NCBI GenBank assembly: GCA_038214755.1
Contig: JBBQRQ010000026.1
Coordinates: 1 to 53,007, forward strand
DNA: 53,007 bases
Direction of reading: 5' to 3'
Source: Verrucomicrobiota bacterium
Lineage (GTDB): Bacteria > Verrucomicrobiota > Verrucomicrobiia > Limisphaerales > CANJXF01
A model generated the notes under the pieces. It had not been told where the DNA came from and did no database searches. It saw only the letters and a list, made by a program, of their open reading frames with translations. A program made the position numbers and the translations under genes. Of the stretch, positions 1 to 53,007 are shown piece by piece. The first letter of the stretch is position 1. Each line of letters starts with the position of its first letter.

Positions 1-141
1 CGTTTGACCGCCAGTTTGAATCACACCGGCTTGGCCTTGGCGCGTTGACTCAAAGCCGGTTGCAAACCGGCGCTCCGTCGCGGGAAATTTTTTTTGGTTC
101 CGGCTCCGCCGCACTGAGCTTCATTCGTGTTTTCCGTCGAG

Positions 142-1047
142 TCAGTCCGCTGAAACTCCGACGATTTTTAAGACACGCTCCAAATCGTCATCGCTGAAAA
201 AACGAATGTCGAGTGAGCCTTTGCCCTGGCGATAACGCAATTGCACTTTGGTGCCGAAACGTTCGCGCAATTTATTTTCCAGGTCGCCGATGTGTGCGTC
301 GCGAATGGGTCGCGTCTCTCCGAATTTTTGCGGGGCAACTTTTTCATTTTGCAAGCGCGTGACGAGTTCTTCGGTTTGTCGAACGTTAAGCGCGTCTTTC
401 AGAACGCGATCCGCCGCCCGCTTTTGCTCCGCCACAGTGGCGAGTCCTAAAATAACTTTGGCGTGTCCGACGGAGAGGCGTCCTTCGCGGAGGAAGTTCT
501 GTAGCTCAGGCGCAAGTTTCAAAAGTCGTAACGCATTCGCGACGACGGTCCGACTTTTACCCACTTTCGTCGCGGCTTCTTCCTGCTTGAGTTGAAATTG
601 CTCGATGAGTTGCGAGTAGCCGAGGGCTTCTTCAATTGGATTTAAGTTTTCGCGCTGAAGGTTTTCGATGAGCGCGAGTTCGAGCACGGCGCGGTCATCT
701 GCCTCGCGAACGATGACGGGAATTTCGGTCAGTCCGGCCATTTGCGCCGCGCGCCAGCGCCGCTCGCCGGCGATCAATTCAAAGCCCTCGCCATTCTTGC
801 GAACGATGAGCGGCTGCACGATCCCCTGCTCTCGAATGGAGTCGGCGAGTTCGCGAAGTGATTCTTCGGAAAAATCTTTGCGCGGTTGGAAAGGGCATGG
901 CTGAACGCTCTTAATGGCGACGCGCTGAACACGATCGCGGAAATCGGCGTTCTGAGGCGGCGAAGTCGAAGAAACGGGAGTCGGACCTACGGGAGAATTT
1001 CCGCCGAGCAACATGCCGAGACCTCGCCCCAAAACTGGTTTTGCCAT
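142..1047 (-). CDS. parB: ParB/Spo0J chromosome partitioning protein
   Basis: N-terminal LGRGL motif, QPRK, GIVQPLIVR, IAGERRWRAA (ParB box), ENLQRENLNPIEEA, HTH KSRTVVANALRLL. Confidence 0.95.
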   Translation of the reverse strand: MAKPVLGRGLGMLLGGNSPVGPTPVSSTSPPQNADFRDRVQRVAIKSVQPCPFQPRKDFSEESLRELADSIREQGIVQPLIVRKNGEGFELIAGERRWRAAQMAGLTEIPVIVREADDRAVLELALIENLQRENLNPIEEALGYSQLIEQFQLKQEEAATKVGKSRTVVANALRLLKLAPELQNFLREGRLSVGHAKVILGLATVAEQKRAADRVLKDALNVRQTEELVTRLQNEKVAPQKFGETRPIRDAHIGDLENKLRERFGTKVQLRYRQGKGSLDIRFFSDDDLERVLKIVGVSAD

Positions 1048-1128
1048 GAGTCAAAGATGAAGGCAAAGGACAACACGCAAAAGTAAAAACTGCGCCTTGG
1101 TCGTCTCACAGTTTCTTGCAACGACTCC

Positions 1129-1275
1129 TCTCATTAGCACCCGGCTTCAGCCGGGTGGACGGAAAAGATTGCGTGCTCAACCGCTTCAGCGGTTTCCCGC
1201 GTGGGGCAAAACCGCTGAAGCGGTTGAACGCCTCGCTCGACCTCACCACCCGGCTGAAGCCGGGTGCTAATGAGA
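1129..1275. repeat. REP/MITE-like long palindrome
   Basis: 30-bp perfect inverted arms tctcattagcacccggcttcagccgggtgg / ccacccggctgaagccgggtgctaatgaga, plus inner inverted pair aaccgcttcagcggttt / aaaccgctgaagcggtt. Confidence 0.85.
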
Positions 1276-1360
1276 CGGACCGATCATGGCAAGAAACTGA
1301 GATGCGCTCCGATGTATTTCGCGGCTTCCGAGTCTCTTGCATTTGGCGTAAAATTATTTC

Positions 1361-1786
1361 GTGAGCAAAAAGAGCGCGAAGATTTTGGCGTTGATTGAAA
1401 AACATCAGGGGCAGGAGTTAAGTCCGTATTACCTCGGCTATTTCGAACTTTTTAACGCGCAACTTTTTTATGAATCACACGATGTGTTGGAAGAGCTTTG
1501 GCTGGCCGATCGCAAAGGTCCGAACGGAAATTTTTACAAAGGTTTGATTCAACTGGCCGGTGCGTTTGTGCATCTGCAAAAGAATCGGCTGCGTCCCGCT
1601 GCCGCGCTTTTCAAACTGGCGCGAACCAATCTTCAAAAATATCCCGCGCGGCACGAGCAGTTGGATATCGGCGAATTACTGTCCATAATCGAAATGTGGT
1701 TGGTCCGACTTGAAGAGAATGATTTCGCACAGAATCCACTTGCGAGATTGGGCGCGCCAAAAATTTGCCTACTCAAGAATAACTAG
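1361..1786 (+). CDS. DUF309 domain protein
   Basis: FNAQLFYESHDVLEELW...FYKGLIQLAGAFVH pattern. Confidence 0.85.
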   Translation: MSKKSAKILALIEKHQGQELSPYYLGYFELFNAQLFYESHDVLEELWLADRKGPNGNFYKGLIQLAGAFVHLQKNRLRPAAALFKLARTNLQKYPARHEQLDIGELLSIIEMWLVRLEENDFAQNPLARLGAPKICLLKNN

Positions 1787-2337
1787 CGGGAAGCCGGCAT
1801 CATTCCCGTCTGCCGGGCGTAATTGAATAAGCCGCCAGCATCGACGACGGGCCGGACATCACCGAGTGGTTTGAACGGATAAACTTTTCCAGTCGCCTGC
1901 GCCGTGACGGTGGCTTTGTCCAAATCGACGGTGACGACGTCGCCGGTTTTCAAAGTGTCGCAGAGGCGCTCGGAAATTTCGCAGGGATAAAGTTCGCCGG
2001 TGGCGACGCAGTTGCGGAAAAAAATGCGCGCAAAACTTTCCGCCAAAATAATTTTCGCATTGGCTGAACCGAGCGCGATAGGCGCATGTTCGCGCGAACT
2101 GCCGCAACCGAAATTTCTTCCCGCGACCACGATGGGATAATCGCTATCCATTTTTCCCTCTTTGACAAAACGAATCGGGTAGAGCGATTCGGGCAAACCG
2201 GCGAGCGCGAAGCTGCCGAGCTTTTCGTATTCTTCGGGGATCGTCGGGACAAGATTGAGATATTGGGCGGAGATGATCTGGTCGGTGTCGATGTTGTCGC
2301 GCACCACGTAAACCGGTCCGGTAAAAACAGATTGCAT
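1783..2337 (-). CDS. leuD: 3-isopropylmalate dehydratase small subunit
   Basis: DNIDTDQII, AGRNFGCGSSREHAP, AESFARIFFRN; start moved to ATG at 2337. Confidence 0.9.
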   Translation of the reverse strand: MQSVFTGPVYVVRDNIDTDQIISAQYLNLVPTIPEEYEKLGSFALAGLPESLYPIRFVKEGKMDSDYPIVVAGRNFGCGSSREHAPIALGSANAKIILAESFARIFFRNCVATGELYPCEISERLCDTLKTGDVVTVDLDKATVTAQATGKVYPFKPLGDVRPVVDAGGLFNYARQTGMMPASR

Positions 2338-2415
2338 GAAATTAAATTGAACTCCGGGCCGTCCTTTTTCAATCAGGATTTCGCGCATCGCGGAGATTCC
2401 CAAATCGGCACCACT

Positions 2416-5283
2416 TTACTTGACGTAAATTCGGTTCACGCCACACGCTGCTTCCGAGAATCCCGAATTGGAAGCGCCCTTCGACAAAACGAATTTGCCC
2501 GCAAAAATTCCATTGGTCGTCAGTTGAACCGCGAGGCGATAAAAACCTTGCGACGCATTGCTGATGGGCAACGTAAAAATCCCGTGGCCATACGGAGTCG
2601 AGTTAATGGAACCCGGAGACATCGTTTGCCAGGCGGAATCAACGACGTTGGAACGATAGAGAAGCTGGTAATTACGATTCCCCAGGAAAGGCCAAAAGGT
2701 AATGTTGGCGGCGCTGCCGGCGGCTTGAAGATCAAGAGTGAATTTGGAATTGGGATCGATGGGCGATGTTCCTAAAATATATTCGGCGGCGGTCGTGAAG
2801 CTGTCGCCGTCGGGATCAGCCAGTGGATTGACGTGCCCGCCAAAATAGAAATTTTCCCACCAGGCCGGAACGGAATTGTCGATGGGCGTTTCCTGCGCAT
2901 CGACATAAATAAATTGGACCGCGTCAGCGATGACCACGCTATTGCCCGCATTATTGGAAAGGCGAACGAAGCCGGTTGTGCCCTCGGAAAACGGCAGGTT
3001 GGTCGCCAGCAAATTCCATCTTCCGCCATTGATCTGTTGGTTGACCAAAAAATTATTCGATCCGCCGTTGTAGGAGATGGCGAACGGAGCATTGACCGCC
3101 CGGTCGGTTGCGGCGGTATGCCATTCATACACGTCGTATTTTCCAGCCACCGGAATGTTCGGGGTGAAAGTTGCCATGCGCAAAGTGGAACTGGAAACGT
3201 TCGCGTAGCGATAATTCGTTCCGTAAAAGCCCGCGACATTTACACTCGTAGTCCACGTGCCGGTGAACGTCACCGCGCTGTTGGTGTCGTCCAAAATAAT
3301 GGGCGCGCCCGCCGTGACGAATTGATAAACGCCCGATGGAAACGAATTGGATTCCGTGGAAGAAATGACTTGAAAACTGTAGCGCGTGGCGGGCGCCAGG
3401 CCGGTCAACAAAATGGTGTGATTGGTCCTGATCTTTCGGTCGATATACGAACTGCTGGTGAAACTCGCTCCCTGCGCTGCTGCTGACGCCGCTCCGGCGA
3501 TGATGGTATCAGCAATCGAGAATTGCACGAGACTGTCCGACGGGATCGTGCTGTTCCATGAGATCAGCGCGCTCCGTCCACCCGGCGTCGCGCGCACGTT
3601 ATTCAAATACGGCGAATCGATGATCGACAAAAATGCGTTGGAACTCGTGGTGGTTCCATAGTCGTTGAAAACCACCACGGAATAATTGCCCACTTTTTCT
3701 CCCTGAACCTGGGATAAAGCCAAACTACTGTTGGTCGCGTTTAAAAGATCGGTTCCGTTGAATCGCCATTGAAAATTCAGCGGCGCGGCGCCGATCACCG
3801 CGACAGCAAAGGTCACGGGACTCCCTGCGTAAACCGAAGTGTTGGTCGGTTGAGCGGTGATCGTCGGCGACGAACCTTGCGGCACGGTCACACTTAAACT
3901 CGCTACCGCGCTTGTGACTGACCCGAAGGAATTGGTGGCGATGACAAAATAATTTCCTGAATTCGTCGCGCGCACGCTGTTGAAAACGAGATCACTATTG
4001 GTCGCCCCTGACAGAGCCACTCCATTGAAACGCCATTGATATTTGATCGAGGAACCGGTCACTTCAGCGGAGAGAGTTACCGTGGTGCCATTGCTCACGG
4101 TCGTGCTCACGGGCTGCACGACGAGCAAAGGCAAATAATTATTTGTCCCCGTTAAAATCCCCGTCGCATTCAAAATATAAAAACCACTTTGGATGTCGCT
4201 CAACAAAAGTTTGTCCAGTCCGAGATTTGGAAAGACGCCCCAGTTTCCCTGAAAGCTTTCGGTCTTCGCTCCGGCAAAAGTATCGTAAGCGCCGATGCGG
4301 ACCGGCCTGGCACGATCCGAAATATCAAAAATTTGAATCCCATTTTGATACCAACTCAAAAAAAGCAGATTGCTGACAACAACCGGGTTGTGCGGAATCG
4401 CGGCTTCGCGTCCCATCGTCGCCGGAGAAATGATGCACTGCAAACTGGGAACCGCTGGATTGGAAATATCGTAGAGCCGAACATCGCCTCCTTCCGTTTC
4501 GCGGCAAACGACTAATGTATTTCCATCCGGCGTCGGCCAACTGCTGTGGGAACTGCCGCCCGAAATAATTTTACCGAGCCATTGCGCGGGTTGGGCGCCG
4601 ACGTTGCTCACATCCCAAAAGTCTGTTTCGCCGGGGGACGAGCCGCCATTCCCGAAATCGGACGTGTAAAGAATGGTGTTCGTTCCCCTTTTCACCGCCG
4701 TGATCTGATGCACTTTGTAGGCGTTGGTGGAAACGATGTCTCTGACAAAAAACGGCGCGAATGGATCGCTGATGTCAATGACCTTTACCGAATTAATCCC
4801 GGCGACGTGCGCGGCTTCATACAAAAAATTTCTTTCCAGGAAAACGGTATGCACAGAGTCGAAACCGCCGCCAACCGAGCCAATGCGCGAGAGGAAAAGC
4901 GGCGCAGCCATATTCGTGAGAGACACGATGTGAACGCCGCCGCCACTCCAACTGCCGAAGTACCCGATTTTATTCCGCACCACTCCCAGTTCGAATTGAT
5001 TGTCGGCGGAAGAGATCGCTGAAATATAAGTCGAGCGCAAAATCGGCGAGGCTGGATTGGAAATATCGTAAATGCCCACGCCATACGGAGCGGCGAAACC
5101 TCTCCAGATTCCCAAACAGGCAATGTCGCCTTCGCCCCAGACATCGCCGTAATAAATGGAAGAACTAGTGTTGGGTTCGCGCTGGCTGATGAAAGTAATG
5201 TTCGCGTTTTGCGCGTGAGTGGGAAGCGTCCCAAAACAAAGTGATAGAAAAGTTGCGCGAACGAAATTGGAGAAGTGGCTCAT
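2416..5283 (-). CDS. Secreted multidomain protein: LVIVD-type beta-propeller, two Ig domains, FN3-like domain, golvesin-like CBM, C-terminal FYRL domain
   Basis: Signal peptide; repeated (I/L)YDISNPA-P; YQWRFNG Ig motifs; GKYDVYEW...VVIADAV; DPDGD...EYILGTSP. Confidence 0.75.
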   Translation of the reverse strand: MSHFSNFVRATFLSLCFGTLPTHAQNANITFISQREPNTSSSIYYGDVWGEGDIACLGIWRGFAAPYGVGIYDISNPASPILRSTYISAISSADNQFELGVVRNKIGYFGSWSGGGVHIVSLTNMAAPLFLSRIGSVGGGFDSVHTVFLERNFLYEAAHVAGINSVKVIDISDPFAPFFVRDIVSTNAYKVHQITAVKRGTNTILYTSDFGNGGSSPGETDFWDVSNVGAQPAQWLGKIISGGSSHSSWPTPDGNTLVVCRETEGGDVRLYDISNPAVPSLQCIISPATMGREAAIPHNPVVVSNLLFLSWYQNGIQIFDISDRARPVRIGAYDTFAGAKTESFQGNWGVFPNLGLDKLLLSDIQSGFYILNATGILTGTNNYLPLLVVQPVSTTVSNGTTVTLSAEVTGSSIKYQWRFNGVALSGATNSDLVFNSVRATNSGNYFVIATNSFGSVTSAVASLSVTVPQGSSPTITAQPTNTSVYAGSPVTFAVAVIGAAPLNFQWRFNGTDLLNATNSSLALSQVQGEKVGNYSVVVFNDYGTTTSSNAFLSIIDSPYLNNVRATPGGRSALISWNSTIPSDSLVQFSIADTIIAGAASAAAQGASFTSSSYIDRKIRTNHTILLTGLAPATRYSFQVISSTESNSFPSGVYQFVTAGAPIILDDTNSAVTFTGTWTTSVNVAGFYGTNYRYANVSSSTLRMATFTPNIPVAGKYDVYEWHTAATDRAVNAPFAISYNGGSNNFLVNQQINGGRWNLLATNLPFSEGTTGFVRLSNNAGNSVVIADAVQFIYVDAQETPIDNSVPAWWENFYFGGHVNPLADPDGDSFTTAAEYILGTSPIDPNSKFTLDLQAAGSAANITFWPFLGNRNYQLLYRSNVVDSAWQTMSPGSINSTPYGHGIFTLPISNASQGFYRLAVQLTTNGIFAGKFVLSKGASNSGFSEAACGVNRIYVK

Positions 5284-5339
5284 GAATGGTTAAGGCTCTT
5301 TTTTTTACGAACGCCGGAGCGAAACACGAATCATCGTCG

Positions 5340-6074
5340 TCACTTCTTTACGAAAACAGCAATGTGCTGGCGCGGGAGAACTTCGATGGTCTCTTTCCAT
5401 TCCAAAGGTTGTGCGGCCATTTCCTTTCGAAGCTGAGCGACAGTCATCTTGTGCACCGGCTTGATCGGGACTTCAGGATCTTCGCCGCGATATTCGACGA
5501 AGACGATTCGCCCGCCTGGTTTCAACGCGCGACACATCGACTGCGTCATCTCGAAGGGATGATCGAACTCATGATAAACATCGACCAACAAAATTGTATC
5601 GACCGATGACGGCGGAAGTTTCGTATCGGTAATTGTGCCGAGGACAGGTCGAATGTTATGGACGCCGGCTTGCACCGCTTTGTTCGTCAAAATATCCAGC
5701 ATCTCCTGCTGAATCTCGACGGCGTAAACCGTTCCTTTCTCGCCAATCTTTTTTGAGAGCTTTCGCGAAACATAACCGGTGCCCGCGCCAATGTCGGCGA
5801 CCGCTTCGCCGTTTTTTAATTTCAAAGAGTCCACCATCAGCCCAGTATTTTCTTCGGCCTCACGCTCGGGACGTTCCAGCCAATCGGCGCCTTGATGCCC
5901 CATGACGTGGGCGATCTCGCGGCCCATGAAAAATTTTCCAATGCCATCGGGGTCGTGCGCGATTCGAGTTTCGTAAAACGGCGAAATCGCGTTGGTGGAT
6001 TTTTCGTCGGCAAAAAATTTGAACGTGGCGAGCAGACAGCAAACAAGAAGAGAATTTCCCAAAATTTTTCTCAT
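5340..6074 (-). CDS. Class I SAM-dependent methyltransferase, probably exported
   Basis: VADIGAGTGY, YAVEIQ, LVDVYHEF, LKPGGRIVFVEY; start uncertain because the 5' end overlaps a repeat. Confidence 0.85.
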   Translation of the reverse strand: MRKILGNSLLVCCLLATFKFFADEKSTNAISPFYETRIAHDPDGIGKFFMGREIAHVMGHQGADWLERPEREAEENTGLMVDSLKLKNGEAVADIGAGTGYVSRKLSKKIGEKGTVYAVEIQQEMLDILTNKAVQAGVHNIRPVLGTITDTKLPPSSVDTILLVDVYHEFDHPFEMTQSMCRALKPGGRIVFVEYRGEDPEVPIKPVHKMTVAQLRKEMAAQPLEWKETIEVLPRQHIAVFVKK

Positions 6075-6163
6075 GCATTGAATCCCTGAACCGTAGCCGC
6101 CGGCGTGAGGAGGTGGACTGGGGCGAGGCACGCGGAATTCCGCCTCCTCACGTCGGCGGCTAC
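6049..6163. repeat. REP-like palindrome (cgtagccgccg-cgtgaggagg family) with conserved tail
   Basis: Arms 6092-6117 / 6139-6163; related inverted copy with the same tail at 49228-49343. Confidence 0.75.
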
Positions 6164-6278
6164 AAGCGGGTTCAACGAGCGCGAAGTGGGAGAGAATTTT
6201 TTTTGCCATGTCAAAAATCCTAAACAGAAATCTTTTTGACATCAACGCCTGCCACGGCAAATTTCAGTTCGCCGCGTG

Positions 6279-6368
6279 GGAAGGATGGCTGAGTGGTTTA
6301 AAGCTGCAGTTTACTAAACTGCCGAGGCGCTTGCGTCTCCGGGGGTTCGAATCCCTCTCCTTCCGCCA
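6279..6368 (+). tRNA. tRNA-Ser, anticodon ACT (atypical A34)
   Basis: Acceptor GGAAGGA/TCCTTCC, discriminator G, encoded CCA, anticodon arm GCAGT-TTACTAA-ACTGC, long variable arm GAGGCGC/GCGTCTC, T loop TTCGAAT. Confidence 0.9.
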
Positions 6369-6422
6369 TCCATTTGCCGTTCTCCCAAATTTTCCGACGA
6401 ATGGATTCAGTATGGAGGGATA

Positions 6423-6448
6423 CTCCACGGCCTCCTCGCGCCGTGGAG
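6423..6448. terminator. Hairpin between convergent tRNA and CDS
   Basis: ctccacggc / gccgtggag 9-bp stem; no clear U-tract. Confidence 0.45.
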
Positions 6449-6459
6449 CAATGGGAAGA

Positions 6460-6954
6460 TTACTTCCGATTTTTGCGTGACGATTCAAGACGGTCCCAGG
6501 CGTCGCGGGTGGCCTGTTTGGCCTTGTCCCATTCGAGTCCCATCGTGCCACGGTGCTTGGAATAGTCATTTTGCAAATCCCGCTCGACTTCCGCGTAGCT
6601 TTTTCCGCTGTAGCGACCGTATCCCTCGTAGCCAGTGCGATAGGCGGGGGCGTAACTGTCGTAAGCGTCTCCGCTCTTCGCGTAAGGGCGATTGCGATAG
6701 TTCTCGCGCCAGTAGGCGTCTTCGACGGTCGGATCAATTTTTTCGGCAATCCCTTTTCCGGCCAGTCCTCCTACAACCGCTCCTACCGCTGCGCCGATGG
6801 CGGTTCCCACCGGTCCCGCTACGGTGCCAATGGCTGCCCCGGCCGCCAGTCCGCCCGTTGCGGCGCCGACACCAGTGCCAACGGGGTGAGCGCCTGGTTC
6901 ACCGGTAATTGGATCGCGGTTGGCGTCTTGTCCTTTTCGATTATCGTCTTTCAT
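6460..6954 (-). CDS. Glycine-zipper conserved hypothetical protein
   Basis: NRDPITGEPGAHPVGTGVGA, GxxxG zipper, EDAYWRENY...W-KAK-ATRDAWDR. Confidence 0.8.
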   Translation of the reverse strand: MKDDNRKGQDANRDPITGEPGAHPVGTGVGAATGGLAAGAAIGTVAGPVGTAIGAAVGAVVGGLAGKGIAEKIDPTVEDAYWRENYRNRPYAKSGDAYDSYAPAYRTGYEGYGRYSGKSYAEVERDLQNDYSKHRGTMGLEWDKAKQATRDAWDRLESSRKNRK

Positions 6955-7158
6955 ATAGGTATATTTAGTTACTGCGATTTATGGTTTCTGTGAGCACTGA
7001 TTGAATCAAATGAAGAGATGACGACAAACGGGGCGATGCCTGATTCGCACAACGGAATAATCCCACGAATCAAGATAGGGGCGAGCATCTTTCTTTAATC
7101 TTATGCCCCGACCAAATTATCCGGTAGCCAACAAGCCTGCTCCTGCGATGATTGGTTC

Positions 7159-7230
7159 ATGAATGCATGGGAAAAATCAGACTGGTTTGTAAAGTGGTTG
7201 GAGATGGCAAGGAAAAGAGCGGGGCGATAG
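7159..7230 (+). CDS. Candidate 23-aa small ORF MNAWEKSDWFVKWLEMARKRAGR
   Basis: ATG...TAG read by hand, followed about 25 bp later by an intrinsic terminator. Confidence 0.3.
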   Translation: MNAWEKSDWFVKWLEMARKRAGR

Positions 7231-7254
7231 TTCGCAAGATCGCAGGCTAAAAAG

Positions 7255-7282
7255 ACGGCGCGTTTCGCGCCGTTTGTTTTTT
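7255..7282 (+). terminator. Intrinsic terminator
   Basis: acggcgcg-ttt-cgcgccgt followed by ttgtttttt. Confidence 0.7.
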
Positions 7283-7319
7283 CAGCAAGGAGATTTTTTT
7301 CCCGCCAAAATTTAGCATC

Positions 7320-7703
7320 ATGACTATTAAAAAATCAAAGCCCTTTAAACAATCGCTCGGGCGATTGGGAATTCTGCTTTTGCCCTCACTGAAAATGAAA
7401 GGTGTTTCGCCTCGCGGAAAAACTTACGAGACAGAGGTGCATGAATTTCTCGTCGCCAATTTTAGCGGCTACACTTTGGCTTCAGGAAATATCGCCGGCT
7501 TTTGGAAAGACTCCCGGGGCAAGCAACATTATGGCGAACATCTGGAATATCGGGTGGGCGTCTTGTCCGAAAAAAAAATTCCGATGCTGGAAAATTATAT
7601 TTCGCAATTGGCGGAAGAGATCGGGGAAGAATCTATTTTTTGGGAAACAGGAGAAGATGCCTGGCTCATTTATTCCAGAGGATTCAAGAAAAGAAGGCCG
7701 TAA
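7320..7703 (+). CDS. Hypothetical protein
   Basis: 127-aa ORF with protein-like composition filling the gap. Confidence 0.65.
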   Translation: MTIKKSKPFKQSLGRLGILLLPSLKMKGVSPRGKTYETEVHEFLVANFSGYTLASGNIAGFWKDSRGKQHYGEHLEYRVGVLSEKKIPMLENYISQLAEEIGEESIFWETGEDAWLIYSRGFKKRRP

Positions 7704-7711
7704 TATTTGAC

Positions 7712-7895
7712 GGGTAGCATCTGCCTCCGGCGGGTGCGGCAAGGTAGATTGAATTGTTGGATTGTTGGATTGAGTGCTGCAGGTTCTAAGTTTTAAGCAT
7801 CGAAAATCCAACTTCCACCGATCCAATAATCCACCAATCCATCCATCCATAAATCCAACCCACCTTGCCGCACCCGCCGGAGGCAGATGCTACCC
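7712..7895. repeat. GGGTAGCATCTGCCTC-family inverted-repeat element, copy 1
   Basis: 34-bp perfect arms 7712-7745 / 7862-7895; core of ttggattg / caatcca short repeats. Confidence 0.85.
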
Positions 7896-8120
7896 TGATG
7901 AATCTTGGGAATTTATGGTGGAGTCGATTAACGCGCGAGCGTCGGTGAATTGGCTTTCGGGAACTTGCACGCGAATTCCACCGGAGGTTATAGACGAACC
8001 CAGATCGAGAGTGGAAAGCTCGTTCAGAATCGTCGGCTCAAATCCGGCGGCTTCCAGTTGCGCCGCGATCAAATTTGCTTCGGCGGAATTGAACGTTTTA
8101 AAAACAGTGGCGAAGTCCAT
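7890..8120 (-). CDS. DUF2007 (putative signal-transducing) protein
   Basis: EANLIAAQLEAAG...GGIRVQVPESQ...AR pattern. Confidence 0.8.
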   Translation of the reverse strand: MDFATVFKTFNSAEANLIAAQLEAAGFEPTILNELSTLDLGSSITSGGIRVQVPESQFTDARALIDSTINSQDSSG

Positions 8121-8150
8121 GAGGCAGACTGCGTCGCGCTCAATTTTAAA

Positions 8151-9158
8151 TCAAGCGGCAAGCGGCGCTTTCAATTCGGCGAACACAATAATTCCCGCGC
8201 CAGTTTGCAACAAACTTTGCACCTGCACGTTGACTTGTTGTCCGATCAAATTTTGCGCCTGGTTGACGACGACCATCGTGCCGTCGTTGAGGTAGCCTAC
8301 GCCCTGCCCCTTGTCTTTTCCTTCGCGCACGATGCGCAGAGCAAACGCTTCCCCCGGCAAGATCACCGGCTTCAACAGGCTGGCGAGTTCGTTCAAGTTG
8401 ACGTAGGGCACCGATTGAAGTTCGGCCACTTTTCCAAGATTGAAATCGTTGGTGTATAATTTCGCGTTCAAGGCTTTGGCCAGTTTCACCAGCTTGCCGT
8501 CCACTTCCTTCTCTTCGGGAAAATCGCCTTCGTGAATTTTTACTTCGATGCGCGTGTTTTGCTGGATGCGTGAAAGAACTTCCAACCCGCGCCGCCCGCG
8601 CACCCGTCGAATCGGGTCGTTGGAATCAGCCACGTATTGCAACTCGCGCAAAACAAATCGCGGCACGATGATGAGTCCCTCGACAAAATTGGATTCGATC
8701 AAATCGGCGATGCGCCCATCGATGATGACGCTGGTGTCGAGGAGAATTAAATTTTCCGGTTTATTCTGCGACGCGAATCGGACGTAGGGAATGATGAGGG
8801 AAAAATCTTCTTTGTTACTGCGCATCGCCAGAATCATTCCGATGTAGCCGAAGCTCAGAAAAAGGCCGAGCCGTATGAGCCAGCGCGTATTTTCCGGAGC
8901 GAAGGCGAACAACTCCGAGTGATCGATCAGCAGCGCGATTAAAAAACCCAGGCCCAATCCAAAGGTCGCTGCCGAGAAAGCGCGGAGCGAAAAACCTTTG
9001 AGCATTTCGTCGATGGCAATGAGCACGCCGCCGAGGCCGAAACCAATGACGCTTCCATAAAAAGCACCTTCAATTATTTCCGGCCGCGCATAACTGACCG
9101 CGTAGCCGCCCATGGTGCAAAGCGACAGAAAAAGAATTCGTATGACCCACAGCGACAT
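8151..9158 (-). CDS. Membrane PIN/TRAM domain protein (YacL-like)
   Basis: 4 TM helices; LLDTSVIIDGRI, RGRRGL, TNDFNL, GQGVGYLNDGTMVVV. Confidence 0.92.
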   Translation of the reverse strand: MSLWVIRILFLSLCTMGGYAVSYARPEIIEGAFYGSVIGFGLGGVLIAIDEMLKGFSLRAFSAATFGLGLGFLIALLIDHSELFAFAPENTRWLIRLGLFLSFGYIGMILAMRSNKEDFSLIIPYVRFASQNKPENLILLDTSVIIDGRIADLIESNFVEGLIIVPRFVLRELQYVADSNDPIRRVRGRRGLEVLSRIQQNTRIEVKIHEGDFPEEKEVDGKLVKLAKALNAKLYTNDFNLGKVAELQSVPYVNLNELASLLKPVILPGEAFALRIVREGKDKGQGVGYLNDGTMVVVNQAQNLIGQQVNVQVQSLLQTGAGIIVFAELKAPLAA

Positions 9159-9185
9159 AAATCAGGCGTAACTATTCAACTGGAA

Positions 9186-9505
9186 TTCAACGCAAAGGCG
9201 CAAAGAAGCCAAGACGCAAAGTCGAAACTGACCAACTGCGACCACGTGACGGAGCGCCGGTTTGCCACCGGCTTTTGAGTCGATGCGCGGAGCCCAATAG
9301 AAAACCTTTCACTATCGCGGGGTAGCATCTGCCTCTGGCGGGTGCGAAAAGATTCGCTGCAGCGCTCGTTTTTTTAGAGAGAAAAGAGGGAATCATCACG
9401 CACCCGCCAGAGGCAGATGCTACCCGGAATTCACTAGGCAAGCCGTTTGCAAACCGGCGCTCCAAGGTGGTTGCGCCTTCGCCGCGCTGCATCTTTGCGT
9501 TAAAA
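9186..9505. repeat. Triple-nested palindromic element
   Basis: Outer 9186-9221/9471-9505; middle 9251-9274/9440-9463; inner 9320-9346/9399-9425 (GGGTAGCATC family copy 2). Confidence 0.8.
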
Positions 9506-9523
9506 GTTTTCTGCATGGTTGGC

Positions 9524-10480
9524 TTAGCGTTCTTTGCCAGAAGATTTTTTTGGCGGTTTCGATTTCCACAACATCGACCAGATGCCGCGTTGATTTAAGT
9601 TGCTGCTGAACGCGCTAAAATTTTCCGCAACAGAATTCATGTTGGTGACGAGCGAGCCGAGTTGAATTTTCATTTGTTCGTCACGCAATAAAAGTCCGGC
9701 GGGGCCATTGGTCGCTTTCACATCGTCCAGTAATTGACTGGCCGTGGCAGAGGCATTGCGCAAGTTTTTTACAGCGATGGCAATTGCATTTTGGTTGGCG
9801 GCCAGCATCGTTTTCAACTCGGCGGAAAAATCCAGCAAGTTGTTCAACGACGCGTTGAGAACAGGGCCGTTCGTCTCGACGAATTTATCAATCTGCCCCA
9901 GCGTTTGATTGGCGCTGGCGGAAATTAATTGCAGGTTGCTGATCGATTGCGAAAAATTGCCCAGGGTCGCCTCGCTCAAAATGGAGTGGTTCACATTGGA
10001 GACCGCGGTGTCGAGCGTGCGCAAAGTCGATTGCGCCTGCTGCAAAATTCCGGCGGTGGATCTCATCGCTTCCTGCAGGTTGAACGGCGGCTCGCAGATC
10101 ACCACCTGGTCATTGGTCAAATAGTGCCCGCTGTTGTTCGTGGACATGATCGCAACATATTGGTCTCCGAGAAAACCCAACGCATCGATTAGAAAACGCG
10201 CGTCACGATCGATTTTAAATTCCTTATAAATTTTCAACCGAATGACCACGCTGCCATTGGTCAACAAGCGGGTGTCCATCACGTCGCCGACTTTGACGCC
10301 CGACATCAACACGCTGGCTTTCTCTTTGATGCCACCGACATTTTCCGCGCGCATCCGCAACTCGTAAGTGCCCCGGAAAAGTGAGACGCCTTTGCTGAAA
10401 TTGAGCGTCAGCAGCGCGAGCAAAATCAACCCGAACAAAACAAACAAGCCGACTCTCCATTCGATTTTGTTTTGAGCCAT
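9524..10480 (-). CDS. mlaD: MCE/MlaD family protein
   Basis: EWRVGLFV TM, GGIKEKASVLMSGVKVGDV, GFLGDQYV, helical C-terminus. Confidence 0.88.
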   Translation of the reverse strand: MAQNKIEWRVGLFVLFGLILLALLTLNFSKGVSLFRGTYELRMRAENVGGIKEKASVLMSGVKVGDVMDTRLLTNGSVVIRLKIYKEFKIDRDARFLIDALGFLGDQYVAIMSTNNSGHYLTNDQVVICEPPFNLQEAMRSTAGILQQAQSTLRTLDTAVSNVNHSILSEATLGNFSQSISNLQLISASANQTLGQIDKFVETNGPVLNASLNNLLDFSAELKTMLAANQNAIAIAVKNLRNASATASQLLDDVKATNGPAGLLLRDEQMKIQLGSLVTNMNSVAENFSAFSSNLNQRGIWSMLWKSKPPKKSSGKER

Positions 10481-10483
10481 AAG

Positions 10484-11230
10484 TTAAAACGTGTGTTCTT
10501 TGTCCTCGGAAATTCCGTTGACGAACCGGTGGACGATGGGTTCCTGCGACGCAAAAATTTCGTCCGGCGTTCCCGTCGCGTAAATTTTTCCCTCGTGCAA
10601 CATCAAAATTTTTTTCGCCACCCGCCGCGCGCTGCGCATGTCATGGGTCACCACTACCGACGTCACTTTCAATTGCTCCACCACTCGCAACATTAACTTA
10701 TCGATGCTGTCTGCCACTATCGGGTCAAGGCCGGTCGTCGGCTCATCGTATAACAAAATTTGCGGACGATAAACCATGGCGCGGGCCAGCCCCACTCGTT
10801 TGCGCATCCCCCCGGAAAGTTCCGCCGTCTTTTTTTCCTCAGTCCCGGACAGGTCCACCATTTCCAAAACTTCCTGGACGCGCGTTTTGATTTCCTCCTC
10901 GGACAATTTCCCTTCGCGCCGCAAGGCGAAGCCGACATTTTCCGCGACGGTCATGGAGTCAAACAACGCCGCGCTTTGAAATAACATCCCGAATTTTCCG
11001 CGCACTTCGAGCAACTCGCGTTCGTTTTTGAGCGCCAAAGATTCTCCGTCGATCAGCACGTCTCCTTCGTCGGGCCGCAGCAAACCGATGAGGTGTTTAA
11101 GCAAAATACTTTTGCCGCCGCCGCTGACGCCGATGATCACGACTGACTCTCCTTTTTCAATCTGGAAGCTGACACCATCGAGCACCCGATGTGTCCCGAA
11201 ACTTTTTTTCAAATCGCGGACTTCGATCAT
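10484..11230 (-). CDS. mlaF: MlaF ABC ATPase
   Basis: GVSGGGKS, FQSAALFDSMTV, LSGGMRKRVGLARA, YDEPTTGLDP; start ATG 11230 overlaps the mlaE stop. Confidence 0.92.
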   Translation of the reverse strand: MIEVRDLKKSFGTHRVLDGVSFQIEKGESVVIIGVSGGGKSILLKHLIGLLRPDEGDVLIDGESLALKNERELLEVRGKFGMLFQSAALFDSMTVAENVGFALRREGKLSEEEIKTRVQEVLEMVDLSGTEEKKTAELSGGMRKRVGLARAMVYRPQILLYDEPTTGLDPIVADSIDKLMLRVVEQLKVTSVVVTHDMRSARRVAKKILMLHEGKIYATGTPDEIFASQEPIVHRFVNGISEDKEHTF

Positions 11231-12006
11231 TCGCCTTGAAATAATCGGGTCAGGATCATCGTCAAAAAAAAGTTGCTGATGAGAATTGTGATCGAAGAAT
11301 AAACAACCGATTCTGTCGTCGCCCGCCCGACTCCTTCCGCTCCTTCCGCGCAGCTCAATCCTTTGTAGCAGCCGATCACCGCGATGATTGCGCCAAAAAT
11401 AATCGTCTTGATGTAGCCGGTCAGCATGTCCTCGGCGCCCGTGTAGCGAAGCATGTTGGCCCACAAATAAGTCGCGTCGATCCCGAGCAAATAAACTCCC
11501 ACGATGTAGCCTGCGCCAATGCCCACCGTGACGGCTTCGGCGGTCAGCAACGGCATGACGAGAATTGTCGCCGAGACGCGCGGCACGACGAGGTAATCCA
11601 CCGGATGCGTCGCCAACGTCCGCAACGCATCGATCTGTTCAGTCACGCGCATCGTGCCGATCTCCGCCGCGATGGCCGCGCCGACCCGCCCGGCCACCAT
11701 CAACGCGGTCAACACCGGCCCCAATTCGCTCCCCATCGAGACGCTGACCACGGCGAGAGTGGCCGTGTCCATTTTGACTTTGTGAAATTGGAAATACGTT
11801 TGCGCGCAGAGCACCATGCCGGTGAACGCGCCGGTGATGAGAACGACCGACTGCGATTTGAAACCGATGAAATAGATTTGGTAAATCAAATCGCGCCACG
11901 GAATTTTGCGTTTGAAAAACGAGGAGAAAATTTCACTGACCAGCACGGCAATGCTGCCCAGCCCAGTGATCCATTCGACGATCCGATTCCTGAGAACAGT
12001 GGTCAT
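11227..12006 (-). CDS. mlaE: MlaE ABC permease
   Basis: ELGPVLTALMVAGRVGAAIAAEIGTMRVTEQIDAL, GAEGVGRATT. Confidence 0.93.
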   Translation of the reverse strand: MTTVLRNRIVEWITGLGSIAVLVSEIFSSFFKRKIPWRDLIYQIYFIGFKSQSVVLITGAFTGMVLCAQTYFQFHKVKMDTATLAVVSVSMGSELGPVLTALMVAGRVGAAIAAEIGTMRVTEQIDALRTLATHPVDYLVVPRVSATILVMPLLTAEAVTVGIGAGYIVGVYLLGIDATYLWANMLRYTGAEDMLTGYIKTIIFGAIIAVIGCYKGLSCAEGAEGVGRATTESVVYSSITILISNFFLTMILTRLFQGE

Positions 12007-12060
12007 AGCGACGGCGCAACGTAGCAAACGGAAAGGGGGTTTAAAGTTTAAAGTTCAACA

Positions 12061-12201
12061 GGGCGTGTTGCCCAACTAGTAAAGGAGCGCGGACGTTCTC
12101 GTCCGCGTGAATGGGGAGAGCCGAGAACGCTGACGTTTTTGCCGTCTTGAAACACGCGGACGAGAACGTCCGCGCTCCTAATTGCTTTGGGCAACGCGCC
12201 C
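12061..12201. repeat. MITE/REP-like palindrome with IS-like outer ends
   Basis: Outer gggcgtgttgcccaa / ttgggcaacgcgccc; inner 26-bp perfect arms 12084-12109 / 12153-12178. Confidence 0.8.
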
Positions 12202-12304
12202 GCCAGATGGCCTGCCTATCCGGTTCGAGTTTGAGCTTTGAACTTGGCTTGGGTGCTACAAAAAAAAGTTGGCTTGGCTGGACAAACATTTTATTGTCGC
12301 GCTG

Positions 12305-13210
12305 ATGTCCGTTCAATTCACGATTCTTGGCAGCGGTTCCGGCGGCAACTGCGCTTATCTGGAGACCGGCGAAGTCCGGCTTCTGATCGACGCTGGATTC
12401 AGCGGGCGCCAAATTCGTCAAAAGCTCGCCGCCATTTCTCGCGCGCCGGAGACGTTGAGCGGCATTCTCATCACGCACGAACATTCCGATCACATCTCCG
12501 GCCTGGTCGGACTCGCCGCGCGATTGAATCTTCCCATTTATTGCAACGGCCAAACTCGTGAAGCGATCGAAGCGCAACTGCAAATTAAAATTCACTGCCA
12601 ACTTTTCGAGACCGGCCAATCGTTTGAAATCGGCGATGTGCGCGTCGATACTTTTTCCGTTCCGCACGACGCGATTGATCCGGTTGGATTTCTTTTGCGA
12701 ACGACTTGCGGACAGATTGGTTTTCTCACTGATCTCGGTCATGTGACGAAATTAATTGTGGAACGCATCCGGCACTGCAACGTGCTCGTGCTGGAAACCA
12801 ATCACGACGTGCAGATGTTGCAGGACGATCCGCGTCGCCCGTGGAGTTTGAAACAACGAATTCTCAGCCGGCACGGCCATCTCTCCAACGAGGCTGCCGC
12901 CGATGTTGCCGAAAAAATTTGTTCGGCGGAACTGCAACATTTGTTTTTGGGACATCTCAGCCGCGATTGCAACACGCCGAAGCTGGCCAATGGCGCGGTC
13001 GATGGCCGGCTGAAAAAAATCGGCGCAAACCACGTTTCCGTTCAAATCACCTCTCAGGAAAATCCCTGCCCGACGTTGCATCTGGAAAATATTTTTTCCG
13101 CCCCAGCGATTCCTGATTCGTTGAGAGAAACGTTTGTGAAAACCTTTTCGGCTTTCTCGCCGGAATCTATTCCGTTGCCCGCGGTTCTCGGTCAGCAGGC
13201 GTTGCTTTAA
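12305..13210 (+). CDS. MBL-fold metallo-hydrolase (YycJ/WalJ-like)
   Basis: LGSGSGGN, THEHSDH, HDA, TDLG, ETNHD, GHLSN, HLSRDCN. Confidence 0.9.
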   Translation: MSVQFTILGSGSGGNCAYLETGEVRLLIDAGFSGRQIRQKLAAISRAPETLSGILITHEHSDHISGLVGLAARLNLPIYCNGQTREAIEAQLQIKIHCQLFETGQSFEIGDVRVDTFSVPHDAIDPVGFLLRTTCGQIGFLTDLGHVTKLIVERIRHCNVLVLETNHDVQMLQDDPRRPWSLKQRILSRHGHLSNEAAADVAEKICSAELQHLFLGHLSRDCNTPKLANGAVDGRLKKIGANHVSVQITSQENPCPTLHLENIFSAPAIPDSLRETFVKTFSAFSPESIPLPAVLGQQALL

Positions 13211-13277
13211 AGAATTTCTTTAGTTGTAGCGGCGCGTCTATGACCGCCGCCAATTTAAACCCGGCTTTTGCCTGAGC

Positions 13278-13387
13278 CGTAGCGCAGCTTTGCAAGCTGC
13301 TGTATCGCCGGTTTGCAACCGGCAGGGCGTCGCGACATCCAGCAGGTTGCAAACCTGCGATACGGCAGGTTTTAAACCTGCGCTACG
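13278..13387. repeat. Multi-hairpin REP-like element (cgtagcgcag...ctgcgctacg)
   Basis: Terminal IR plus internal hairpins; near-identical inverted copy at 31567-31675. Confidence 0.85.
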
Positions 13388-13408
13388 ACGCCATGCAGAA
13401 AAAAATTT

Positions 13409-14107
13409 ATGCAAAACTTTTATTCAATTCTGGTCGTCGTAATTTTTACCGCAGTAAATGGCAGCGCACAATCGCTCCGGCCTGATCCCGAACAATTGCC
13501 GCCGACAATTCATCCCGAAAAAAAAGTCCACTTCGTCAGCGTCGATCACGCATTTCAACCGGCGAATTCAAATTGGGTTGCGTCGCTGAAAATTCTGACG
13601 GGCGGCGATCACGCGACCGAGCCAGTGGACATTGGCGGGCACGAGGGCGTGAGAGTGATGGGAATCAAGTTCAACACCGCTGACGCGCAGTTTCAAACCT
13701 GGGCCAGCCAGCACGAGATCGATATTCTTCTGCAAATTTTCGGCGACGACGCTTTGCTCGATGAAAAAAGGCAGCCGCGTTATTTCAATTTTCTCACCGG
13801 CACTTTGCCGGAACCGATTGCCGTGGATGGCGGAGAGATTCCCGCGTCGGCCAAAAATAAAAAGTGGAACTGGATGCTGTTCCGCGTTCCAAACGGCTTG
13901 CGTCACATGGATGGAGGACGTCTCGTCGGCACGATTCATCCCAAAGCGCGCGGCGATTCTCCCATCGCCGGGGTTTCAATTTTAAGCGGACAAAATGGCG
14001 GGACGATTCGCCTCGATGGCTTGCATGATTTAAAAGTTCGCTTTGTCGCGTTCGGCGAAAAAGGCGCGTTCGGGGAACCGAAGCAGATCAATATTTTTTC
14101 AGAGTAA
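13409..14107 (+). CDS. Secreted hypothetical protein
   Basis: Signal-peptide-like N-terminus, 232 aa. Confidence 0.7.
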   Translation: MQNFYSILVVVIFTAVNGSAQSLRPDPEQLPPTIHPEKKVHFVSVDHAFQPANSNWVASLKILTGGDHATEPVDIGGHEGVRVMGIKFNTADAQFQTWASQHEIDILLQIFGDDALLDEKRQPRYFNFLTGTLPEPIAVDGGEIPASAKNKKWNWMLFRVPNGLRHMDGGRLVGTIHPKARGDSPIAGVSILSGQNGGTIRLDGLHDLKVRFVAFGEKGAFGEPKQINIFSE

Positions 14108-14154
14108 ATTTGTGGCGCATCGAGGAAATTTTGAAACAAGACGAACAAAGATAT

Positions 14155-14312
14155 GGGGTAGCATCTGCCTCCGGCGGGTGCGGCTGGAGAAACCATTCGA
14201 TGTTCGTTGTTCATTGTTCGATGTTTAAAATCAACATCGAACATCGAACATCGAACATTGAATGCCGAATACCGAATGCGTCTTCGCACCCGCCGGAGGC
14301 AGATGCTACCCC
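14155..14312. repeat. GGGTAGCATCTGCCTC-family element, copy 3
   Basis: Arms 14155-14182 / 14285-14312; core of inverted tcgatgt / acatcga heptamers. Confidence 0.85.
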
Positions 14313-14369
14313 GCTGAAAAAATAAAAATTCATTTCCGTTAAAAATAAAAATCCTCAACCCGAAATCTT

Positions 14370-15347
14370 ATGCAACGAAAAGTCCAAGTCTTCATCGTCA
14401 TTGTCGTCCTCGCCCTCGCCGGAGTAGCGGTCTATACGTTCAATCAATCCCGAAAAAAAGATGCGCAGTTGAAAGCATTGACGGAATCGCTCGAAACCAA
14501 AACTACCGCCGCTCAGAGCAGCGCGGAGGATGGAGACCGTGCCGCCGAACGAACGCGTCAGATCGAGGAACGCGCGGCGCGCGCTAAAAATTCTCCGAGC
14601 GCTAACATTCCATCCGCCACTTCCGCGCCCAGCTCCCTCGCGCAAACCAACGCAGGCAGCGCCCTGTCCAGCATGACGCAGGATCCGCAAATGCGGAAAA
14701 CTTTGCGCGACCAACAAAAAATGGGGATGACGATGATTTACGGCCAACTGGCGAAACAATTGAAACTCACCACCAACCAAACCGATCAACTCAACAACTT
14801 TCTCGCCGACCATGTGATGGATAATGTGGATCAAATCACCAAGGGGCTTGCCGGAGGAAAAAGCGCGGAAGAAATGGATAAGCTTTTTACCCAGCAGGAT
14901 TTGGCGCTGCAGGAGAAAATCGAAGGATTGCTCGGAGCGGATGGTCTGGCGAAATACCAGGATTACACCCGCAACCTCGCCAGCACCCTCACCTCGGAAC
15001 AATTCAAAGGGATGCTGACGGGAGACAAGGCGGCGAAGGATGAACACGCCCGGCAACTCGCCGATGCGATGCGTGAAGAAACCGAATATACTTTGCGCAC
15101 GGCAGGTCTCGATCCAAATTTCCAGACCGTTCCAATGCTCAATTTTCGCAACATTGCCTCCGAAGAAGAAGCCAACAAGAACCTCAAACTGCTCGATGAT
15201 ATTTACAGTCGCGTTTCACTTCGCGCCGGGGCTTTTTTGAGTCCGGAGGAAGTAGCGAAGTTCGGGACCTTTCGCACAAATGCGATCAACATGAATCGCA
15301 TGGCCATCACCATGAATCGAAAAATGATGGCACCGAACATGAAGTAA
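14370..15347 (+). CDS. Membrane-anchored helical hypothetical protein
   Basis: N-terminal TM, coiled-coil, all-alpha composition. Confidence 0.75.
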   Translation: MQRKVQVFIVIVVLALAGVAVYTFNQSRKKDAQLKALTESLETKTTAAQSSAEDGDRAAERTRQIEERAARAKNSPSANIPSATSAPSSLAQTNAGSALSSMTQDPQMRKTLRDQQKMGMTMIYGQLAKQLKLTTNQTDQLNNFLADHVMDNVDQITKGLAGGKSAEEMDKLFTQQDLALQEKIEGLLGADGLAKYQDYTRNLASTLTSEQFKGMLTGDKAAKDEHARQLADAMREETEYTLRTAGLDPNFQTVPMLNFRNIASEEEANKNLKLLDDIYSRVSLRAGAFLSPEEVAKFGTFRTNAINMNRMAITMNRKMMAPNMK

Positions 15348-15419
15348 GAACGTCAGGGGATGGCGAGGTCCGCACGCATATTCCCGAACGAGGTCCAGTT
15401 CGTTTTGCATCCGTTGCAG

Positions 15420-15479
15420 TTACAATTTCAAATCCGCATCCGTCACCGCGCCGAGTGAGGCAGTGGTGACGTGGCTCGC
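15420..15479 (-). pseudogene. ilvD: Orphan ilvD 3' end (last 19 codons plus stop)
   Basis: [19 protein letters not shown] vs [19 protein letters not shown] in the full gene. Confidence 0.9.
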
Positions 15480-15504
15480 AGTTCGGCAGAAATCGAGAGG
15501 GTCA

Positions 15505-15720
15505 CTCTCGCGACCATCAGTTCTGCTCGCGTCGATGCGGCATCGAACACTCCGAGAAATTTTTCCTTTTGACTGGCGACGATTTTTTTGGATCAAGGTT
15601 TTTCTTTGCAGACAGCCCTGACTGCGCTTCAGTGAGAAGAAGTCGTTCACCGGTCATCAATTTGATCAGATCTATCTGAATGTTCTTTCGGTCCACCATA
15701 GCGGTATTCTTCACGAAAAA
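15505..15720 (-). pseudogene. Frameshifted copy of the 65-aa gene at 18923-19120, plus the last codons of its upstream partner
   Basis: MVDRKNIQIDLIKLMTGERLL... then indels; DNA similarity extends to ttcttcacgaaaa (cf. 19128-19140). Confidence 0.85.
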
Positions 15721-15784
15721 CAGTTTGGTGTGACTGATGGAATCCCGCTCGCAATGCCTTTTCAACTTTGCAAAGCTCGCGGTC

Positions 15785-16135
15785 ATGTCCGCTGGACAAC
15801 TCTGGCTTTTTCCGCCGCCCAAACCGCTCGTCGAACGGTTCGGGAAGGAGTTCTTTCATCAATTGCCTGAGCGACCCGGCGTGTATCTCATGTGCGGCGA
15901 GCGGGAAGGCGTGCTTTACGTGGGGAGCGCGAAGAATTTGAAGAAGCGGCTCTCGGCCTATCGTGTGTCCAATCCCGAACGGTTTCCACGGCGGATCATC
16001 CGTCTGTTGAACGAAGTCCGCCGCATCGAGTTTGATATCTGCGCGAGCGAAGCCACCGCGCGCGACCGCGAGGAACAACTCATCTGCACGCTGCTGCCCA
16101 AGTTCAATCGCGCCGGGAAAGTTTGGCCGAGATAA
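15785..16135 (+). CDS. Stand-alone GIY-YIG nuclease (UvrC N-terminal-like)
   Basis: LPERPGVYLM...LYVGSAKNLKKRL..Y, E-A--RE, PKFN. Confidence 0.88.
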   Translation: MSAGQLWLFPPPKPLVERFGKEFFHQLPERPGVYLMCGEREGVLYVGSAKNLKKRLSAYRVSNPERFPRRIIRLLNEVRRIEFDICASEATARDREEQLICTLLPKFNRAGKVWPR

Positions 16136-16493
16136 CAATGGAATGTTGTAACCCTCGTGTTTCGCAACCCTGGGCTGAGTTGTGAAATCGCGTTGGAACT
16201 CCGGGAATGGAGCGCGCCTCTTTGAGCCGCAGAATTCAGGCCGTGTTGAATTCTTCTTCGTGCTCATCCACTTGGGCGAAGCTACCGCGGGTCGCCGACT
16301 TGCGCTCCTGATTGGCCTCAACGGGGCAATGTCAATCAGCCCGACGTTCGAGCGGCTTGCCGCGCCGAACCGAAACAAAAGCGGAAGCGACTGCTTGACG
16401 AATCAAAAAATGAAACCAACGGGTTTGTACCACTACCTCACCACACGGTTTGTGCTTGTTTCCGCAGGTATATCTCTGATATAAACGCCGAGT

Positions 16494-18269
16494 GTGAATA
16501 CGCATTGCCTGCAACTGGCCGCTGGTCTTTTGGTATTATTTATCTTCACCGCTTCGTCCGCAGTGCGCTACGTGGACTTGAACAGCGCTAATCCGCTGCC
16601 GCCTTATACGGATTGGATTACGGCTGCGACCAACATTCAGGATGCCGTCGACGCTGCCGACTCCGGCGACCAAATCCTCGTGACCAATGGAGTTTATTAT
16701 ACTGGTGGGAGAGTGGTTTCCGGCATTCTGTCGAATCGCGTCGCAGTGGCGAAGACGGTGAATGTTCAAAGCGTGAACGGTCCAGCGGTGACATTGATTC
16801 AAGGAAAATATCGTCCTTTTCCGGTGCGTTGTGTTTATCTGTCCGGCGGAGCAACGCTTATGGGTTTCACGCTCACCAATGGAGGGACGGGATTCTCTGG
16901 AAACGAAGTTAATGACCAAAGCGGTGGTGGAGTGTGGTGTGAATCATCCGGTGAGATCGTGTCTAATTGTGTGCTGATTAGCAACAACGCCGCGTATTTT
17001 GGTGGAGGAGCATACGGGGGCACACTGAACAACTGTGTGCTAATGGTTAACTCCGCACAGTTTGGCGGCGGAGGCTGCTTTAGCACGATGAACTGCTGTA
17101 CGCTGACCAGCAACTCAGCCAACATCTCCTTCCAAGGTATCGGCGGAGGTTCCTATATCAGCACGCTCAGCAACTGCACTTTGACGGGCAATTGGGCTTT
17201 CGACTTTGGCGGCGGCTCGTACGGTGGGACTCTTAACAACTGCAAACTGAGAAACAACTCTGCCCAAATTGGCGGCGGTTCCAATTATGGCCTCCTCAAC
17301 AACTGTAATCTCACAGGCAACTCGGCTTCCTATGAAGGCGGCGGTTGTTATGGTGCCGGGCTGAATGAATGCACGGTGACAGGCAACTCCGCAGGGAGAG
17401 GTGGCGGCTGCTCTTCCAGTACGCTGAATAACTGCATGTTGAGTTGGAATTTAGCCGGCACGGGCGGCGGTTCCTGGAAGAGCTCCATGAACAACTGCAC
17501 ATTGACAGGCAACTCGGCTTCCTCGGTGGGTGGCGGGGACTGGGGCGGCATGCTAATGAACTGCACCATCGCCGAGAACTCAGCTAACCGAGGAGGTGGT
17601 TCCTTTAGCTCGACGCTCGACAACTGCGTCGTCTGGGACAACCATGCTAACAGCAATTTAAACTACGCCTTCGGACAACTCCGATATAGTTGCACCATAC
17701 CACTCGCCTCCGGCACTGGCAATATTACCAACGAGCCACTTTTCATTGATCGTGCTAGCGGTAACCTACGCCTCCAATCCAACTCCCCATGCATCAACGC
17801 TGGGAAAAATGCTTATGCACCAGTTGGGCCGGACTTGGACGGCAACGCTCGCATCGCTGGCGGTACGGTGGACATCGGTGCGTATGAATTCCAAAACCCT
17901 TCCTCAATGCTCTCTTACGTTTGGGCGCAGCGATACGGTCTCCCCACGAGCGGTTTGGCGGATTACGCCGACTCGGACGGTGACGGTATGAACAATTGGC
18001 AAGAGTGGCGAGCCGATACGATTCCCACAAACAATTTGTCCCTGCTGGAAATGTTATTTCCGTCAGGCACCGTGTCCGCTGTCGTGGTCACATGGCGAAG
18101 CGTGAGCGGCGTGAATTATTTTCTCGACCGCAGCAGCAATCTTGGAACACAGCCATCTTTCCTGACGCTCAAGACCAACATCTCCGGGCAGTCCGGCACG
18201 ACAACTTACATTGACACCAACGCCGTCGGCACCGGGCAGTTTTTCTACCGCGTGGGCGTGCAGGAGTAG
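16494..18269 (+). CDS. Secreted beta-helix repeat protein with choice-of-anchor Q domain
   Basis: Signal peptide, [10 protein letters not shown], about 10 [12 protein letters not shown] repeats, [11 protein letters not shown]...DLDGNAR...VDIGAYE. Confidence 0.85.
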
Positions 18270-18374
18270 AGCGGTTTTGGAGTGCCCCGGTTTGTCGCGC
18301 TTTTTCGCAGCGCAAATTGACGCGCTGCTGCCGGGCGACAAGCCGCCGAGATTGATGGTCAGCGCGCTCCAAAT

Positions 18375-18449
18375 TTACGTCACGAACTCAAACGCCAAAT
18401 CCTTCAAATACTCCGTCTCCTGGATCATTGGAATTATTGGATCTGCCAT
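18375..18449 (-). pseudogene. Orphan C-terminal fragment resembling RlmI/YccW-type methyltransferase
   Basis: ADPIIPMIQETEYLKDLAFEFVT* resembles the PDHP....PETEYLKG terminal motif. Confidence 0.55.
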
Positions 18450-18524
18450 GCAGAGAGGGCGAGTTCTGCTCGTCCAATGCCATTGCCGCATTCACAGCTC
18501 TTCAACAGTTCAATTCCTTGTGGG

Positions 18525-18662
18525 CTACAACTCCAACTCCGTATCCGCATCAGTCACCGTGCCGAGGGACGCGTGGTGACGTGGCTGGCGTATTTCGCCA
18601 ACACGCCGCGAATGTAAAGGGGCGGCAACGGTTTCCACGCTTTCTTGCGCGCGGTTATTTCG
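18525..18662 (-). pseudogene. ilvD: Degenerate orphan ilvD 3' end (frameshifted)
   Basis: [30 protein letters not shown] / 1-nt deletion / ASLGTVTDADTELEL*. Confidence 0.9.
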
Positions 18663-18669
18663 CTCGTGT

Positions 18670-18873
18670 TCAAAATGGCGCGGGTATCCCGTAAAGCCGT
18701 TGAAAGAGTTGGCGCTTTAATTCCTGCGGCGCAAGTCCGGTTGGCAGCGAAGCAAGGACGACCGCTCGCGCGGCATCGAACATCTGTGTGCCCATGACAA
18801 AGCGTTCTGAACCGGAACGGCTCATCAGCTTTTGCCGAACAAGTTCGGCGATCTCTGGTGATGTGTCATTCAT
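18670..18873 (-). CDS. Small hypothetical protein (antitoxin-like)
   Basis: MNDTSPEI...RSGSERFVMG..MFDAAR; a type I recall seeing downstream of nucleotidyltransferase genes. Confidence 0.7.
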   Translation of the reverse strand: MNDTSPEIAELVRQKLMSRSGSERFVMGTQMFDAARAVVLASLPTGLAPQELKRQLFQRLYGIPAPF

Positions 18874-18922
18874 GCGAACATTCCTGGAGCAGTTCGTAGT
18901 TCGGCAGGATTGAGTTTGTCAC

Positions 18923-19120
18923 TCACGCGGCCATCAGTTCGGCTCGCGCCAATGCGGCATCGAACACGCCCAGAAGTTTTTCCTTTTGACTCGCGACGGG
19001 TTTCTTCGGATCAAGTTTCTTTTCCAGAGACAGCCCTGACCGCGATTCGGTAAGGCGAAGAAGTCGTTCACCACCCATCAATTTGATCAGGTCAATCTGA
19101 ATGTTCTTGCGGTCAACCAT
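18923..19120 (-). CDS. 65-aa hypothetical protein
   Basis: Intact ORF 4 bp after its partner; decayed paralog at 15505-15700. Confidence 0.75.
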   Translation of the reverse strand: MVDRKNIQIDLIKLMGGERLLRLTESRSGLSLEKKLDPKKPVASQKEKLLGVFDAALARAELMAA

Positions 19121-19124
19121 GGCG

Positions 19125-19493
19125 TTATTCTTCACGAAAACCGTAAGATTGCAACATGCGGTTCAGGTTTTCCGGTGAAGCATTTCCAAATTCCGCATGA
19201 GCGGCTTGCGCCGCGTTTTCAAAATCACCTTCGTTAAATTCCATGACGCTTTGTGGCGGACGTTGGCTCGCAACTGTCGCCGCTTCAAGAATTTCGTGGT
19301 AAAGCGAGATAGACACTTCTCGCTCGTTCAACGCCCCGCTGATAATCAAATGAAATTTCTGACCAACAATTCTGGTTTGCGCGAGGGCTTCCCTTTCCAG
19401 CGCGTCCAACATTGGCGTGTTGGTGAACTCAATGTTGGTGATAACGAACCCGCCGCGCAACCGGAGGTTTTTAAATGCTGCCACGTCAATCAT
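19125..19493 (-). CDS. Hypothetical protein with HExxE motif (possible zincin-like)
   Basis: ISLYHEILEAA in an IrrE/ImmA-like context. Confidence 0.7.
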   Translation of the reverse strand: MIDVAAFKNLRLRGGFVITNIEFTNTPMLDALEREALAQTRIVGQKFHLIISGALNEREVSISLYHEILEAATVASQRPPQSVMEFNEGDFENAAQAAHAEFGNASPENLNRMLQSYGFREE

Positions 19494-19509
19494 CGCTCGA
19501 TTACTTTGC

Positions 19510-20049
19510 TTACAACTTCAAATCCGCATCCGTCACCGCGCCGAGTGACGCGGTGGTGACGTGGCTTGCGTACTTCGCCAGAACGCCGCGGGTGTAACGC
19601 GGCTTCATCGGTTTCCACGATTTTTTGCGCGCGGCCATTTCCTTTGCGGAAATTTCCAAAGTCAGTTCGCGCTTCTCCGCATCAATTAAAATTCTGTCGC
19701 CATTTTTCACCAGCGCGAGCGCGCCGCCGACGTAGGCTTCGGGCGTGATGTGGCCGACAACGAATCCGTGTGTGCCGCCGGAGAAACGTCCGTCGGTGAT
19801 GAGCGCGACTTCTTTGCCGAGTCCTTTGCCCATGATGGCGCTGGTTGGGCCGAGCATCTCTCTCATGCCGGGTCCGCCTTTCGGCCCTTCGTAACGAATC
19901 ACCACGACATCGCCCGCCTTGATTCCGCCGTCGAGAATTTCCTGCATCGCGAGTTCTTCGGAATTGAACACGCGCGCGGTGCCTTCAAAACGCATTCCTT
20001 CTTTGCCGGTGATTTTCGCCACGGAACCTTCCGGCGCGAGATTTCCGCC
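19510..20049 (-). pseudogene. ilvD: Orphan ilvD 3' third (about 180 codons, open frame, no 5' part)
   Basis: [17 protein letters not shown]...[15 protein letters not shown]...TDGRFSGG...TDADLKL*; 89-bp identity 19919-20007 with 24884-24972. Confidence 0.95.
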
Positions 20050-20287
20050 AACGTGGTTCAACTTGGGGAAAATTTTTCAAAGTCGGACTGGCGGTAAAAA
20101 TTTCTGGGAACTCAGTCGAATGATTAAATCGCAATCCGTCTCTCCGTTCAATCAAAACTCGGTTCAACCACGAATGGACACGAATCAACACGAATTCGCT
20201 TAACGCAAAGGCGCGGAGGCGCAAAGGCAACGCAGCGTGCGCACCCATCTTCCTCTGCCAAAGCAGCCGGTTCTGAGAGGCCTTTGG

Positions 20288-23200
20288 CTACGGCGTCACT
20301 GCTCGGTAGAACTGTTTCGGCTGCGCGTTGATCAGGTTGGTGATGGTGATTGAGCCTTCCACTGGAATTGTCGAAGTGGCCATCGAATTCCAATTGATGA
20401 GATTGGTTGAAACTTGAACGACGTAGTTGCTTCCGACCAAGCCACGCATGTCAAACTGGAACGCTCCGTTGAGAACGCGCGGATTTGATAAGACCGGCGC
20501 AGAACCTGCCAGGAAGCTGAAATCCCCAATCACGAATTCTGAGGCATCAGTTCCTCCGCTGTTCAGTTTGACGACCAATTGCCCAGCTTGGCCTGCGTAA
20601 TTGCTCACAGACATCGTTGCCGTCTGAAAGTTTGTTCCGGTGAAACTGTCGGCGCGGAAACTCATCAGCAAGTTGTCATTAAATGTTGCCGTCAGCCAGT
20701 CTCCCGGCCCGGACTCCGTACACAGGAATTTAAAAGTGAGATATTGAGCATCCAGTGGAATCACAAGATCAATCGCGGCAGATAGGCCATCGCCATCTGC
20801 TCCCGCACCGGATTGGGGGCTACCTGATTTATTGATTAGAGGATTTGCATTTGAGGGTTTAGTCAGGGCTACAGAGTATTGAAGCTGATTTCCAATCCAA
20901 TACAAAGGCCATGTGACTACGCCCCCGACAGTCTCCAAGCCATACCAAATAAGTTCAGGTCCATCGGTGAATACCCCCAACATCCCTTGATATAGCGGCG
21001 CGGGCGGCGGAGTCCACCGTTGAGGCTGTGGGCGCGATTCGAAATTGGGCAACAGGAATGAATAGTAAAAGCCTTGCGAAGATGCGGCGTTGACTATCGT
21101 GTTGTGGTAAAAATCATGCACTCCACTGTGGTTGAAATTGACAGGCAGACCACCGCTCGGCGCTGCCCCACTAATCGAACCGCCTGCGGCTGCTGGCGGT
21201 GCGGTGCTGGTGCCATAGTAGTTGTCCACCCATTTAACTCTGTCAGAAGGCAGATATCTGTGGAACAGCCACTGATCAACAGAAGGCGCTGCGAGCGGGG
21301 CATCGAGTATTGTGAATTGCTCCACGTTCCAGCCGCGCAAGTCAAACACTGCGTAAGCATTTACCAGACTGCCTAGACTGTGTCCAATGAACTGGAGCTT
21401 TTTGTCGTACGATGCCCCGAGAATTCCAGGCGACTTCAATTGTCTTGCTAAGGCAGAACCATGATTGCGCGTGAAGCGGGTCGAAGTTAACAGATTTAGT
21501 TTGAACGCCTCCTGCCAGTAATATCGGATGATATTGACCCGTTGCCCAGAAGCGTTCGCTGGCAATCCTGCCAAAACACACCTGTTGCTAATTTCTTGCC
21601 CCATGTCGATTACCCATTGAGGTAAAGCTGGGGATAGCACGTCCGCTGGTTGCCAGCCGTGCGTAATCACGACTGTCGGTAGACTCGGGTCAATCGTGCC
21701 ATAAACCGTGCATTGGCCCGGAAGCGGTTGAGTGGCGGGCGGCGTCAAGGGTGAAACCGTCAGCAGCGCACTCGAACTGGTGACTATTCCCGCTGCGTTG
21801 GCAACGGCAACGGCGTAGTTCCCGGCTTGGAGAGTGGAAACATTTCGTAAAACCAACTGCGGCGACGTTTCACCGTAAATTGGCCTGCCCTCGCGTTTCC
21901 ACTGATAGCCGAACGGACCTGTGCCGCCGACCGTTACGCTAAAGCTCACGGTGTCACCTTGCGTGGCATTTCGGTTTTGAGGGTGTGCCTGAATCACCGG
22001 CAAAGTGGCGCCACTTCCCGTCACCATTACGCGCGAGGCAGAAACGCCCTTGTCGTTTGTAATGTCGCTTTGGCCCGCCCGATTGTCGGCGTCGGCAAAG
22101 ATGCCCACGTAATATAATCCCTGCGACGTTGTGCTAGGAATCGTGATAGTGCCTGAAAAATCGTAGTAGTTGCCCCAAGGGATTGCGGGACTCGAAACGT
22201 CCAGCGGAGACAGCGGCGGGTCGGCAAGCGTCAGATTCGTGTCGAGCGACAATCGCAGGCGAGCAAGCGTGGCGACGCAGTTTGCCGTGCCACGGTTTCG
22301 GATTCGGAAATTGACCGCAAACGAAGCGCCAGCAGGAACAGACGACGGGCTGAAGGTCACATTTTCAACAATCAAATCCGCCTGATTCAACGGCAGCGTT
22401 TGGAACGTCATGTCGTTGCCATAACTCGTGCCCTGCGAGTTCTGGGCGACGATGCGATAGTGGAAAAGCGTGTTCGGCGCAAGACTTCCCAAGTCAAAGC
22501 CAATGTTTTGCGGCGTTGTGCCGAAGTTTCCGGAGAGTGTAGTGCTTCCATACCCAACCGTTGTGCCATATTGGAAATTTGCGGTTGTGCTGTAGCCGTG
22601 CGGATTAAGACTCCCATTCAAGCGTGCGGAATTGACGCCAACTGAACTGGCAGCCAGACTCATCACTGTCGGCACGGCTGCACCGTAAACTGCCGTGATG
22701 GTATGGTTCGCATCCATTGTGACGCTTGCAGTCGTGGAGGTTGTTAAGTCAGCGCCATTCTTCTGCCATTTTTGGAAGACGTTTCCACTCGCTGTAGAGG
22801 GAGCATTGAACGAAACCGTTGCATTGTCATTGAATGTGCGGGTGAACGTGGTTGTGCCGCCAAAGTTGTTGTGATTGTCCGGTTGATTGGCCGTGATGTT
22901 CACACCGCTATTGGGGTTTGATGACGCAACGGTTAGCGTTCGTGTCACGGGCGGCGCAGGCACATACACGGCTGTAAGCGTGTAACCCGCGTTCATGGAA
23001 AAGTTGACGGTTGTGCTAAAGCTGAAATCAGAACCATTGCGCTGCCATTTCTGAAAATTGTTTCCGCCAGCAGTGAGAGGAGCAATCAAGGTAATTGACG
23101 TGCCAGAATTGAAGGTGCGACTAAACGAGGTTGTCCCGTCAGCCCGCCCCAACGTGTCGTTCGGACCAACATATACATAAACTCCACTGTTCGGGTTCGA

Positions 23201-24094
23201 GGACTGGATGTTCAAGGTGTAAACCGTAGGCGGAGAGGTATACACCGCAGTAATCGTGTGGTTCGCATCCATCGTAACGGACGCGGTCGTGGAAGTCGTC
23301 AGGTCAACGCCATTCTTTTGCCATTTCTGGAAGTTGTTTCCACCGGCAGTTGCGGGCGCATTGAAAGACACGGTTGCGTTTATATTGAACGTCCGGGAGA
23401 AGGTCGTTGTGCCTCCGAAGTTATTATTGTTATCGGGCTGATTCCCGGAAATGCTGACGCCACTATTCGGATTTGACGAGCTCACCGTTAACGTGCGCGT
23501 AACTGGCGGAGGTGCGGCATACACGGCCGTCAACGTGTAGGCAGCAGACATGGAAAAATTGACGGTTGTGCTGAAACTGAAATCCGATCCATTGCGTTGC
23601 CATTTTTGGAAATTGTTTCCTCCCGCTGTTAAAGGCGCGATTAACGTGATGGATGTTCCCAAATCGAAAATCCGGCTGAATGCAGTTGTGCCATCCGCGC
23701 GGCCTAAAATGTCGTTGGGACCTACATAAATATAGGCACCGCTGCTTGGATTGGAGGAAGCTAAGTTGAGGGTCAGTATTTGTTTCAATCCATTCTCGGT
23801 GACCCAGCCATCAACGCCAGTATCGAAATTGATATTGAACCAAGTGTAGGAAGTTCCATTTAGCGACGCCACAGTCGGGCCTCCAATCACTGTTCCCTGG
23901 CTGCCCGTGCTCTGGTTTCCTAAAATCGTTGGTGAAGCTGCAGCTTGCCGCACATTTACTTGGCCAGTTGAACTGCTTGCGCGGATTCGGTCGCCAACAC
24001 TTATCGCCAATGTCTCCGATTGGCCGAACCAAATTGCCAGACAACAAAAAAAGATGCTGGAATATTTACTTACTGCTGCTTGGTTTGTTTTCAT
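20288..24094 (-). CDS. Large secreted protein: SH3-like, 4 bacterial-repeat domains, FN3, CARDB, Ig, alpha/beta hydrolase, C-terminal FYR domain
   Basis: Signal peptide; FQKWQ-NG repeats in A-B-A-B order; VITHGW, GHSLG nucleophile elbow, LDAP, NHSGVH. Confidence 0.8.
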   Translation of the reverse strand: MKTNQAAVSKYSSIFFCCLAIWFGQSETLAISVGDRIRASSSTGQVNVRQAAASPTILGNQSTGSQGTVIGGPTVASLNGTSYTWFNINFDTGVDGWVTENGLKQILTLNLASSNPSSGAYIYVGPNDILGRADGTTAFSRIFDLGTSITLIAPLTAGGNNFQKWQRNGSDFSFSTTVNFSMSAAYTLTAVYAAPPPVTRTLTVSSSNPNSGVSISGNQPDNNNNFGGTTTFSRTFNINATVSFNAPATAGGNNFQKWQKNGVDLTTSTTASVTMDANHTITAVYTSPPTVYTLNIQSSNPNSGVYVYVGPNDTLGRADGTTSFSRTFNSGTSITLIAPLTAGGNNFQKWQRNGSDFSFSTTVNFSMNAGYTLTAVYVPAPPVTRTLTVASSNPNSGVNITANQPDNHNNFGGTTTFTRTFNDNATVSFNAPSTASGNVFQKWQKNGADLTTSTTASVTMDANHTITAVYGAAVPTVMSLAASSVGVNSARLNGSLNPHGYSTTANFQYGTTVGYGSTTLSGNFGTTPQNIGFDLGSLAPNTLFHYRIVAQNSQGTSYGNDMTFQTLPLNQADLIVENVTFSPSSVPAGASFAVNFRIRNRGTANCVATLARLRLSLDTNLTLADPPLSPLDVSSPAIPWGNYYDFSGTITIPSTTSQGLYYVGIFADADNRAGQSDITNDKGVSASRVMVTGSGATLPVIQAHPQNRNATQGDTVSFSVTVGGTGPFGYQWKREGRPIYGETSPQLVLRNVSTLQAGNYAVAVANAAGIVTSSSALLTVSPLTPPATQPLPGQCTVYGTIDPSLPTVVITHGWQPADVLSPALPQWVIDMGQEISNRCVLAGLPANASGQRVNIIRYYWQEAFKLNLLTSTRFTRNHGSALARQLKSPGILGASYDKKLQFIGHSLGSLVNAYAVFDLRGWNVEQFTILDAPLAAPSVDQWLFHRYLPSDRVKWVDNYYGTSTAPPAAAGGSISGAAPSGGLPVNFNHSGVHDFYHNTIVNAASSQGFYYSFLLPNFESRPQPQRWTPPPAPLYQGMLGVFTDGPELIWYGLETVGGVVTWPLYWIGNQLQYSVALTKPSNANPLINKSGSPQSGAGADGDGLSAAIDLVIPLDAQYLTFKFLCTESGPGDWLTATFNDNLLMSFRADSFTGTNFQTATMSVSNYAGQAGQLVVKLNSGGTDASEFVIGDFSFLAGSAPVLSNPRVLNGAFQFDMRGLVGSNYVVQVSTNLINWNSMATSTIPVEGSITITNLINAQPKQFYRAVTP

Positions 24095-24176
24095 GGGGGT
24101 TCTTTTTCGGTGTTTCCAAGTGACCGCTTGCAACTATGCAAATCGCGGCGAAACCGTCAAGGTTTTTTACATGATA

Positions 24177-24194
24177 TTTCCCATATGTGGGAAA
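24177..24194. promoter_or_regulatory. Palindromic operator candidate
   Basis: TTTCCCA-TATG-TGGGAAA between the divergent hydrolase and XRE genes. Confidence 0.55.
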
Positions 24195-24216
24195 GGCGGC
24201 AGGACACACTGCCGTC

Positions 24217-24426
24217 ATGGCAGCGTCCATGCAAAAGCAACTTGGTCAATACCTGCGAAAACGGCGCGGGGAGATGACTTTGCCTGCTTTTGCTCGCAAG
24301 ATTGGGATTTCATCCTCCTCGTTGCATCGGATGGAAATGGGCGATCAAAATGTTACGCTTACAACTCTGGAGCGCCTTTTGAAACGGCTCAAATGCAGTG
24401 CGGCTGACGTTTTTAATGTGAAGTAA
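24217..24426 (+). CDS. XRE-family HTH regulator
   Basis: LRKRRGEMT...FARKIGISSSSLHRMEMGDQNVTLTTL. Confidence 0.88.
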   Translation: MAASMQKQLGQYLRKRRGEMTLPAFARKIGISSSSLHRMEMGDQNVTLTTLERLLKRLKCSAADVFNVK

Positions 24427-24474
24427 ACGCGGAATTGCGGTCTGCGGATTCGGCGAGAAACGCCCGCGCTTGCT

Positions 24475-26175
24475 CTACAACTTCAAATCCGCATCTGTCA
24501 CAGCCCCAAATGAAGCGCTCGTGACGTGGGCGGCGTATTTCGCCAGGACACCGCGGGTGTAACGGGGCGGCAACGGTTTCCACGATTTTTTTCGCGACGC
24601 CATTTCCTTCGCGGAAATTTCCAAAGTCAATTCGCGCTTCTCGGCGTCGATGATGATTTTGTCGCCGTCTTTGACGAGTGCGAGCGGGCCGCCGAGATAC
24701 GCCTCAGGCGTGATGTGGCCGACGACGAATCCGTGCGTGCCGCCGGAGAAACGTCCGTCGGTGATGAGCGCGACTTCTTTGCCCAGACCTTTGCCCATGA
24801 TGGCGCTGGTCGGGCCGAGCATTTCGCGCATACCGGGTCCGCCTTTCGGCCCTTCGTAACGAATCACCACGACGTCGCGCGCTTTGATTCCGCCGTCGAG
24901 AATTTCCTGCATCGCGAGTTCTTCGGAATTGAACACGCGCGCGGTGCCTTCAAAACGCATTCCTTCTTTGCCAGAAATTTTTCCAACCGCGCCGCCGCTG
25001 GCGAGGTTGCCGTAGAAGATGACCAGATGGCTGTCCTTCTTGATCGGATTGTCGAGCGGACGAATGATCGTTTGCTTCGCGGGATATGGCGCAACGTTCT
25101 TCAAAGTTTCCACCATCGTTTCGCCGGTGACGGTGAGGCAATCGCCGTGGAGCAATCCGGCGTCGAGCAACATTTTCATGAGCGGACGAATGCCGCCAAT
25201 CGCGACGAGTTCGGACATGAGATGTTTTCCGCTCGGCTTCAAATCGGCGAGAACGGGGACGCGTTTTCCAATCTTCGTGAAATCATCAATCGTGAGTTTC
25301 ACGCCAGCGGAATGGGCAATCGCGAGCAAATGCAAAACGGCATTGGTCGAACCGCCGAGCGCGATGACGACGGTGATGGAGTTTTCAAATGCTTTGCGCG
25401 TCATGATGTCGAGCGGGCGAATTCCCTTTTGCAAAAGATTCACGACGGCGGCTCCGGCACGTTGGCAATCTTCCTTCTTGGCTTTGGACATGGCGGTTTG
25501 CGCGGAGCTGTTCGGCAGACTCATGCCGAGCGCTTCAATCGCGCTGGCCATTGTGTTCGCGGTGTACATTCCGCCGCACGAACCGGGGCCGGGAATCGCG
25601 CAGGATTCCACATCGAAAAGTTGTTTGTCGCTGATCTTGCCCGCTGCGTGTTGGCCGACCGCTTCGAAAACAGAAACGACGTCGAGTTTGCGCGGATCGC
25701 CGGTGATACAGCCGGGAAGAATCGTTCCGCCATAAACAAACACTGCGGCGCGATTCAATCGAGCAATCGCCATCATCGCGCCCGGCATATTTTTGTCGCA
25801 ACCACCAATTGCGACGAAGCCGTCCATCCCTTGGCAGCCGACCACGGTTTCAATGGAGTCCGCAATCACTTCGCGCGAGACGAGGGAGTATTTCATTCCT
25901 TCGCTGCCCATCGAGATGCCATCGGAAATCGTGATCGTGTTGAAAATAATCGCTTTGCCACCGGCTTTGTTGGCGCCCGCTTCAGCTTCAAGCGCGAGTT
26001 TGTCGATGTGCATGTTGCACGGCGTGACCATGCTCCAAGTTGACGCGATGCCGATGATCGGTTTTTTGAAATCTTCTGTTTTAAAACCGACGGCATACAA
26101 CATGGCGCGGCTCGGCGCGCGTTCCGCGCCGTCCACGACAATGCTGGAATAAGGACGCAAAGAATTCTTTTTCAT
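24475..26175 (-). CDS. ilvD: Dihydroxy-acid dehydratase
   Basis: [43 protein letters not shown]. Confidence 0.97.
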
Positions 26176-26233
26176 TGGCGCGGAGTCTTGCCGAAAGGCG
26201 GCGACGGAGCAAGGCGGGAGAATGAAAAGGGGA

Positions 26234-26338
26234 TTACTGGTTGACGAAGATTTGAATGGCCTCGCAATGGATGGACGCGCCGCGTTCCAGCGCTGTCCAA
26301 ACGCCGCCGGAAGTTGAACAATGTGCGCCGAATCTCAT
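26234..26338 (-). pseudogene. nfo: Orphan endonuclease IV 5' fragment B
   Basis: [34 protein letters not shown] matches the Nfo N-terminus GAHxSxxGG...QIF. Confidence 0.75.
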
Positions 26339-26344
26339 GACCGG

Positions 26345-26761
26345 TTAGAGTGGAAAACGTGCCACGCCCATAAGACTTTCGCGGACACGCATGCGTTCAG
26401 GAGCGTTGATTTTAAGCAACGAAACCGTGGCGCGCCCATTCGCGGATATCGGAATAATGCGCGGGCCCTCCAATTGGAAATGTTCGAGCCAACGGTCAGC
26501 GCGAGGATTGAAAAGCGAAACGATGCGGGCGGTATGCGGGTCCACCGACGCGATGTTTGGCCCTTTGTGGCGATTACAGTGAAAACAAGCCAAGGCGAGA
26601 TTTTCAATTCCGCCTTGGCCGCCGTGTTGTTCAGCGATGACATGATCAGGCTCATGCGGAAGAAGTACATCCTCCTCGTGCACCCGGCAATACTCACAAC
26701 AGCCGTGCGCTCGCTCGCGCACGGCCAACCGTAGAGCAGGTGAAATTCGCCGCCCGCTCAT
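26345..26761 (-). CDS. HNH endonuclease
   Basis: RAHGCCEYC, EPDHVI...GG...NLALACFHCNRHKG, LFNPR. Confidence 0.92.
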   Translation of the reverse strand: MSGRRISPALRLAVRERAHGCCEYCRVHEEDVLLPHEPDHVIAEQHGGQGGIENLALACFHCNRHKGPNIASVDPHTARIVSLFNPRADRWLEHFQLEGPRIIPISANGRATVSLLKINAPERMRVRESLMGVARFPL

Positions 26762-27102
26762 GCGGCGCGCAGGTACTGGCGGGCTTCGGCTTTAATGAGC
26801 GAAACGAAATGATCGAGGTAGGCGATTTCATCGAGTTCAGCTTCATCGGCGGAATTCCCTGTGCCTTCCTTCACGCGGACGAGCAGTTCCCGAGAGTGTT
26901 CTAAAAATTCGGCCGAAGGTCTGAAAGTCAGTATCTCGGTGGGGTGAGGTCCTCTGGCGAGAAAAGAAATAATTTCGCGCGCCAGACCAGCCGTTTCAGA
27001 CCACTGCTGGCGCAGTCCAAGTTCGATTATTTCGACGAGACGTTCGCGTTCGGCTTCCACACGCGCTGCAAGGTGATCGGGAATCTCGATGGTCAATTGC
27101 AT
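26758..27102 (-). CDS. Hypothetical protein coupled to the HNH gene (antitoxin-like)
   Basis: MQLTIEIPD N-terminal strand; 4-bp overlap with HNH start. Confidence 0.8.
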   Translation of the reverse strand: MQLTIEIPDHLAARVEAERERLVEIIELGLRQQWSETAGLAREIISFLARGPHPTEILTFRPSAEFLEHSRELLVRVKEGTGNSADEAELDEIAYLDHFVSLIKAEARQYLRAA

Positions 27103-27178
27103 GTGGCGAGGTTATTGCACCGACTCGCGATCGTCAAACCAGCACATTGTTATCTAGCCACAACCGGGTGTGGTTCCG

Positions 27179-27251
27179 GCAGATGGACGCACCGCGTTGC
27201 AACGCCCGCCAAACGCTGCCGGGAAGTTGAACAATGCGCGCCGAGTTTCAT
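27179..27251 (-). pseudogene. nfo: Orphan endonuclease IV 5' fragment A (+1 frameshift)
   Basis: MKLGAHCSTS / extra C / GSVWRALQRGASIC; direct repeat of fragment B. Confidence 0.7.
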
Positions 27252-27259
27252 TAGATAAA

Positions 27260-27769
27260 TTAGGTTGGTTTCCATTTCCAACCACAACTTGGACATTCCT
27301 GTTGGTTGGAATGGATAACTGTTTTACAGGTGAAACATTGAAATTCATCTTCCTTCAATTCTACTGTTTTCGTCATTTCAGCGTACAGTAATTTAAAATA
27401 ATCTTTCACTCTAGCTGTTGTCTCAGCATCCATTTGTTCAAGGGTCTTTTGCGCCTCCTCCATAACGTCCCGCCAAATCGGACTGGTTAGCCATGTTCGA
27501 ACAGTTCCTCGACTCTCTGGAAGCTTAGCTACTCGCTCATCGTAAAATCGATGAAACTGTGAAAGTGCGTCTAGTTCATCTTCCGTAAAGGCGGCACGCC
27601 AAATTTTATCTGTGGGATGGTAAGAGTCGTTAAACCACATACAAATCAACTCTGCTGTTATATCCACGCGGGGCACATTCTTCTCGTAGCTTAATTGCTC
27701 TTTTTCTGAGGCAAAAAGCTCCAGCAACTCGACGATGTTTTTTCTGCATTGTGCAGAATCTTGAGCCAT
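27260..27769 (-). CDS. Hypothetical protein with C-terminal CxxC-CxxC zinc ribbon
   Basis: CFTC...CPSCGW; visibly more AT-rich than the flanking genes. Confidence 0.6.
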   Translation of the reverse strand: MAQDSAQCRKNIVELLELFASEKEQLSYEKNVPRVDITAELICMWFNDSYHPTDKIWRAAFTEDELDALSQFHRFYDERVAKLPESRGTVRTWLTSPIWRDVMEEAQKTLEQMDAETTARVKDYFKLLYAEMTKTVELKEDEFQCFTCKTVIHSNQQECPSCGWKWKPT

Positions 27770-27794
27770 TCGAAGCTTAGGAATGGCGTCCAAA

Positions 27795-29003
27795 CTAAAG
27801 TTTCTCCGGCGCTTGCAACAATGCCGCGATGCGCGCCAACAATCTTCCTGCGCCGCCGCCGTCGAGGACGCGATGATCGAAACTCAAAGTCAAATTGCAC
27901 TCCATCACGGGAACAAATTGTTGTTTGGCTTCGCTCCAACTGGGAACACGTTTGCCCGCGCCCATTCCTAAAACCAACGTTTGTTCGGGAAGTGGAATCG
28001 GTGTCGCCCAGGTCAGGCCGAACGTTCCGAAGTTTGTGACAGTCGCAATCGAGCCTCCCGTGGCGTCGGTCGGAAGTTTTCGTTGCCGCGCAAATTCCAC
28101 CAACTCGTTGTAGCGAGTGACTAATTCATTCAACGGTTTTTGGTCCGCGCCGCGCAAAACGGGAACCAGAACTCCATCCTCTGCTTCGACGGCGAATCCA
28201 ATATCAATCGCGGGCGGATGAACAATTTTACTTCCGACCAATCGTCCGGCGGGCGCGCTGTTTTCGCCGAGGGCAATGGCCAGCGCGCGCAGGGCGTAGA
28301 GCGCTGGACCGGATTTTACCTCTGAAGATTTGCGATGCGCGAGCAACGCATCCAAACCAACAGGCAACGCGACGGTCGCGAGCGGTCGGGTCCAACTGCG
28401 TCGCATCGCATCAGCGACGGCAATGCGCATGGACGACGCGGCGGTGAGTTTTTGTTTTTCCAGGTTGGAAAGAAACTTTTCAAAATCTTCAATCGTGACT
28501 CGCCCGGCCTGGCCGCTCCCAGCGACGCCCGCCAAATCCGCCGCATGCAATCCGAGTTCGTTCATGCGCGCTTTCATGCGCGGCGACATGTAACTCGCTC
28601 CGCCGACGCTCGCCGGAACAGGAAGTCCGCGCACCGTGGGTTCGACGCGATATTGTTTCGCAGCGACTTTGCTGCTGGCTAAATTTTCATTGGCGGTTTC
28701 CGATTTTTCTGAAGTTTCCGTTTCTCCAGAACCGTCTAACCCGAGCCGCGCGACGTCTTCTTTACTCACCTCGATTTGGCCGAGCACCGCGCCAACGGGA
28801 TAACTTTCGTTGAGTTTCGCGCTGAGCAGTTTCACCACGCCGGGACAAGGCGCAGCCACGTTCATCGTCGCCTTGTTCGTCTCGACTTCGATGACGTCCT
28901 GGTCCGCCGCGACTTTGTCGCCGACCTTGACTAAAAAATTTATGATCGTGGCCTCGGCAATCGATTCGCCGAGCTGCGGCATGATGATGGGAATTTGCGG
29001 CAT
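27795..29003 (-). CDS. 2-oxoacid dehydrogenase E2 (dihydrolipoamide acyltransferase)
   Basis: MPQLGESIAE, lipoyl-site-like EVETNKA, GSGQAGRVT E3-binding motif, FDHRVLDG. Confidence 0.92.
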   Translation of the reverse strand: MPQIPIIMPQLGESIAEATIINFLVKVGDKVAADQDVIEVETNKATMNVAAPCPGVVKLLSAKLNESYPVGAVLGQIEVSKEDVARLGLDGSGETETSEKSETANENLASSKVAAKQYRVEPTVRGLPVPASVGGASYMSPRMKARMNELGLHAADLAGVAGSGQAGRVTIEDFEKFLSNLEKQKLTAASSMRIAVADAMRRSWTRPLATVALPVGLDALLAHRKSSEVKSGPALYALRALAIALGENSAPAGRLVGSKIVHPPAIDIGFAVEAEDGVLVPVLRGADQKPLNELVTRYNELVEFARQRKLPTDATGGSIATVTNFGTFGLTWATPIPLPEQTLVLGMGAGKRVPSWSEAKQQFVPVMECNLTLSFDHRVLDGGGAGRLLARIAALLQAPEKL

Positions 29004-29008
29004 ATTAA

Positions 29009-29142
29009 AAAACTCCAAACTCCAAGCTCCAACATCCAGAGAAGCTCCAAACATTAAATCCCAAACAGCCCGCACCCATTGAGACGTTGGTGCTCGGGAT
29101 TTGAGGTTTCTCTGGAGCTTGGAACTTGGAGTTTGGAGCTTT
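29009..29142. repeat. Inverted heptamer array (aactcca/agctcca)
   Basis: ctccaaactccaagctccaa...ccagagaa mirrored by ttctctggagcttggaacttggagtttggag. Confidence 0.8.
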
Positions 29143-29149
29143 CATTGGT

Positions 29150-29199
29150 TCAACTTTGCAAAAGATTTCTCGCGGCGACGGCAATGCTGCGCGCGGTGG
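29150..29199 (-). pseudogene. Duplicated 3' end of the E1-beta gene
   Basis: 41-bp exact repeat 29159-29199 = 29501-29541; reads TARSIAVAARNLLQS*. Confidence 0.85.
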
Positions 29200-29237
29200 A
29201 TGGGTGAAAAAGAAATGCAACTAAATGGTTCGATGCT

Positions 29238-29428
29238 CGCCCTCACCCCGGCCCTCTCCCCCGAGGAGAGGGAGAAGTGTTGAACATCAATCGAAAATCT
29301 ACGTTGGCCGGTTTCAGTTTCCGCTTTTTCTTCATTAACGAAAAGCGGGCCAAGACAAGAAACGTTCCCATTACTCAAACGCGGCGAATACATCCCCCTC
29401 TCCTGGGGGAGAGGGCTGGGGTGAGGGC
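29238..29428. repeat. REP-like element (ccctcaccccggccctctcc family)
   Basis: gccctcaccccggccctctccc ... gggagagggctggggtgagggc. Confidence 0.8.
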
Positions 29429-29491
29429 GAACGTCATTCCCATGCGATGATTCGCCCACTGCGGCTCTGCTAATTTCCCATTTTATATTTT

Positions 29492-30469
29492 TCACTGGCT
29501 CAAAAGATTTCTCGCGGCGACGGCAATGCTGCGCGCGGTGGGGCGATGCGCCGCCCAAAGATTCGGGTGAAACGGGACCGGAGTGTCTTTGGAATTCAAT
29601 CGTTGCGGCGGCACGTCGAGCAAACCAAACGCTTCGGTCGCGACGCGCGCAATCACTTCCGCCGTCACGCCGCCCCACGGAAAAGCTTCACCGACGCACA
29701 ATAATTTTCCGGTGCGCGCGACCGACGCGATCACGGTATCGGTGTCGAGCGGTTTGACGGAACGCAAATCCACAACTTCAATCTCGGTTCCTTCGGACGC
29801 GAGTTCTTCAGCGACAGCGAGCGCTTCGTGCACCATCGCGCTGTAGGCCACAATGGTTAAATCACGACCGGCCCGAGCGATGCGCGCTTTGCCGACGGGC
29901 ATCGCTTCACTCGGCAATCTGTCGGCCTTGAGATGGTAATAAAGATATTTGTGTTCGCAAAAAATAACGGGGTCATCAATCGCGACGGCTTCGAGCAACA
30001 TGCTGTAAGCGTCTTCGACCGTGCCCGGAGTCATCACGATCAACCCCGGATAATGCGCGTAAAGCGCTTCCATATTTTGACTGTGAAAAGGGCCGCCGCC
30101 AGGAGTTCCACCCGAGGGCAAACGAATCGTAATCGGACAAGGAACATTCGTGCGCCAGAAAAGGGTCGCGGCGTTGTTGATGATTTGATTGAAACCCACG
30201 CTGGAAAAATCCGCGAATTGCATTTCAATAATCGGACGCATTCCTTCGAGGGCCGCGCCGACTGCTGCGCCTATAATAGCGTCTTCGCTAATAGGCGCGT
30301 CGATGACCCGACCGGGAAATTCTTTAGCGAGATTCTTTGTTGCCTTGAACGCGCCGCCGAACGTGCCCACATCCTGGCCGTAAATAAAAACGCGCGGATC
30401 ATCGGCCAATGCTTTCGCTTGCGCCTCCCGAATGGCTTCGAGGTAAGTGATGCTCATTTGTGTAATCAA
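29492..30469 (-). CDS. 2-oxoacid dehydrogenase E1 beta
   Basis: GQDVG-FGGAF, DAPISE, EMQFADF, HSQ, EHKYLY, DLRSVKPLD. Confidence 0.93.
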   Translation of the reverse strand: MITQMSITYLEAIREAQAKALADDPRVFIYGQDVGTFGGAFKATKNLAKEFPGRVIDAPISEDAIIGAAVGAALEGMRPIIEMQFADFSSVGFNQIINNAATLFWRTNVPCPITIRLPSGGTPGGGPFHSQNMEALYAHYPGLIVMTPGTVEDAYSMLLEAVAIDDPVIFCEHKYLYYHLKADRLPSEAMPVGKARIARAGRDLTIVAYSAMVHEALAVAEELASEGTEIEVVDLRSVKPLDTDTVIASVARTGKLLCVGEAFPWGGVTAEVIARVATEAFGLLDVPPQRLNSKDTPVPFHPNLWAAHRPTARSIAVAARNLLSQ

Positions 30470-31497
30470 ACCCCGCTGTAAAGTTCTGTCAGATGCGACG
30501 ATGAAATCGCCTGCCAGTTTTCTTTGAAGGGATCGGGCGCCGCTTCCCGCTGAACAATGGCAACGGCCTCTTCAATTTTTAGCTGCGCTTCGCGTCGCCA
30601 GCGTTCGATGGTTTCTGCGTCCGACCAGTTTTGTTCGAGTAAATATTCTTCGGCAACTTTCAGGCAATCGCGACCACAAGGTGATTGCTTCAATCTTACA
30701 TCGACGTATTCAGCGATGTCGTGTTCGCCGTGTCCGCAGAGACGCAGCAACTTCGCCACGATCAATTGCGGACCTCCGCCATTGCGCGCTTTTTTCACCG
30801 CACCGCCAATCACGTTCAGGCACGCCGCAAGATCAGTCCCATCCATTTCGTCACCTTCAACGCCGTAGCCGATTGCTTTATCCAACAATTTTTCGCAGGC
30901 AAATTGTCGGGAGCTTGGCGTGGAGTAGGCGTATTGGTTGTTGGCCACGATCAAAACGAGTGGAAGTTTTTCGACGGCGGCCTGGTTTAATCCCTCGTGA
31001 AATGCGCCGGTGGAGGTTCCGCCTTCGCCCAGGCAGGTCGCGCCAATGCCGTCGCGCTTTTGAAATCGCCGCGCCAAAAGCATTCCGTTGACGACCGGAA
31101 TCATCGCGCCGAGATGACTGATCATCGGCAATAAATTTTCTTTCGGACGACCGCGATGCACATTGCCGTCGCGACCGCGCATCGGGCCAAGCGCCGAACC
31201 AAGATAGGTTCGTACGGCGTCAAGGATCGGTTCGCCAAAAGCGAGTCGGCCGGCCAAATCACGAATGAGCGGGGCAAAAATATCTCCTTTGCGCAGGGAG
31301 AGTCCGAGGGCGACGCTGACGGCTTCCTGTCCGCGACCGAGAAAAACTCCGCCTTGAATTTTTCCACCGCGATAAAGGCTGGCGAATTTTTCATCAAGCA
31401 GTCGCGCCAGCAGCATCCAGCGAAAAGCAGTTTGGAATTGTTCGGGCGCGGTGGAAATTTTCGCAGATACTTCAGGGCTGGCAAGGGTTTGAAGCAT
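30466..31497 (-). CDS. 2-oxoacid dehydrogenase E1 alpha (TPP-dependent)
   Basis: GQEA, GEGGTSTG...NNQYAYST TPP motif, RLCGHGEHD. Confidence 0.92.
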   Translation of the reverse strand: MLQTLASPEVSAKISTAPEQFQTAFRWMLLARLLDEKFASLYRGGKIQGGVFLGRGQEAVSVALGLSLRKGDIFAPLIRDLAGRLAFGEPILDAVRTYLGSALGPMRGRDGNVHRGRPKENLLPMISHLGAMIPVVNGMLLARRFQKRDGIGATCLGEGGTSTGAFHEGLNQAAVEKLPLVLIVANNQYAYSTPSSRQFACEKLLDKAIGYGVEGDEMDGTDLAACLNVIGGAVKKARNGGGPQLIVAKLLRLCGHGEHDIAEYVDVRLKQSPCGRDCLKVAEEYLLEQNWSDAETIERWRREAQLKIEEAVAIVQREAAPDPFKENWQAISSSHLTELYSGV

Positions 31498-31566
31498 GGG
31501 AAAAAGTTATGCGGATTTTGCGATTGGGCGCAAATACTTCTTTCAACGCGGATTTTGCGCGAGAGT

Positions 31567-31675
31567 CGTAGCGCAGGTTTTTAACCTGCCGTATCGCGGG
31601 TTGCAACCCGCTTGATATCGCGACGCCCTGCCGGTTGCAAACCGGCGATACAGCAGCTTGCAAAGCTGCGCTACG
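31567..31675. repeat. Multi-hairpin REP-like element, inverted copy of 13278-13387
   Basis: Near-identical by eye alignment. Confidence 0.85.
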
Positions 31676-31708
31676 TCGAATGCGATACGTCGAATGCAAA
31701 ATCCGTCT

Positions 31709-31996
31709 TCAATGTCCCGCGCGAATCGTCACGTCGCCCTCTTTGATTTTCACCACGCAAGTGAGCCGATATTTTTCCGGGTCTTTGTTCCACGAATCCA
31801 ACACATCGAGTTCCTCATCTGAGGCAGGTTCGAGGTTCTCCATGCCGCTGACCACCTCGACCGCGCAAGTGCCGCAGGAGCAATTGAAACAGCCGGCCTC
31901 CATCTCGACGCCCGCTTTTTCACCGGCCTCGAGGAGCGTTTCACCGGGCGGCACTTCCGCGGTAAGGTTGGCGGGGAGAACGGTCACTTTCGGCAT
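31709..31996 (-). CDS. 2Fe-2S ferredoxin
   Basis: GETLLEA, CFNCSCGTC, RLTC. Confidence 0.9.
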   Translation of the reverse strand: MPKVTVLPANLTAEVPPGETLLEAGEKAGVEMEAGCFNCSCGTCAVEVVSGMENLEPASDEELDVLDSWNKDPEKYRLTCVVKIKEGDVTIRAGH

Positions 31997-32333
31997 GACC
32001 AAAAAATATTTCAATTCGGGCAAGTAGCAATCTCAATCGATTTTCGCGAGTTGAAGAGGCGCAAGAGAAGGAAAAAAAGGAGCGCAGCAAACTTCAATTC
32101 CAAATTTGTAGTTTCCATCATTTCGCTTGGAGTTGCGGCATCCGCGGAAAAGAAAGCACGTCATTCTTGTTCCAAATCGAGGCACTGCCTGTCCACGCTT
32201 GGGTTGATTCATCGAACCTCTTCCAACCGATGAAATCAACGCGCGAAATCGCTCTTCCAAAGCCCATGACTTTTTTTAGCTGGCACGCCTCTTGCGACGC
32301 ACCGGCGGAAAGAATTTTCCACAAAAAATTTTT

Positions 32334-32609
32334 ATGAAGTTTTCTCTTGAAATCGGCGAAGCGGAAAAGCACACGGTGCAATACGAATTCAACCAGCTTT
32401 TCGGAACCTTGACGATCAAAGTGAACAACGAGCCGGTCAAAAGGCAGCGCCGCCTTTTTGATGAGCCGCTCAAGGAACTCCATACGTTCGCCGTCGGTTT
32501 GCAGGAAAAACTGGCAGTCAAAATTGAAAAGGAACGGAAGCTTTTATTCGGACAAAAGAACCGGGTCTTTGTCAACGACCGGCTGGTCAAATATTACGAA
32601 GGAGTTTAG
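32334..32609 (+). CDS. Hypothetical beta-rich protein
   Basis: 91-aa ORF from ATG 32334. Confidence 0.7.
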   Translation: MKFSLEIGEAEKHTVQYEFNQLFGTLTIKVNNEPVKRQRRLFDEPLKELHTFAVGLQEKLAVKIEKERKLLFGQKNRVFVNDRLVKYYEGV

Positions 32610-32751
32610 GTGAATCGAGGTGATTTTGGGGTGACTGATTCCGCATCCGCTAGAGAAAAATTTTCGTAAAGGAAACCTTTTTTAAAAATGTGAGGTTGAA
32701 GTAACTTGCTAAAATTCCGAAATCATCTGATGTTCGCGTAGAAACTCATTT

Positions 32752-33591
32752 ATGAATTCTCGTAAACCATCAATTCCCTTTTTGGCATTCACCTTGATCG
32801 AACTTCTGGTGGTGATCGCGATCATTGCCATCCTTGCTGCGCTGCTTTTACCTGCGCTTGCCAAGGCAAAACAAAAGGCGCAACGAGTTCAATGCATTAA
32901 CGATCTTCGCCAAGTGGCCTATGCCTGGACGATGTATTCGGGCGACAATAACAATAAAATCGCGCGGTCTTATCCTATCTATGGCGGTAACCTAAATACC
33001 TGGTGCGCAGGCAACGCGGTTACCGGGGGCGCGGTGGGCTTGTACGGTTATGGCGGCGCCGATCCAGCGGGAATCACCAATGGAACACTCTGGCCTTATA
33101 CGAAATCCTTGGGCATTTATCATTGCCCAGCCGACAATCGCGTCTCGCTTTCCCCAAATCCTTTTCCAGGAAAACCAATTCTCCGAACCATTTCAATGAA
33201 TTGTTATCTGGCGGGTCGCAATTATGGAACAGCGGGGAGTTGGGATGTGGTTAATGGAGGAACACAGGATCCGCTGAAACCCGTCTATCTCAAGGAGTCC
33301 CAGATAACCAAACCCACTTTGACCTGGCTCGTCGTCGATGAGGACCCTGCTAGTATTAACGATGCGATGCTACTGGTGGACATGGGCAGCGGCAATGGAA
33401 TGGTTGACCTTCCGTCCCGTCTTCATGGCAATGCTTATGGAATAAATTATTGCGATGGCCATGCGGAAGTTTCCAAATTAATGGATCCGTTGAGTATCAG
33501 CTGGACACCCGGGGGAGTCCATAAACCGAATAGAGATTGGGGCGATGCAAATAATCGGCGCTGCCTGACCAACATTACGACACATCCTTAG
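32752..33591 (+). CDS. Prepilin-type N-terminal cleavage/methylation, H-X9-DG (DUF1559-like) protein
   Basis: [44 protein letters not shown]. Confidence 0.92.
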
Positions 33592-33712
33592 GCCGTTGTC
33601 GGCGCTTTTTCTCCGTAAGAAGTACGGAGCGAAGTAGGAGCCGAGGCCAAATACCTCCCTAGTGAAGTATAGGTGACGTTCGTCGGCAAGGTATTAAGCC
33701 CTTCTGGCATCA

Positions 33713-35776
33713 GTGCTGCTGGCATCGGCGCTAGTGTTTAAAGTGATTCAGAAACGGGAATGGTCGAGAGTGACGCGACTGAGTGAAGGTCTGCGCAGTT
33801 CGGAGACCCGATTACAGCAGATTTTGGAATCCATTTCCGAAGAGGTGATCGTGGTGGATGCGGAAGGGAAAATCACCCTGTGGAACCAGCCCGCCTCCAA
33901 AAGCTGGCTGCGCCCCCAAAGTGAAACCTTAGGACAAAACTTCTTCGATGTCCTCCCGGAACTTACCTCTGCCTCGTTCAAGTCGGCCATTGATCGCGCG
34001 GTGCAGGACAGCCGTGACACTGTCCTGGAAAATTTTCCAGTGACGAGAGCCGGCGCCGAATATTCGTATGAAGTGCGCGTGTTTCCATTCGAGGGCGGCG
34101 CCAGCGTTTTTTTAAACGACATAACCGCTCGGCGCAAAGCAGAAGCCTCTCACACCAAACTGACGGAAATCCTCGAAGCCACCACCGATTTTGTGGCCTA
34201 CGCGGATGCGGAGGGGCGTGTGACTTACCTCAATCAGGCCTTCCGAAAAATGGTGGGAATCGCCGACAGCGAGAATATTTTTCAACTCCGTCTCCGTGAC
34301 TTTCATCCCAAGTGGCCGGAAAGCCTCGCGTTGAATGAGGCCAAGACCACGATCAGCGGGGACCGGGTTTGGTCAGGAGAAGCCGTCTTGCTCACTCGGA
34401 AAAAAATCGAGATCCCTTTGTCCCAAGTCATTCTTTTGCACAACGGCCCGAACGGCGCCATCACCCACATCTCCAGTGTCGGACGGGATATCAGTTCAGC
34501 CAAGCGCGCCGAAAAACGCGGATGGCAATTTGCGCAGGAGTTGCGCACCTCGCAGGAGAAATTTGAGACGCTGGTCAATTCAGTGGACGGAATCGTTTGG
34601 GAAGCGATGGCAGAAGGGGACGTGTTCACCTTCGTCAGTCAACGGGCCGAACATATTCTCGGCTACCCCTGCCAGCAATGGTTGAAGGTCCCAGGATTTT
34701 GGGTCGCGAATCTTCATCCGGAGGATCGCGCCTGGGTGGCCAAGCATCGGGAACGAGAGACGGCCAAGGGAAAAAATTACATTTTCGAGTACCGAATGAT
34801 TGCGGCGGGTGGAGACACCGTCTGGGTGCGCGACTATACCAACGTGATTGCCGAGGAGGGCAGACCAACTTTGTTACGCGGCATTTTGATCGATATCAGC
34901 GTCCAGAAAAAAGCCGACATGGAATTGGAACGGTTAAATAAGGAACTGGTGGAAACCTCTCGCATGGCAGGAATGGCCGAAGTCGCCACTGGCGTTTTGC
35001 ATAACGTCGGCAATGTGCTCAACAGCGTGAATGTCACGGCTACGTTGCTGCGAGAAAACCTTCGCAGTTCCGAGATCACCAGCTTGATCAAGGTGGCCGA
35101 CCTTTTCCAAAAACATGAACACGATCTGGGACAATATCTGACGGCGGATGCCAAGGGAAAACTGGTTCCAGGTTTTGTCATTCAACTCGCGCAGCATTTG
35201 AACCAGGACCATACGGAATTGCAGAAGGAATGCGATCAACTGGCGACGAACATCGAGCACATCAAAGAAATCGTCTCCATGCAACAGAGCTACGCGCGGG
35301 TTTCTGGTTGCATGGAGACTGTCTCCATCGCCGCCCTGGTGGAGAACGCCCTGCAAATTAACGCCGAGAGTTTTGTCCGCCACCAGGTCGAGGTCATTCG
35401 CGAATATTCGGAGGTGCCTCCAGTGATCGTGGATAAACATAAAGTTTTACAAATCCTGATCAACATCGTGAATAACGCCAAATACGCGTTGGATCACGCC
35501 GGGCGGAATGACAAGAAACTTTCCGTCAGCATCGGTTTGACGGAAGGCAAAAAGGTTAAGATCACCATTAAAGATAATGGTTTGGGAATTCAGCCCGAGA
35601 ATCTCACGAAAATATTCTCGCACGGTTTTACCACGAAGCAGGATGGGCATGGGTTTGGCCTGCACAGCGGCGCCAATGCGGCCAAGGAAATGGGCGGGAT
35701 GCTCGCAGCTCGCAGTGAGGGACTGGGAAAAGGAGCCGCCTTTATTCTCGAACTCCCTATCACCAACCAAAAATAA
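33713..35776 (+). CDS. PAS-domain sensor histidine kinase (possibly 5'-truncated)
   Basis: 3 PAS domains, GMAEVATGVLHNVGN, DNGLG, FTTK, GHGFGL. Confidence 0.88.
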   Translation: MLLASALVFKVIQKREWSRVTRLSEGLRSSETRLQQILESISEEVIVVDAEGKITLWNQPASKSWLRPQSETLGQNFFDVLPELTSASFKSAIDRAVQDSRDTVLENFPVTRAGAEYSYEVRVFPFEGGASVFLNDITARRKAEASHTKLTEILEATTDFVAYADAEGRVTYLNQAFRKMVGIADSENIFQLRLRDFHPKWPESLALNEAKTTISGDRVWSGEAVLLTRKKIEIPLSQVILLHNGPNGAITHISSVGRDISSAKRAEKRGWQFAQELRTSQEKFETLVNSVDGIVWEAMAEGDVFTFVSQRAEHILGYPCQQWLKVPGFWVANLHPEDRAWVAKHRERETAKGKNYIFEYRMIAAGGDTVWVRDYTNVIAEEGRPTLLRGILIDISVQKKADMELERLNKELVETSRMAGMAEVATGVLHNVGNVLNSVNVTATLLRENLRSSEITSLIKVADLFQKHEHDLGQYLTADAKGKLVPGFVIQLAQHLNQDHTELQKECDQLATNIEHIKEIVSMQQSYARVSGCMETVSIAALVENALQINAESFVRHQVEVIREYSEVPPVIVDKHKVLQILINIVNNAKYALDHAGRNDKKLSVSIGLTEGKKVKITIKDNGLGIQPENLTKIFSHGFTTKQDGHGFGLHSGANAAKEMGGMLAARSEGLGKGAAFILELPITNQK

Positions 35777-35780
35777 TCCA

Positions 35781-37928
35781 ATGACTCCTACTTCTACTGA
35801 GGTCAGAAATAATCGCATTCTGGTCATCGACGACAATGTGTCGATCCACGAGGACATCCGCAAAATTTTGGGCGTGCGCAAAGAGCAAAACGGCACGATG
35901 GCCGACGCCAAAGCGATGCTCTTCGACGAGGAATCTTTGGAGTCCGAGCGGATCGAATTTCAAATCGACTCGGCCCTTCAAGGCGAAGAAGGTTTGAACA
36001 AAGTGCGGCAGCAAGCCGAAGCGGGTTGTCCCTATGCTGTCGCTTTCGTCGATGTTCGCATGCCGCCTGGATGGGACGGTGTGGAAACCATCACCCGGAT
36101 TTGGAAAGAATTTCCCGAATTACAAATCGTCCTTTGCACCGCCTACACCGACTACTCCTGGGACGAAATGATCGGGCAGTTAGGCAGGTCGGATAGTCTG
36201 GTCATTCTCAAAAAACCCTTCGACACGATTGAGGTCCTTCAGTTGGCCTATGCTCTGACCCACAAATGGGTTTTGAATCATCAACTCAAACAACAACTCA
36301 ATGACCTGGACAAACTTGTCGCTCAGCGCACCACTGAATTGCAATCCGCCCACGACAAGCTCAAGAGCGAGTTCGCGGATCGAATGCAGATCGAGAAAGC
36401 CTTGCGCCTTTCTGAAGAACGTTTTTCCAAAGCGTTTCGCGCCAGCCCAATTCCCCTCGCCATTCAGTCGCTCAAGGCTCAAATCTACGTTGACGCCAAT
36501 GATGGGTTCCAACAAATCACCGGTTTCACCCGCGAAGAATTAATTGGCAGGACTCCGATGGAAATGAATCTTTGGGAAGATGCCAACGAAGCCAGCGAAA
36601 TCCTTCTCAACATCCGCAGCAGGGTGCCCATCCGCAATCGACGGGCGCGGTTGCGAACCAAGACGGGCGAAATTCGAGAGACTCTTTTGTCGGTGGAAAT
36701 ATTTGAATTGGACAACGAACCTTTCGTTTTGACCAACGTCCAGGACATCACCGAGCAGATCAAGTTGGAGTACGAACTTCGGCAATCCCAGAAGATGGAA
36801 GCCATCGGGCAATTAGCGGCCGGTGTGGCCCATGATTTCAACAACGTTCTCACCGTCATCCAGGGACACGCTTGTCTTCTCCTGGGCAACCAGTTGCCGG
36901 AGTCGCCCGGTCACAAATCTCTTGAAACCATTTCCGCCGCCGCAGAACGCGCCAGCAAACTCGTTCGGCAATTGTTGACCTTCAGCCGAAAACAGTTTCT
37001 CCAAATCCGCACCATGAATATTCGGGAAACCATTGAATCGGTTTCCGAGATGTTCCCCCGCGTGTTGGGAGAACATATCCAGGTGAATGTCGTCACCGCG
37101 CCCGACCTCCCGCTGATCGAAGCGGATGCAGGCATGATCGAACAAATCCTGATGAACCTGGCGGTCAACGGACGCGACGCCATGCCGCAGGGCGGGACGT
37201 TGACCATCCAGGCCGACACCGTGGTGATCAGTCCCGAGGCCGCCCGCGGCCATCCGGAATCGCGCGCCGGCCGATTCCTTTGTCTGTTGGTCAGCGATAC
37301 CGGTTGCGGAATATCTCCCGAAGTACTGCTGAGAATTTTTGAGCCTTTCTTCACCACCAAGCCGGTGGGTCAGGGCACCGGCCTCGGTCTCGCCACCGTT
37401 TATGGCGTAACGAAACGACATAAAGGATGGGTCGAAGTTCAAAGCCAGCTCGGTCAGGGGACGACCTTTAAAGTTTTTATTCCCGCCAGCGAAAAAGTTT
37501 TAGATAAGGAAGAGACCAGGTTTTTGCACAACAAAAAATCCACTGGAAAAGATGGCGACGAAACTATCCTGGTGGTGGAGGATGAAGATGCCCTCCGCGA
37601 ATTAGTCGTCGAGGTCTTGAAGCCGCACGGTTACAAAGTCATCTCCGCCTGCTCAGGGGTCAACGCGCTCGAGCAGTGGAGCCAGCGAAAAGAAAAAATT
37701 CATTTGTTGATCACAGATCTGGTGATGCCCGGAGGCGTCATGGGCCGCGATCTGGGAGAGCAATTGTTCGCCGACGATCCCGAATTGAAAGTCATTTACA
37801 CCAGTGGCTATAGTCCCGGCCTGGCCGGCAAAGACATGGCGCTGCTGGAAGGAAAAAACTTTTTGGCCAAACCTTATCCACCGGTCAGGCTGCTTAAGGC
37901 GGTGCGCGATTGTCTGGACTGCGTCTAA
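35781..37928 (+). CDS. Hybrid kinase REC-PAS-HisKA-HATPase-REC
   Basis: ILVIDD, DVRMPPGWDG, QSQKMEAIGQLAAGVAHDFNN, FFTTKPVGQGTGLGL, ILVVEDE. Confidence 0.93.
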   Translation: MTPTSTEVRNNRILVIDDNVSIHEDIRKILGVRKEQNGTMADAKAMLFDEESLESERIEFQIDSALQGEEGLNKVRQQAEAGCPYAVAFVDVRMPPGWDGVETITRIWKEFPELQIVLCTAYTDYSWDEMIGQLGRSDSLVILKKPFDTIEVLQLAYALTHKWVLNHQLKQQLNDLDKLVAQRTTELQSAHDKLKSEFADRMQIEKALRLSEERFSKAFRASPIPLAIQSLKAQIYVDANDGFQQITGFTREELIGRTPMEMNLWEDANEASEILLNIRSRVPIRNRRARLRTKTGEIRETLLSVEIFELDNEPFVLTNVQDITEQIKLEYELRQSQKMEAIGQLAAGVAHDFNNVLTVIQGHACLLLGNQLPESPGHKSLETISAAAERASKLVRQLLTFSRKQFLQIRTMNIRETIESVSEMFPRVLGEHIQVNVVTAPDLPLIEADAGMIEQILMNLAVNGRDAMPQGGTLTIQADTVVISPEAARGHPESRAGRFLCLLVSDTGCGISPEVLLRIFEPFFTTKPVGQGTGLGLATVYGVTKRHKGWVEVQSQLGQGTTFKVFIPASEKVLDKEETRFLHNKKSTGKDGDETILVVEDEDALRELVVEVLKPHGYKVISACSGVNALEQWSQRKEKIHLLITDLVMPGGVMGRDLGEQLFADDPELKVIYTSGYSPGLAGKDMALLEGKNFLAKPYPPVRLLKAVRDCLDCV

Positions 37929-38091
37929 TATCAAGGGACGCTCTCGTAGGGCAGGCTTTCCAGCCTGCCGGTTTGGGGGACTTTCCAGTCCCCCGAAAAC
38001 AAACAAAAAAAATCCATCGACAGATTCACCAAACTGAAAAGTTTTCGCCCCCCGCACGATGGAAACTCTGCCCTGCATAAAATTGAAAAAA

Positions 38092-38166
38092 TGGTGCGCG
38101 CTGCAGGTTTCGAACCTGCGACCCCTACCGTGTGAAGGTAATGCTCTACCACTGAGCTAAGCGCGC
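38092..38166 (-). tRNA. tRNA-Val(CAC)
   Basis: GCGCGCT acceptor, TTACC-TTCACAC-GGTAG anticodon arm, GGTTCGAAACC, ACCA. Confidence 0.95.
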
Positions 38167-38290
38167 GGGATGGTTGGCCCAATCACTCCCGCAAAAATAG
38201 AAGTCGTTTCATGAGATGGCAAGATTTTTTGCTGCGATGGGACGTGCGCGGCTGTGATTAAAAGTGGGTGAGGTTGGAACCGAACTTATT

Positions 38291-38415
38291 TTGGACTGCG
38301 GGGACACGTCCCCGCTTTGGCTGCACGGTGGAAAAGCCGGAAAGGTTCTTCATTTTGCGCGCTTGCTCCATCGTGGAACGTGCAGGAAAAGCAGCGTCAT
38401 GCCGCCGCAGTCCAA
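38291..38415. repeat. REP-like palindrome (ttggactgcgg...ccgcagtccaa)
   Basis: 11-bp terminal IR; related degenerate element at 18276-18373. Confidence 0.65.
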
Positions 38416-38732
38416 GAAACCAAATCCAGCCTCACCCGCTTTTAATCACACCCGGCGTGCGCGGGAGTGCGCCGTAGCGCTGGTATCCACACCTGCCGTA
38501 TCCCAGTGCTTCCAGCCTGCGGAAAGCCAACACATCTCGCGAATCGCAAAATCTTCCGCCGCTTCCGCCGATTGGAAATCGGTGATACAGCAGGACGAAG
38601 TTGAAACGCTCGGCCTAATGTCCCCAGGCACATTACTGAATGAAACACAGGGAAATTTATGACAACGAATTCAGGAGGCCGTCTCTTGTTAAACGGGTGG
38701 CCGTCTCTAGCTTTGGGACGAAAGGAAAACCT

Positions 38733-38996
38733 ATGTCAATACTCGTAACATTATTAATCGGTTTAGTGGTAGGCATCGTGGCAAAGCTACTCATGCCGGG
38801 AAAAGATCCCGGAGGTTTCATCATCACTGCCCTTCTTGGTGTAGCAGGCGCCTTTGTCGCTCACTGGATCGGACGGGGCCTGGGGTGGTATTCTGATGGC
38901 GCGCCTGCGGGTTTCTTAGCGTCGGTAGGAGGGGCGGTCCTATTGCTCCTGGTCTATCGCTTGATTGCGCGGCGCAAAGGATCTACCACTCGATAA
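38733..38996 (+). CDS. GlsB/YeaQ/YmgE (transglycosylase-associated) membrane protein
   Basis: IGLVVGIVAKLLMPGKDPGGFI..LLGVAGAFV...SVGGAVLLL. Confidence 0.92.
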   Translation: MSILVTLLIGLVVGIVAKLLMPGKDPGGFIITALLGVAGAFVAHWIGRGLGWYSDGAPAGFLASVGGAVLLLLVYRLIARRKGSTTR

Positions 38997-39247
38997 GAAT
39001 ACTGGATTGATCAGAAAATATTAGCTCCGCATCCGTTTCGTATTTTATGGTATGAGCGGGTACGGAGCTTTTTCAATAAAGGCTTTTCCGGCGTTAACCA
39101 ATAGCACGCTGATCAACTTTTGAAAGGGTTTCGACCCGCAATTGATAGTAGAGAACCCGTCATAGTGAATCAGAAAAAACTTCACGAGAACTTGCTTGAC
39201 GGCGCATCGGCGTCATCATAATTCTATCTCAGCCAAAGGAAATAATT

Positions 39248-41998
39248 ATGAGACTACCTCTACGAAATCTTTCTATCCTTCCTATCATCACGTCCCTCTT
39301 GTTGGGAGTAGCGCCAAGCTCCATTGCTCAAACCAATTTGAGTCATCGATATTCTTTCAGTGACTCCGCCGGCAGCGCGACCTTTGCCGATTCCGTGGGT
39401 GGCGCGAACGGTAGTCTGGTCGGCACCGCCTCGCTGGATGGGAGCAGCCTTCAACTCGATGGCATTGGCGGTTTCGCCACGCTGCCTGCGGGTATAATCA
39501 CCAATTACCCGGCGGTTTCGGTGGAATTCTGGGCGACCTTCAACGGCAACAACCCGGCTTGGACACGCACCTTCGCCTTTGGCGACCAGAATGGAAGCGT
39601 CCCCTTGACCTCTTTAGACTATACCCACTTCGCAGGAGGAAACTATCAGAACCTCAACCTTACTACCACTAATGCCGGTATCTATGCGAACAATCCCGCC
39701 GGGTTGAATGGACAAACCAATGTTCATGTTACGGTCGTGGTTGATCCGAGTAGTAACAGGATGTTCTATTACAATGGCAGCACCGTGGCCTCAACTTTTA
39801 CCAGTGGCGCCGTTCCGTCGCTCACCGGATTGCATGACACTCTGAACCTCATTGGAAAGTCGCTCTATGACGTGGACCCATTATTGCAAGGATCGATCAA
39901 CGAATTGCGGATCTACCAGGGCGCAGTTTCTCCTTCGACCGTTGCTCTTAACGATGCATCGGGGCCGAACAACTACATCACTAATACCGGCTCTCTCCTC
40001 GCCATTCATTTTACAAGTCCGGCCAACCCCCTGGTGGTCAATCAGAACTCTCAACAACTCTTTACCGGTGACTTCGTCAATGTAACGAACCTGAATCTCA
40101 ACACTTACGGCGGAGCTACCTATACTTCCGGTAACACCAACGTGCTCTCCGTTAATCCCACCAACGGTTTAGTCAAAGCAAACGCCATTGGCACCACCAC
40201 GGTGATTGCAAGCTATGGAGCCTTGAGCGCGACCAACACGTTGACCGTGGTGCTGGTCCCCGCGGTGCTGACTCATCGTTACAGCTTCACGACCGATGCC
40301 AGTGACTCGATCGGTGGCGCGAACGGAACTCTCATGGGCGCGGCCACCATCTCAGCAGGTAAGGCCGTATTGGACGGCTCCGCTGGAACCTACGTGGATT
40401 TGCCAGGAAGTTTGATCAATATAAACACGAACTCCGCCGTGACTATTGAGGCGTGGGTTGATTTCGGAAACACACCCGGCTGGTGCAGATTATTTAATTT
40501 CGGAAATGATGGCGGCTCCAGCGAAATCTATGTGGCGCCGAATGGCCCCGGCAACGGGAGTCAACATCGGATCAGTGAGAACATCGCAGGAGGTCAAACG
40601 ATTGATTGGCGAGGCGCGTGGGCCAACGTCAGCTTGCATGTCACTTTTGTCATTGATCCTCTCACATCAACGTTGGCTGTTTATCGCGATGGAGTCCTGG
40701 AGTACGCTCGCTACGATGCCAGTGCTCCTTTATCGCTGGTCTCTACCAACCTCGCCGTGATTGGCCGCTCGCTGGTGGGAGCCGATCCCTATATGCCGGG
40801 TTCGATTGATGAGTTTCGTATCTACAACGGCGCCCTCACTCCACAGGAGATTGCTACGACGCATAAGAACGGACCGAACTCGATCAGCCGTGACCCGGGC
40901 GCGCTGGCGTCAATCCGAGTTCCAACGAATACGTATCCGGCCTTCTCAGGAGTTGTGCCGCCGGTGGTTTTAGGAATCTACGCCAACCTCACCAACTTCA
41001 ACTTTCAACCCAACAACAGCGCGGTCATCAGTGGATTGGTCGTTACATCAAGTGATACGAATATTGTGAACGTTCGCGCGAACAACATGCTCCAAACTTT
41101 TCGCCCCGGCACGGTGACATTGACCGCCACCTATCTGGGCAGATCGGACAGCGCGACGATAAAAGTCGAGAACCTCGGCGCACTTACTCATCGCTATAGT
41201 TTCACCAGTGATGCCAGCGATTCTGTTGGAGGTTCCAATGGCACGCTTCTGGGCGGAGCGACCGTTTCGGGCGGCACCCTCGTCCTGCCCGGCACCGATG
41301 GGAGCTATCTTGATTTGCCACCAGCCTTGCTTGAGGGATACGACTCGGTGACGGTGGACACCTGGGTTACTTTCAACGCTGCCGCCACCTGGGCGCGCTT
41401 ATGGTATTTCGGGGACGACCGGGCCAATGAACTTTACTTGTCGCCGGCGTTCGGCACGGTGAACCACACTTTTCGAACTGGCTTCCCGATCAACGGGGCC
41501 AACCGCGACAACGCTCCGATTTGGCAGAACCAGACGCTTCATATTACCTGTGCCTATGGCAATGGGTTTATCGGCGTGTACACCAATGGCGTGATCCACA
41601 GTTCAAGTAGTTCTACCCAAGGGCGTCTGAGTCAGGTGGGTAGTTCGTTTAGCTGGATTGGTCGTTCTCCTTTTGCCGATCCTTTCATGAACTGCTCGGT
41701 GGATGAGTTTCGTCTCTACAAAGGCCGGCTGGCTCCCGATGAAATTCTCGCCTCGGATGTTTTGGGGACGGGACAATTGTTGAACACCAATTCGCCGATA
41801 GTTAAAGTTTCTTCTGCTCCCGGAAATGTGTTGTTGAGTTGGCCAGTCGCTTCGGCTGGGTTCTCCGTGCAAACCAAGTCCAACCTGGGTAGTGGAAGCT
41901 GGCTTACCTTGACCAATGCGCCCACCTTGGTGAGCACCAATTGGCAATTGAGCGTGGCAACTTCGACCAATGCGCAGTTCTTTCGTTTGTGGAGGTGA
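39248..41998 (+). CDS. Secreted protein with 3 LamG-like and 2 Big_2 domains
   Basis: Three LTHRYSF..DS.GG.NG...GSIDEFRIY units; C-terminal LSWP...QFFRL. Confidence 0.85.
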
Positions 41999-42063
41999 TT
42001 GGCTGGAATCTTTCGCGCTTAACTGCGTTAAAAGACCTTCTCCAGCGGAGGATTGAATTGAAG

Positions 42064-42822
42064 ATGAAAAGTCCTGACTCCACGCAATCCTGCCTAGTCC
42101 CACGAGTTCGTCAGTTTGTAGAGGCAAGAGCATTCACCTTAATCGAGTTATTGGTAGTCATTGCTATTATCGCTATCCTCGCTTCTCTTCTATTACCCGC
42201 TCTGGCGAAGTCGAAGGAGCAGGCCAAACGAACTCAGTGCAAAAGCAACATGCACCAACTGGGCCTCGCCACCTTCATGTATGCAAGCGACAACCGCGAT
42301 AAGTTGCCGGACTTGCAGAACTACGGAGTATGGTTTTGGGATATGTGGCGTCCTGCCGCCAGCAACCTGTTGGAAAACGTCAAACGCACCGATATTTTTT
42401 ATTGCCCCAACGAATACTACCTCTACAAAGACAACGGACCGCCCGATGCATGGAACGCTTTCCCGACTTATGTCGTGACGGGTTACATCTGGCTCTTTCC
42501 CAATGCACCGGGCATTAATCAAAGCCCCACGTTAAGCGGAACGAATATGGTGACAAGGATTACGCAAGGCAGAGGAGGACTATCGGTGGCAGAAACCGAA
42601 ATGATTGTCGATGCGACCATCTCCCTCCTTGGGGCAACGGGCGCGCGGCGTTACACCGGCATTTCTGGAGCAGGCGGGACCACGGTCAAGACCGCTCATT
42701 TGCAAGGCGAAACTCCCGCCGGTGGCAACGTCTGCTTTTTGGATAATCACGTTCAATGGAGAAAGTATTCGGTCATGACCAATAAAATCGCGCCACGCGG
42801 CCTTCCCCAGTTCGAGTTCTGA
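42064..42822 (+). CDS. Prepilin-type N-terminal cleavage/methylation protein
   Basis: [30 protein letters not shown]...[11 protein letters not shown]. Confidence 0.9.
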
Positions 42823-42945
42823 AAATTACTCTGCGGAGAGTTAGTGCGAATCAGGCCTGCCAGGTCTTGATGTTTTCCTCTTGAGCGGTAACCATGTGGA
42901 ACCGGCAAGCCAACGGCGCGTTGGTTCATTCCCAGTCTCTCAGCC

Positions 42946-45435
42946 ATGAAAAGAAAATTGAGGACCCATCGCAAAAATAAGTCATCGCGCGTGTCTTCGG
43001 CTGCTTCTCCGTTGGCGCTACCGCCGTGGAAGCTTTGGGTATTCCGTTTTGTCCTGGCCGTTATTTTACCAGCCGTTCTGCTGCTCGCCTTGGAACTATC
43101 CCTGCGAATTTTCAGCTTCGGACATCCTACAAAATTTTTGCTTCCATTCCGAAAGGACGGCAAGAACTACCTTGCCCAAAACAACCAGTTTGGCTGGCGC
43201 TTCTTTGGAAAACAGATGGCGCGCACCCCTCATCCCATTTTCATTCCGCAGCATAAACTTCCAGGCGCCATTCGCATTTTTGTCTTCGGTGAGTCCGCTG
43301 CGTTCGGTGATCCGCAACCTGGTTTTGGGTTGCCGCGCATGTTGCAGGCGATGTTGGAACAGCGCCATCCCGAAAACAAATTCGAAGTGGTCAACGCCGC
43401 CATGACCGGAATTAATTCTCACGTCATCCTGCCCATCGCTCGAGATTGCGCCGCGGCCGAGGGTGACATCTGGGTCATCTACATGGGTAACAACGAAGTA
43501 ATCGGACCCTTCGGCGCAGGCACGGTCTTTGGCCGGCAAACCCTCCCGTTGCCACTCATCCGCGCGAGCCTTGCGCTCCAAGCTTCGCGTGTCGGTCAAC
43601 TACTCGAGTCGGCGCTTCGTAGAGATAGCGGGCAAGAATGGGGCGGGATGGTCATGTTCATGAATCAGCAGGTTCGCCTGAATGACTCACGCCTGTCAGC
43701 GGTTTATAGAAATTTCAAAGATAACCTCGATGCTATTATTAAGACTGGACGGAGAAGCGGCGCGGGAGTGGTTGTAAGTACCGTAGCAGTGAACCTCAAA
43801 GACTCCCCTCCGTTTGCTTCAGCGCACCGGGCGGGTTTACTGGCCACAGAGGCGACTAACTGGACCAGGTTCCGGGAGGAAGGGATGAAGGCTCGCAGTA
43901 ACGGTGATACTTCGACGGCTGCGCAATCGTTCAGTAATGCGGCCCGTATCGATGATCAATTCGCTGAGTTGCGCTTTGTGATGGGAGGTGCGGCAATAGC
44001 GGTTAATGATTTGGAACGAGCGCAGCGCGAATACCATGCCGCCCGCGACCTCGACATACTTCGATTCCGTTGCGACACCAGGCTCAACGAACTAATTCGT
44101 CTGATTGCAAAGAACCACGACAAGGAGCGCGTGCTGCTCGCTGACGTCGAACAAAATCTCGCGGATGAGTGTGTCGATCATCTTCCCGGCGAAGAATTTT
44201 TTTACGACCATGTCCACCTTACTTTCGAAGGGAATTATCGTTTGGCTAAAGCTATTACCCCACAAGTAGAGCTGCTCCTGGAGTCAAGGTTTCCACGCGC
44301 CCTTTCATCCGACCTACCCTGGCCATCGTTATCAGATTGTGCGGAGCGACTCGGTTGGTCTCCGCTTGCTCAACGAATTGCCTGGACCGAAATGCTTCCT
44401 CGGTTGACTGATCCGCCTTTCGTCAATCAACTGGACCATGCCGCACATTTAAGCCGAGTAGGAAGCAAAATTGCAGAACTAACTTCGGCGACGACGCCCG
44501 CGGGTATTGCAATGGCATTGACACTGAACGAGGCTGCCTTGTCCAAGCATCCCGAAGACGAAGACCTATGCGTGCAAACATCTCAGTTGGCCGAAGCAAC
44601 AGGACAAACCGATAACGCGGTGACCCTGGCCCAACGCGCTGTAAAATTGTCGCCTACCAGCATAGAAGCATGGGGAAGGCTGGGAACTGCACTGGAGAAA
44701 CAATTGCGTTTTAAAGACGCAGCCTCGGCCTATCGCCACATACTAACCTTGGACTCGGAGGCTTACTATGCCTTGAACAATCTAGGACGAGTAGAAGCAT
44801 CGCTTGGTCGATCGGGAGAAGCGATCGTTGCGTATCGTCGCGCGTTGAAGCTCAAACCTCGCTTTGGTCCTGCATGGCTAAGTCTCGGTGAACTACTCGA
44901 AGCTTCCGGTAAAAAGGCCGAAGCGGAGGACTGCTATCGTAAGGCACTGGCGAATCGAATACGTAACGCCGCTGAGCTAAATCGCCTCGCTACTTTTTGC
45001 CACGACCGCGGTTGGTTCGAAGCTGCTGCGACTAATCGCGCGGAAGCCATTACTTTAAACCCGACTGATGTATCCGCTTGTCTCCATGCGGGGCAGGACT
45101 TCGCCACGGCCGGATTGCGCGCGAACGCAAAAAAATATTTCGCAGAGAGTGTTCGCCTCGATCCTGAATCCGCCCCTGCACGATTTCTCCTTGGCCGCGA
45201 ATTCGGAATCGAAGGAAACGCCGTCGCTGCCGAAGAACAATTTCGAGCCGCCAGTCGATTAATGCCAACACTATCTGAAGCTCGGGTCAATCTTGCCATT
45301 ACCCTTGTGAACCAAGGTCGCGTCGCGGATGCTATCGCCGAGTACGAAGCTGTGCTCAAACAATGGCCCACCAATCAAATGGCACGCCGCAACCTTGAGC
45401 GTCTCCGTTCATCGACTGGTGACATCAGACCTTGA
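42946..45435 (+). CDS. Membrane SGNH-like plus TPR protein
   Basis: RIFVFGESAAFG, YMGNNE, FYDHVHLT, C-terminal TPRs. Confidence 0.85.
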   Translation: MKRKLRTHRKNKSSRVSSAASPLALPPWKLWVFRFVLAVILPAVLLLALELSLRIFSFGHPTKFLLPFRKDGKNYLAQNNQFGWRFFGKQMARTPHPIFIPQHKLPGAIRIFVFGESAAFGDPQPGFGLPRMLQAMLEQRHPENKFEVVNAAMTGINSHVILPIARDCAAAEGDIWVIYMGNNEVIGPFGAGTVFGRQTLPLPLIRASLALQASRVGQLLESALRRDSGQEWGGMVMFMNQQVRLNDSRLSAVYRNFKDNLDAIIKTGRRSGAGVVVSTVAVNLKDSPPFASAHRAGLLATEATNWTRFREEGMKARSNGDTSTAAQSFSNAARIDDQFAELRFVMGGAAIAVNDLERAQREYHAARDLDILRFRCDTRLNELIRLIAKNHDKERVLLADVEQNLADECVDHLPGEEFFYDHVHLTFEGNYRLAKAITPQVELLLESRFPRALSSDLPWPSLSDCAERLGWSPLAQRIAWTEMLPRLTDPPFVNQLDHAAHLSRVGSKIAELTSATTPAGIAMALTLNEAALSKHPEDEDLCVQTSQLAEATGQTDNAVTLAQRAVKLSPTSIEAWGRLGTALEKQLRFKDAASAYRHILTLDSEAYYALNNLGRVEASLGRSGEAIVAYRRALKLKPRFGPAWLSLGELLEASGKKAEAEDCYRKALANRIRNAAELNRLATFCHDRGWFEAAATNRAEAITLNPTDVSACLHAGQDFATAGLRANAKKYFAESVRLDPESAPARFLLGREFGIEGNAVAAEEQFRAASRLMPTLSEARVNLAITLVNQGRVADAIAEYEAVLKQWPTNQMARRNLERLRSSTGDIRP

Positions 45436-45454
45436 GAATGCTAGACTATGAGCA

Positions 45455-45586
45455 TGTTTGAAAAGTGGTGCAGGCATCCTGCCTGTTCTTACGGGCTTCC
45501 AGCCCGCGAACGCAAACTAGGGCAAGATGCCCGGATTGGCAGGCTGGAAGCCTGCCCCACTATGGTGTTCAGCGAATTTTCAAACA
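45455..45586. repeat. MITE/REP-like palindrome
   Basis: Outer tgtttgaaaa/ttttcaaaca; inner agtggtgcaggc / gcctgccccact; related half-element at 37946-37994. Confidence 0.65.
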
Positions 45587-45601
45587 GCTGTTAAGGTATC
45601 C

Positions 45602-48600
45602 ATGATGTATGTCCGTTTTTTTCTTATCGTCACGAGCGTGACATTGTCTGGCCTGAATATTCTGGCGCAATCCCCTGCCCCGCCCTTGCGCGGATACGTG
45701 GCCGCGCATGATCCTTCTACGTTAATTCAGTGCAAGGATCGCTATTACGTCTTTTCCACGGGACAAGGAATTCTGTCAAAGTCCTCCTCAGACAAAGTGC
45801 TGTGGTCGCCCGGCCCATCCGTGTTTGCTACTCCGCCTGCCTGGACCATAAATGCGGTGCCCGGATTTGTCGGCCTCTTCTGGGCGCCAGACATTCTCTA
45901 CTTCAACAACCGGTATTATCTTTACTACGCCGTCTCTACCTTTGGCAGCCAGGTCTCTGCCATAGGTTTGGTGACCAATCCCACCCTCGATCCGAACGAC
46001 CCTTCCTACCTATGGACAGATCAAGGACCGGTTATCCAGTCCACCAACGGTTCGGCCTACAATACGATTGATCCCAGCTTCACGCGCGATTCCACTGGCA
46101 GTCTCTGGATGGCATTCGGTTCCTACTGGAATGGAATTTACCTTGTGCAACTCAACACGGTGACGGGTTTGCGTCTATCGGCCAATTCGCCAACCTATCA
46201 GCTTGCTTATAATGGTTCCATCGAAGCTTCGTATATTTACCGGCGCGGCAGCTACTATTACCTATTCGTTAATTGGGGATCATGTTGCTCGGGAGTCAAT
46301 AGCACCTACAACATTCGCGTTGGTCGCAGCTCAAACATCACCGGCCCCTACCTTGATCGCAATGGAGTAAATATGCTGAGTGGTGGCGGCACGTTGTTTC
46401 GGCAAGGAACGGGCAAGTTTACCGGCCCCGGCCACGTAGGAATTCTAGCAGAAGGAGGAAGACAATGGTTCAGTTATCATTACTACGATGCCAATGCCTG
46501 GTCTCCGCAGTATCAAGCGTATGGCGTGGCTGACTTCTCATTAGTGCCTCTGTCCTGGACCGCGGACGATTGGCCCTCTATCACCAATGATTGGTCCGCA
46601 GTTTACAAATTTCAGGCTGACGCTCGTGATGAGGGAGGTCAATACTATGGTCTGCTGGAGAATGGCAGCACGATTCAAAATGATTCTGTCCACGGCCATG
46701 TGCTTGACTTGAGCGGAACGAATCAGGATGTCTGGCTTCCTCCTGGAGTTGGATACGGCCAAACTTTCGCTGCTGTAGTCAAATGGCGAGGCGGCGGCGC
46801 GTGGCAACGCATTTTTGACTTCGGGTATGATACCACCCGAACTCTCATGCTGACTCCCGCGTCCGGCGATAATATTTTGCGTTGCGATATCAACCCGGGT
46901 GGCAACCTTCAGACCGTTCAATGGAACCAACCTCTGCCCACGAACGTATGGACCCATGTTGCTGTAACCTTCGATGGCACGCGCGGAATTCTTTACGTCA
47001 ACGGTTCGCCCGTGGCCACCAACTCCAGCATGAACCTGTTGCCACTCGATATAGCTCCGCAAACGAATTACCTTGGTCGCAGTAAATTTTCCGCTGACCC
47101 TTACTTCAACGGGCAGTATGCCAGCTTCCGCGTTTATGGCCGCGCTCTCTCGCGAGCAGAGATCGTCGCTCCATTGCCCACGATATCGCAACCTGTGGAC
47201 GGCTCATCATGGTGGCCGGGCAGCACGATCCTCTTTGCGGGTGACGCCACAGACTTCACTGATGTGCCGTTGGCTTCGAGCAACTTGAGCTGGCAAATAA
47301 AATATTCTCAAGATGGTGTGACCAATGTGGTGTTCGGTCCTGTCTCCAATTTAACCAGCGGAACTTTTACCGTTCCGACTAATGTCAGCAGTGGCAACTA
47401 TATCCTTTCTCTAACCGCAACGGATACTTTTAATCGGCAAAGCACCAGTTACGTTACTTTGTGGGCTGCTAATCCTTCGTCGGGTTGGTCTTCCTATTAC
47501 CCTTTGCGCAACAACGCAGCGGACGCCAACGGTCACTATGATGGAATGCTAAATGGAGGCGCATCCTTCGTGAGCGATCCTCTTCGAGGAAACGTTCTGA
47601 ACCTGTCCGGTGCGAATCAATATATGAGATTTCCCAGTGGCGTTTCCGGCATGCAAACCTTTATGGCCTGGGTCAAATGGAACGGCGGCGGCGCATGGCA
47701 ACGTATCTTTGATTTTGGCAACGACACCAATCGCTACACCATCCTTACTCCTTCGGCCGGGAATGGCAGGTTCCGCTTTAACATCAGCCTTAATAGTATG
47801 GCCGGCGAACAAACGGTGGACGCGCCAGGCTCTCTTCCCGTAGGCGTTTGGACCCATGTCGCCGTCGTCATGGATGGAACCGCCGTCACGCTCTACACCA
47901 ATGGAGTGGCGGTAGCTTCCAATCTCTTTGCAAACCTGGTTCCCTCAGACCTGAACCCCACTAATTGCTACCTCGGTAAGAGCCAGTGGCCGGCCGATCC
48001 CTACTTCAATGGTCGTCTAAGCTCGGTTCGCATTTTTTCGCGGGCATTAGGTTCAAATGAAATTCTGGCGCCGCAGGTCAACCTGTCCCAACCTTCTCAG
48101 GGCGCGGTCTATCAACCCGGCGAAACTATTAACTTTTCCGGCGGAGCAAATGATTTTTCCGACACGCCACTCGCCGGCACCGGCTTGTCCTGGACAGTCA
48201 GTTTCATTTACGCAGGCATCACCAATGCCATCCTCGGCCCCCTGAATGGCGTGACTAACGGAACCTTCACTATTCCAGTCAGCGGCTCCTCTTCAACCAA
48301 CGGTTTTTATCAAATCGTTCTTGCGGCCATCGACATCGCGGGACGCGCCTCTACCAATTCCGTTAATATATTTCCTTCATCTCTTCCAAAAAATTGGGCG
48401 TCCTTCTATCCATTTACCGGCGGTGCACAGGATGCCAGCAACCAGTATAACGGCCTGCTTCTCGGAGGCGCTTCGATCCAAACCGATCAGTCCCGTGGCA
48501 ACGTGCTGAACCTTTCCGGCAGCGGTCAATATGTCAGCCTTCCCGCCGGGGTCGGTTATGCCCAGACTATCTCCGGTTTCGTAAAATGGCGTGGAGGAAA

Positions 48601-49201
48601 TGCGTGGCAACGCATCTTCGACTTTGGCCGTGACACTCAACACTGGCTTTTCCTTACTCCAAAGGATTCTTCCGGCTTGACCCAGTTTGCCATTACGACG
48701 GACGCAACAACCTACAACCAAATCATTGAGTCGCCTCTACCCTTCCCTTTAAACCAATGGGTCCACGTTGCTGTGGTGATGAATGGTCGGATAGGCATTC
48801 TCTATCTCAATGGGCAGGCCATTGCGGTCAACAATAGTCTTAACCTTCTACCGTCCGATGTGGCAGCGACCCGATGTTTTCTTGGCAAGAGCCAATTCTC
48901 TTCCGACCCGTACTTCAGCGGTCAAATGGACTCTATCTCATTGAATTCCTCCTCTCTTTCTGCGGAGGAAGTAATTCAAGGTTTCCTGCATCCTACCCTT
49001 GATGAAGCCATCCGTTCCAATCAAGTAACTGTATCATGGCCGAACTGGGCGAGCCTTATGCAGCTTTATCACACGACCGATTTGTCCTCGCCCGCGGTTT
49101 GGACTCCAGTCACAAACCAGCGGGTTAATTCCAATGCCGTCTTCAGTATGACTGCGCCACTGACCAATAGCTCTCGCTTCTATCGTTTGCAGTGGCCATA
49201 G
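45602..49201 (+). CDS. GH43 endo-arabinanase-like protein with 3 LamG domains
   Basis: AHDPS, WAPDI, NTIDP, FGSYWNGI, IEAS, GPGH; repeated GGAWQRIFDFG. Confidence 0.9.
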   Translation: MMYVRFFLIVTSVTLSGLNILAQSPAPPLRGYVAAHDPSTLIQCKDRYYVFSTGQGILSKSSSDKVLWSPGPSVFATPPAWTINAVPGFVGLFWAPDILYFNNRYYLYYAVSTFGSQVSAIGLVTNPTLDPNDPSYLWTDQGPVIQSTNGSAYNTIDPSFTRDSTGSLWMAFGSYWNGIYLVQLNTVTGLRLSANSPTYQLAYNGSIEASYIYRRGSYYYLFVNWGSCCSGVNSTYNIRVGRSSNITGPYLDRNGVNMLSGGGTLFRQGTGKFTGPGHVGILAEGGRQWFSYHYYDANAWSPQYQAYGVADFSLVPLSWTADDWPSITNDWSAVYKFQADARDEGGQYYGLLENGSTIQNDSVHGHVLDLSGTNQDVWLPPGVGYGQTFAAVVKWRGGGAWQRIFDFGYDTTRTLMLTPASGDNILRCDINPGGNLQTVQWNQPLPTNVWTHVAVTFDGTRGILYVNGSPVATNSSMNLLPLDIAPQTNYLGRSKFSADPYFNGQYASFRVYGRALSRAEIVAPLPTISQPVDGSSWWPGSTILFAGDATDFTDVPLASSNLSWQIKYSQDGVTNVVFGPVSNLTSGTFTVPTNVSSGNYILSLTATDTFNRQSTSYVTLWAANPSSGWSSYYPLRNNAADANGHYDGMLNGGASFVSDPLRGNVLNLSGANQYMRFPSGVSGMQTFMAWVKWNGGGAWQRIFDFGNDTNRYTILTPSAGNGRFRFNISLNSMAGEQTVDAPGSLPVGVWTHVAVVMDGTAVTLYTNGVAVASNLFANLVPSDLNPTNCYLGKSQWPADPYFNGRLSSVRIFSRALGSNEILAPQVNLSQPSQGAVYQPGETINFSGGANDFSDTPLAGTGLSWTVSFIYAGITNAILGPLNGVTNGTFTIPVSGSSSTNGFYQIVLAAIDIAGRASTNSVNIFPSSLPKNWASFYPFTGGAQDASNQYNGLLLGGASIQTDQSRGNVLNLSGSGQYVSLPAGVGYAQTISGFVKWRGGNAWQRIFDFGRDTQHWLFLTPKDSSGLTQFAITTDATTYNQIIESPLPFPLNQWVHVAVVMNGRIGILYLNGQAIAVNNSLNLLPSDVAATRCFLGKSQFSSDPYFSGQMDSISLNSSSLSAEEVIQGFLHPTLDEAIRSNQVTVSWPNWASLMQLYHTTDLSSPAVWTPVTNQRVNSNAVFSMTAPLTNSSRFYRLQWP

Positions 49202-49227
49202 GCGCTGAGTGCTCCGGTGAATGTGCC

Positions 49228-49343
49228 CGTAGCCGACGACGTGAGGAGGCGGACGCGGTCCACCACGCGAATTTCCGCTCTCACGTCAGCGGCTACGGGT
49301 TCAGCGGTGCAATGCGTGAAAAGATTTTCGGGGAAATTTCTCT
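49228..49343. repeat. REP-like palindrome, relative of 6049-6163
   Basis: cgtagccgacgacgtgaggaggcgga ... tccgctctcacgtcagcggctacg plus shared tail. Confidence 0.75.
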
Positions 49344-49462
49344 TGGGTCAGTCATCAAGCTATGGTCCGGCGCAGCTTCACAAGTATTCCAATCCACCTA
49401 CTCTTTGTTGTGTCATTTTATAGCGAATAGCCAAAATAAATTTCACAAAGTTGTCAGTCTCA

Positions 49463-49536
49463 GAACGGAGCGCAGAGCATTGCTCGGCGCGTTGCTCCAT
49501 CTATCTTCGAGCGGAGCAATGCTCCGCGCTCCGTTC
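49463..49536. repeat. REP-like palindrome
   Basis: gaacggagcgcagagcattgctc / gagcaatgctccgcgctccgttc. Confidence 0.8.
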
Positions 49537-49603
49537 GATTCGGAAATTTATTTTGAGAACCGCTCTAGTTGTCGTGGGGTCTTCCTTTCTCGCGATCACG
49601 TCA

Positions 49604-50833
49604 TCACAATTGGTTTGACGGTGTAATGGGTTGAGAGGGCGTTTCGTTTTCCAGGTGGACGGGCTTTTTGGAGCGAATGCTTTTCCAAACAGAATGGAAG
49701 TTGATCGTTTCATATTCATGACGGGTGACCACGTGGAACCCGGCCTTTTGAATCTCCTTGGCTATCTCCGGCATGTGAGCGACGCCCCACGGCACGATGA
49801 TGATTTCCGATTCGGGAAGTTGGACCTTCAGCACTTCGAGAAGGTGGTGATTGCGCTTGGTCAGAAGGTCGTCCTCCAACTGTTCATTGAGATTGGCGGG
49901 CGGCGTATAACTGAGCAACCTGAGGATAGCCTCATGGGACAACCCTTTCGCATGAACAAACATGACCAGGTTCAACAACTCAATCGTATCCTTGGAGAAC
50001 TGTTGTAGGTCGATATCAGCCCAGACCATCCTGCCGCGCGTTGGATTAAACTTGTCTCCTTGTTCAGAAACACCGAGAGACTTTGCCATTCGTTTATAAC
50101 TAATCTCATTGGTCAGGAGATGTTTCTCGTCAGTGACTCCCTCCATCAGAATGATCGAGTTGCTTGGAAACGATTTGGAGATCTGTTGATAGAATGCAGC
50201 CTCCGCGATATGCGACATGGGAATTAGTTGAATTTTTTTCCCGTCGTTGCGAGCATAGGTCCGCACCTCCACGGTCAAACCGCCTGGATGCAGCGCAAGG
50301 AAACTTTCGCTGAAATGATCCACGGCCAGGGCGGCGCAAAAAACGAAATATAAAAGCACCGCTGGCAGCAGCACGAAAACATTGGCGATGACAAATACGC
50401 CAAGGCGACGCCAATTGAACAACCGATCCCCCAGTTGCTCCCTGGTCACCAGCGGCCATCGCAACTTATCTCCGCGTAACAAGCAGTGCAGAATAAAAAG
50501 GCCCAGGGCGAGTTGCAAAAAGGAGAGCGCCCAATCCATCTCGACCATGAGCTTGAAGTGATAAATGAGAAATGGAATCGTAGCGCAAATCCCTAGAAGA
50601 AAGAAAAGCGGAATGGGTAAAAAGAAACGTTTGGGAACCATCGGACTAACTCCAATCAAGAGATAAGTAGCAGCGGCCATGACTCCCATCGGGAAAAAAA
50701 TAATCCCGTTGATCGCGGTCAGGATGTGGTTGCCAAAAAAGAGAACCAACGTGTCATCAAGGAGAGAAACGATTGCGCTGATGATAAAGAGGGCCAGGGA
50801 CAAGCTCAGAAAAATAGCGAGAAACTTTTTCAT
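49604..50833 (-). CDS. Multi-TM protein with TraB/GumN-like C-terminal domain
   Basis: 5 TM helices; MSHIA, MEGV, RN, PWGVAHM. Confidence 0.7.
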   Translation of the reverse strand: MKKFLAIFLSLSLALFIISAIVSLLDDTLVLFFGNHILTAINGIIFFPMGVMAAATYLLIGVSPMVPKRFFLPIPLFFLLGICATIPFLIYHFKLMVEMDWALSFLQLALGLFILHCLLRGDKLRWPLVTREQLGDRLFNWRRLGVFVIANVFVLLPAVLLYFVFCAALAVDHFSESFLALHPGGLTVEVRTYARNDGKKIQLIPMSHIAEAAFYQQISKSFPSNSIILMEGVTDEKHLLTNEISYKRMAKSLGVSEQGDKFNPTRGRMVWADIDLQQFSKDTIELLNLVMFVHAKGLSHEAILRLLSYTPPANLNEQLEDDLLTKRNHHLLEVLKVQLPESEIIIVPWGVAHMPEIAKEIQKAGFHVVTRHEYETINFHSVWKSIRSKKPVHLENETPSQPITPSNQL

Positions 50834-50951
50834 GGAACGGTAAAGGAGGAACCTTGTTTCATTATGTCCATTGAAACAAGAATAAGACCGTTCCGCAAGA
50901 AATCCCTCTACCTCACCGCGGTTCAGCGCTGGCACTCGTATCAGCCCTTTA

Positions 50952-52310
50952 TTATTTACCCTCCGCCGCGAGCGACACGCAGACTATCTCCTGATCGTTT
51001 CGCGCATAGACACATTTGTTCGCGAACGCGGGATGCGACCACACTACCAGCCGCCCGGCATCGCGATTGGTAGGATCGAGCAAGTGGGCGCGGCTGATCT
51101 CCTCGTATTTCTCAGGACTTAGTTTCGCGATGATGAGGTCGCCCTTTTCATTGAAGAGAAAACAGCGCTCGCCGTTCTTCACGATGAACGCATTGCCCCA
51201 TCGTTCCGACTTGCCGGTAGTTGGCTCAAACGTTTCCCAAATGCGTTCGCCCGTGTCAGCTTTCAGGCAACGGAACTGTCCATAGCTGCACGGCCCGTAA
51301 ATGTAACCATCCTCAATGATTGGTGTGGCAAAGACGCTATGCAGGCCATCCGTATCCTTCTCGCTGACCTTCTTGCTCGCCCAGACCAGCGAAGGTTTAT
51401 CTTTGCCGACACGCAGCATCAAGGAGCCATTATAAAAAGAAGTAAGGTAAAGCTGGCCGCCGTATTGGCGCGGAGTAGGAATAGTCATGCCCGACTGGAT
51501 CGACCTGGTCAGCGGGTATGACCAATAGACTTTGCCCGTCTCGGGGTCGAGTGAGTTCACCGCTTCAGGATGCCAGAGGATGAGTTGCCGTTTTCCGGCG
51601 AACTCATAGATCATGGGCGGAGCGTAACCCGGCTCCTTCGCACTGAGCGCGCGCCAGAGTTCCTTGCCGCTGTCCTTGTCGAAGGCCACCGCTACACTAC
51701 CTACGCCGCCCACCAGGCAGATTAACTTCTTATCGTCAATGAGCGGATGACCGGCGAAACCCCATGTCGGAGTCTTGACACCAAAATCTTTTTTGAAATT
51801 GCGCGACCAAAGTAACGCGCCCTTCTTCGCGTCGAGACAGACCAGGTTCCCTTCCGCTCCGACCGTATAAACTTTTCCCGCGTGAACCGTCGGTGTGGCT
51901 CGCGGGCCTGACGCATAACTCACGGTGTATGGACAATTATACTCATGTTGCCAAAGAATTTTTCCATCAGCTTCGTTCAGGCACAGCACGCGTTCGCTGC
52001 CGGGAATCTCGCCACGAGCAAACGGATTGGCCGGGTTGGTTGCGCCTTTGCCCAACTGACGGTCCATGACATAGACGCGGCCTTCAGCCACGGCCGGCCC
52101 GCTGTAGCCGCCGCCAATCGGAGCGCGCCAGCGAAATTTCAAACCGCTCGTGGGAAATTTTTCGACAATGCCCGTCTCGCGCCACACAGCATCGCGCTGA
52201 GGTCCGAGCCATTGCGGCCAATCGTCCGCGCGAAGAAATAACGTCATCAACGAAAGAATTCCAAGAATGATGACGATTGGGCGTGGAGCAAAAGGTCGGA
52301 AAGTTTTCAT
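50952..52310 (-). CDS. PQQ-binding-like beta-propeller protein
   Basis: DDWPQWLGP-R, GYSGPAV, repeated LDA-TG-LLW, WSHPAFAN. Confidence 0.9.
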   Translation of the reverse strand: MKTFRPFAPRPIVIILGILSLMTLFLRADDWPQWLGPQRDAVWRETGIVEKFPTSGLKFRWRAPIGGGYSGPAVAEGRVYVMDRQLGKGATNPANPFARGEIPGSERVLCLNEADGKILWQHEYNCPYTVSYASGPRATPTVHAGKVYTVGAEGNLVCLDAKKGALLWSRNFKKDFGVKTPTWGFAGHPLIDDKKLICLVGGVGSVAVAFDKDSGKELWRALSAKEPGYAPPMIYEFAGKRQLILWHPEAVNSLDPETGKVYWSYPLTRSIQSGMTIPTPRQYGGQLYLTSFYNGSLMLRVGKDKPSLVWASKKVSEKDTDGLHSVFATPIIEDGYIYGPCSYGQFRCLKADTGERIWETFEPTTGKSERWGNAFIVKNGERCFLFNEKGDLIIAKLSPEKYEEISRAHLLDPTNRDAGRLVVWSHPAFANKCVYARNDQEIVCVSLAAEGK

Positions 52311-52437
52311 TGGTAGTTAAAGGCGCGCAGGATTTTCACGTTTCACGTTTTATTCTCGGCCAAAATGATAGTGACCTTCGCGCGGACTATCCAAGAATAA
52401 CTTCCCAAAAATAGCGCGGGCAGTTAAACATTCCCAC

Positions 52438-53007
52438 ATGCCACCGAACACTGGAGAAAGGATTTACAAAGGAATTCCTGTCTCGGTCGGCGTCTGTCGC
52501 GGAAAAATTCTGGTGCTTCGCGAAGTCGAACTCTCCATCCCACGCCGCATTTTGTCTGAAGAAGAACTTCCGGAGCAAATCAAACGCCTGGAGCGAGCGA
52601 TTACCGAAACGCGCAAGCAACTCCTCGAGGTGCAACACAAAGTCAGCGAAGGTCTCGGCGCGGAGGATGCCAGTATTTTTGACGCCCATCTTCTCGTCCT
52701 GGAAGACCAGACTTTGCTCGATGAAGTCATTCGCCTGATTCAAAAGGAGAAGGTCAATGTCGAATACGCTTTCCATCAAGTCGCCGAACGTTATGCCAAA
52801 ACCTTGCGCGCCATCGATGATGAATATCTTCGCGAACGGGCTGGCGACATGCGCGATGTCACCGACCGACTTTTAAATAATTTACTCGGACGCAATCGTC
52901 CGATTGATCTGCAAAAACTGACCGAGCCGTGCATCCTCATCAGCCACGATTTCGCTCCATCCGTCACCGCTTTATTCGACAAAAAAATCGTGCTCGGTTT
53001 TGCCACT
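52438..53007 (+). CDS. ptsI: PTS enzyme I, 5' part (runs off window; absent from ORF track)
   Basis: Hand translation: KGIPVSVG, ASIFDAHLLVLED, YLRERAGDMRDV. Confidence 0.9.
   Translation, partial: MPPNTGERIYKGIPVSVGVCRGKILVLREVELSIPRRILSEEELPEQIKRLERAITETRKQLLEVQHKVSEGLGAEDASIFDAHLLVLEDQTLLDEVIRLIQKEKVNVEYAFHQVAERYAKTLRAIDDEYLRERAGDMRDVTDRLLNNLLGRNRPIDLQKLTEPCILISHDFAPSVTALFDKKIVLGFAT

Follow-up and report, generated by a model that had tools for sequence, protein, structure and literature searches.

Integrase islands are found at the 3' ends of genes and tRNA genes, as with the CIME/ICE elements of Streptococcus thermophilus at fda and e14 at icd, and toxin-antitoxin cassettes are common in chromosomal integrons. 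In Campbell-type insertion-duplication the inserted DNA is a non-replicating laboratory plasmid carrying a gene fragment. Homology-facilitated illegitimate recombination in natural transformation was reportedly observed by de Vries & Wackernagel and by Prudhomme et al., both in 2002, and insertion with long target duplication is said to have been described for restriction-modification systems by Nobusato et al. in 2000 (Gene 259:99). In the part of the report by Furuta, Abe & Kobayashi (2010; PMC2853133) drawn upon here, target direct repeats of 30-420 bp and of high identity flank restriction-modification genes, no mobility gene is present, and double-strand breakage by the restriction enzyme itself is proposed.

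The window analysed here is a stretch of 53,007 nucleotides from a soil or sediment Verrucomicrobiota bacterium, whose genome (G000) is a 175-contig metagenome bin. A sequence-only reading had described an intact ilvD followed by three more ilvD 3' ends with different cargo between them; it had missed the genome-wide spread of the pattern, its tie to toxin-antitoxin and restriction-modification cargo and the described relative (PMC2853133, to the extent of the part used here).

Results

The array of ilvD 3' ends with differing cargo between them is confirmed as real. Self-comparison and alignment bear out three further ends behind the intact gene, with all four on the minus strand, and the partial copies measure about 540, 130 and 72 nt. 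From ilvD onwards the features are:

24475-26175, minus strand: intact ilvD, dihydroxy-acid dehydratase, 566 aa (both Pfam ILVD_EDD domains, NCBIfam ilvD)
24187-24426, plus strand: unit 1, XRE-family HTH gene, 79 aa (HTH_31/HTH_3)
20288-24133, minus strand: unit 1, 1281-aa ORF (Ig-like, CARDB and Flg_new domains)
20062-20287, minus strand: non-coding spacer from the unit 1 cargo to fragment A (from the sequence)
19510-20049, minus strand: fragment A, ilvD nt ~1150-1701; open ORF 19510-20061 (PF24877 ILV_EDD_C, 4e-71)
19125-19493, minus strand: unit 2, 122-aa gene with HEILE motif (ORF)
18923-19135, minus strand: unit 2, 70-aa gene, p70 (ORF, homologues by ilvD ends)
18670-18873, minus strand: unit 2, 67-aa gene, p67 (ORF, homologues by ilvD fragments)
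18531 to about 18661-18669, minus strand: fragment B, ilvD nt ~1566-1701 (alignment, self-comparison)
16494-18269, plus strand: unit 3, choice-of-anchor Q domain protein, 591 aa (NF041518, 1.4e-11)
15737-16135, plus strand: unit 3, GIY-YIG nuclease-domain gene, 132 aa (PF01541, 1.8e-8)
about 15476/15492-15719, minus strand: decayed p70 copy and the ~30-nt spacer downstream of it, joined to fragment C
15420-15491, minus strand: fragment C, last ~72 nt of ilvD (self-comparison, alignment)

Fragments A and B lie about where they had been placed, whereas fragment C runs over 15420-15491 and not 15420-15479. Fragment A matches ilvD amino acids 389-566 with 88.9% nucleotide identity over 512 positions and 90% amino acid identity over 178. 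Fragment B, which starts 8 nt after the p67 stop, is 79.5% identical to intact ilvD and 83% to fragment A, and a one-base deletion shifts its frame. The identity of fragment C is 89% with fragment A (74 nt) and 81.5% with intact ilvD (54 nt). The three fragments are far above chance, as the best of the remaining ilvD matches in the window reach 13-20 nt with E of at least 0.26. The stop codons are TAG in intact ilvD, TAA in fragment A, TAG in fragment B and TAA in fragment C. A native-looking downstream flank comes after fragment C.

The XRE, choice-of-anchor Q and GIY-YIG genes are as the sequence-only reading had named them, whereas its label of hydrolase for the long unit 1 ORF is supported by no HMM in the profile scan of window ORFs; that ORF measures 1281 aa here (1268 in the earlier reading) and the small gene 70 aa (65 in the earlier reading). 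The 1281-aa protein is probably secreted, and its ORF contains an internal 518-nt repeat (22686-23203 and 23241-23758, 73.6%). A GHSLG lipase-like motif was spotted in its translation, by eye only. The XRE gene, on the opposite strand to ilvD, begins directly past the ilvD stop, has weak, below-cut-off NCBIfam matches to HipB/PezA-type antitoxins and has a homologue (87% amino acid identity) close to an ilvD 5' fragment in genome G005. The part of the spacer that adjoins fragment A (20047-20167) is common to the same-genus genome G007, and by blastn 19512-20167 matches 7407-8034 of locus L031 at 82.5%, with 19988-20137 also matching L031 at 8639-8792. The 122-, 70- and 67-aa ORFs have no family match in Pfam or NCBIfam; outside this array p67 is paired, as the smaller gene, with a ~180-aa nucleotidyltransferase-like gene (L025, L160, L033, L034). 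The choice-of-anchor Q protein has paralogues on contigs C98 and C9, and the GIY-YIG protein, which in NCBIfam is like the N-terminus of UvrC/Cho, has a homologue (89% amino acid identity) in the G007 array. The decayed p70 copy matches 18894-19140 at 83% over 251 nt with 11 gap positions and is split over two frames (tblastn).

No integrase, resolvase, transposase or other recombinase family was found among the window ORFs scanned, and PF00589 and PF00239 have no match on the window's contig, in keeping with the earlier claim that the array has no integrase. A whole-genome search for a recombinase, which had been suggested, does yield six (five tyrosine recombinases and one large serine recombinase), all on other contigs.

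The copies had been taken for alleles rather than an assembly duplicate, and the distribution of their differences agrees with this. Between ilvD and fragment A these fall 13/4/39 on the three codon positions, and over 31 pairs pooled, 591 differences in 6033 aligned coding sites fall 114/78/399 (67.5% third). No indel is present in 20 of the 31 pairs, and some fragments are still open in the gene's frame (ilvD fragment A over 183 aa, C44 over 197 aa, thrS over 145 aa). The third-position bias and the 20 pairs without an indel therefore identify the copies as diverged working alleles and not as duplicates that decayed in situ. Such a bias could also come about through in-place duplication and later allelic overwriting of the gene end.

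Divergence between fragment A and intact ilvD is uneven; from 5' to 3', an edge that is ~48% diverged is followed by a 90-nt identical block (19919-20007 and 24884-24972) and then by 11% and 18.5% divergence. Intact ilvD is 89-94% identical to that of the closest relative, G003, up to nt ~1570 and 82% over nt 1575-1701, and its final ~125 nt seem to be a foreign replacement allele. Of the sites that distinguish intact ilvD from fragment A, 57 lie over nt 1150-1566, and in the majority of these G003 agrees with the intact gene, in about 10 with fragment A; over nt 1578-1701 it equals fragment A at 13 of the 21 such sites and the intact gene at 4. Judged by these sites, the two resemble reciprocal chimeras with a switch point near nt 1570, and the claim that the old end was pushed downstream appears to hold, with G003 following intact ilvD to about nt 1570 and fragment A beyond. 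G003 is the single close outgroup in this comparison, and its own ilvD end also has a history of cassettes. Fragment A of G007 has the same divergent 5' edge and an earlier switch. At the C44 locus, five outgroups mostly agree with the fragment and not with the gene over the last ~250 nt, in a patchy mosaic with no clean single switch. The C28 gene copy is 100% identical to G001 and 94.7% to G003, against 97.8% and 91.6% for its fragment. This is the opposite of a new end on the gene, in copies that differ at 3 sites only.

Across relatives the cargo is variable, as the sequence-only reading had anticipated. G007 and G000 have in common, in the same order, the fragment A edge, the p67-fragment junction and the GIY-YIG gene, with different cargo between these landmarks; other relatives have different cargo or none at ilvD. 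The proposal that the array is ordered in time fits these landmarks and the shortening and decay of fragments with distance, which fall short of proof. Homologues of p67 lie directly before an ilvD fragment in G007 (98.5% amino acid identity) and G034 (83.6%), and the junction of p67 with an ilvD fragment is essentially identical in G007, G034 and L160; it is common to different genera and families, and the fragments are unlike the hosts' own gene ends. A p70 homologue (83% amino acid identity) is immediately ahead of an ilvD fragment in G013 (L030), a p70 nucleotide match (86%) lies behind intact ilvD in G003 (L013), and in L174 homologues of the 122-aa and 70-aa pair are followed directly by an ilvD fragment. 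The p70-fragment junction occurs in three genomes at three ilvD positions (about nt 1642, 1615 and 1455), and given these junctions a fixed cassette moving as a unit would not explain all cases. On L175, an 866-kb contig, an antitoxin-like and ParE-like pair, recognised by eye, precedes an ilvD fragment. Some fragments have their nearest match in the ilvD end of the same host (G034 81%, L175 79%) and others in sequences of other genomes. Outside the order such fragments are uncommon (downstream at 3 of 61 loci, upstream at 2 of 75).

The gene-end repeat pattern is not peculiar to ilvD but is genome-wide, mostly around small toxin-antitoxin modules. From 145 local direct-repeat pairs, retained out of 251, those were counted as anchored in which one copy ends at most 15 nt from the stop of an ORF 150 aa or more in length, with its partner downstream. 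In this genome 36 pairs in 34 genes have the 3' end copied a short way downstream, whereas 200 rounds of random shifting gave 3.0 on average and never more than 8. A wrong-way control gave 5 pairs against 2.6 expected, and a 5'-anchored class 25 pairs (23 genes) against 10.8 expected, maximum 19. Most of the 24 junction pairs inspected (the row for the second C160 pair being mis-delimited) have junctions within about 10 nt of the stop codon, with that of C10 overrunning it by about 22 nt, and the fragment starts show neither a core nor a motif in common. Pfam families that we read as toxin-antitoxin or addiction type occur in the inserts of 13 of 21 short gaps, and many inserts, at 350-950 nt, have space for a toxin-antitoxin pair only. 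Larger gaps contain a DNA methylase and an HTH gene between 405-nt repeats at ThiC (C69), a TIR protein with PIN and HigB/antidote-like genes at thrS, an XRE gene with large proteins at transketolase, and also secreted proteins. Among the 36 + 94 ORFs scanned in inserts and flanks there is no integrase, resolvase or transposase family.

Discussion

We propose that cassettes insert by a homology-anchored, recombinase-free process which displaces the old gene end, acts genome-wide and favours addiction cargo; we put the probability of this at roughly 0.58. Incoming DNA from a related bacterium would carry a diverged ilvD 3' end and then cargo, and homologous recombination between the resident and incoming ends would leave ilvD intact with a new tail, while the old tail would be shifted downstream and persist as a fragment. 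The other joint, from the cargo end to the ilvD interior, would be illegitimate; it may be formed beforehand on circularisation, with integration by a single, Campbell-type crossover, or by end joining at a break. A working gene would be left only if the homologous piece extends to the gene terminus, and the repeats would always end at the stop codon because only such events leave a working gene. Dozens of further conserved genes of this genome may have gone through the same process. We infer the route of recombination, its direction (new end proximal) and a stabilising role of addiction modules; these are over-represented, probably because they resist loss by recombination between the flanking repeats. 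The genome encodes Ku, ComEC and DprA, circumstantial evidence in favour of DNA uptake and end joining. The Logan contigs of one run, probably of the source sample, revealed no circular form, no empty site and no read across a joint.

Alternatively, break and repair could have duplicated the gene end in place, by insertion with long target duplication, and allelic recombination could later have overwritten the gene. Restriction-modification inserts with 30-420-bp target repeats and no mobility genes, as the consulted part of PMC2853133 describes them, would be a precedent; some pairs here are 95-99% identical (C28 96.8%, C14 96%, C103 95%, C41 98.8%), and the C28 gene copy is nearer to relatives than its fragment. 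However, 67.5% third-position differences and 20 of 31 gapless pairs mean that later allele replacement would be needed at most loci; moreover, the p67-fragment junction spans genera and families with fragments that differ from the hosts' gene ends, and the ~48% diverged 5' edge that fragment A has in common with G007 is left unexplained. We consider this alternative unlikely. An assembly artefact, in which ilvD ends of co-occurring strains were joined or the 4,965-bp unit 1 with fragment A is a separate circle, seems quite improbable. The source is a 175-contig metagenome bin, depth over ilvD-like stretches reaches 55 against about 21, which indicates related ilvD sequences in the sample, unitigs break within shared stretches, and the 90-nt identical block allows a different path in which unit 1 forms a circle. 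Yet Logan unitigs of run X1, probably the same sample as the assembly, cover 14287-15456, 15429-19546, 19519-19801 and 19978-24766 with 0 mismatches at about 21-24x; being exact and of even depth, they show that every unique-to-repeat junction is present in reads. The same architecture and junctions also recur in independent bins (G007, G034, G013, G027, L160, L174), including an 866-kb contig.

Tandem accretion of integrase-dependent islands, with att in the ilvD 3' end and integrases lost or acting in trans as for a CIME, is highly improbable. A regenerated target gene with a displaced 3' fragment is reportedly the usual island signature, and the six recombinases on other contigs could supply the activity, but fragment starts vary (nt ~1150, 1566 and 1630 here; 1455, 1548 and 1615 elsewhere), a shared core or motif is absent from the 24 junction pairs, the anchors number at least 34 different genes, many inserts of 350-950 nt are of the size of a toxin-antitoxin pair, and 0 of 130 scanned ORFs in inserts and flanks is a recombinase. 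Scarcely credible is a single ancient tandem duplication of the ilvD end that was passed on in fixed gene order and then decayed; the order common to G000 and G007 of fragment A edge, p67-fragment junction and GIY-YIG gene would suit it, but cargo between these landmarks is unlike in the two genomes, other relatives have other cargo or none, the three fragments are unequal in length and in nearest alleles, and 34 other anchored genes would be left unexplained.

Homology-anchored insertion resembles the Campbell type, which predicts an intact gene plus a truncated copy if the fragment has the terminus, and reciprocal chimeras at the crossover; that, however, is a laboratory tool, and in the literature searched we found no description of a natural genome-wide cassette class that uses it. 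As in integron arrays, the cassettes are small, often promoter-less and in one orientation at a fixed site, each closed by a repeat, but 'integron-like' stands as an analogy only: there is no IntI, the repeats are the ends of housekeeping genes where integrons have attC sites, and each array is bound to its own gene. Integrase-borne islands are likewise said to regenerate the target gene, displace its 3' end and allow tandem stacking, whereas here there is no integrase, no constant core, fragment lengths vary and the targets are many and unrelated. Homology-facilitated illegitimate recombination reportedly also has a single homologous anchor, an illegitimate other end and no element-borne recombinase, although its events are said usually to delete recipient DNA by the anchor, whereas here the gene end is duplicated.

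The closest likeness is to insertion with long target duplication, as far as the part of PMC2853133 used here describes it: addiction genes lie between target-derived repeats, often at a gene 3' end, and the ThiC locus (C69), with its methylase and HTH gene between 405-nt repeats, fits directly. The differences are that the cargo here is mostly toxin-antitoxin pairs and unrelated genes, that the repeats are allele-like in their third-position bias and not near-identical target copies, and that up to three layers occur at one gene and at least 34 genes are involved in one genome. The ilvD stack can be seen as a multi-layer form, rich in toxin-antitoxin genes, of the insertion with long target duplication described for restriction-modification systems, and the pattern points to a recombinase-free route of gene addition.

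Structure of the ilvD array

The window contig, C26, belongs to a genome bin of 5.1 Mb in 175 contigs. Comparison of the window with itself bore out the three further ilvD 3' ends that the sequence-only reading had placed downstream of the intact gene; the repeats are about 540, 130 and 72 nt long, and the only other resemblance to ilvD in the window consists of chance matches of 13-20 nt. The stop codons of intact ilvD and of fragments A, B and C are TAG, TAA, TAG and TAA respectively, again as that reading had given them. The parts of the array, with the cargo units that lie between the ilvD copies, are listed here.

24475-26175, minus strand: intact ilvD, 566 aa; both ILVD_EDD domains are present, and NCBIfam ilvD matches above cut-off
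19510-20049, same strand as ilvD: fragment A, starting at about nt 1150 of ilvD; 88.9% nt and 90% aa identity to ilvD, open frame
18531-18661, same strand as ilvD: fragment B, starting at about nt 1566; 79.5-83% identity, with a one-base gap
15420-15491, same strand as ilvD: fragment C, starting at about nt 1630; 89% identity to fragment A
Unit 1: an XRE gene, and the gene for a 1281-aa protein with Ig and CARDB domains
Unit 2: p122, p70 and p67, three small genes that encode 122, 70 and 67 aa
Unit 3: genes for a choice-of-anchor Q protein and a GIY-YIG protein, and a second, decayed p70 adjoining fragment C

Each interval holds different cargo, as had been described. Profile scans of the ilvD cargo matched no family for p122/p70 or p67, and these pairings are seen only in their gene context. 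The earlier claim that the array has no integrase held among the window ORFs scanned, where integrase, resolvase and transposase families were all absent; PF00589 (tyrosine recombinase) also had no match on C26, so no IntI-type recombinase lies beside the array. The suggested genome-wide search returned six recombinases, five tyrosine (PF00589) and one serine (PF00239), all on contigs other than C26.

The fragment A ORF (19510-20061, 183 aa) is open throughout and holds a whole ILV_EDD_C domain (Pfam E = 4e-71); it possibly has a TTG start of its own and is a putative gene. The 1281-aa gene contains an internal 518-nt tandem repeat (22686-23203 and 23241-23758, 73.6%) that produces repeated modules of ~185 aa, and the choice-of-anchor Q gene has a 21-codon periodic repeat at 17089-17518. 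A family of palindromic repeats of ~40-50 nt, which looks REP/MITE-like, is present in very many copies both in this genome and across the genus, with hundreds of matches. Its sites in the window are 12041-12200, 14155-14312, 29222-29276 and 29393-29432, and it gives rise to spurious ORFs (e.g. 12041-12742) and to an inverted repeat at 14155-14312.

The assembly was compared with unitigs from one public run that matches the stretch (97% of sampled words) and is probably the source sample. The unitigs cover 14287-15456, 15429-19546, 19519-19801 and 19978-24766 with zero mismatches at about 21-24x, and break only inside stretches common to the ilvD copies. Therefore, each joint between cargo and ilvD piece is present in the reads at even depth. 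It is also unlikely that the array is an assembly artefact or chimera given that the architecture, and specific junctions within it, recur in independent bins. Intact ilvD and fragment A are identical over a 90-nt block, and an alternative path through it would yield a chromosome without the cassette, plus unit 1 as a 4,965-bp circle; such a circle would be the excised form that the insertion model favoured below itself predicts. Candidate joints at 14177-14313, and skips from 14263 to 24755 and from 14310 to 20166, were rejected as repeat noise, their 22-28-nt sides lying in the palindromic repeat, which reaches a depth of 1396 in the bin 14000-14433.

ilvD loci in relatives

Of 40 genomes compared within the order, many have additional ilvD pieces at one end of the gene or the other, and their contigs often break at ilvD. 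Among 80 ilvD loci from other species, a downstream fragment was found at 3 of the 61 whose 3' end was complete and whose flank reached 1 kb or more, and an upstream fragment at 2 of 75, counts from which short fragments may be missing. The gene-end habit is therefore concentrated in this order. At the other 58 of the 61 loci there is no downstream fragment, and the sequence that follows ilvD shows no synteny with the window.

A genome of the same genus, G007, shares with the window the landmark order fragment A, p67-fragment, GIY-YIG, and has a methylase-type module and other genes in place of the XRE, 1281-aa and choice-of-anchor Q genes. Cargo therefore varies among relatives, as the sequence-only reading had anticipated. 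A single old duplication, the alternative which that reading had set against itself, is an unlikely origin; its expected fixed gene order is ruled out by the different cargo between shared landmarks in G007. The same comparison is consistent with the time order proposed for the array, in which distal units would be older and proximal ones newer.

In G007 (98.5% aa identity), G034 (83.6%) and the locus L160, p67 lies directly before an ilvD fragment; the junction is the same in the genome under study, in G007 (with a 66-nt deletion) and in L160, and falls ~20 nt earlier in G034. Such a shared junction speaks for a cassette that moves together with its gene piece. A nucleotidyltransferase-like partner of 180 aa accompanies p67 in G034 and L160 and is absent from the window and from the G007 array; the pair also occurs in unrelated contexts in one Verrucomicrobiota bin and one Pyrinomonadaceae bin, and no ilvD fragment was present at four loci found with p67 alone as the query. 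The gene for p70 precedes an ilvD fragment in G013 and L174, in the latter also with the 122-aa gene, and its junctions with the fragment fall at three different ilvD positions, which favours joints made afresh or trimmed later. It is possible that both routes, travelling cassettes and fresh joints, are in operation. On L175, an 866-kb contig whose name suggests that it is long-read derived, an antitoxin-like and ParE-like pair (by eye) precedes an ilvD fragment. Inspection by eye of the ORF lists of five relatives' ilvD loci and four cargo gaps revealed no integrase-like ORF.

At another locus (L166:3459-3800) the cargo between ilvD and a 3' fragment is a 114-aa ORF that resembles, by eye, an IS200/RAYT-type Y1 transposase. 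Pieces of the ilvD 5' region (aa ~60-160 or 3-113) are stacked in the same orientation upstream of ilvD in G005 (contigs C126, C178 and C83; L022-L024) and G034 (C27 and C161; L026 and L027), mirroring the 3' arrays, and G005 carries an XRE gene 87% identical to that of the window 2.2 kb from an ilvD 5' piece.

Gene-end repeats across the genome

The phenomenon is broader than the ilvD array in which it was noticed. A self-comparison of the whole genome retained 145 local direct-repeat pairs from 251, and these were classified against ORF ends; a pair was called 3'-anchored when one copy ended no more than 15 nt from the stop of an ORF (150 aa or longer) and its partner lay downstream. There are 36 such pairs, at 34 genes, compared with a mean of 3.0 and a maximum of 8 in 200 trials of random shifting. 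The mirror-image control gave 5 observed against 2.6 expected, and the 5'-end version 25 pairs at 23 genes against 10.8 expected (maximum 19). The anchor genes are conserved housekeeping genes, including thrS, gyrB, transketolase, thiC, pyruvate carboxylase, molybdopterin oxidoreductase and ilvD itself.

Junctions were inspected for 24 pairs, of which the second row for contig C160 was mis-delimited. In most, both copies terminate within ~10 nt of the stop codon, the exception on C10 ending ~22 nt beyond it; the insert begins directly 3' of the gene stop and the fragment begins a few to ~30 nt past the last inserted gene. No common motif at the fragment starts was apparent by eye. On C28 the homology to a relative, G001, extends as far as the stop codon, with none beyond it.

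The thrS array (C42:18200-29500, L074), which resembles that of ilvD, consists of a TIR-domain (CAP12/Pycsar-type) protein, a PIN gene, a Gp49/antidote pair and then a 145-aa thrS tail, followed by more cargo and another tail, with internal thrS pieces of 94-257 nt scattered between. An inverted copy of the last ~900 nt of thrS, 90% identical, lies 18 kb off at C42:38405-39319, and several thrS pieces are also found in the relatives G002, G003 and G007. At the other gene end, in a Verrucomicrobiota bin (L033:6882-7700), a DUF58-like gene appears by eye to have its first ~27 codons duplicated upstream (MIPREILKKIRPIEIRTNRIV... vs MIPREILKKIRQIEIRTNRII...), with a RelE/ParE-like pair, also judged by eye, between the copies on the opposite strand.

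Cargo of the other inserts

Beyond ilvD, 130 ORFs at 30 loci were scanned, 36 of them in 21 short gaps (350-1070 nt) of 20 loci and 94 elsewhere; no recombinase or transposase was found among the 130. The Pfam scan placed families that we read as toxin-antitoxin or addiction type in 13 of the 21 short gaps, 7 of the 13 having an explicit toxin, antitoxin or PIN in the Pfam names. Among these loci, unlike ilvD, are cases of two small adjacent genes from recognised type II toxin or antitoxin families. The families include PemK, ParE with Unstab_antitox, HicA with HicB, and PIN (once with Phd/YefM below cut-off), together with DUF433 and DUF5615/PIN_10, DUF4258 and DUF2283, DUF4160 and DUF2442, and DUF6932; the DUF pairs we take to be toxin-antitoxin.

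Larger gaps carry larger cargo. Behind thrS, with its several fragments, are the TIR-domain protein, PIN gene and Gp49/antidote pair, and behind transketolase an XRE gene and large proteins. At thiC (C69:22000-26812, L076) a DNA methylase, an XRE-type HTH gene and a 184-aa gene lie between 405-nt repeats; these 3'-end copies are 89.6% identical, with differences of 1/2/39 by codon position, and the contig ends within the gene copy. The arrangement resembles the restriction-modification inserts that have been published under the name 'long target duplication'. Homing by the GIY-YIG nuclease was considered as a driver and set aside, its gene being present in one unit only and missing from most other loci.

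Divergence and mosaicism of the copies

Over 31 pairs, 591 differences were counted in 6033 aligned coding sites, a mean divergence of 9.8%. By codon position they divide 114/78/399, so that 67.5% are at third positions (13/4/39 for ilvD and fragment A), and 20 of the 31 pairs are free of indels. Several fragments remain open in the frame of the gene: fragment A for 183 aa, the fragment on C44 for 197 aa and that of thrS for 145 aa. The third-position bias and the scarcity of indels indicate that the divergence largely pre-dates loss of function and that the copies come from different lineages of a working gene, in agreement with the proposal that they are alleles.

Fragment A and intact ilvD are about 48% diverged over the first ~55 nt (nt 1150-1203), identical from nt 1204 to 1292, 11% diverged over nt 1293-1566 and 18.5% diverged over nt 1578-1701. 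The identical block was tried as a site-specific att core and rejected: it lies inside the fragment, behind ~55 nt of strongly diverged ilvD sequence, and no motif recurs across loci. In G007, fragment A has the same divergent edge and ~120 nt of the preceding flank, but the switch to the intact-like type comes much earlier.

The closest relative, G003, is mosaic with respect to the two copies. At the 57 difference sites of nt 1150-1566 it is mostly intact-like, with about 10 sites fragment A-like; at the 21 of nt 1578-1701 it is fragment A-like at 13 and intact-like at 4. Its identity to intact ilvD is 94.5% and 89.5% over two upstream stretches and then 82.2%, the corresponding values for fragment A being 88.6%, 81.9% and then 91.5%. 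This is exactly the pattern expected if an incoming allele and a resident gene like that of G003 had undergone one reciprocal crossover at about nt 1570. The gene would then be resident followed by donor and the fragment donor followed by resident, an apparent reciprocal chimera seen with one outgroup, G003, as a proxy for the earlier state. On C44, five outgroups mostly match the fragment and not the gene over the last ~250 nt, and farther upstream the pattern is patchy; on C28 the copies barely differ, the gene copy being marginally closer to relatives.

Discussion

We favour homology-anchored insertion that needs no recombinase of its own, and put its probability at about 0.58. One joint would arise by homologous recombination between the gene end and DNA that came from a relative; by this crossover the gene would keep its body and gain a new tail, and the fragment would take the incoming body and the old tail. 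The other joint would be illegitimate, either pre-formed in a circular piece that integrates in Campbell fashion or produced by end joining. Selection would retain only those events that leave the gene whole, which would account for repeats that reach the gene terminus. The sequence-only reading, in which incoming DNA integrates by homology and displaces the old end, was largely right in spirit, as the G003 mosaic suggests; the mechanism is unproven. Circumstantial support comes from the presence in the genome of ComEC, DprA and a Ku homologue (C15:62621-63166, PF02735, E = 2.7e-47), the Ku search having matched only 1 of 14 control genomes.

The main rival, which we consider rather improbable, is a long target duplication made in place, after which allelic recombination would have overwritten the end of the gene. 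In-place copying and subsequent drift should, we infer, leave third positions with roughly half of the differences and introduce some indels, as against the observed 67.5%; moreover, duplicates of the resident target should be near-identical, whereas these copies are on average 9.8% diverged and mosaic against outgroups. Accretion of integrase-dependent islands or CIMEs is unlikely, as the crossover position is inconstant, fragments starting at about nt 1150, 1566 and 1630 in the window and at other positions in other genomes. A diversity-generating retroelement was briefly considered and set aside, with dozens of housekeeping genes hit and no reverse transcriptase among the ORFs scanned.

Under homology-anchored insertion, addiction modules would dominate the cargo by resisting loss through recombination between the flanking repeats. 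A wider proposal, which we advance tentatively and hold to be somewhat less than probable, is that this lineage has a general RecA-type, integrase-free cassette system, in which a piece of a conserved host gene end, borne on a small module, serves as the 'attachment site', single homologous crossovers at that gene build newest-first, integron-like stacks, and toxin-antitoxin or restriction-modification cargo punishes loss via the flanking repeats. If true, such a system would rank among the main means of spreading chromosomal toxin-antitoxin modules where transposases and integrases take no part.

How chromosomal toxin-antitoxin and small defence modules move without such enzymes has so far been poorly explained. 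This one genome supplies about 34 natural 3'-end examples, about 23 5'-end candidates and several multi-layer arrays in which the flanking repeats, as diverged alleles of a housekeeping gene end, record the event. They offer a testable mechanism, homology-anchored insertion stabilised by addiction, and a signature for which genomes can be scanned: a second gene end, some hundreds of bases downstream of the first, whose differences are mainly synonymous. For annotators, such 'pseudogene' tails would be scars of gene gain and not of paralogue decay.

Our literature searches found no paper on toxin-antitoxin cassettes bracketed by gene-end alleles. Pandey & Gerdes 2005 is said to mention repeats around toxin-antitoxin loci, and Nobusato 2000 is cited for insertion with long target duplication. 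The latter is described for restriction-modification inserts without mobility genes between target repeats of 30-420 bp, sometimes overlapping a gene 3' end, mostly in competent species and by a mechanism given as unknown (PMC2853133). The likeness to this system from the Kobayashi group lies in the direct repeats of target sequence, longer than 30 bp, around inserted genes and in the lack of a mobility gene in or beside the insert, and the thiC locus fits it directly. Here, however, the cargo is mostly toxin-antitoxin, the repeats are allele-like, up to three layers are stacked and many genes in one genome are affected. The likeness to an integron that the sequence-only reading had drawn is one of analogy only: the array is without IntI, and its repeats are ilvD coding sequence.
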